This document shows, piece by piece, positions 1 through 64,000 of a stretch of 64,000 nt of DNA. A program made the position numbers and the translations under genes. The stretch covers positions 69,404-133,403 of the forward strand of contig NIVC01000465.1 in assembly GCA_002269645.1 (NCBI GenBank), given 5' to 3'. Numbering within the stretch: position 1 is the first letter of the stretch; each line of letters begins with the position of its first letter. The notes below the pieces were generated by a model, which worked only from the letters and a program-made list of their open reading frames with translations, did not search any database and was not told the DNA's origin. The stretch comes from Macrostomum lignano. Lineage: Eukaryota.

Positions 1-45
1 GTGTTGCAGATGTATTCGGCATTAAATCTTAAATAAACTGAAAAG

Positions 46-2589
46 TTATGATTTCCAATAGAGTAATGCACACGCGCACGCAGCAATAAGTATGGCAGTA
101 TATACGCCCCTGTGGTTCTTAAAATGAGCATTTAAAGCAATAAGAATTGTACATCGTGGCACTTCATTTTTTGCGCAGCAGAACACGTAAAGACAAAACC
201 AGAGACCAATTGTGCCTATCTCCTTCTTCCAAACACCCTCGCTTTCCTTGTCATGATGGCTCAGTTGTGGATTGACAAGTAGCGATTCGCAGCGGCCTCG
301 CACTATGGCCTTCAGACGGACTTCAAGATAGCTTAGAGCAGTTGCTTTTTCAGCAAGCTTATTAAGCAGCTTTTTTAGCGTTTCAGGATCGTTTATGTCC
401 TCTGCCTCTTCTGTCAATTGATAGATCTCCTCTTCTTTTTTTTCGAAAACTTCCTTCAGCTTTTCGAATGCATGATCCGATCGTTGCAGTGCGCATGGCA
501 GGTCTTTAACGTCCTTATTATCCTCACCCCAAATCATATTTTCCAACAACTCATCACGCTTCCAACGTCCGTCATATTCACCTTCAATAGTTATTTTTGG
601 CACTAACGGCTGGGCAAAAATTTTTTTGATTGCAGCAAACTTTCGAAACCACTCCGGCACCTTGTCGCTGAATTGTCCGTTCAGCACAGAATAGAAATAC
701 CACAGAATGCCGTCTCTGGGCATGTGGTTCATTTTCAGCGGAATGCCAGTTAGATCGACGTCGAAGTCTTCGACAAGCGGAAGATTTAGTTGCAGATCCG
801 GCGTTCCGTCGTGCAGCAGCATCAGAAAAGCAAACCACACGCCAGCAGCATCTAAGTGCCGTCTGAACTCGCCATAGTGCTTGCTGGTCAGCCTGTTGAA
901 CTCGGGGCTCACCAGGAAAGCCTCCAGACGACCGCGGACAATGGCTGCCGCTTTCTGCATCATCAAATCAATACGTTCGTCACTGATTTCTGAGCGCTTG
1001 GCTGAGATCCTGAGAGACTTTCCGGCTTTGATGATTGCCTGGAAGTATTCTTTACTTTCTTCATTAGTTGGCTGGTCTTTCTCCTTTGGTTGAAACTTAA
1101 AGTCACGCAACATCTGTCTAAGATCTTCAAAGACCTCATTTTCCCGCTCTTTGTACGCACTCGTCAGAAAACCAATCACTTCGCTGCGAATTGCTTTAGT
1201 TGTTTTTTCAGCATGTTCAGGTTTCAGGCCCAGCTGACTGCAGTATTCGATTGCGCTGACCTCAACAATCTCTCCAGATGTAAGTTTCCAGATATCGTGT
1301 ATCTCATAGGGCCGACTAGCATGATAGCGAATGTCGTAGCCACCGTCAAGCCTCACCTGAGGAACCAGGCGCTGGGCGTACTTCGTTTTCACATCTTTGA
1401 GTAAGTAATTACTGAGACCGGCTACATTCCGAAGCAGCGAGTGAAAATACTGCAATATTTGCTCTCTCGGCAACTGATAGGTCGGCATGTAGGGCGTCAC
1501 AATTGGATCAACGTCGAGTTCTTTCATGTAAATATTGTAGGTGAGGATGCCGGGCTCAATACCTGCTGCTAGATTCAGCTGTTTCTTAGGATACTCCTTA
1601 TCCTTCGTAGTAGTAGTAGTAGTAGCAGTAGTAGCAGTAGTATCAGTAGTAGTATTAGTAGTAGTAGTACGACGTATTTTGAGCTTAAACTCAAGTGGCT
1701 GATCATCCGTCAGAGTTTTCAGAATCTCATTTTTCATATTGCCACTTTTCTCCGGCAAGGTAACAAAAGTGCGCGCGCAACATGTAAGTTTCGTCCGTCC
1801 ATCTGGGTTTCTGTGTTCACTGGTTTTCATCTTTATTTCATTCGAGTTGAGCCAGCTAGCAACAAGATAAAGTTCCTCATTTATTTCTAGTTGGGCCGTA
1901 GTGACAGTGAAGTTGAGTTCAATTCGAGCCACAGATGGCGGTGTAACCTTTGTTGTTCTATCAGAGCCAATTTGGAGATGAAATATATAGTAGTGTCGAA
2001 ACAGTTCGAAGCTTTGCACCTTTAGGATTACTGAGTAATTACTTCCGTTAATTCCGATGCAAAGATCTTCACCGTCGAATGTCTTGAGCTGTGATGAAAT
2101 TCGGTCAACTCGGAGAAGAAATTCTGCGTTCAAGCAGTCTACACCGCCAAAAGAACTAGTCACTGGTTTTTTAGTGATTTCCAAAGGATAAGAGCTCAGA
2201 GACTCAGAGGTGCAGCTGATCAGCAGTCTCACAGGTAGCACAGGAGTACAAACAATTTGGTCTGTCTCTTCAGAGATGTAAAGGATGAACTCGGTGATAT
2301 TGTGCATGAACTTAGGCTTGAATTCCCTCTTAAGTAACAACGTTCGCTGGGCGGCGCTTTTATCTTCTTCTGCATTGGCGTCGGCATCGCGCGTTTTAAC
2401 CTTATTGATCTTTTCAAAAATTTCAAAAGTTACTTCTTTAAAATAAATGTCACCTTTATTCGTTTTTTTCGATTTATTCGCTTCCTTCCTCGATAGTAAG
2501 AAGTTGACTTCCAAAGGCTTGTGCTTTGTAGGTTCAGACGTGTTCCATTTAGCAAAGTTTTTATCACTCTCTGATGCCGTGCAGGTCAT
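46..2589 (-). CDS. Uncharacterised 847-aa protein; long single exon, possibly the last exon of a larger gene; internal duplicated motif and hydrophobic C-terminus
   Basis: 2.5-kb stop-free, non-repetitive ORF with protein-like composition. The frame stays open upstream to about 2740, with a possible acceptor (ttacag) near 2725. No family recognised. Confidence 0.75.
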   Translation of the reverse strand: MTCTASESDKNFAKWNTSEPTKHKPLEVNFLLSRKEANKSKKTNKGDIYFKEVTFEIFEKINKVKTRDADANAEEDKSAAQRTLLLKREFKPKFMHNITEFILYISEETDQIVCTPVLPVRLLISCTSESLSSYPLEITKKPVTSSFGGVDCLNAEFLLRVDRISSQLKTFDGEDLCIGINGSNYSVILKVQSFELFRHYYIFHLQIGSDRTTKVTPPSVARIELNFTVTTAQLEINEELYLVASWLNSNEIKMKTSEHRNPDGRTKLTCCARTFVTLPEKSGNMKNEILKTLTDDQPLEFKLKIRRTTTTNTTTDTTATTATTTTTTKDKEYPKKQLNLAAGIEPGILTYNIYMKELDVDPIVTPYMPTYQLPREQILQYFHSLLRNVAGLSNYLLKDVKTKYAQRLVPQVRLDGGYDIRYHASRPYEIHDIWKLTSGEIVEVSAIEYCSQLGLKPEHAEKTTKAIRSEVIGFLTSAYKERENEVFEDLRQMLRDFKFQPKEKDQPTNEESKEYFQAIIKAGKSLRISAKRSEISDERIDLMMQKAAAIVRGRLEAFLVSPEFNRLTSKHYGEFRRHLDAAGVWFAFLMLLHDGTPDLQLNLPLVEDFDVDLTGIPLKMNHMPRDGILWYFYSVLNGQFSDKVPEWFRKFAAIKKIFAQPLVPKITIEGEYDGRWKRDELLENMIWGEDNKDVKDLPCALQRSDHAFEKLKEVFEKKEEEIYQLTEEAEDINDPETLKKLLNKLAEKATALSYLEVRLKAIVRGRCESLLVNPQLSHHDKESEGVWKKEIGTIGLWFCLYVFCCAKNEVPRCTILIALNAHFKNHRGVYTAILIAACACALLYWKS

Positions 2590-2872
2590 TTTTTTAGTTT
2601 TTACATTGTTTTTATTAGTGCCAACTTCAATAGAAATTTCTCTGTCCGTTTCACGTCCTTCATCATCACGGTGAATTCGTTTTAATCTCGCAAGGACATG
2701 CAGCTTGCACGGGATCTTATTGTCCTGTAATTCGGTTGTTTAAAATAATTTCTATGTAAACAGATGTTTTGATTTATGATATAGTAGTAGTTACATTGTT
2801 TTTGTAAATCAGGTTTGAAACGAGAATAATATGCGAGTTTTCCCTTAAATATACAAATATAGCTATTATAAC

Positions 2873-3291
<419 letters not shown>

Positions 3292-4379
3292 GTGGAGGAG
3301 AAGGAGGAGGAGTAGTGGCAAAACTTATCCTGATGTTATATACAACTTCCTACCTTGTTACTTTCCTACCTTGTTGCACAAATCAGTAATTACTGCCGAT
3401 GTATTTACCTCATCCGAATTTGCCGCCATGCTCCCCGAGAACGAATCTCGTTGGAGGAGGCACCGGGATTACGAACAATTAGCTATGGAAGTTTGATGGT
3501 GCTTTGTTAAAATTTATTTGAAAGTAAGACAAAGCAAACTTGGCAAGGTTTCAAAACCAAGCTTCAAATTTGGACTCTGAGAGTTAGAAAGCTGAAAGAG
3601 AATTTAGAGAGCCTCAGGAGAAAGAAAAAAACAGCAAATAATTAAGAGGCTCACAAGCGGAGACAAGACTAAATATGTAGAATAGCGCACGTGCACGCGC
3701 AGGCTGCAACAGGCTCCACCAACCCCACACGCACCAACCCCAGCCGCCTCATCACGCAGATTAAGCGCCCTTTACCCACAGACCATGCAATGAGTATAAC
3801 TAAACTGCGCATCCAGCATTGCTTGCCTGGGCTCGTTTTTTGACAAAATGACAAAGCAGAAAAAATGGTCCTCTCTACCCAAGCTCCTTGTTACTGACAC
3901 AATAGCTGGGAATGGCTGCCACTCTAAGGTAAATGCGTGTGGGGAGCTTCCGTCCAGTGATGCTTTTTTAGGAGGTTCCTGGTCTGGGGGACAGACTGCC
4001 TGAAAGCCTGACTCACGAAGCACACTCTCCGCCACAATGCCTTGGACTGTTTGCCTTGCAGGCTGCCCCTTAAATCAAACCCACAATGCTTATCCAAATT
4101 TTTTCCCAAGAGCCCGTTTCAGTAAAAACTTTAGATAATGCATTGCACGTCACATATGCTCACTCAACTCGAGCAACCCCGGAATCTGGAGTGAATTTCC
4201 ACAGCTATACCTTCCGGCAGTTTGGGGTGGGGGAGCGGTGGCAGATTTCAATGCGAATTTTTGTCCTGCTTTTTTGTCCAAACCGCAGTCTACGCTCATA
4301 GTACTTTTTCTTGGTTTGATGTGGCCCGCCACTTCCCTCCAAAAGAAAATGACGCATACCATACACTGCCATTGCGCAT

Positions 4380-5985
4380 TTCTTCTTCTTCCATTCGGGC
4401 GCGCTCGGGCCAGAGCCCATGGCACCGGGCGTCAGACAGCACCCGCCTTCCCGAGGAAGTTCAGCACCGCGACGGCGACGCAGTTCTCGAAAACTGCCCC
4501 GGGCTCCCCCCAGAGGCGGCAGCGGTGTGGAGTCAGGGCGGGACAGGAGATCAGCAGATGGGCCGCCGTCTCCTCCATCGCTGCAGAAGCGGCAGGTGGG
4601 GGCCACGTCAACGCGCCGATGGCGGCCTGGAAGCCCCGCAGGGCGGGGCAGCGGTCGGCGCGCAGCTGGCAAATCAGCCGCTCCTGCCGCCGCGTGAGGT
4701 CGCTCGTCGGCGGAGGCGGCAGGCGGCCCGACATGCAGGCATGGTGCCAGGCAAGCGAGCTCGTGCTCGCCGCCTCGGTGGCCGCCGCATTGTAGGTCTG
4801 GTGCCAGCGGGCCTGCGCGGCAGCCAAAGGAACGGGCGCGGTGCCTTGCCCCAGCGTGGAGCCTTGCTTGGCGATCTCGTCCACGGCCTCGCTGCCGGGG
4901 ATTCCCGCGTGGCCAGGCACCCACTGCAGGTGGACCGAGGTTCTCCGGGCCACGAGGTCGGCGAGGCTGGCCCAGACGGCGTCGATCATGGTGGCGCCCG
5001 TCGACCCGGGGCCGGACGCGAGTGCGGTAAGCGGCGCACTTGTTTGGCGCCAGCTCCATCCGCCACTCGCTTGCCCAGTCAGAGACCGCGTCGATCGCAG
5101 CCTGCGCCTTCGTCTCGGCCTCCTCCACGGTCAGGCCTTGCACTGCGATGGCCAGGTCGTCGGCGTAGAGGAACGGCGTGCAGTCGGACGGCAGGTGGTT
5201 AGGCGTTGATGTACAGCGCAAAGAGCAGAGGGCAAGGACACTCCCCTGTGGCAGGCACTCGCGGAAAAGCCGCCAGCTGCTCAGCGCGCCGTCCACCCTG
5301 ACGGCAGCACGGCGATCGGCCAGGAAGCTGCTGAGCCAGCATTCCCCGGCCGCTGGGATGCCGGTGTTGTGCAGCTTGTACAGCAGGCCCTGCTTCCAGA
5401 CGGTGTCGTACGCCCGCCGGAAGTTGAACAGGACGACGACCGTCCACCTGGCAGGGGCCGACTGGTGGCTGTCACTGATGAGCTGGGTGAGCCGGGCAAT
5501 CTGGTCCTCGGTGCTGCGCCGCTTGCGGAAGCCGGCTTGGGCGGTGTGCAGCAGGTGCCGGGACTTGGCCCACCAGTAGAGCCGCGCTTGAGCCAGCCGC
5601 TCGGCCAGCTTGGCCAGGGTGGAGGTGAGGGCAATCGGCCGGTATGAGCCGATCTCGTCGGGCGGCTTGCCCTTCTTGAGGATCGGCACGGCGCCACGCC
5701 GCGGGGACCTCCCCCTGGGTCCAGGACGCGTTGATCAGCAGCAGGACCGCCCGGCGGCCGGCAGCGCCGAGGTGCTGCAGGTGTTCGGCGCAGATCTCAT
5801 CGGGTCCTGGGGCCTTCCTGGCCGGGAGGGAGCGGAGAGCCCTGTCCTGCTCGCGGTGCGAGAACGGCTTTTCAAAGTCTCTGCTCCCATGGCTGTCAGC
5901 GCCGGCTCGCGAAGCGCTGCTGCGAAAGTTCTCGCGGCGGAGGTCTCGCGTCCTGTGGTCTTACGGGAGGCGGCTGACGGCGGCA
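4380..5985 (-). mobile_element. Decayed, 5'-truncated non-LTR retrotransposon with RT and RNase H (Ingi/I-group-like)
   Basis: RT motifs KAPGPD, PILKKGKP..SYRPIALTS, QAGFR, PQGSVL, YADD. RNase H C-half VHLQWVPGHAGIPGSEAVDEIAK; C-terminal ETAAHLLISCP knuckle; short (GAA)n tail near 4380-4392. Frameshift near 5690 and internal deletion near 5035. Confidence 0.92.
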
Positions 5986-6017
5986 AAATTCTAAAAAAAG
6001 TTCTAAAGAAAGTTCTA

Positions 6018-6188
6018 AAAAGACTAGCGGACATTCAATTCAGACAATTCAGACTGGGGACAATTTTGTCTATGGCCAAACCTTGCTTCGGTGGCAGAAT
6101 GCTTTGAACTTCGGTTTTTTCTATTGATTTTGCGTAAGCGTTGCCCCAGTCCGAATTGTCTGAATTGAATTTTCGGCTAGTTTTTTTA
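6018..6188. mobile_element. Small element with ~45-bp imperfect terminal inverted repeats (MITE-like)
   Basis: ctagcggacattcaattcagacaattcagactggggacaa (6024-6063) versus the reverse complement of ttgccccagtccgaattgtctgaattgaattttcggctag (6141-6180). Confidence 0.6.
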
Positions 6189-6902
6189 AAAGCTGGACTT
6201 TGATCAAAATGAACGTGAAAAGGTGTAGTTTGTTGCAGATTATCGGTATGATTGAATTTCAGTTCAAATGAAGTGGAAATAATAATAATAATTATTATTA
6301 AAAGCATTTTTAAGTAAAGAAACTTCAACAAAAGAAATAACAAATCAGAAGCGCCAATCGTCATGTCAAAAATAGTAAAGCATCGTGTCAAACATAAAAT
6401 AATAACAAATGTATAGCAAAAAAGACGTCATGTAAAACATAGAAGAAGCGTCTTGTGAAGCAAGAACGAAGAAGCGCCATTTCAAAAATGAAATAAAGAA
6501 ATCAATAAAAATAAAAGATTTATTGGGGGAGGGCTGAAGCATGACATTAGCGCGCACGTGTATTTTTTGGCAAGTGGGGAAACAATTGCGCGCACAGACA
6601 AAAGCGCACAAAAACCACAGTAACTTTACCATAGACATAAGCTAAGACATAAGCGCGGTGGAATTTTTTCGACTATCCGACACAAAGTCAGGAAACTTTA
6701 TTTTCTCTATATTTATTTTTCACAAAGTTGAAATGTTCAGATTTAAAATACTGAAATTTTTTATTTAAAATGGTGAAATGTTTAGTAGCTAAGAATAAAA
6801 CCACATGTTATGCAAGTCTGGGGCCGGGTTTTGATGGTCTGTCGCTGGCTGCAGCTGGTAGTCCGGCACTGGCTGCAGCATTCAGATTGATGCGTCTAGA
6901 AT

Positions 6903-7417
6903 GTGCGCTTGTGCCAGACTCATGCATTTGAGATGCGCGCTTGTGCCAGACTCATGCATTTGAGATGCGCGCTTGTGCCAGACTCATGCATTTGAGATGC
7001 GCGCTTGTGCCAGACTCATGCATTTGAGATGCGCGCTTGTGCCAGACTCATTCATTTGAGATGCGCGCTTGTGCCAGACTCATTCATTTGAGATGCGCGC
7101 TTGTGCCAGACTCATGCATTTGAGATGCGCGCTTGTGCCAGACTCATGCATTTGAGATGCGCGCTTGTGCCAGACTCATGCATTTGAGATGCGCGCTTGT
7201 GCCAGACTCATGCATTTGAGATGCGCGCTTGTGCCAGACTCATGCATTTGAGATGCGCGCTTGTGCCAGACTCATGCATTTGAGATGCGCGCTTGTGCCA
7301 GACTCATGCATTTGAGATGCGCGCTTGTGCCAGACTCATGCATTTGAGATGCGCGCTTGTGCCAGACTCGTGCATTTGAGATGCGCGCTTGTGCCAGACT
7401 CATGCATTTGAGATGCG
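6903..7417. repeat. 32-bp minisatellite, about 16 copies (gatgcgcgcttgtgccagactcatgcatttga)
   Basis: Direct reading; period 32. Confidence 0.95.
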
Positions 7418-9043
7418 ATACAAGTCGAGCGTACGAGCTACACATTACACGAAAACTTTTAAAATGCTTAAAAAAGCATGTATAAAAACACTCGAAACCG
7501 GAAAACTGCTTTTAGTTGTCATCGCAAAAATCTCATATATTTGGCTGTTACGATAATCCAGGGCATCCGCAACACCAGATCTTTCAAACCCGCAATAACA
7601 TAAGTATAACTTTTTTTTCAACATGCTCTACTATGAGTAGTCTGTATGAAAGAATTTTACTTCGGATTTTTCGGAATCAAACTAAGAAAACTACAGAAAT
7701 TTGCCCCGAAACTAAATTGAAAGCCCCTTTGATCAAAACGTTCTACTCTTTTGACATTAAAAGATGAGAAGTATCAAGTTTTTTGCACTAAACTTCATTA
7801 TAACAAATCGGACGTGTTGCAAATGCACTTGTCATAGAATCGGACATAGACTGGAAAATTATATATAATTTCCAATAGAAACACACGATCTGTCGTAGTA
7901 TTAATAATTGTGTAAAAGCAAGAAAGCAAGATGTAAAAGCAAGGTTTCATGGCCTTCACTTCATGGCTGCGAGTCGCCGCGAAAATCATTAATAATTAAT
8001 CCAAATTCACGAAATTTTGTCTATATACTCGTACATATACATCGAACTTTTTAAATGTCACTTCTGACCATGTCAGTGACATTATTGTCGGGATCTTTTT
8101 GCGCGTTGTTTAACCAATTTATGATGGTTTTAAAGTATATTCTACTATTGAATTTCATTTCTTGGCTCTCCAAATGCCTTTGACTCATTCTTTTATCCTT
8201 GACGCACTTGTTCAAGCTCTCATCTACTTTTTGACCGTTTCTTCCTATCGGATCTTTCCATTTCGCGTAAAAACTACCCTTCTTAATTTTAAGCATTCTA
8301 CGTAGCTTGCACGAACTTGTTGGGTACTCCGGTGCTAACACCAACGCCGTTGATTATCGCGGTCTATAATACCTGGTAGCTCGATTCGAAGCACCATGAT
8401 ACAATTTATTATAATGCTGGCCTATAGCTCTAGAATTTATGGGTAAGCATATGTAGGGTAAGATCGTGAAAGAAGCAATAGGGTTTTAGCTTCTGGTCGA
8501 TAGGCCATAACCCAGCCTAGTCTACCTTCAGTCATCCCTTACCCCCCCCCCCTTCCAGCTTGCAGTTAAGTTAGCAAGATGCATTCTGCAAGGGTTTAAC
8601 GAGCGGTTCAGCGTTGGGTATATAGAACATCCTAAGCTGGGACGAAAATATCCTACAACCTTACCGAATGATCCTTTCTGTGCAGCATTCTGTCTGTATC
8701 TCTCTGCCACCACCCGAGCTACCTTCACTGCACTGCCTCGGTGTACAGGCACAGCAAACCAGATAATAGGTAAAACCCCTGGCACATCCCCATGGGATGC
8801 AACAGGAAAGCAACAGTTTATCAGAACGGGCAAACGGGCCAATTCTAGGTCAGCAATAAAAAACGTCTTATTTAAGTTGTTTGCGTCAACTTAAATAACG
8901 AGAACAACCCAACTAAACGAAAGGGAAAACAGGATCATTGTAAGTATTCCTGTAGAAAAAACTATTGCGTTACAATCGATAGCATATAGAATACAAAATA
9001 TTGTCTTCAACTTTCGACATTCAAAGGCTTGCAACCTCGCAGC

Positions 9044-9994
9044 ATGCCTGACGGCGTCAGGGAGCTCTCGCACCACTGGCCGGACAACTGTTCGGACAAG
9101 TTCGAGAACCGTCTAAGATACGGAGTCGGTGCCACCAGGGCAATTGGTTCGCCTGCCATTGTGATTCTGGGCCTTCTCGGGAACGCTCTCACAATTGCAA
9201 TCTTCTCACTGGAGGCTCGGCTGTCGCGATGGAACCGATTTGGTATCTGGTGTGTAGCTCTGGCGATATCGGACTCCAGCGTGCTTATCTTCAGCAGCTT
9301 CATCGACGACTTCCTTGGCAGAGGCTTGGCTCACATTTACGGTAGTGAGGTGCTGAAGCTCGATGCCTCTCATCCGATGAGTTGCCGACTGCTCGAGTAC
9401 ATGCAACACTCGACATTGTTCGCCTCGTCCTACCTGCTAGTGATATTCTCAGCTGACCGACTGCTGACAGTGAGTCAGCCGATGCGAATGATGACTCACC
9501 GGTACGTGACTCAGTCTGTGGCTGCGGCAGTCTCTGTGGCAGTCCTCGGCCTGATTCTCATGTCCCCGGTGATCGCGGTCTATGGACTGGAGACCGCCGG
9601 CTACGAGGATGTCATGTCGTTTAGCTGTCGAATCGCTTTGAACTGCACCGATGGAGGACAGTCAAGCTCAGCAGCAAAGTACATCCTGTACTTTAAAGCA
9701 TTCGGAATATTTGTTGCTCCATGCCTACTGCAAGCGGCACTCAGTGCAGCCATTGTTGCCAAGCTTATTCAGGTGAGACGCTTGAGACGCGACCTGCTGC
9801 CCGGCTCACACGATAAAGACTTGGCGATGTCGCGTTACTATGCCAACCTGGCGGTGTCCATCACCTTCTGTCTGCTGTCGAGTCCGCTCTGCGTAGTGAT
9901 CGTGATGAGGACGGGCTGCGGCCTCTGCGAGCCTCGACCGAGCTGCCGGTGTCACGTCCTTGAACAGGCTGCCAAGCTGCTGGACTCCGTCAAG
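9044..9994 (+). CDS. Class A (rhodopsin-like) GPCR, peptide-receptor-like; exon 1 (TM1-TM6 and start of TM7)
   Basis: GLLGN in TM1, LAISD in TM2, C..SADR in TM3, hydrophobic TM4-6. ATG at 9044; donor aag|GTGCGT at 9995. Confidence 0.9.
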
Positions 9995-10149
9995 GTGCGT
10001 ATACGCTCGATGTTGTCATGCTAGAAAAGCCAAAAAGACGTGATTTTTGAGTACTAGTTCTATTTTTTGTCACTAGTCCAGTGGGCTTCGAGCACTGCTT
10101 GCATCACTCCTTTGAGCTATGACAGAAATAATAGACCAGGTAGATAGAT

Positions 10150-10497
10150 CTACATTACAGCGACATTGTCATTTAACTAGTGCTCAGGCAATTCAGGTCA
10201 TTTCGCTTACTCCAGAGCACATGAGCACTCCTGTGTACAAGTGGTGGGTGCAGTACCATACACAGACACGAACTCATACACACTCACACAGGGAGCATGA
10301 GCTGTCCCGACTTTTTTAATCGTCAGGCAAATGCACTCTGTGCCTATGGGGAGTCGGCCCACATGGATGTCAATCGCAACAACGACAACCCCAGGCCATT
10401 TTTTATGCTCAAGTCCCAAATAAATGTGGAATCGAACCAGCTGGGTCTTGGCGCAAGAGCGTCAGACTCGTTTATCACTCAGCTGCTCTGCCGGGCC
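10150..10497 (-). mobile_element. tRNA-derived SINE inside the GPCR intron
   Basis: Minus-strand head with A-box-like agctgagtg and B-box ggttcgattcc; body resembles the copies at 15040-15265 and 25565-25918. Confidence 0.6.
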
Positions 10498-10638
10498 ACA
10501 ATTCAGGAAGCGTACCCCAGCAAGGAAGTATGCAAGTTGTAATGTACGCAGCTATCATGCAGCATGCTAGGGTACTTCTATCGTTATTTTGAACCAGAAA
10601 AAGCATCTCTACAAACTAATCGATCAACCAAACTTCAG

Positions 10639-10938
10639 GACATCAGCTACGCCATCAACTTCTGGGTCTATCTGATATTCGTTCGCAGCTTCAGGCGTCG
10701 AGTTCAGCTCGCCCTGGCGTTCGCCTTTGTCCGACTCCGCCTTGTGGCGCTCTGCCCGAACTGGTCAGCCAGCCGAGCTGCCGCAGAGATGGTCGACCGT
10801 TTGGAGATGAAGCGCAATCCAGGGGTGTTCCAGTCTCAGGCGGCAGTGGCTGCAGCGGCTCAGGCCACCAGCGGTAGAACGGGCAGTCTGGGCCAACTGC
10901 ACATGCAGATGTTGAAGGAGATCAAAGAGGAAGACTAG
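10639..10938 (+). CDS. Class A GPCR, exon 2 (TM7 NFWVY, helix 8, C-tail)
   Basis: Acceptor cttcag|GAC at 10638/10639, phase 0. The joined SVK|DISYAINFWVYLIFVRSFRRR matches the paralogue's SVKDFNYVLNFWVYLVFVRSFRRR. Confidence 0.9.
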   Translation, partial: DISYAINFWVYLIFVRSFRRRVQLALAFAFVRLRLVALCPNWSASRAAAEMVDRLEMKRNPGVFQSQAAVAAAAQATSGRTGSLGQLHMQMLKEIKEED

Positions 10939-11399
10939 CATAATTGAAGTAGCTTTACTGAACAGAAAAGTCCTAATAAAACTTCGAAATTCTTTGTTCA
11001 AATTCGGTCGATTCGATGTGTTCCTACCGAGAAATAAACGACACGTTCAACTTTCATCTTTGAGTCAATGCAATTTTTTTGACGCGGAAAGCTCAGTGCA
11101 TACGCACTTGAATGAGGTGCAGTTAATGCCAGTAAATTGGACAAAGTAGCTAACATTTAAATTTAAAGCTGCAAACTTGCACTGTGCTATAGTGCTATTC
11201 ATATCATACTACTTTTTTAGTAGGAAGAACTGTCTGCAGTTATTTTCCGAAAGTTTGCATGCTTCTGTCAAGTGAATTCTAATGCTAAATATGTTTGTAT
11301 ACAAAATTTGGTAAAGTACAGAACCGCCTGGGCTACTGACTGCCTCGGGGTGGCAGGGGGGGTCACCGACCTTAACGCTAGGGCTCTAGGAAATCAACG

Positions 11400-13428
11400 G
11401 CTGGCGCCCCTGGTGCTGGCGCGCCCCTAGTGCTGGCGCCCCTGGTGCTGGCGCGCCCCTGGTGCTGGCGCCCCTGGTGCTGGCGCCCCTGGTGCTGGCG
11501 CCCCTGGTGCTGGCGCCCCTGGTGCTGGCGCCCCTGGTGCTGGCGCCCCTGGTGCTGGCGCCCCTGGTGCTGGCGCCCCTGGTGCTGGCGCCCCTAGTGC
11601 TGGCGCCCCTGGTGCTGGCGCCCCTGGTGCTGGCGCCCCTGGTGCTAAAGCCCCTGGTGCTAAAGCCCCTGGTGCTGGCGCCCCTGGTGCTGGCGCCCCT
11701 GGTGCTGGCGCCCCTGGTGCTGGCGCCCCTGGTGCTGGCGCCCCTGGTGCTGGCGCCCCTGGTGCTGGCGCCCCTGGTGCTGGCGCCCCTGGTGCTGGCG
11801 CCCCTGGTGCTGGCGCCCCTGGTGCTGGCGCCCCTGGTGCTGGCGCCCCTGGTGCTGGCGCCCCTGATGCTGGCGCCCCTGGTGCTGGCGCCCCTGGTGC
11901 TGGCGCCCCTGGTGCTGGCGCCCCTGGTGCTGGCGCCCCTGGTGCTGGCGCCCCTGGTGCTGGCGCCCCTGGTGCTAAAGCCCCTGGTGCTGGCGCCCCT
12001 GGTGCTAAAGCCCCTGGTGCTAAAGCCCCTGGTGCTAAAGCCCCTGGTGCTAAAGCCCCTGGTGCTAAAGCCCCTGGTGCTAAAGCCCCTGGTGCTAAAG
12101 CCCCTGGTGCTAAAGCCCCTGGTGCTAAAGCCCCTGGTGCTAAAGCCCCTGGTGCTAAAGCCCCTGGTGCTAAAGCCCCTGGTGCTAAAGCCCCTGGTGC
12201 TAAAGCCCCTGGTGCTAAAGCCCTGGTGCTAAAGCCCCTGGTGCTGGCGCCCCTGGTGCTAAAGCCCCTGGTGCTAAAGCCCCTGGTGCTAAAGCCCCTG
12301 GTGCTGGCGCCCCTGGTGCTGGCGCCCCTGGTGCTAAAGCCCCTGGTGCTAAAGCCCCTGGTGCTAAAGCCCCTGGTGCTGGCGCCCCTGGTGCTGGCGC
12401 CCCTGGTGCTAAAGCCCCTGGTGCTGGCGCCCCTGGTGCTAAAGCCCCTGGTGCTAAAGCCCCTGGTGCTAAAGCCCCTGGTGCTAAAGCCCCTGGTGCT
12501 GGCGCCCTGGTGCTAAAGCCCCTGGTGCTAAAGCCCCTGGTGCTAAAGCCCCTGGTGCTAAAGCCCCTGGTGCTAAAGCCCCTGGTGCTAAAGCCCCTGG
12601 TGCTAAAGCCCCTGGTGCTAAAGCCCCTGGTGCTAAAGCCCCTGGTGCTAAAGCCCCTGGTGCTAAAGCCCCTGGTGCTGGCGCCCCTGGTGCTGGCGCC
12701 CCTGGTGCTAAAGCCCCTGGTGCTAAAGCCCCTGGTGCTAAAGCCCCTGGTGCTAAAGCCCCTGGTGCTAAAGCCCCTGGTGCTAAAGCCCCTGGTGCTA
12801 AAGCCCCTGGTGCTAAAGCCCCTGGTGCTAAAGCCCCTGGTGCTAAAGCCCCTGGTGCTAAAGCCCCTGGTGCTGGCGCCCCTGGTGCTAAAGCCCCTGG
12901 TGCTAAAGCCCCTGGTGCTAAAGCCCCTGGTGCTGGCGCCCCTGGTGCTAAAGCCCCTGGTGCTAAAGCCCCTGGTGCTAAAGCCCCTGGTGCTAAAGCC
13001 CCTGGTGCTAAAGCCCCTGGTGCTAAAGCCCCTGGTGCTAAAGCCCCTGGTGCTAAAGCCCCTGGTGCTGGCGCCCCTGGTGCTAAAGCCCCTGGTGCTA
13101 AAGCCCCTGGTGCTAAAGCCCCTGGTGCTAAAGCCCCTGGTGCTAAAGCCCCTGGTGCTGGCGCCCCTGGTGCTAAAGCCCCTGGTGCTAAAGCCCCTGG
13201 TGCTGGCGCCCCTGGTGCTAAAGCCCCTGGTGCTAAAGCCCCTGGTGCTAAAGCCCCTGGTGCTAAAGCCCCTGGTGCTAAAGCCCCTGGTGCTAAAACC
13301 CCGGATGCTAAAACCCCGGATGCTAAAACCCCGGATGCTAAAACCCCGGATGCTAAAGCCCCTGGTGCTAAAGCCCCTGGTGCTAAAGCCCCTGGTGCTA
13401 AAGCCCCTGGTGCTAAAACCCCTGGTGC
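11400..13428. repeat. 15-bp minisatellite (ctggtgctggcgccc / ctggtgctaaagccc), about 2 kb
   Basis: Direct reading; two variants that shift in frequency along the array. The [10 protein letters not shown] ORFs are artefacts. Confidence 0.98.
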
Positions 13429-13879
13429 AACTTCAAGCCTGAAGATTTTTAAACGATATTTTAATTAACAAAACGATTTTCTAAATATTCTTATCAGACT
13501 ACTGTTTGGAAGAAGCAGTGGCTAGGGACCCGTATTGAAATTATTGCTAAATATGCGGAAATGAGTTTAAAAAAAGTCTCAATACCAATTTCGTAACTTT
13601 GCAGTGTGCGAAAGGTCACAAAATTAATAATAATATACAACTCTTAATTTAAACGGAACTGGTAAAATGTCGATAAAAAACAGTTATATTGCTTTGTAAG
13701 AAACGGCTTATCAAAATCTAGGGTCATTAAAGTACGCCATTTTATTGTGGGAAATATAAAAAAGTAGATGGCGCTTATGACAGTTAGGAATTATTATTGT
13801 ACTGTATGCGGTAGCCTGGTTGCTGACATTAAGGAGCATTGATTACACCAGGGTGTACTAATTCTATGAAGTACGCTAT

Positions 13880-14160
13880 GATTAATTCTGTGACTACCTC
13901 GATCTATGACTAACTCTATGACTAACGCTATGACTAACTCTATGACTAACTCAATGAATAACTCAATGACTAACTCTATGACTAACTGTATGACTAACTC
14001 TATGACTAACTGTATGACTAACTGTATGACTAACTCTATGACTAACGCTATGACTAACTCTATGACTAACTGTATGACTAACTCAATGACTAACTCTATG
14101 ACTAACTCTGTGGCTAACTCTATGACTCACTCTGACTAATTCTTGGGTGAAGTACATGAC
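13880..14160. repeat. 12-bp minisatellite (atgactaactct)
   Basis: Direct reading. Confidence 0.95.
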
Positions 14161-14704
14161 TGACTACATGACAAACTGTACAACCAACTGTATGACCAAT
14201 ATTTTTATATTTCTATTGAACGAAATATTTATATATTTCACCTATTATTAAAAAAACAATGGAGGAATTCAATTTTCGAGATGGAAGTCTCCAGAAAGGT
14301 CACCTGAACTCGGATGAATTCGATGCATCTGCAGTCATATAATTAGCATCTCTTTCCAATTTTCTAGCAATGGGAAGAGAGAATAGAAGAACCGCCTGAA
14401 GGCATTAATCTGCATAATATTACCTCTTATATGCTATGATCTGCCGATTGTGAAGTGCTCAGCACATTTTACTATTCCGCATCAAACTCCGATTTAATGA
14501 CACTGTATCTCATTTTAGACTGGCGTACGGGGTTAGAAGATTAGTCAGAAATTCTTTAACCTCAGGCAATACCACTGCAATGTCACTTAATTCATGTTTA
14601 GAAAAATCGAAGCCGAGTTTGATACAGTGACCGATTTGATGAATCTCTGAAATCTGCCTTGGAGCTGGCAGCATTGGTTTTTTTAGCATAGGCCTGTTAA
14701 GAGA

Positions 14705-15010
14705 AATTTTGACTCTTTGGGTTGGTGGGTTTGGCTGAGGGTGTGGTGGGCCGACTTATGGGGTGGTGGCTTTGGCTCGGATGTGGAGGGGTTGACTTTT
14801 GGAGCGGTGGGTTTGATTCGGGGTGCAAAGGGATTGACTTTATGGGCAGGTGGGTTTGGCTGGGGTGTGGAAGGATGAATTGACTTTTTGGGGAGGTGGG
14901 TTTGGCTGGGGGTGAGGATGGACAGACTTTTTGGGGGTGGTGGGTTGGCTGGGGGGTGAAGATGGACAGACTTTTTGGGGTTGGTGGGTTTGGCTGGGGC
15001 TGGGGTGAGT
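14705..15010. repeat. Degenerate G/T-rich tandem repeat, about 45-50-bp unit
   Basis: Recurring ggtgggtttggctgggg...gactttt motif. Confidence 0.7.
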
Positions 15011-15039
15011 GTCTTCGGCAACATCGCCTCACACCAAGC

Positions 15040-15265
15040 GCTGAGCCAGTTCTGCCCATTCCGCTGATGCATGAGCACACAATCGCGCCAATTCTGTACG
15101 CAGGTACCTGAATTTCTAATCATCAGGCATGTACACTCCTGTGCCTTGGGGGTTGACTTTTTCATGGGTGTGTGATGGGCACGACAACCCCCCATGGCCA
15201 ATTTTCTAGGACAAGCCCCAAATGAATACAGCCTCGCACAGGGGGTCGTAACGCCAAAATCAGCT
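15040..15265 (-). mobile_element. Truncated copy of the same SINE family
   Basis: Shares atttggggct, caggca..cactc.tgtgcct and gcggaatgggcag blocks with the 10150-10497 and 25565-25918 copies. Confidence 0.5.
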
Positions 15266-15979
15266 GAGCCCCCCCCCCTATCCCTATTTTAAAACGCCAA
15301 GTTATTCTGACAGAGCCAATTACCTCAGCCTTTCAAAACAGAATATGTCTAATTAACAAAGTACACAATTGCAACTTGTGCGTTTTCGGGACGTCTGTCT
15401 GCCTTGCACTTCTGTCTCCAACCAGAGTGTGCGACAATTCGTCACTAATATCGCCACCAAATTCCTAGAAAGTGAAGGCGCTTTATACCCGCATTGCCCG
15501 GCCCAGCCAGCAAATGCAAATCTCTGCGCTCAGCTTCTTCGCACCCCCCTGCATCTATAAGTCTGCTTGGACTTTACATAGCTAATCTCCATCACTGCAC
15601 GGCCATCATCTTTGGGAGATTCCCGAGATTGAGACAAGCGGGAGAAAAAGGAAGGAAAGTTAATCGACGCAAGCCAACGAAAGAGCAGGGAGGCTCTTCT
15701 GGCTGTTCCTGTGGCAAGTGAAGCTGCACTCCATCTCTGAGCTGAGAAGGTCAGCTCCCAATGTGAGGTTCTCTCTTCCTAACTTCGCATGAGTCCATTA
15801 GCCATGGAGTATACCAATTCTGTTTCTGCAGGCTGCTTTTAATTTTAGTCCATTTGTCTTCATCTTTCACTCGATTTCTACCGGCTGATTTCAATCCGTC
15901 TCAATCCATCTCACTTTTGTCTCCCTCTCTGTGTTAATTAAATAATTTCACCAGTGAATTTATTCGTCACAGAGTTCTA

Positions 15980-16230
15980 GTCTGTCTGTCCATGTCTGTC
16001 TGTCCATGTCTGTCTGTCCATGTCTGTCTGTCCATGTCTGTCTGTCCATGTCTGTCTGTCCATGTCTGTCTGTCCATGTCTGTCTGTCCATGTCTGTCTG
16101 TCCATGTCTGTCTGTCCATGTCTGTCTGTCCATGTCTGTCGGTCCATGTCTGTCGGTCCATGTCTGTCTGTCCATGTCTGTCGGTCCATGTCTGTCGGTC
16201 CATGTCTGTCTGTCCATGTCTGTCTGTCCA

Positions 16231-16279
<49 letters not shown>

Positions 16280-16307
16280 GCCTGTTTGTCCATGTTTGTT
16301 TGTCTGT
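15980..16307. repeat. 14-bp (tctgtctgtccatg)n merging into (TCTG)n
   Basis: Direct reading. Confidence 0.95.
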
Positions 16308-16904
16308 CCCTGCAGTAAAGTTTTTGTGCAACAATCCTAAATCATTGCGCATAATCAAACCCACACAGCGGCGTCTCATTTCTGGTTCTTTACGAGCGAC
16401 CAATTCGAATCAAATAAGAAAAAGTTAATAGGAAAAGTTTTAGAACACAAAGAATGCAAGTAATGAAGGACACGAACCTTGCACCTCACCCCGAGACACC
16501 GAATGCAGGACAAACTGTAGATACAAGAATAATGAATGGGTTCTGCAGCTGCTTCTCAATCACAGTTTTTACCTGTTTCTAGTAAAGGAAATTGAACTCG
16601 AGCTCAGGCCCGCAATCTAAAACCGCAGACTCTCAAAAGATGCAATTTCCTGTGGAAAACTGCCTCCAGGAAGCCTAAAAGCAATTTCGTTGAAAAGTAT
16701 TCGGCGTGTAACTTCTTGTTTGAAGCGGAAAAAAGAAATGCAAAATTGATCTCCTTAAACTCGGTTATTTTCCTAGGATTCGCATTGCATTCAGTTCTCC
16801 GGAGTATTTCTTACAGAGGGTAGTTATCTGAATAAGGAGAAGTTTTAATAAGTAGTTTATTTGAAATTCTCACATCACTAGGAAAATTCTACTAATTGAG
16901 CGAA

Positions 16905-17995
16905 TTCTGGTGTTAATTGTGGGGAATTCTATTGTTGATTGTAGAGAATTCTATTGTTAATTGTGGGGAATTCTATTGTTGATTGTAGAGAATTCTATTG
17001 TTGATTGTGGGGAATTCTATTGTTGATTGTAGGGAATTCTATTGTTGATTGTAGGAAGTTCCATTGTTGATTGTAGGGAATTCCATTGTTGATTGTAGGG
17101 AATTCTATTGTTGATTGTAGGGAATTCTATTGTTGATTGTAGGGAATTCCATTGTTGATTGTAGGGAATTCTATTGTTGATTGTAGGGAATTCTATTGTT
17201 GATTGTAGGAAGTTCCATTGTTGATTGTAGGGAATTCCATTGTTGATTGTAGGGAATTCTATTGTTGATTGTAGGGAATTCCATTGTTGATTGTAGGGAA
17301 TTCTATTGTTGATTGTAGGGAATTCCATTGTTGATTGTAGGGAATTCTATTGTTGATTGTAGGGAATTCTATTGTTGATTGTGGGGAATTCTAGTGTTCA
17401 TTGTGGGGAATTCCATTGTTGATTGTGGGGAATTCCATTGTTGATTGTAGGAAGTTCCATTGTTGATTGTAGGGAATTCCATTGTTGATTGTGGGAATTC
17501 TATTGTTGATTGTGGGGAATTCTATTGTTGATTGTGGGGAATTCTAGTGTTCATTGTGGGGAATTCCATTGTTGATTGTGGGGAATTCTATTGTTGATTG
17601 TGGGGAATTCTATTGTTGATTGTAGGCAATTCTATTGTTGATTGTAGGCAATTCTAGTGTTGATTGTAGAGAATTCTATTGTTGATTGTAGGGAATTCTA
17701 TTGTTGATTGTAGGCAATTCTATTGTTGATTGTAGGCAATTCTAGTGTTGATTGTAGGCAATTCTATTGTTGATTGTAGGCAATTCTAGTGTTGATTGTA
17801 GGCAATTCTAGTGTTGATTGTAGGCAATTCTATTGTTGATTGTAGGCAATTCTATTGTTGATTGTAGGCAATTCTAGTGTTGATTGTAGGGAATTCTATT
17901 GTTGATTGTAGGCAATTCTATTGTTGATTGTAGGCAATTCTATTGTTGATTGTAGGGAATTCTACTTCTGATTGTGGGGAATGCCGCAGTTATCT
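16905..17995. repeat. 22-bp minisatellite (gggaattctattgttgattgta), about 1.1 kb
   Basis: Direct reading; period 22. Confidence 0.95.
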
Positions 17996-18379
17996 GTAGG
18001 GAATTCCATTGCTGGTAAATATTATGATTTACAAGCTGTAACTTCTTTGCCAGACTTAGGAGCCATCAGGGCCGTTTCGTTGTAAATGTGGCCCCCTGTT
18101 ATTCTTCGTACTCTTGCCTGCCAGAGCCACTGCAGAGCATGACAGGCTGCCTACAATTTTTTATTAAATAAGCTGCACTCAAAATGGACCGAAAAATCTG
18201 GCAAGACACGCGAAACTGGGGATGAGGGGGGAGGGGGGGCTGAGTGCCCGGACGGGGGAAAATTTACGGGAAGGCTTTGGGCGAGAGGTAACTGGCTGGG
18301 ATGTGGGCCCCGTGTTAACTTAATTACCCCCGCGGCTGCCTCCCCTGCGGCATGATTTCACTGCCTGCCTCAGCTGCTG

Positions 18380-18788
<409 letters not shown>

Positions 18789-19567
18789 GGCATGAGGGGA
18801 TTTTTTGTTGATAATCATGCTACAAAACTACGAAAGACACACGGGGATTTTTGCCCAGAATGGGGTTATAAAAAGGGATTTTGGTTTTGGCTTCCTAAAA
18901 AGCTGAGATTAAGGGTATTTCTTCTGCTCCCTGATGCCTCTTTCGCAGATGAGGAAGCCCGGATAAGAAGGCCATCAGCAGAATGCCACAGTGAAGCTCT
19001 TTGAGCCACTCTGCCTTTCCTTGGGCGGGCGGCCGCTGGATGCCGCAGAGACTCAAGCGGGAGTCTTCAGCCACAGCTTGAGAGCCTCGTGGTAACTTGT
19101 AAAGCGACGCGCCCTAGCATGGGAGGAAATCCCAATCTCTGGTATGAGCAAAGAAAGCATTTTCGGCTTGAGGACCAACTAAGGGTTGAGGGGAGCTGCC
19201 GAGAGCCAGCCTAGATGGGGAATGAGTTTGACAAATTGCGGTTCCCATAAACTAAGCGCAGAAGGATGCAAGTTGCAGTGACTGACGCTGCGCTGACAGA
19301 GCTGGAGAGGGCATCCCGAGTCGGGGGGAGCGGGAAATCCAGTTTGTCACTTGCTGGTGCACAGGCTGGAAACAGGACGGCACATCAGTAATTTCGAATT
19401 CTTCTCCGGCAGGGCCCAAACTGAGCTATGAGTGAGCAGTTTCACTCCTATTGGTTGACGGGCTTCTGCCCACCCGAATTTCTTTGCTTATCCGAGAATG
19501 AAACCTAAATATCGCGGATGCGGCTGACTGTCTGACCTAAAAATCTTCTTGCGCAAACAGGGAACGT

Positions 19568-20854
19568 TTGTTTGATAAAAATCACTACATCATTATGGAC
19601 GATGCAGTTGGCATACTTCGCGGTTACGTCATGCCTGGCGTTGTACTTTTCGGACTGCTTGGCAACGTGACAACAATGGCCATATTCCTGCTGGAAAATG
19701 CTGGAAGCCGTCGCTGGACCCGGTTCGCCGTGTATGGCATCGCTATAGCCGTCTCGGACACGTTTGCGCTGATTTTTAACACGTTTCTGGACGACTTTCT
19801 TGGCCGGGGACTCTGGTACGCGTCTGGCGGAGCAATTCTTATCAAGATTGACACTATATCCAGCGTCACCTGCAAACTGATGGAGTACATTCCCAGCGTG
19901 GCCTACTTCACTTCGTCTTATCTGCTCATCATATTCAGTCTGGACCGCACGCTGACCATATTCCGGCCGTTACAGTTTATGTCACATTTTTACATCAAAC
20001 CTACTCTGCTGATTGTCGGGTTAACTTACCTGTGCGGCCTGACTCTGATGCTGCCGATGGCTCTCATTCACGATATTCAACTGCAGAACACTAGTAAAAT
20101 TGGTCTCCAGCTTGAGCGCAAGTGCGAGCTTCAAGCACAGAGCGGCGTCAACCGGAGCCTGTCTCGCGTCATGCTCTACTTCATGACGTTCGGTTCGTTC
20201 GTTGTGCCGTCTGTCATTGTCTGCCTCCTGGGCGTTGTGATCGTGGCCAAGCTGACAGTGATTCGACGCAATAGAGCGAGTATCTTGCCAACAGCTGCCG
20301 ACAATCAGATGGAGATGAGCAGGTTCTATGCCCACCTGACCCTGGCGATCGCCTATTGCATTCTGGTCCTCCCTCTGGCTGTCAGCATCTGCGTTCGCCA
20401 GGTGTTCGAGAGCCGGCCCGAGGCCTACCAGAAGCAGCACGCCAAGTACGCCGCTTTCCTGTCGCACAACTCTCGATTCACTTCGTCTGTGAAGGATTTC
20501 AACTACGTGCTGAACTTCTGGGTGTACCTGGTGTTCGTGCGCTCGTTCAGGCGGCGATCGTTGCTTGTTGTGTCCCAGCTGCTGGTGGCCCTGCGCTGTC
20601 ATCGACTCTGCCCCGGCTGCAGCTGCTGCCTGGCCGCTGAGGATCGGGTTCAACGACTTCGCGAGGCCAAAGGCAAGTCGATTAAATCGGCCCTGTACAG
20701 ACACCGTAGTCAGCAGCAGACGGCTGTTGCTCTGGCCACCAGGACCAGTCGAGGAAAAGCAGAGCAGCAGCATCAGCAGCAGCAGCAGCTTATCAAGCAG
20801 AAGGACTACCACAATCAACCTTCGCACACTGAGCTCACCGTGACCACTGTCTGA
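19568..20854 (+). CDS. Class A GPCR, paralogue of 9044-10938; 7TM region uninterrupted
   Basis: GLLGN, IAVSD, CKLMEY..FSLDR, NFWVYLVFVRSF. First ATG at 19595; a possible acceptor (aaacag|) at 19560 may indicate an upstream exon. Confidence 0.92.
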   Translation: MFDKNHYIIMDDAVGILRGYVMPGVVLFGLLGNVTTMAIFLLENAGSRRWTRFAVYGIAIAVSDTFALIFNTFLDDFLGRGLWYASGGAILIKIDTISSVTCKLMEYIPSVAYFTSSYLLIIFSLDRTLTIFRPLQFMSHFYIKPTLLIVGLTYLCGLTLMLPMALIHDIQLQNTSKIGLQLERKCELQAQSGVNRSLSRVMLYFMTFGSFVVPSVIVCLLGVVIVAKLTVIRRNRASILPTAADNQMEMSRFYAHLTLAIAYCILVLPLAVSICVRQVFESRPEAYQKQHAKYAAFLSHNSRFTSSVKDFNYVLNFWVYLVFVRSFRRRSLLVVSQLLVALRCHRLCPGCSCCLAAEDRVQRLREAKGKSIKSALYRHRSQQQTAVALATRTSRGKAEQQHQQQQQLIKQKDYHNQPSHTELTVTTV

Positions 20855-22446
20855 TGATCAACTTTGACAACTACATGCATCTGCTCCCCCTCTTTTGCTT
20901 GTCCATGCTCTCTGACACTCAAACACGAAAAAATGAAAAAACCACCAGAAAAATGTCTGAAAATTTTGTAGTTTAATGTTGTTCTTTCACAGAGTAGCAT
21001 GTGTACTTTTGCACAGATTAGTCAAGCACTTTATAATATTATTATTGTTTTATTGTCAATGTAATTTTTGTGTGATTTTGTGACCCTAATTTTCTGTCAC
21101 GCATAGAAGAGAAAGTGTTGTACAAAACGTTTTATGTTAACAAGTACAATGATAAAAATTTTAAATGATTATAACGCAATTATTAAACAACATTAGGCGT
21201 TAAACAACCTACATGGTTAAGAGCAACTACAGTTGTACCTTAGCTTATTACAATTTTTTTATCAATCCAACTCTTTAAAAACGGCTCACCTCATGCGGTG
21301 AGGTGTCTGTCGACCCTGCATGTTTTTGAAGATCTGCATGAACACCCAGAAAGTGCAGATAAATCCGTTCGAGCAATAACTCAGTGGTACCAATCTGTTT
21401 TTGTCCGAATCTAGATTCGAAACTGACCAATATATGACGAAAAGGTAAATAGAATTTGAACATGGAGCGAAGTTCACAGGATATAGTGACTAAGGTGCTG
21501 TGCAGTTTGGCTTGGTGTCAGCCGGAAAGACACCTATACTCAGCAACATTGAAAAGCCGCCACTCTACGCGCCTGTGAGCAATTTCTCTTTGATTTTTTC
21601 TGAAATAAAAGATGCAAGAAAACTGATCGGGGTAGCTTTAATCCGTCCAACCCCCGCACACCGCTCCCCCCCACTTAATTCCTCCTCTGTGATGGCGACA
21701 TTTCGATGTTGCTGAGTCTAATTTCTGTCTCCTAGTCTCGAACCAAGGTAACGAGCTGACTATGAGCTGAATTGTTGAATGCATTATTTAGTGTCAATAA
21801 TTGGTTGTCAATTAACGTTCTATTGATGCCAATTACATGAATTCTGCTATAGCTTGGCATTTAAAGTACATCGTACTTTGCGCACAAAAAAGAGTTTAAC
21901 TAAAGTATTGAGCACATTAGCTTGTAAATGCAGTGCACAGTATAAAGTGGCAAAAAGGTTGTCAAGATGTTAACTGAGCTGACCGATTTCATCAAGCCTC
22001 TCTATTATATTTCTCTCAGGAAGCCTTTCTATCACGTAGAAACTAATTGCTATTAGATTTTAATGCAGAGAAAGTGACGCTATGAAAGGTACAGATAATC
22101 TACAAGTACATAATGATAATCTAGCACTCTAATCACTGAGAGCGTCATTCCGCGGCACGTCATGGATACCTGCCCTACCGAATCCCTAGGGATTATGCAG
22201 GTAGTGCGCTTTAATCTGATTTCTAATCCCTACTTAGTTCAGCAGCTCAACCTCCCGTCTAACGCACCTGCAAAGGATTTAATCGATGCAGAGGATTAGC
22301 TGTCACAGACTCCGTTCATATTTCTGAGAAAAATTTTGCACTCCAAAGTTTCATTTCTTTTAAAAAAACCGTGAATGTAAATGCTTGATAAACATGTACG
22401 AGACTCATCGATTCGGTGTTGAAAATATCCGAAATGGCTGTACTTA

Positions 22447-22640
22447 CCTGACCTCTTCAGTCTCCTTATCTGACACCTCTTCAGTCTCCTTACCTGACAC
22501 CTCTTCAGTCTCCTTACCTGACACATCTTCAGTCTCCTTACCTGACACTTCTGCAGTCTCCTTACCTGACACTTCTGCAGTCTCCTTACCTGACCACGTC
22601 TTCAGTCTCCTTATCTGACACCTCCTCAGTCACCTTACCT
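22447..22640. repeat. 24-bp minisatellite (cttcagtctccttacctgacacct)
   Basis: Direct reading. Confidence 0.9.
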
Positions 22641-22837
22641 GACTACTCACGCTAGTGCAGTAGCAGACCCTTTTTGAACCTTGGCCGAAACACCAAATTG
22701 TTAGCACGTAGTCTATGGCTTCAGCTGCTCATGCAGTTATAGATTAAAGATATAGAAACGATATAGAATCGGACAAAGTTTAACATAGATGTTTTGTTTT
22801 GATTAAAATCATTTTAAATAATCAACTTAAAGACTCA

Positions 22838-23134
22838 ATGATCCGCATTAGAATTCTTCACGGCAGGCGAGCCTATCTGATTGACTGCCCGCCTTGGTTC
22901 TCTGTGCTGCAACTCAAACAGCGAGTCCACCTCGCCATCCGATCGTTCCCGGAGACAGTCACCGAAATGAAGCTGATCTTCAAGGCGGAGGTTCTGCAGG
23001 ACGTCGCATCGCTGTACGCTTGCGGCGTCACCGACAACGACGTGCTAGTGCTGATCAACGTCAAAGAGGAAGAGCGACTGCGCAAGGTGATCCAAGATCG
23101 AGTCAGGACTCTGCGAGTGCGCGCTGAGAAGTGA
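22838..23134 (+). CDS. Small ubiquitin-like domain protein (98 aa), no C-terminal GG
   Basis: MIRIRI...SVLQLKQRV...KLIFKAEVLQD..SL...GVTDNDVLVLI follows the ubiquitin-fold pattern; GC-rich coding island in an AT-rich context; ATG at 22838. Confidence 0.8.
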   Translation: MIRIRILHGRRAYLIDCPPWFSVLQLKQRVHLAIRSFPETVTEMKLIFKAEVLQDVASLYACGVTDNDVLVLINVKEEERLRKVIQDRVRTLRVRAEK

Positions 23135-23249
23135 GGAGCGTTGCATGGGATTAAGAACTCGTCTCCATTTGCTCAAATAAATTGTTCAACCAAGTCCCAG
23201 ATGCTTATACTAAATGCAGCCTTAATCAGACTGAAGTTTAGACAAATTT

Positions 23250-23286
23250 AATGACTAACTAACTAACTAACTAACCTAACCAACTA

Positions 23287-23343
<57 letters not shown>

Positions 23344-23344
23344 G

Positions 23345-23422
<78 letters not shown>

Positions 23423-23476
23423 CAACTAACTAACTAACTAACTACGTAACTAACTACGTAACTAACTAACTAACTG

Positions 23477-23570
<94 letters not shown>

Positions 23571-23571
23571 G

Positions 23572-23608
<37 letters not shown>

Positions 23609-23672
23609 CGTAACTAACTAACTAACTAACTGACTAACTAACTAACTAACTGACTAACTAACTAACTAACTA
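23250..23672. repeat. (CTAA)n microsatellite
   Basis: Direct reading. Confidence 0.97.
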
Positions 23673-24180
23673 ATAATAGTTTCATCAAGAACATAAGTCA
23701 TTTAATTGAAGCTTTATATATATTGAGCCAATCTAAAGTAAATCTGCCAGTAATTATTGATTTAATAGTGTAACTAAATAGCTACTATACATTCTTACAA
23801 AAGCTTTACTCTTTCTCGTAATACGCAAGCTGCACTACTGGTACAAGTAGAAAGTAGCGTTTGTGAAAAACTTTCTAATATGAAAACCTATAGCGTTTAT
23901 AAAGCCAGTTAATAACAGAAAAGTTTGATTGTTCAAACGTAAAATGACAGAAAAGGTCAAAATCTTACTAGAGATCTGAATAAATATCAAACATATAATG
24001 TACAGCAGAATCGACTTAGATGTACATGTTATGTGACAAGGCTTTTTCAAGACAGCTTGTTAGATATTTAAGAATAAATGCATATAGTGGAACAGATTAA
24101 AACAAAATCAAAACTAGCGGCATCACTGGAATATTAAACGCCAATTTGAGTTTGTGAGTTTGTTCGCAAAATTATTATTG

Positions 24181-24324
24181 TCAGAATTTACAGTAGGGTG
24201 CAAAGTTTTCTATCTTCGCTTTGTGCTTTTGAGCAAGTTTCTCCGCAAGATCGTTGAATTGCGCAGAAGTCGTTCGCATTCTGGATGAATTGTCTGCCAG
24301 TTGCTTGACTGCGGCACCTCGTCT
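24181..24324 (-). CDS. R-SNARE (VAMP-like) coding exon resembling the tomosyn/amisyn C-terminus; not in the ORF track
   Basis: tattctgcag|AGA..TGA translates to RRGAAVKQLADNSSRMRTTSAQFNDLAEKLAQKHKAKIENFAPYCKF*. Zero-layer Arg; layer residues V,L,S,M,S,F,A,L at +4,+7,+11,+14,+18,+21,+25,+28. Confidence 0.75.
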   Translation of the reverse strand, partial: RRGAAVKQLADNSSRMRTTSAQFNDLAEKLAQKHKAKIENFAPYCKF

Positions 24325-24407
24325 CTGCAGAATATTCCAGTGACTTGCATATTGAGCAGAGACACAAATTTAATAATACACGAAATCAATAGTGCAACGT
24401 TACACAC

Positions 24408-24509
24408 CTCGATGTCCTTTATTATGCAAATATCCTTGTAACTGTCAATATTGCTTTTTCTTGTCAGGCTCAGTGACTTGCCAGATTTTCCAACCTTCAC
24501 GAAATCCAT
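24408..24509 (-). CDS. Candidate upstream exon for the second SNARE exon (MDFVKVGKSGKSLSLTRKSNIDSYKDICIIKDIE)
   Basis: ATG at 24509; donor gag|GTGTGT at 24407, phase 0, would join the exon at 24324 across an 83-bp intron. Speculative. Confidence 0.35.
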
Positions 24510-24954
24510 ATAGCTGATTTGTTTTATTTAAAACAAAACCTTTTAAATTCGGTTGCTTTACGAGCGTATTAATGAGAATCTTTTTCAGAGCGAGTTTTTA
24601 TGTAGTCGGAATGAGCTAATAAATTTAGAAGATGACAGCATAGATGAATTTCTTTTAGATAAAATTAGCGTTGACAGGCTGTAACTAAACTGATGTATGG
24701 TGATGCCTTCGAATAGTTAAATTTAATTTTTAAACAGATTGGTCGGGTGTTTATTCCTTTAGCTATTCTACCTAAATTGGAAAGTGACATCGACAAAGAT
24801 ATATAGTACACCTGTGCGTGCATCAGTTTCAACCTTCCTGACTGCGAGTAAACCGCTTATTTAAAAAATCTAATTATAGATCGAACATGCATCTAACTTT
24901 AAAAGTACGCTGTTTTTCAAAATCTCTCTGTGCGCAACCGTTTTTAACACTCAA

Positions 24955-25255
24955 TCGGTGCCACTCAGTCTGAATCAGCGCCATTCAGTCCGAATCGGCG
25001 CCACTCAATCCGAATCGGCGCCACTCAATCCGAATCGGCGCCACTCAATCCGAATCGGCGCCACTCAATCCGAATCGGCGCCACTCAATCCGAATCGGCG
25101 CCACTCAATCCGAATCGGCGCCACTCAATCCGAATCGGCGCCACTCAGTCCGAATCGGCGTCACTCAGTCCGAATCGGCGCCACTCAATCCGAATCGGCG
25201 CCGAATCAGCGCCACTCAATCCGAATTGGCACCACTCAGTCTGAATCGGCGCCAC
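24955..25255. repeat. 20-bp minisatellite (ccgaatcggcgccactcaat)
   Basis: Direct reading. Confidence 0.95.
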
Positions 25256-25564
25256 TAGCTATTATCAATGAAGATTGATTTCAGACTAACGATAGCCAAT
25301 GAGAATGCGGAGAGGAACAGAGGGTTGAAGCTGTGAACTGCTGTGAGGGGCCGAGCAATTAAACTGGAGGGATAGAACGACAGCGTAGTGAGGTTGGCGG
25401 CGCTATAGGGTGGTGTGACTGGCGTCAGCCAATGAGAATCGAGGCAAGGACAGAAAGCTGAATTGAACTCAGTAATAAAAAAGACGGAGAGAGGTTGGCA
25501 GTATTTTAGTCTGCCAGCCACTGAACATAAGACTAGAATGTTAAAAGCAATAAAGTGCCGATAA

Positions 25565-25918
25565 GGGGGCCGTAGCCCAATGGTCTAGGCGCGGCGCTCT
25601 GATGTGCCAGCGGCCCAAGCTCGATTCCAAGTGCATTCACATTAATTTGGGGCTAATTGGAATCTCGGCTTGGCTCGATCTGCTCGTAACGTCCTTGGGG
25701 TCCAACCCCGAAGGAACTGTGAAGTGTAAATGTCTAACGATAAATAAAGTTAGGGCCGCTGTACACTCCTGTGTGAGTGTGTGCCTGCGTACGTATCCGC
25801 GCGCTTGTATGCCTGCTCAGGGGAGTCGGCGGAATGGGCAGTTCTCGCCGGTTGTGTGCCTATGTCTCTTAAAGTGCGCCAGGGTGCACACAACCCCTGT
25901 CTGATAAAAAATAAAAAA
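25565..25918 (+). mobile_element. tRNA-derived SINE
   Basis: Head ggggccgtagcccaatggtctaggcgc (A-box) ... gctcgattcc (B-box-like); non-tRNA body; A-rich tail near 25905-25918. Confidence 0.7.
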
Positions 25919-27056
25919 GACTGAATCAGTAACCCAGCCTGACTGTCAGGCGACATTTTTATGGGCGTGACATTGAATTTATAGCCAATTTTGCATCACA
26001 AAAGTGCATTGAGAAATTTGATTTTTTAGTATATTGTATAATAAATTAATTTCGACCTTCTAATAATGGAAATAAAATAATTTCGAAGAAAGTTTGACTA
26101 CAAGAATAGCTCGCTTTCTTGCTAATGCAATAAAAACAATAAATAATCACTTAGATCAGAGGAAAATTACGGAATCTTTGTAAGCGTGTGCAACGAACAA
26201 AAATATTTTCCAGAACAAAATATCAACTGTTATCTATATAACAATTAAACAACAATGTACAAGCTTGCTAGAATTACAACTTTAAATAAATTATGCATAA
26301 AAAATGGCGGAATGAAAGTACACAAACTGCTTAGGGAGTTAGGAGATATACTATGCTTTTCTAGTAAAATATAGCGAAGATGGTGTACAACAATCTTCAG
26401 CAACTACAACAAGAACTAGAATTTGTAAATTGCAATCAAAACGGTTATTAATGCAAAATTCACGATGTAATTATGAGTGAAATATTTCAATGCTAATAAG
26501 CGCGAAATAGTTACAATTTAGGACGAATTAATTTTTAGAAATTAATATTAACGTATTTATTGGATGAATCTGGAAAAAAAGTGTGAACTGATATTACTGA
26601 GATTAAACGTTCACAGATTTCTAAAAATCCGGAACGATTTTACCACAACGCCATTAACAAAAATTTAACGATTAACACGAGAAAGAAGCGGATGAAGGAC
26701 CATACGTTTAAATAGAAAAAAATCAAAAAAATAAAACTATTGATTGGGTGACACCAAACAGTTTAACGACAAGGGTTACCAATTAACTAAAACTAAAAAT
26801 ATATGCTGCTATATGCTTCGTTGTTATTCTGTTATTAGCTAACATTACTAGTGACGCCCGTGCATGCCTAAAATTGGTCGCATTAAATATTTTTTATAAA
26901 AATATTGAAACCATACAACAGATAAACACAATTGTTATAAAAATGTTGTTATTATATCCGGGGCAAGACAGACTTAATTAAGCACGAATAACAATATCCT
27001 ACAATATTGATACACAATGTGTAGTGTAGCACTGATCGTGCTTCTAAATTCTAAAG

Positions 27057-46430
<19,374 letters not shown>

Positions 46431-46649
46431 CTGGATTTGAAATAGTTGAGCATTTGGTTTGAATTTCAAACATAGCCATGACTTTAGGTAAGTAGGCTAG
46501 CACAATATTTTAAGTACGTAACTAGCAATCTTTGCCCCCCGATGGGGGACATCTGGATAGAAGCCTTGTTCTTTACAAATAACAAATAGACAGCGAAATA
46601 AAGCCTTCAGAAAAAACAACAGACATTCCCTCTTAAAAACAAAACATCC

Positions 46650-47110
46650 CAAGACAGCAAGCATCCTCAGACAGCATTCAAGCATCGATCCCCAAATAGC
46701 AAGCATCCCCCAGACTGCAAGCATCCCCCAGATAGCAAGCATCCCCCAGATAGCAAGCATCCCGCAGATAGCAAGCATCCCCCAGATAGCAAGCATCCCC
46801 CAGATAGCAAGCATCCCCCAGATCGCAAGCATCCCCAGATAGCAAGCATTCCCCAGACCCCAGATAGCAAGCATCCCCCAGATAGCAAGCATCCCGCAGA
46901 TAGCAAGCATCCCCCAGATAGCAAGCATCCCCCAGATAGCAAGCATCCCCCAGATCGCAAGCATCCCCAGATAGCAAGCATTCCCCCAGACCCCAGATAG
47001 CAAGCATCCCTCAGATAGCAAGCATCCCCCCCCCAGATAGCAAGCATCCCCCAGATCGCAAGCATCCCCCAGACAGCAAGCAACCCCTGATAGCAAGCAT
47101 AACCTGAATA
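46650..47110. repeat. 18-bp minisatellite (agatagcaagcatccccc)
   Basis: Direct reading. Confidence 0.93.
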
Positions 47111-47289
47111 CAAAGAGACCTTATAGATATCTAGCAACCCCCTCTCAGATAGCAAGTACTCTCCACCCCAAGAGCAAGCACCCCCCTGATAGCAAGTATC
47201 CATCCTTAAATAGCAAGCATCCACCAGAGAACAAGTAGCTAGTGCAACAATTTCCTTAGCCTTATAATGGTTCCATTTCGTTTTGCATG

Positions 47290-50200
47290 ACACTTCTTTT
47301 ATGTTTGAAATGGTGTCTCTTTTTTGTTTAAAAAAGTGGCTCTTTAATGTTTGACATAGTAGCTCTTCTATGTTTGACATGGTAGCTCTTTTGTGTTTGA
47401 CATGATAGCTCTTTAATGTTTGACGTGGTGGCTCTTTTGTGTTTGACATGATAGCTCTTTAATGTTTAACATTGTGGCTCTTATATGTTTGGCATGGTAG
47501 CTCTTTAATGTTGACATGGTGGCTCTTCTATGTTTGACATGGTAGCTCTTTAATGTTTGACATGGTGGCTCTTCTATGTTTGCCATGGTAGCTCTTTAAT
47601 GTTTGACATGGTGGCTCTTCTATGTTTGCCATGGCGGCCCTTTTACGTTTGAAATGGTGTCTCTGTTATGTTTGACATGGTGGCTTAGTTGTTTGACATG
47701 GTGGCTCTTCTATTTTTGACATGGTGGCTCTTCTATGTTTGACATGGCGGCCCTTTTACATTTGAAATTGTGTCTTTTTATATTGGGCATAATGGCTCAA
47801 TAATATTTTGACATGGTAGCTCTTTTATGTTTGATATGGTGGCTCCCTTATGTGTGACATAGTGTCTTTTTTATGTTTAATGTTTGACATGGAGTCATAT
47901 GTGTTTGACTCGGTGGCTCTTTAATGTTTGACATGGAGTCACGTATATGTTTAACATGGTGGCTCTTTTATGTTCGACATGGTGGCTCTTGAATGTTTGA
48001 CATGGTGGCTCTTGAATGTTTGACATGGTGGCTCTTTAATGTTTGACATGGAGTCACGTATATGTTTGACATGGTGGCTCTTTTATGTTTGACTTTATGG
48101 CTCTTTAATGTTCGACATGGTGGTTCTTTTATGTTCGACATAATGGCTCTTTTATGTTTGACATGGTGGCTCTTTAATGTTTTACGTGGTGGCTCTTTAA
48201 TGATCTTCATGGCAGCTCTCTTATGTTTGACATGGAGTCACGAATAAACTTGACATGGTGACTCGTTAATGTTTGACATGGTGGCTCTATTATGTTAGAC
48301 ATGGTGGCTCTTCTATGTTTGACATGGTAGCACTTTAATGTTTGACATGGTGGCTCTATAATGTTTGACATGGAGTCACATATATGTTGGACATGGTGGC
48401 TCTTTAATGTTCGACATGGTGGCTCTTTAATGTTTGACATTATGGCTCTTTAATGTTTGACATGGTGGCTGTTTTATGTTTGACATTATGGCTCTTTAAT
48501 GTTTGACATGGTGGCTCTTTTATGTTCGACATGGTGGCTGTTTTATGTTTGACATTATGGCTCTTTAATGTTTGACATGGTGGCTCTTTTATGTTCGACA
48601 TGGTGGTTCTTTTATGTTCGACATGGTGGCTCTTTTATGCTTGACATGGTGGCTCTTTACTGTTTGACATGGAGTCACATATATGTTTGACATGGTGGCT
48701 GTTTTATGTTTGACATTGTGGCTCTTTAATGTTTGACATGGTGGTTCTTTAATGTTTGACATGATGGCTCTTTTATGTTTGACATGGTGGCTCTTTTATG
48801 TTTGACATGGTGGCTCTTTTATGTTTGACATGGTGGCTGTTTTATGTTTGACATGGCGGCCCTTTTACATTTGAAATTGTGTCTTTTTATATTGGGCATA
48901 ATGGTTCAATAATATTTTGACATGGTAGCTCTTTTATGTTTGATATGGTGGCTCCCTTATGTGTGACATGGTGTCTTTTTTATGTTTAATGTTTGACATG
49001 GAGTCATATGTGTTTGACTCGGTGGCTCTTTAATGTTTGACATGGAGTCACGTATATGTTTAACATGGTGGCTCTTTTATGTTCGACATGGTGGCTCTTG
49101 AATGTTTGACATGGTGGCTCTTGAATGTTTGACATGGTGGCTCTTTAATGTTTGACATGGAGTCACGTATATGTTTGACATGGTGGCTCTTTTATGTTTG
49201 ACTTTATGGCTCTTTAATGTTCGACATGGTGGTTCTTTTATGTTCGACATAATGGCTCTTTTATGTTTGACATGGTGGCTCTTTAATGTTTTACGTGGTG
49301 GCTCTTTAATGATCTTCATGGCAGCTCTCTTATGTTTGACATGGAGTCACGAATAAACTTGACATGGTGACTCGTTAATGTTTGACATGGTGGCTCTATT
49401 ATGTTAGACATGGTGGCTCTTCTATGTTTGACATGGTAGCACTTTAATGTTTGACATGGTGGCTCTATAATGTTTGACATGGAGTCACATATATGTTGGA
49501 CATGGTGGCTCTTTAATGTTCGACATGGTGGCTCTTTAATGTTTGACATTATGGCTCTTTAATGTTTGACATGGTGGCTGTTTTATGTTTGACATTATGG
49601 CTCTTTAATGTTTGACATGGTGGCTCTTTTATGTTCGACATGGTGGCTGTTTTATGTTTGACATTATGGCTCTTTAATGTTTGACATGGTGGCTCTTTTA
49701 TGTTCGACATGGTGGTTCTTTTATGTTCGACATGGTGGCTCTTTTATGCTTGACATGGTGGCTGTTTTATGTTTGACATGGAGTCACATATATGTTTGAC
49801 ATGGTGGCTGTTTTAATGTTTGACATGGTGGTTCTTTAATGTTTGACATGATGGCTCTTTTATGTTTGACATGGTGGCTCTTTTATGTTTGACATGGTGG
49901 CTCTTTTATGTTTGACATGGTGGCTGTTTTATGTTTGACATGGTGGCTCTTTAATGTTCGACATGGTGGCTCTTTAATGTTAGACATGGTGGCTGTTTAA
50001 TGTTTGACCTGGTGGCACCTTAATGTAATGATGGCTTTTTAATGTTTGAAATAGTGGCTCTTTAATGTTCGACATGGTGGCTCTATAATGTTCGACATGT
50101 TGGCTCTATAATGTTAGACATGGTGGCTCTTTAATGTTCGACATGGTGGCTCTATAATGTTAGACATGGTGGCTCTTTAATGTTAGACATGGTGGCTCTT

Positions 50201-50335
50201 TAATGTTCGACATGGTGGCTCTTTACTGTTAGACATGGTGGCTCTTTAATGTTAGACATGATCGCTCTTTAATGTTCGACATGGTGGCTCTTTAATGTTC
50301 GACATGGTGGCTCTTTAATGTTCGACATTGTGCAT
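47290..50335. repeat. 23-bp satellite A (acatggtggctctttaatgtttg) with an internal 1109-bp tandem duplication
   Basis: Identical ORF-track peptides at 47968/49077, 48062/49171 and 48207/49316 (offset 1109). Confidence 0.95.
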
Positions 50336-50389
50336 TTTTTGTGTTTCCCATTTTGTGTTTTTAAGGTTTTTGAATAAAAAAATCTTTTT

Positions 50390-50459
50390 GCACTACTAAG
50401 ATTCGAACCCAGGTCGCTGCATTAGCAGTCCAGTCTGTTCGCATCTATGCTATCTCTTG
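50390..50459 (-). ncRNA. tRNA-like segment (pseudo-tRNA / Pol III unit) inside Helitron 1
   Basis: T-arm ctggg-ttcgaat-cttag, anticodon-like arm ctgga-ctGCTaa-tgcag, acceptor stem unpaired; T7 run shortly downstream. Confidence 0.5.
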
Positions 50460-51069
50460 TCAATTGGAGAACTTGAATTGTGGCCCTTATAATTCAATTC
50501 TTATAGCAAATCGGTTAGAGTAAAAAGTTATGACATAATCAATTTCTCAGTCAGCCAGTATCAGTGTCAATTCAAGTTAGCAATATTGTTACGCAATTTA
50601 AATCAAGTTTTGTGTGCATTTCTTCGGCACTGTTTTCAACTGGTTGTGATGTAATCCTTATCACAATTGGAATTCAGTCAGTCAGTTATTCTCTAGTATT
50701 CTTACAATGCATTTCAGGTCGAAAGAGCTGCTTGACCTTTGCAAAAAAGCATGTTTTTCGAATATTTAATCCCTTTAACATTGAGCAATTTCTTAGCCAA
50801 GATGCATGTACCGTCCCAGGAAAATTTCTGATCGAATGGTGCAAGTTTGAAGAAAATCGGTTGAGCCAATTTTTCTGAAATCTATCGCATACCTACCCAC
50901 AGACAACTCATTTTTAGTATATAGGACTAGCAATCTTCGCCCCCCGATGGGGGGCATCTAGATAGAATCTCTGGCACTCTACAAGTATCAAAAAGACGGC
51001 CAAATAAAGCCTTCACATAGACAATAGAAAAACTGCTCAAATGAAGTGCAATGCAAAAAATATCCCAGG

Positions 51070-51965
51070 ACAGCAAGCAACCCCCCAGATAGCAAGCACC
51101 CCCAGATAGCAAGCATCCACCTAATAGCAAGCACCCTTAGATAGCAAGCATCCACAGATAGCAAGCACCCTTGGATAGCAAGGCAAGCATCTCCAGATAG
51201 CAACCACCCCCAGATAGCAGGCACCCCAGATAGCAAGCATCCACCTAATAGCAAGCACCCCAAGATAGCAAGCATCCACCTAATAGCAAGCACCCTTAGA
51301 TAGCAAGCACCCCCAGATAGCAAGCACCCCCAGATAGCAAGCATCTCCAGATAGCAAGCACCCCCAGATAGCAAGCATCCACCTAATAGCAAGCACCCCC
51401 AGATAGCAAGCATCCACCTAATAGCAAGCATCCACCTAATAGCAAGCACCCCCAGATAGCAAGCACCCCCAGATAGCAAGCATCTCTAGATAGCAAGCAC
51501 CCCCAGATAGCAGGCACCCCAGATAGCAAGCATCCACCTAATAGCAAGCACCCCCAGATAGCAAGCATCTCCAGATAGCAAGCACCCCCAGATAGCAGGC
51601 ACCCCAGATAGCAAGCATCCACCTAATAGCAAGCACCCCCAGATAGCAAGCACCCCCAGATAGCAAGAACCCCCAGATAGCAGGCACCCCAGATAGCAAG
51701 CATCCACCTAATAGCAAGCACCCCCAGATAGCAAGCACCCCCAGATAGCAAGCACCCCCAGATAGCAAGCACCCCCAGATAGCACGCATCTCCAGATAGC
51801 AAGCACTCCAAGATAGCAGGCACCCCAGATAGCAAGCATCCACCTAATAGCAAGCACCCCCAGATAGCTAGAACCCCCAAGATAGCAAGCATCCCCCAGA
51901 TAGCAAGCACCCCCAGATAGCACGCATCTCCAGATAGCAAGCACTCCAAGATAGTAGGCACCCCA
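51070..51965. repeat. 17/18-bp minisatellite (agatagcaagcaccccc)
   Basis: Direct reading; homologous to 46650-47110. Confidence 0.93.
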
Positions 51966-53520
51966 TTTATGTTTGACATGGTAGCTGTTTTGTGTCTGAC
52001 ATGGTGGCTCTTTAATGTTTGAGCTGGTGGCTCTTTTATGTTTGACATGGTGGCACTTTAATGTCTGAAATGGAGTCATGTATACGCTTGACATGGTGAC
52101 TCGTAGATGTTTGACAAAGTGGCTCTTTTATGTTCGACATGTGGCTCTTTAATGTTTGACATGGTGGCTCTTTAATGTTTGACATGGTGGCTCTTTAATG
52201 TTTGACATGGTGGGTCTTTAATTTATGACATGGTGGCTCTTTTATGTTTGACATGATGGCTCTTTAATGTTCGACATGGTGGCTGTTTAATGTTTGTTAT
52301 GTAGTCATATGTATATGTTTTACATGGTGGCTCTTTTATGTGTGACATGGAGTCACGTATATATTTGACATGGAGTCACATATGTTTGACATGGTGGCTC
52401 TTTAGTGTTCGATATGGTGGCTCTTTAATGTTTGACATGGTGGCTCTTTTATGTTTGACATAGTGGCTCTTTAATGTCTGACATGGTGGCTCTTTAATGT
52501 TTGACATGGTGGCTCTTTTATGTTTGACATGATGGCTCTTTAATGTTCGACATGGTGGGCTGTTTAATGTTTGTTATGTAGTCATATGTATATGTTTTAC
52601 ATGGTGGCCCTTTTATGTGTGACATGGAGGCACGTATATATTCGACATGGAGTCACATATGTTTGACATGGTGGCTCTTTAGTGTTCGATATGGTGGCTC
52701 TTTAATGTTTGACATGGTGGCTCTTTAATGTCTGACATGGTGGCTCTTTAATGTTTGACATGGTGGCTCTTTTATGTTCGACATGTTGGCTCTTTAGTGT
52801 TTGACATGGCTCTTTAATGTTTGACATGGTGGCTCTTTTATGCTTGACATGGTGGCTCTTTAATGTTCGACATGGTGGCTCTTTAATGTTTGACATGGTG
52901 GCTCTTTTATGCTTGACATGGTGGCTCTTTTATGTTCGACATGGTGGCTCTTTTTTGTTCTACATGGTAACTCTTTTATGTTTGATACGGTGGCTTTTTA
53001 ATATCTGACATTGTGGCTCTTCTATGTTTGACATTGTGGTTCTTTTATGTTTAACATGGTGGCTCTTTAATGTTTGACATGGTGGCTCTTTAATGTACGA
53101 CATAAAGGTTCGTTTATGTTCGACATGGTGGCTCTTTTAGGTTTGACATGGTAGCTCTTTTATGTTCGACATGGTGGCTCTTTTAGGTTTGACATGGTGG
53201 CTCTTTTAGGTTCGAAATGGTGGCTCTTTAATGTTCGACATGGTGGCTCTTTAATGTTTGACATGCTAGCTCTTTAATGTTCGACATAGTGGCTCTTTTA
53301 TGTTTGGCATGGTGGCTCTTTAATGTTCTTCATGGTGGCTCTTTTACGTTTGACATGGTGGCACTTTAATGTTCGACGTGGTGGCTCTTTAATGTTCGAA
53401 ATGGTGACTCTTTAATGTTTCACATGGTGGCTCTTTAATGTTTGACATAGAGTCACGTATTTGTTTTACATGGTGCCCATGTAATGTTTGACATGGTGCC
53501 TCTTTTATGTTTGACATTGT
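51966..53520. repeat. 23-bp satellite A, second array
   Basis: Direct reading. Confidence 0.95.
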
Positions 53521-53577
53521 GCTTTTTTATGTTTAGCAGTTTCGTGTTTTCAAGGTGTTTTATAAAAAAATTATTTT

Positions 53578-53646
53578 GCACTACTAAGATTCGAACCCAG
53601 GTCGCTACGTTGGCAGTCCAGTCTGTTCGGATCTAGGCTATCTCTT
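53578..53646 (-). ncRNA. tRNA-like segment inside Helitron 2
   Basis: Homologous to 50390-50459; loop reads ctGCCaa; B-box ggttcgaatc; downstream T7 run. Confidence 0.5.
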
Positions 53647-53914
53647 TTCAATTGGAGTACATGAATTGTGGCCCTTATAATTAAATTCTTACAGCAAGTC
53701 AATTGGGGTAAAAAGTTATGACATAATCAATTTCTCAGTCAGCCAGTATCAGTCTCAGTTCAAGTTAGCAATATTGGTTACGCAATTTTAATCAAGTCGT
53801 GTGTGCATTTCTTCGGCACTGTTTTCAACTTGTTGTGATGCAATCTTTATGACAATCAGAATTCAGCCAGTCAGTTTTTTTCTCTAGCATTCTTACAATG
53901 AATTTTAGGTCGAA

Positions 53915-56900
53915 CTAGCAATCTACGCCCCCCGTTGGGGAGCCAAAGAAATGCAATACACGTTTTTTTAATAAGCTACATGTATCCTTGAAATCTTAAA
54001 AAATCTCCTATCAAACCTTGTAAGCCTTGACATGTCAGTAATTCCCCCCCACAAGCTTTAACATATCAACTTCCCCCCTTGACATCTCAGCCATGCCCCC
54101 AATAAGCCTTGGAAATCTAAAAATATCTGTCAACCTTCTAACCCTAACCCTAACCTAACCCTAAAGCATTGAAATTTCAGTAATTCTCTTTAAGAGTCAT
54201 TATAGCACTACTACAGCATTATAGCGATTCCCTGCAAGCCTCGACATCGTAGGGATTCCCAAATGAATATCTTAACTTCGACATGAAGCTTCTTTTATTT
54301 TTTACATTACGCTTTTTTAATCAGCGATCCCTCCCCTGAGGAGGCATCAAATAATGTAATAAAAAGTTTTCAATAAACTACATGTAGCTTCTGACTTTAG
54401 CCTTGAAATCTCATTTATACCCCCGTGAGCCTTGACATCTCAGCTATTCCCCCGTAAGCCTTAACATGTCAGCGATGGCGCCCATAAACCTTGAAATCTG
54501 AAAAATCCCCTGCTAACCTTGAAACTCGATAAAATATAACCCTCAACCCACACCTGACCTAAACCTAACTTTAACCCAACATAAAGCCTTGAAATCTCAG
54601 CAATTCTTCTCCCCTAAGCCTTGACATTTTAGTGATTCCTTCTTTAAGAATCACAGCACTATAACGATTTCCACCTAGCTTTGACATCGTAGCAATTCCC
54701 AAATGAATCTTTTAACTTCGACATGACTTTTCTTTTATGTATACATAGTGCTACTTTTATTTTTTACATGACTCTTCTTCTATCAGCGCCTCCCGTGGCG
54801 AGCCAACAAAGAATGCAATAAAAAAATTGAGTAAAGTACATGAACTTTGAATTAGCTTCTGACTTTTGCTTTGACATCTCAGAAACCCCCCCCCCGTAAT
54901 CTCAGTTATTCTCTGAGAGCCTTGACGTCTCAGTTTTTCTCCCCAGCACAGCATTATAGCTGCATTTAATTTTTCCATGACACCTTTCATGTCTGACATG
55001 ACGCTTCTTTTATTCTACTATGATGCTTCTTAATTTTTTAAATGACACTTTCATTAGTTTTTAAATGACGCTTCTATGATTTTTTCATGACGATTCTATG
55101 ATTTTTTACATGACGCTTCTATGATTTTTAGATGACGCTTTGATGATTGTTTACATGACGCTTATATGATTTTTAACATGACGCTTCTATGATTTTTAAA
55201 ATGACGCTTCTATGATTGTTTACGTGACGCTTCTATGATTTTTTACATGACGCTTCTATGATTTTTAACATGACGCTTCTATGATTTTTATATTACGCTC
55301 TTACGATTTTTTACATGACGCTTCTATGATTGTTTACACGATGCTTCTATGATTTTTACATGGCGCTTCTATGATTGTTTACATGGCGCTTCTATGATTG
55401 TTTATATGACGCTTCTATGATTTTTTAAATGACGCTTCTACGATTTTTTACATGACGCTTTTATGATGTTTTAGATGACGCTTCTATGATTTTTTACATG
55501 ACGCTTCTATGATTTTTTTACATGACGCTTCTATGATTGTTTACACGATGCTTCTATGATTTTTTACATGACGCTTCTATGATTTTTTACATGACGCTTC
55601 TATGATTTTTACATGACGCTTCTATGATTTTTACATGACGCTTCTATGATTTTTTACATGACGCTTCTATGATTGTTTACATGACGCTTCTATGATTTTT
55701 TACATGACGCTTCTATGATTGTTTACATGACGCTTCTATGATTGTTTACATGACGCTTCTATGATTTTTTAAATGACGTTTTTTGATTTTTATATGACGC
55801 CTCTATGATTTTTTAAATGACGCTTCTATGATTTTTATATTACGCTCTTACGATTTTTTACATGACGCTTCTATGATTGTTTACACGATGCTTCTATGAT
55901 TTTTTACATGACTCTTCTATGATTTTTACATGACGCTTCCATGATTGTTTACATGACGCTTCTATGATTTTTTACATGACGCTTCTATGATTGTTTACAT
56001 GACGCTTCTATGATTGTTTACATGACGCTTCTATGATTTTTTAAATGACGCTTCTATGATTTTTATATGACGCTTCTATGATTGTTTACATGACGCTTCT
56101 ATGATTGTTTACATGGCGCTTCTATGATTGTTTACATGACGCTTCTATGATTGTTTATATGACGCTTCTATGATTTTTTAAATGACGCTTCTACGATTTT
56201 TTACATGACGCTTTTAAGATGTTTTAGATGACGCTTCTATGATTTTTTACATGACGCTTTATGATTTTTTACATGAAGCTTCTATGATTGTTTACATGAC
56301 GCTTCTATGATTGTTTGCATGACGCTTCTATAATTTTTTACATGACGCTTCCATGATTGTTTACATGACGCTTCTATGATTTTTTACATGACGCTTCTAT
56401 GATTGTTTACATGACGCTTCTATGATTGTTTACATGACGCTTCTATGATTTTTTAAATGACGCTTCTATGATTTTTATATGACGCTTCTATGATTGTTTA
56501 CATGACGCTTCTATGATTGTTTACATGACGCTTCTATGATTGTTTACATGACGCTTCTATGATTGTTTATATGACGCTTCTATGATTTTTAAATGACGCT
56601 TCTACGATTTTTTACATGACGCTTTATGATGTTTTAGATGACGCTTCTATGATTTTTTACATGACGCTTCTATGATTTTTTACATGACGCTTCTATGATT
56701 GTTTACACGACGCTTCTATGATTTTTTACATGACGCTTCTATGATTTTTACATGACGCTTCTATGATTGTTTACATGACGCTTCTATGATTGTTTATATG
56801 ACGCTTCTATGATTTTTTACATGACGCTTCTATGATTTTTTACATGACGCTTCTATGATTGTTTACACGATGCTTCTATGATTTTTTACATGACGCTTCT

Positions 56901-59900
56901 ATGATTTTTTACATGACGCTTCTATGATTTTTTACATGACGCTTCTATGATTATTTCATGACGCTTCTACGATTTCTGCAGGACGCTTCAATGATTTTTA
57001 CATGACACCTCTATGATTTTTTACATGACGCTTCTATGATTTTTACATGACGCTTCTATGATTTTTTACATGACGCTTCTATGATTGTTTATATGACGCT
57101 TCTATGCTTTTTACATGACGCTTCTATGATTTTTTACATGACTCTTCTATGATTGTTTACATGACGCTTCCATGATTGTTTACATGACGCTTCTATGATT
57201 TTTTACATGACGCTTCTATGATTGTTTACATGACGCTTCTATGATTGTTTACATGACGCTTCTATGATTTTTTAAATGACGTTTTTTTGATTTTTATATG
57301 ACGCCTCTATGATTTTTTAAATGACGCTTCTATGATTTTTATACTACGCTCTTACGATTTTTTACATGACGCTTCTATGATTGTTTACACGATGCTTCTA
57401 TGATTTTTTACATGACTCTTCTATGATTTTTACATGACGCTTTAATGATTTTTTCATGACGCTTCTACGATTTTTTACATGAAGCTTCTATGATTGTTTA
57501 CATGACGCTTCTATGATTGTTTACATGACACCTCTATGATTGTTTACATGACGCTTCTATGATTTTTTACATGACACTTCTATGCTTTTTACATGATGCT
57601 TCCACGATTTTTTACATGACACTTCTATGATTTTTTACATGACGCTTCTATGATTTTTACATGACGCTTCCATGATTGTTTACATGACGCTTCTATGATT
57701 GTTTACATGACGCTTCTATGATTGTTTACATGACGCTTCTATGATTTTTTAAATGACGCTTCTATGATTTTTATATGACGCTTCTATGATTTTTTTACAT
57801 GACGCTTCTATGATTGTTTACACGATGCTTCTATGATTTTTTACATGACGCTTCTATGATTTTTTACATGACGCTTCTATGATTGTTTACATGACGCTTC
57901 TATGATTTTTACATGACGCTTCTATGATTTTTTACATGACGCTTCTATGATTGTTTACATGACGCTTCTATGATTTTTTACATGACGCTTCTATGATTGT
58001 TTACATGACGCTTCTATGATTGTTTACATGACGCTTCTATGATTTTTTAATGACGTTTTTTTGATTTTTATATGACGCTCTATGATTTTTTAAATGACGC
58101 TTCTATGATTTTTATATTACGCTCTTACGATTTTTTACATGACGCTTCTATGATTGTTTACACGATGCTTCTATGATTTTTTACATGACTCTTCTATGAT
58201 TTTTACATGACGCTTCCATGATTGTTTACATGACGCTTCTATGATTTTTATATGACGCTTCTATGATTGTTTACATGACGCTTCTATGATTGTTTACATG
58301 ACGCTTCTATGATTTTTTAAATGACGCTTCTATGATTTTTATATGACGCTTCTATGATTGTTTACATGACGCTTCTATGATTGTTTACATGGCGCTTCTA
58401 TGATTGTTTACATGACGCTTCTATGATTGTTTATATGACGCTTCTATGATTTTTTAAATGACGCTTCTACGATTTTTTACATGACGCTTTTAAGATGTTT
58501 TAGATGACGCTTCTATGATTTTTTACATGACGCTTTATGATTTTTTACATGAAGCTTCTATGATTGTTTACATGACGCTTCTATGATTGTTTGCATGACG
58601 CTTCTATAATTTTTTACATGACGCTTCCATGATTGTTTACATGACGCTTCTATGATTTTTTACATGACGCTTCTATGATTGTTTACATGACGCTTCTATG
58701 ATTGTTTACATGACGCTTCTATGATTTTTTAAATGACGCTTCTATGATTTTTATATGACGCTTCTATGATTGTTTACATGACGCTTCTATGATTGTTTAC
58801 ATGACGCTTCTATGATTGTTTACATGACGCTTCTATGATTGTTTATATGACGCTTCTATGATTTTTTAAATGACGCTTCTACGATTTTTACATGACGCTT
58901 TTATGATGTTTTAGATGACGCTTCTATGATTTTTTACATGACGCTTCTATGATTTTTTACATGACGCTTCTATGATTGTTTACACGACGCTTCTATGATT
59001 TTTTACATGACGCTTCTATGATTTTTACATGACGCTTCTATGATTGTTTACATGACGCTTCTATGATTGTTTATATGACGCTTCTATGATTTTTTACATG
59101 ACGCTTCTATGATTTTTTACATGACGCTTCTATGATTGTTTACACGATGCTTCTATGATTTTTTACATGACGCTTCTATGATTTTTACATGACGCTTCTA
59201 TGATTTTTTACATGACGCTTCTATGATTATTTCATGACGCTTCTACGATTTCTGCAGGACGCTTCAATGATTTTTACATGACACCTCTATGATTTTTTAC
59301 ATGACGCTTCTATGATTTTTACATGACGCTTCTATGATTTTTTATATGACGCTTCTATGATTGTTTATATGACGCTTCTATGCTTTTTACATGACGCTTC
59401 TATGATTTTTTACATGACTCTTCTATGATTGTTTACATGACGCTTCCATGATTGTTTACATGACGCTTCTATGATTTTTTACATGACGCTTCTATGATTG
59501 TTTACATGACGCTTCTATGATTGTTTACATGACGCTTCTATGATTTTTTAAATGACGTTTTTGATTTTTATATGACGCTCTATGATTTTTTAAATGACGC
59601 TTCTATGATTTTTATACTACGCTCTTACGATTTTTTACATGACGCTTCTATGATTGTTTACACGATGCTTCTATGATTTTTTACATGACTCTTCTATGAT
59701 TTTTACATGACGCTTTAATGATTTTTTCATGACGCTTCTACGATTTTTTACATGAAGCTTCTATGATTGTTTACATGACGCTTCTATGATTGTTTACATG
59801 ACACCTCTATGATTGTTTACATGACGCTTCTATGATTTTTTACATGACACTTCTATGCTTTTTACATGATGCTTCCACGATTTTTTACATGACACTTCTA

Positions 59901-62900
59901 CGATTTTTTACATGACGCTTCTATGATTTCTTACATGACGCTTCCATGATTGTTTACATGACGCTTCTATGATTGTTTACATGACGCTTCTATGATTGTT
60001 TACATGACGCTTCTATGATTTTTTAAATGACGCTTCTATGATTTTTATATGACGCTTCTATGATTTTTTTACATGACGCTTCTATGATTGTTTACACGAT
60101 GCTTCTATGATTTCTTACATGACGCTTCTATGATTTTTTACATGACGCTTCTATGATTGTTTACATGACGCTTCTATGATTTTTACATGACGCTTCTATG
60201 ATTTTTTACATGACGCTTCTATGATTGTTTACATGACGCTTCTATGATTTTTTACATGACGCTTCTATGATTGTTTACATGACGCTTCTATGATTGTTTA
60301 CATGACGCTTCTATGATTTTTTAATGACGTTTTGATTTTTATATGACGCCTCTATGATTTTTAAATGACGCTTCTATGATTTTTATACGCTCTCGATTTT
60401 TACATGACGCTTCTATGATTGTTTACACGATGCTTCTATGATTTTTTACATGACGCTTCTATGATTTTTACATGACGCTTCCATGATTGTTTACATGACG
60501 CTTCTATGATTTTTTACATGACGCTTCTATGATTGTTTACATGACGCTTCTATGATTGTTTACATGACGCTTCTATGATTTTTTAATGACGCTTCTATGA
60601 TTTTTATATGACGCTTCTATGATTTTTACATGACGCTTCTATGATTGTTTACATGGCGCTTCTATGATTGTTTACATGACGCTTCTATGATTGTTTATAT
60701 GACGCTTCTATGATTTTTTAAATGACGCTTCTACGATTTTTACATGACGCTTTTAAGATGTTTTAGATGACGCTTCTATGATTTTTTACATGACGCTTTT
60801 ATGATTTTTACATGAAGCTTCTATGATTGTTTACATGACGCTTCTATGATTGTTTGCATGACGCTTCTATAATTTTTTACATGACGCTTCCATGATTGTT
60901 TACATGACGCTTCTATGATTTTTACATGACGCTTCTATGATTGTTTACATGACGCTTCTATGATTGTTTACATGACGCTTCTATGATTTTTTCATGACGC
61001 TTCTATGATTTTTATATGACGCTTCTATGATTGTTTACATGACGCTTCTATGATTGTTTACATGACGCTTCTATGATTGTTTACATGACGCTTCTATGAT
61101 TGTTTATATGACGCTTCTATGATTTTTAAATGACGCTTCTACGATTTTTTACATGACGCTTTATGATGTTTTAGATGACGCTTCTATGATTTTTTACATG
61201 ACGCTTCTATGATTTTTTACATGACGCTTCTATGATTGTTTACACGACGCTTCTATGATTTTTTACATGACGCTTCTATGATTTTTACATGACGCTTCTA
61301 TGATTGTTTACATGACGCTTCTATGATTGTTTATATGACGCTTCTATGATTTTTTACATGACGCTTCTATGATTTTTTACATGACGCTTCTATGATTGTT
61401 TACACGATGCTTCTATGATTTTTTACATGACGCTTCTATGATTTTTTACATGACGCTTCTATGATTTTTTACATGACGCTTCTATGATTATTTCATGACG
61501 CTTCTACGATTTCTGCAGGACGCTTCAATGATTTTTACATGACACCTCTATGATTTTTTACATGACGCTTCTATGATTTTTACATGACGCTTCTATGATT
61601 TTTTATATGACGCTTCTATGATTGTTTACATGACGCTTCTATGATTTTTTACATGACGCTTCTATGATTTTTTACATGACTCTTCTATGATTGTTTACAT
61701 GACGCTTCCATGATTGTTTACATGACGCTTCTATGATTTTTTACATGACGCTTCTATGATTGTTTACATGACGCTTCTATGATTGTTTACATGACGCTTC
61801 TATGATTTTTTAAATGACGTTTTTTTGATTTTTATATGACGCCTCTATGATTTTTTAAATGACGCTTCTATGATTTTTATTACTACGCTCTTACGATTTT
61901 TTACATGACGCTTCTATGATTGTTTACACGATGCTTCTATGATTTTTTACATGACTCTTCTATGATTTTACATGACGCTTTATGATTTTTTCATGACGCT
62001 TCTACGATTTTTTACATGAAGCTTCTATGATTGTTTACATGACGCTTCTATGATTGTTTACATGACACCTCTATGATTGTTTACATGACGCTTCTATGAT
62101 TTTTTACATGACACTTCTATGCTTTTTACATGATGCTTCCACGATTTTTTACATGACACTTCTACGATTTTTTACATGACGCTTCTATGATTTCTTACAT
62201 AACGCTTCCATGATTGTTTACATGACGCTTCTATGATTGTTTACATGACGCTTCTATGATTGTTTACATGACGCTTCTATGATTTTTAACATGACGCTTC
62301 TATGATTTTTATATGACGCTTCTACGATTTTTTACATGACTCTTTTATGATTTTTTACATGACGCTTCTCTGATTGTTTGCATGACGCTTCTATGATTGT
62401 TTACACGACGCTTCTATTATTTTTTTACATGACACTTCTATGCTTTTTACATGATGCTTCCACGATTTTTTACATGACACTCTCTACGATTTTTTACATG
62501 ACGCTTCTATGATTTCTTACATGACGCTTCCATGATTGTTTACATGACGCTTCTATGATTGTTTACATGACGCTTCTATGATTTTTTAAATGACGCTTCT
62601 ATGATTTTTATATGACGCTTCTACGATTTTTTACATGACTCTTTATGATTTTTACATGACGCTTTCTCTGATTGTTTACATGACGCTTCTATGATTGTTT
62701 ACACGACGCTTCTATTATTTTTTACATGACGCTTCTATGATTTTTTACATGACTCTTCTATGATTGTTTACATGACGCTTCTATGATTGTTTACATGAAG
62801 CTTCTATGATTGTTTACATGGCGCTTCTATGATTGTTTACATGGCGCTTCTATGATTGTTTACATGACGCTTCTATGATTGTTTATATGACGCTTCTATG

Positions 62901-64000
62901 ATTTTTTAAATGACGCTTCTACGATTTTTACATGACGCTTTTATGATTTTTTAGATGACGCTTCTATGATTTTTTACATGACGCTTCTATGATTTTTTAC
63001 ATGACGCTTCTATGATTGTTTACACGATGCTTCTATGATTTTTTACATGACGCTTCTATGATTTTTTACATGACGCTTCTATGATTTTTACATGACGCTT
63101 CTATGATTGTTTACATGACGCTTCTATGATTGTTTACATGACGCTTCTATGATTGTTTATATGACGCTTCTATGACGCGCGCTTCTATGATTTTTTACAT
63201 GACGCTTCTATGATTGTTTACACGATCTTCTATGATTTTTTACATGGACGCTTCTATGATTTTTTACATGACGCTTCTTTGATTTTTACATGACGCTTCT
63301 ATGATTATTTCATTGACGCTTCTACGATTTCTGCAGGACGCTTCAATGGATTTTTACATGACACCTCTATGATTTTTACATGACGCTTCTATGATTGTTT
63401 TTACATGACGCTTCTATGATTGTTTACATGACGCTTCTATGCTTTTTTTACATGACGCTTCTATGATTTTTTACATGACGCCTACTATGATTTTTACATT
63501 ACGCTTCTATGATTGTTTACATGACGCTTCCATGATTGTTTACATGACGCTTCTATGATTTTTTACATGACGCTTCTATGATTGTTTACATGACGCTTCT
63601 ATGATTGTTTACATGACGCTTCTATGATTTTTTAAATGACGTTTTTTTTGATTTTTATATGACCCTCTATGATTTTTTAAATGACGTCTATTTTTTTTAT
63701 ATTACGCTCTTACGATTTTTTACATGACGCTTCTATGATTGTTTACACGATGCTTCTATGATTTTTTACATGACTCTTCTATGATTTTTACATGACGCTT
63801 TAATTTTTTCATACGCTTCTCGATTTTTTACATGACGTTCTATGATTTTTTACATGACGCTTCTATGATTGTTTGCATGACGCTTCTATGATTGTTTACA
63901 TGACGCTTCTATGATTTTTTACATGACGCTTCTATGCTTTTTACATGATGCTTCCACGATTTTTTACATGACGCTTCTATGATTTTTTACATGACGCTTT
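53915..64000 (-). mobile_element. Related Helitron-like element 3 (3' end only), grading into the large satellite
   Basis: cccc-aac-gggg hairpin + cgtagattgCTAG|T at 53915; degenerate repeats of this end region near 54330 and 54780. Confidence 0.5.
55000..64000. repeat. ~23-bp satellite B (acatgacgcttctatgattgttt), >9 kb, with a ~2.27-kb higher-order repeat
   Basis: Direct reading; the rare variant containing ctgcag occurs at 56976, 59252, 61513 and 63331. Confidence 0.98.

What the first reader, a model, noticed from the sequence alone, without database searches (positions are those of the whole stretch)
24181..24324. Hidden second R-SNARE exon downstream of tomosyn: candidate swappable SNARE tail
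Seen: this exon is not in the ORF track. It is on the same strand as tomosyn, 2.7 kb past its stop, behind a clean phase-0 acceptor (tattctgcag|), and is 144 nt like the canonical terminal exon 27200-27057. From the zero-layer Arg onward, 13 of 36 residues are identical to that exon (RG..L..RMR..A..LAQK.K.K). All eight C-terminal layer positions are compatible with a VAMP-type helix, and there is no transmembrane anchor. Splicing from the GC donor at 27600 would give EIANALQ|RRGAAV, echoing the conserved ALDERG motif but three residues shorter. Established: tomosyn inhibits exocytosis by using this motif as a VAMP mimic with syntaxin and SNAP-25. Inference: exon duplication created mutually exclusive last exons with different SNARE specificity or strength. 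I know of tomosyn splice variation in the central variable region, not a swapped SNARE motif.
Basis: partly seen in the sequence, partly recalled or inferred. Interest (0 to 1): 0.8.

Follow-up and report, generated by a model that had tools for sequence, protein, structure and literature searches.

The report
Tomosyn-derived mini SNARE gene in flatworm
Just downstream of the flatworm Macrostomum lignano's tomosyn gene lies an old, still intact copy of tomosyn's SNARE-coding last exon; a public gene prediction already treats it as part of a separate 79-residue protein rather than a swappable tomosyn tail.

Summary
On the minus strand, 24324..24181 reads RRGAAVKQLADNSSRMRTTSAQFNDLAEKLAQKHKAK..., 13/36 identical to tomosyn's terminal exon (27200..27057). 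In-window tblastn gives E=1e-5 and a profile comparison gives E=2.4e-6. Pfam Synaptobrevin is the top family but stays below its threshold. The window is Macrostomum lignano.

The copy is old, with no similarity at DNA level. It kept the zero-layer Arg and all eight C-terminal core positions, which a neutral simulation reproduces in under 1% of runs. It has therefore been, or long was, under protein-level selection.

The "mutually exclusive tomosyn last exon" reading is untested and less likely. UniRef A0A1I8IDN3 (79 aa, "V-SNARE coiled-coil homology domain-containing protein") joins this exon to an ATG exon at 24509..24408 across an 83-nt GT-AG intron. No database protein joins the exon to tomosyn.

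The equal 144-nt length is a coincidence. The window copy carries a 1-nt indel, and the sister copy's frame ends KDRKLCTLL (CaaX-like), which matches tomosyn's tail better.

No RNA data could be reached, so the transcript structure is inferred. No homologue was found outside M. lignano, and a cestode tomosyn locus has no such exon. Interest is moderate.

The parts
24181..24324 (-). Candidate exon as read in the window: RRGAAVKQLADNSSRMRTTSAQFNDLAEKLAQKHKAKIENFAPYCKF*. It carries R-SNARE layers 0 to +8 (zero-layer Arg codon at 24321..24319) and has no TM segment.
24188..24214 (-). Tail region with a 1-nt indel (between 24214 and 24213, aag|ata versus aagGat in the sister copy). The other frame here reads (E)DRKLCTLL*, with its stop at 24190..24188. 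That is the frame used by UniRef A0A1I8IDN3. It aligns better with tomosyn's [10 protein letters not shown] tail and ends in a CaaX-like CTLL.
24325..24407 (-). 83-nt GT-AG intron (GAG|gtgtgt ... ttctgcag|A) joining the two exons of the mini-gene model. An in-frame TAA at 24372 lies upstream of the acceptor and there is no ATG between them, so the exon needs a splice to be translated from the Arg.
24408..24509 (-). Putative first coding exon, MDFVKVGKSGKSLSLTRKSNIDSYKDICIIKDIE. The ATG is at 24509 and an in-frame TAA lies 21 nt upstream. It shows no detectable similarity to tomosyn. It is the only ATG-started, phase-0, GT-donor exon between the tomosyn stop and the acceptor.
27057..27200 (-). 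Canonical terminal exon of tomosyn (STXBP5 orthologue), encoding SNARE layers -1 to +8 and the [10 protein letters not shown] tail.
27201..27599 (-). Last tomosyn intron, GC-AG type (cag|gcaagt ... cctacag|C). It contains a 53-nt x 4.6 tandem repeat at 27319..27560.
27600..27727 (-). Penultimate tomosyn exon (..[42 protein letters not shown]), ending in phase 0. It encodes the N-terminal SNARE layers (M, I, A, A, I, A at -7 to -2).
26556..26561 (-). First AATAAA after the tomosyn stop, about 500 nt downstream. It is a plausible tomosyn poly(A) signal lying between the two SNARE exons.
23761..23766 (-). First ATTAAA after the mini-gene stop, about 420 nt downstream. No AATAAA follows. It is a possible poly(A) signal of the mini-gene.

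Best explanation
The exon is an old duplicate of the terminal, SNARE-encoding exon of Macrostomum lignano tomosyn, and it has been kept under protein-level selection.

It is most likely the second exon of a separate two-exon mini-gene: exon 1 at 24509..24408, an 83-nt intron, then exon 2 from 24324. The product is about 79-81 residues and carries the C-terminal two-thirds of an R-SNARE motif (layers -2 to +8). It has neither tomosyn's WD40 scaffold nor a transmembrane anchor.

Inferred mechanism: like tomosyn's own tail, and like the SNARE-only TOM-1B isoform of C. elegans, the peptide would bind syntaxin/SNAP-25 acceptor complexes in place of synaptobrevin and so modulate exocytosis, probably by inhibiting it.

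In the ancestral reading frame, preserved in the sister copy A0A1I8IDN3, the protein ends in a polybasic stretch plus CTLL. This suggests geranylgeranyl anchoring to the target membrane.

Shown: the homology, the intact frame and heptad core, the gene-model geometry, and the existence of a public prediction. Inferred: expression, transcript structure, t-SNARE binding and prenylation.
For: Organism and gene: the window's exons are about 99-100% identical to M. lignano UniRef A0A1I8JK79. A related 338-aa protein is named syntaxin-binding protein 5 and carries Lgl_C plus Synaptobrevin domains.

Homology to the tomosyn tail: tblastn E=1e-5, BLASTP 7e-8, hhalign E=2.4e-6, all gapless and in register. 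Similarity falls with phylogenetic distance of the tomosyn compared: 32 bits to the neighbouring gene, 31 to the M. lignano paralogue, 22 to P0003 (an unidentified metagenome tomosyn), and 18 for the exon against the cestode tail.

Constraint: in-register nucleotide identity by codon position is 17/25/14 of 36, with no DNA-level alignment above shuffles. In a neutral simulation conditioned on the same amino-acid identity, an open frame with Arg-0 and eight core-compatible layers occurs in 0.9% of runs. All nine layers being conservative occurs in 0.03%.

Gene model: UniRef A0A1I8IDN3 (79 aa, 'V-SNARE coiled-coil homology domain-containing protein') equals exon 1 plus exon 2 with two substitutions. 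The exon cannot be translated without a splice, and 24509..24408 is the only ATG/GT exon available upstream. Pfam Synaptobrevin rises from 16.8 bits (exon alone) to 18.7 (window two-exon product) and 21.1 (A0A1I8IDN3).

Precedent for a functional SNARE-only tomosyn product: C. elegans TOM-1B (PMC10112904).
Against: No transcript evidence could be reached. M. lignano contigs are absent from the encoding-contig index, and how the UniRef model was produced is unknown to me.

The exon-1 donor GAG|GTGTGT matches the M. lignano GT[G/A]AG motif only partly.

In the two-exon product, exon 1 supplies hydrophobic residues only at layers -1 and -2. Asp occupies -3 and -4, so the SNARE motif is incomplete.

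Pfam stays below its gathering score, and a PDB sequence search finds no SNARE.

No homologue was found in 1.84 billion representative proteins other than the M. lignano sister copy.

The window copy has a frameshift in its tail. If real, it removes the CaaX-like end.
Confidence: 0.5

Rival explanations
1. The exon is an alternative, mutually exclusive last exon of tomosyn, spliced from the GC donor after 27600 to the acceptor at 24324. This would give full-length tomosyn a different SNARE C-half. It could coexist with the mini-gene.
For: Same strand. Donor and acceptor are both phase 0, so the join ...EIANALQ|RRGAAV... is in frame. The exon is a paralogue of the canonical terminal exon. The donor is a rare GC type, a class linked to alternative splicing in other animals (my own knowledge). 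Average M. lignano introns are 1.1-1.4 kb, so a 3.3-kb intron is not unusual (PMC5730564).
Against: No protein in any searched collection joins tomosyn to this exon; the only model is the 79-aa protein. The join is three residues short, so layers -3 to -7 would become S, A, R, M, Q instead of I, A, A, I, M. The Pfam score of the hybrid (17.9 bits) is no better than that of the mini-gene product (18.7 or 21.1). An AATAAA lies between the two exons at 26561. A cestode tomosyn locus has no second SNARE exon within 10 kb downstream. An adjacent ATG exon with its own donor would have no role in this model.
Confidence: 0.15
2. Non-functional relic. The exon is a decayed duplicate that happens to stay open, and the UniRef 79-aa protein is a spurious ab initio prediction.
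For: No homologue outside M. lignano. The profile score is below threshold. The window copy has a frameshift in the tail relative to the sister copy. The exon-1 donor is weak and exon 1 resembles nothing. About 14% of the neutral simulations stay open.
Against: Retention of Arg-0 and all eight core layers at 36% identity is rare under neutrality (0.9%, or 0.03% with the stricter test). Codon position 2 is far better conserved than position 3, although the DNA is otherwise saturated. The acceptor is intact, and an in-frame ATG exon is preserved in two copies.
Confidence: 0.2
3. Spliced-leader model. The M. lignano spliced leader, which ends in ...TTGCATG, is trans-spliced onto the 24324 acceptor, possibly on a read-through tomosyn precursor. 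It would donate the start codon and give a 48-residue peptide, M-RRGAAVKQ...
For: The SL ends in ATG, and the trans-acceptor motif is [T/C]TNCAG (PMC8629364). The acceptor here is CTGCAG|AGA and the exon is in phase 0, so the SL AUG would be in frame. About 30-39% of M. lignano genes are trans-spliced, and about 7% of assembled transcripts are multi-gene precursors.
Against: A cis donor 83 nt upstream (24408) would normally capture this acceptor. The public model uses cis-splicing. The tomosyn-to-exon distance (2.7 kb, only about 300 nt of it tandem repeat) exceeds the 1-kb repeat-adjusted operon threshold. This is purely a motif argument.
Confidence: 0.1

Closest known systems
Tomosyn (STXBP5) C-terminal R-SNARE motif, the adjacent gene's own terminal exon
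   Same: Arg at the zero layer. The same heptad core at layers 0 to +8 (5 identical, 4 conservative). Shared RMR and LAQK-K-K motifs. A polybasic tail and no transmembrane anchor. Significant gapless alignment.
   Different: Only 36% identical. It is not attached to the WD40/Lgl scaffold in the public gene model. The N-terminal half of the SNARE motif (layers -7 to -3) is absent or degenerate. In the sister copy the tail ends in a CaaX-like CTLL instead of FWQF.
C. elegans TOM-1B / TOM-1S short isoform (R-SNARE domain only; PMC10112904)
   Same: A tomosyn-derived product consisting essentially of the R-SNARE domain without WD40 repeats. It is shown to be active in vivo, inhibiting growth-cone protrusion.
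   Different: TOM-1B is made from the tomosyn gene itself through an alternative 5' exon and shares the canonical SNARE exons. Here a diverged duplicate exon lies downstream of the gene with its own putative start exon.
Amisyn (STXBP6) and synaptobrevin/VAMP-type 'brevins' (Pfam PF00957)
   Same: An R-SNARE-type coiled coil that can occupy the VAMP position. Amisyn likewise lacks a membrane anchor (my own knowledge). Pfam Synaptobrevin is the top family hit, in register.
   Different: Scores are below the Pfam gathering threshold. There is no N-terminal domain (amisyn) and no TM helix (VAMP). A PDB sequence search finds no VAMP or amisyn.
Mutually exclusive duplicated exons in SNARE genes (SNAP-25a/b exon 5), and tomosyn splice variants in the scaffold (Drosophila exon 13A/13B, PMC8612732)
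   Same: Exon duplication within or next to a SNARE-pathway gene as a source of variant coiled-coil segments.
   Different: For tomosyn, known alternative splicing affects scaffold loops, not the SNARE motif. Here there is no junction evidence, and the public model is a separate gene.
Ykt6 (prenylated R-SNARE)
   Same: If the CTLL end of the sister copy is a true CaaX box, this would be an R-SNARE-like protein anchored by lipid rather than by a TM helix.
   Different: Ykt6 has a longin domain and a CCAIM farnesylation/palmitoylation motif, and it is universally conserved. This protein is tomosyn-derived and lineage-restricted, and the window copy lacks the motif in its reading frame.

Membership tests
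R-SNARE / V-SNARE coiled-coil homology domain (Pfam PF00957, PROSITE V-SNARE profile) | Arg at the zero layer, followed in 3-4 heptad register by hydrophobic or small residues at layers +1 to +8 | tested here: met
   R, V, L, S, M, S, F, A, L at offsets 0, 4, 7, 11, 14, 18, 21, 25, 28. Pfam aligns the Arg to the same profile column as in tomosyn.
R-SNARE / V-SNARE coiled-coil homology domain (Pfam PF00957, PROSITE V-SNARE profile) | Profile score above the curated threshold | tested here: not met
   PF00957 scores 16.8 bits (exon), 18.7 (window two-exon product) and 21.1 (A0A1I8IDN3), against a gathering score of 26.4. The canonical tomosyn tail scores 33.9. UniRef nevertheless names A0A1I8IDN3 a V-SNARE coiled-coil homology domain protein. 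I could not rerun that profile.
R-SNARE / V-SNARE coiled-coil homology domain (Pfam PF00957, PROSITE V-SNARE profile) | Complete 16-layer motif, including N-terminal layers -7 to -1 | tested here: not met
   In the two-exon product, layers -1 to -7 read I, I, D, D, S, L, S. In the tomosyn hybrid they read L, I, S, A, R, M, Q (read). The Pfam alignment starts only 3-6 residues before the Arg.
R-SNARE / V-SNARE coiled-coil homology domain (Pfam PF00957, PROSITE V-SNARE profile) | Forms a four-helix complex with syntaxin and SNAP-25 | not testable with these tools
   Requires in vitro assembly or multimer modelling with M. lignano t-SNAREs. The single-chain AF2 model has low confidence (pLDDT 69).
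Alternative (mutually exclusive) terminal exon of tomosyn | Same strand, downstream of the shared donor, phase-compatible acceptor, homologous to the canonical exon | tested here: met
Alternative (mutually exclusive) terminal exon of tomosyn | A transcript or protein that joins tomosyn's penultimate exon to this exon | tested here: not met
   Word-index searches of 5.8 billion proteins and an exhaustive phmmer search of 1.84 billion representatives return only the 79-aa stand-alone protein.
Alternative (mutually exclusive) terminal exon of tomosyn | Conservation of the second exon at tomosyn loci of related species | tested here: not met
   In the Anoplocephala perfoliata tomosyn locus L001, the best downstream match has E=0.13 and nothing is convincing within 10 kb. 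This is only one, distant, flatworm; no Macrostomum genomes were reachable.
Stand-alone protein-coding gene | Start codon, in-frame GT-AG splice, stop codon, and an independent gene model | tested here: met
   ATG at 24509, donor at 24408|gt, acceptor ag|24324, stop at 24181 (or 24188 in the sister-copy frame); UniRef A0A1I8IDN3.
Stand-alone protein-coding gene | Evidence of transcription, its own 5' end and poly(A) site | not testable with these tools
   M. lignano is not in the contig index. Only hexamer motifs were found.
CaaX-prenylated protein | Cys at position -4, followed by two mostly aliphatic residues and X (Leu implies geranylgeranyl) | tested here: inconclusive
   The sister copy ends ...KHKAKDRKLCTLL, which meets the motif. 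The window frame ends ...APYCKF, which does not; the CTLL frame survives out of frame at 24188..24214. No prenylation predictor was available.

The most novel reading that the evidence does not exclude
M. lignano has turned a duplicate of tomosyn's SNARE exon into an independent, scaffold-free 'half-SNARE' decoy. It would act as a natural equivalent of the C-terminal VAMP peptides used in vitro, possibly tethered to the plasma membrane by a polybasic-CaaX geranylgeranyl anchor. Alternatively or additionally, the same exon can be spliced onto tomosyn, giving the first case of a swappable SNARE motif in a tomosyn.
Probability: 0.15. Interest if true: 0.65.

Novelty: new member of a known kind. 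Interest (0 to 1): 0.4.

Why it matters
Tomosyn's inhibitory activity is split between its SNARE tail and its WD40 scaffold. How much the tail does on its own is debated. [quoted passage not shown]

A naturally evolved and selectively maintained stand-alone tomosyn tail would be an evolutionary experiment on that question, all the more so if it has its own lipid anchor. M. lignano also allows RNAi and transgenesis.

If the exon is instead spliced onto tomosyn, it would be the first alternative SNARE motif in this family.

The protein is already in UniProt as an uncharacterised prediction. It appears restricted to one lineage, and nothing about its expression is shown here. The finding is therefore a lead, not a discovery.

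Tried and rejected
- RNA-level test through assemblies of public runs: look-ups of P0006, the unspliced 99-aa ORF, the neighbouring GPCR ORF (two starts) and the ubiquitin-like ORF all returned nothing. M. lignano is evidently not indexed.
- Homologues: an exhaustive phmmer search of the exon and two word-index searches found only the sister copy.
- A PDB sequence search found no SNARE; the only hit was RIC1 at E=0.5.
- A DNA-level alignment of the two exons plus flanks scored no better than shuffles (22 against a shuffle maximum of 27). The duplication boundaries therefore cannot be traced.
- I considered whether the in-frame 'NILQ' just upstream of the acceptor echoes tomosyn's 'NALQ', which would hint at a retro-copied junction. 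I rejected this: CTGCAG is simply the acceptor consensus, there is no DNA-level support, and a stop lies at 24372.
- I considered exon 1 as a diverged copy of tomosyn's penultimate exon. BLASTP and hhalign do not extend into it.
- The AF2 single-sequence model of A0A1I8IDN3 has low confidence (pLDDT 69; strands in exon 1, two helices at 38-49 and 54-67). I did not use it for fold search.
- Equal exon length (144 nt) as evidence of a swap was rejected as coincidence (a 3-residue offset plus a frameshift).
- tRNA and Rfam scans of the window were empty.
- The Wasik et al. 2015 genome paper was not held, so the evidence behind the UniRef model could not be checked.

Full report
**What is at the coordinates.** On the minus strand, the sequence ...ggaatattctgcag| is followed from 24324 to 24181 by an open frame reading RRGAAVKQLADNSSRMRTTSAQFNDLAEKLAQKHKAKIENFAPYCKF*. 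The canonical last exon of the upstream gene, 27200..27057, reads [47 protein letters not shown]. The exon before it ends at 27600 with ...EIANALQ in phase 0, followed by a GC donor (cag|gcaagt). Every coordinate and count in the finding is correct. This includes 13/36 identities from the zero-layer Arg, the 2.7-kb distance, and the in-frame hypothetical join.

**Organism and gene.** A C-terminal model of the upstream gene retrieves Macrostomum lignano UniRef proteins. One of these, A0A1I8JK79, is about 99-100% identical to the window's exons. The search also retrieves an older M. lignano paralogue, a protein named syntaxin-binding protein 5 with Lgl_C and Synaptobrevin domains, and a cestode homologue. 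The window is therefore M. lignano, and the gene is its tomosyn (STXBP5) orthologue.

**Is the resemblance more than chance?** Yes.
- In-window tblastn of the exon finds the canonical exon at E=1e-5, and the next hit is 0.63.
- Pairwise BLASTP gives 7e-8.
- hhalign against four flatworm tomosyn tails gives E=2.4e-6, gapless over 42 columns.
- Pfam Synaptobrevin is the top family with the Arg in the right column, but it scores 16.8 bits against a threshold of 26.4. The canonical tail scores 33.9.
- A PDB sequence search finds no SNARE.
- Similarity is highest to the neighbouring tomosyn and falls for more distant tomosyns.

The exon therefore descends from tomosyn's tail, not from a VAMP.

**Age and constraint.** No DNA-level alignment of the two exons or their flanks exceeds shuffles. 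In the protein register, nucleotide identity is 17, 25 and 14 of 36 at codon positions 1, 2 and 3. All nine core positions (layers 0 to +8) are identical or conservative: R/R, V/L, L/L, S/T, M/M, S/A, F/Y, A/A, L/L.

I ran a simple neutral simulation starting from the canonical exon and conditioned on 11-15/36 amino-acid identities. In it, 14% of sequences stay open, 0.9% also keep Arg-0 and a compatible core, and 0.03% keep all nine layers conservative. Even so, it argues against a freely decaying pseudo-exon.

**Which transcript?** An in-frame TAA lies at 24372 and there is no ATG before the acceptor, so the exon must be spliced to be translated from the Arg. Between the tomosyn stop and the acceptor, the only ATG-started, phase-0, GT-donor exon is 24509..24408 (MDFVKVGKSGKSLSLTRKSNIDSYKDICIIKDIE). 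It is separated from the exon by an 83-nt intron.

Searching the exon against 5.8 billion proteins returns one hit, UniRef A0A1I8IDN3. This is a 79-residue M. lignano protein named 'V-SNARE coiled-coil homology domain-containing protein'. An exhaustive phmmer search of 1.84 billion representatives, and a third search with the full product, find nothing else. In particular, they find no protein that joins tomosyn to this exon.

**The frameshift.** A0A1I8IDN3 ends ...KHKAKDRKLCTLL*, while the window reads ...KHKAKIENFAPYCKF*. The window contains the other ending out of frame (EDRKLCTLL*, ORF 24188..24367). The two copies therefore differ by one G at 24214/24213.

The sister frame aligns with tomosyn's [10 protein letters not shown] (KDRKL against KDKKF). 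It also raises the Pfam score to 21.1 bits, against 18.7 for the window product. It is therefore the ancestral frame. The window carries either an assembly error or a derived allele. The DV1 line has duplicated chromosomes and a redundant assembly (PMC8629364).

Two consequences follow. First, the '144 nt like the canonical exon' argument is a coincidence. Second, the ancestral product ends in a polybasic stretch plus CTLL, which is a CaaX-like motif. That last point is an inference, and no predictor was available to test it.

**Structural reading of the models.** In canonical tomosyn, layers -7 to -1 are M, I, A, A, I, A, G. A 27600->24324 join removes three residues and gives Q, M, R, A, S, I, L for the same layers. 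The two-exon product gives S, L, S, D, D, I, I.

In either model only layers -2 to +8 look SNARE-like, and Pfam gains just 1-2 bits from either upstream context. The product is therefore best described as a C-terminal 'half-SNARE'. The single-sequence AF2 model has low confidence (pLDDT 69, helices 38-49 and 54-67) and adds nothing.

**Other signals.**
- An AATAAA lies about 500 nt after the tomosyn stop (26561). After the mini-gene stop, only ATTAAA hexamers occur (23766 and 23706).
- The M. lignano spliced leader ends in ATG and its acceptor motif is [T/C]TNCAG (PMC8629364). The acceptor here (CTGCAG|AGA, phase 0) would let an SL-donated AUG start the peptide. This is a third model, supported only by motifs.
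- A cestode tomosyn locus has its SNARE motif in a single exon and no second SNARE exon within 10 kb downstream.

**Comparison with what is known.** Tomosyn splice variation described in Drosophila concerns a scaffold loop, exon 13A/13B (PMC8612732). C. elegans makes a SNARE-only isoform, TOM-1B, from an internal 5' exon, and it is active in growth cones (PMC10112904). The M. lignano unit would reach a similar product by exon duplication and gene birth next to the parent.

The protein already exists as an uncharacterised database entry. I therefore rate it a new member of a known kind (anchorless R-SNARE decoys), not a new kind.

**Verdict.** My estimates for the four models are:

| Model | Estimate |
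|---|---|
| Separate mini-gene | about 0.5 |
| Relic | about 0.2 |
| Tomosyn isoform | about 0.15 |
| SL-initiated peptide | about 0.1 |

Public SL-read, poly(A) and RNA-seq tracks for this species (PMC5730564) would settle the question quickly.

Noticed in passing
window 27598-27599 (minus strand), intron 27201-27599: The last tomosyn intron uses a GC donor (CAG|GCAAGT) rather than GT. It also contains a 53-nt tandem repeat x4.6 at 27319..27560.
   Followed up: partly
window 24213-24214: There is a single-base indel relative to UniRef A0A1I8IDN3 (aag-ata versus aagGat). It shifts the last 8-10 codons and removes a CaaX-like CTLL end. It could be an assembly error or a real allele.
   Followed up: partly
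window 54996-63999: A 9-kb satellite array of a 23-nt unit (about 396 copies, 87% matches, consensus ATGACGCTTCTATGATTTTTAA) runs off the end of the window. A different 23-nt array lies at 53006..53534.
   Followed up: no
window 9029-10024 (+) and 19568-20854 (+): There are two rhodopsin-family GPCR ORFs (Pfam 7tm_1, E=4e-15 and 1e-17). They are paralogous to each other and lie on the strand opposite to tomosyn.
   Followed up: no
window 22799-23134 (+): A ubiquitin-like ORF (Pfam ubiquitin, 22 bits, below threshold) is convergent with the mini-gene. An (ACTA)n microsatellite of 105 copies at 23254..23673 lies between them.
   Followed up: no
window 4205-5689 (-): A reverse-transcriptase ORF (RVT_1, E=3e-27) sits in a 65% GC island and overlaps other long ORFs. 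It is probably a retroelement fragment.
   Followed up: no
window 46-2589 (-): An 847-residue uninterrupted ORF has an internal duplication-like structure and no Pfam match.
   Followed up: no
window 28438-28986, 24953-25256, 2866-3321, 11462-13442, 38449-40685, 44805-45640: The window is unusually rich in mini- and microsatellite arrays. These generate long spurious ORFs (poly-Leu, LSVC, SIYL and PLVLK repeats), including one inside a tomosyn intron and one between tomosyn and the mini-gene.
   Followed up: no
L001 20567-20779 (Anoplocephala perfoliata): In the cestode, the whole tomosyn SNARE motif is encoded by one exon. The intron that splits the motif in M. lignano (ALQ|QGLERG) is therefore not shared.
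   Followed up: partly
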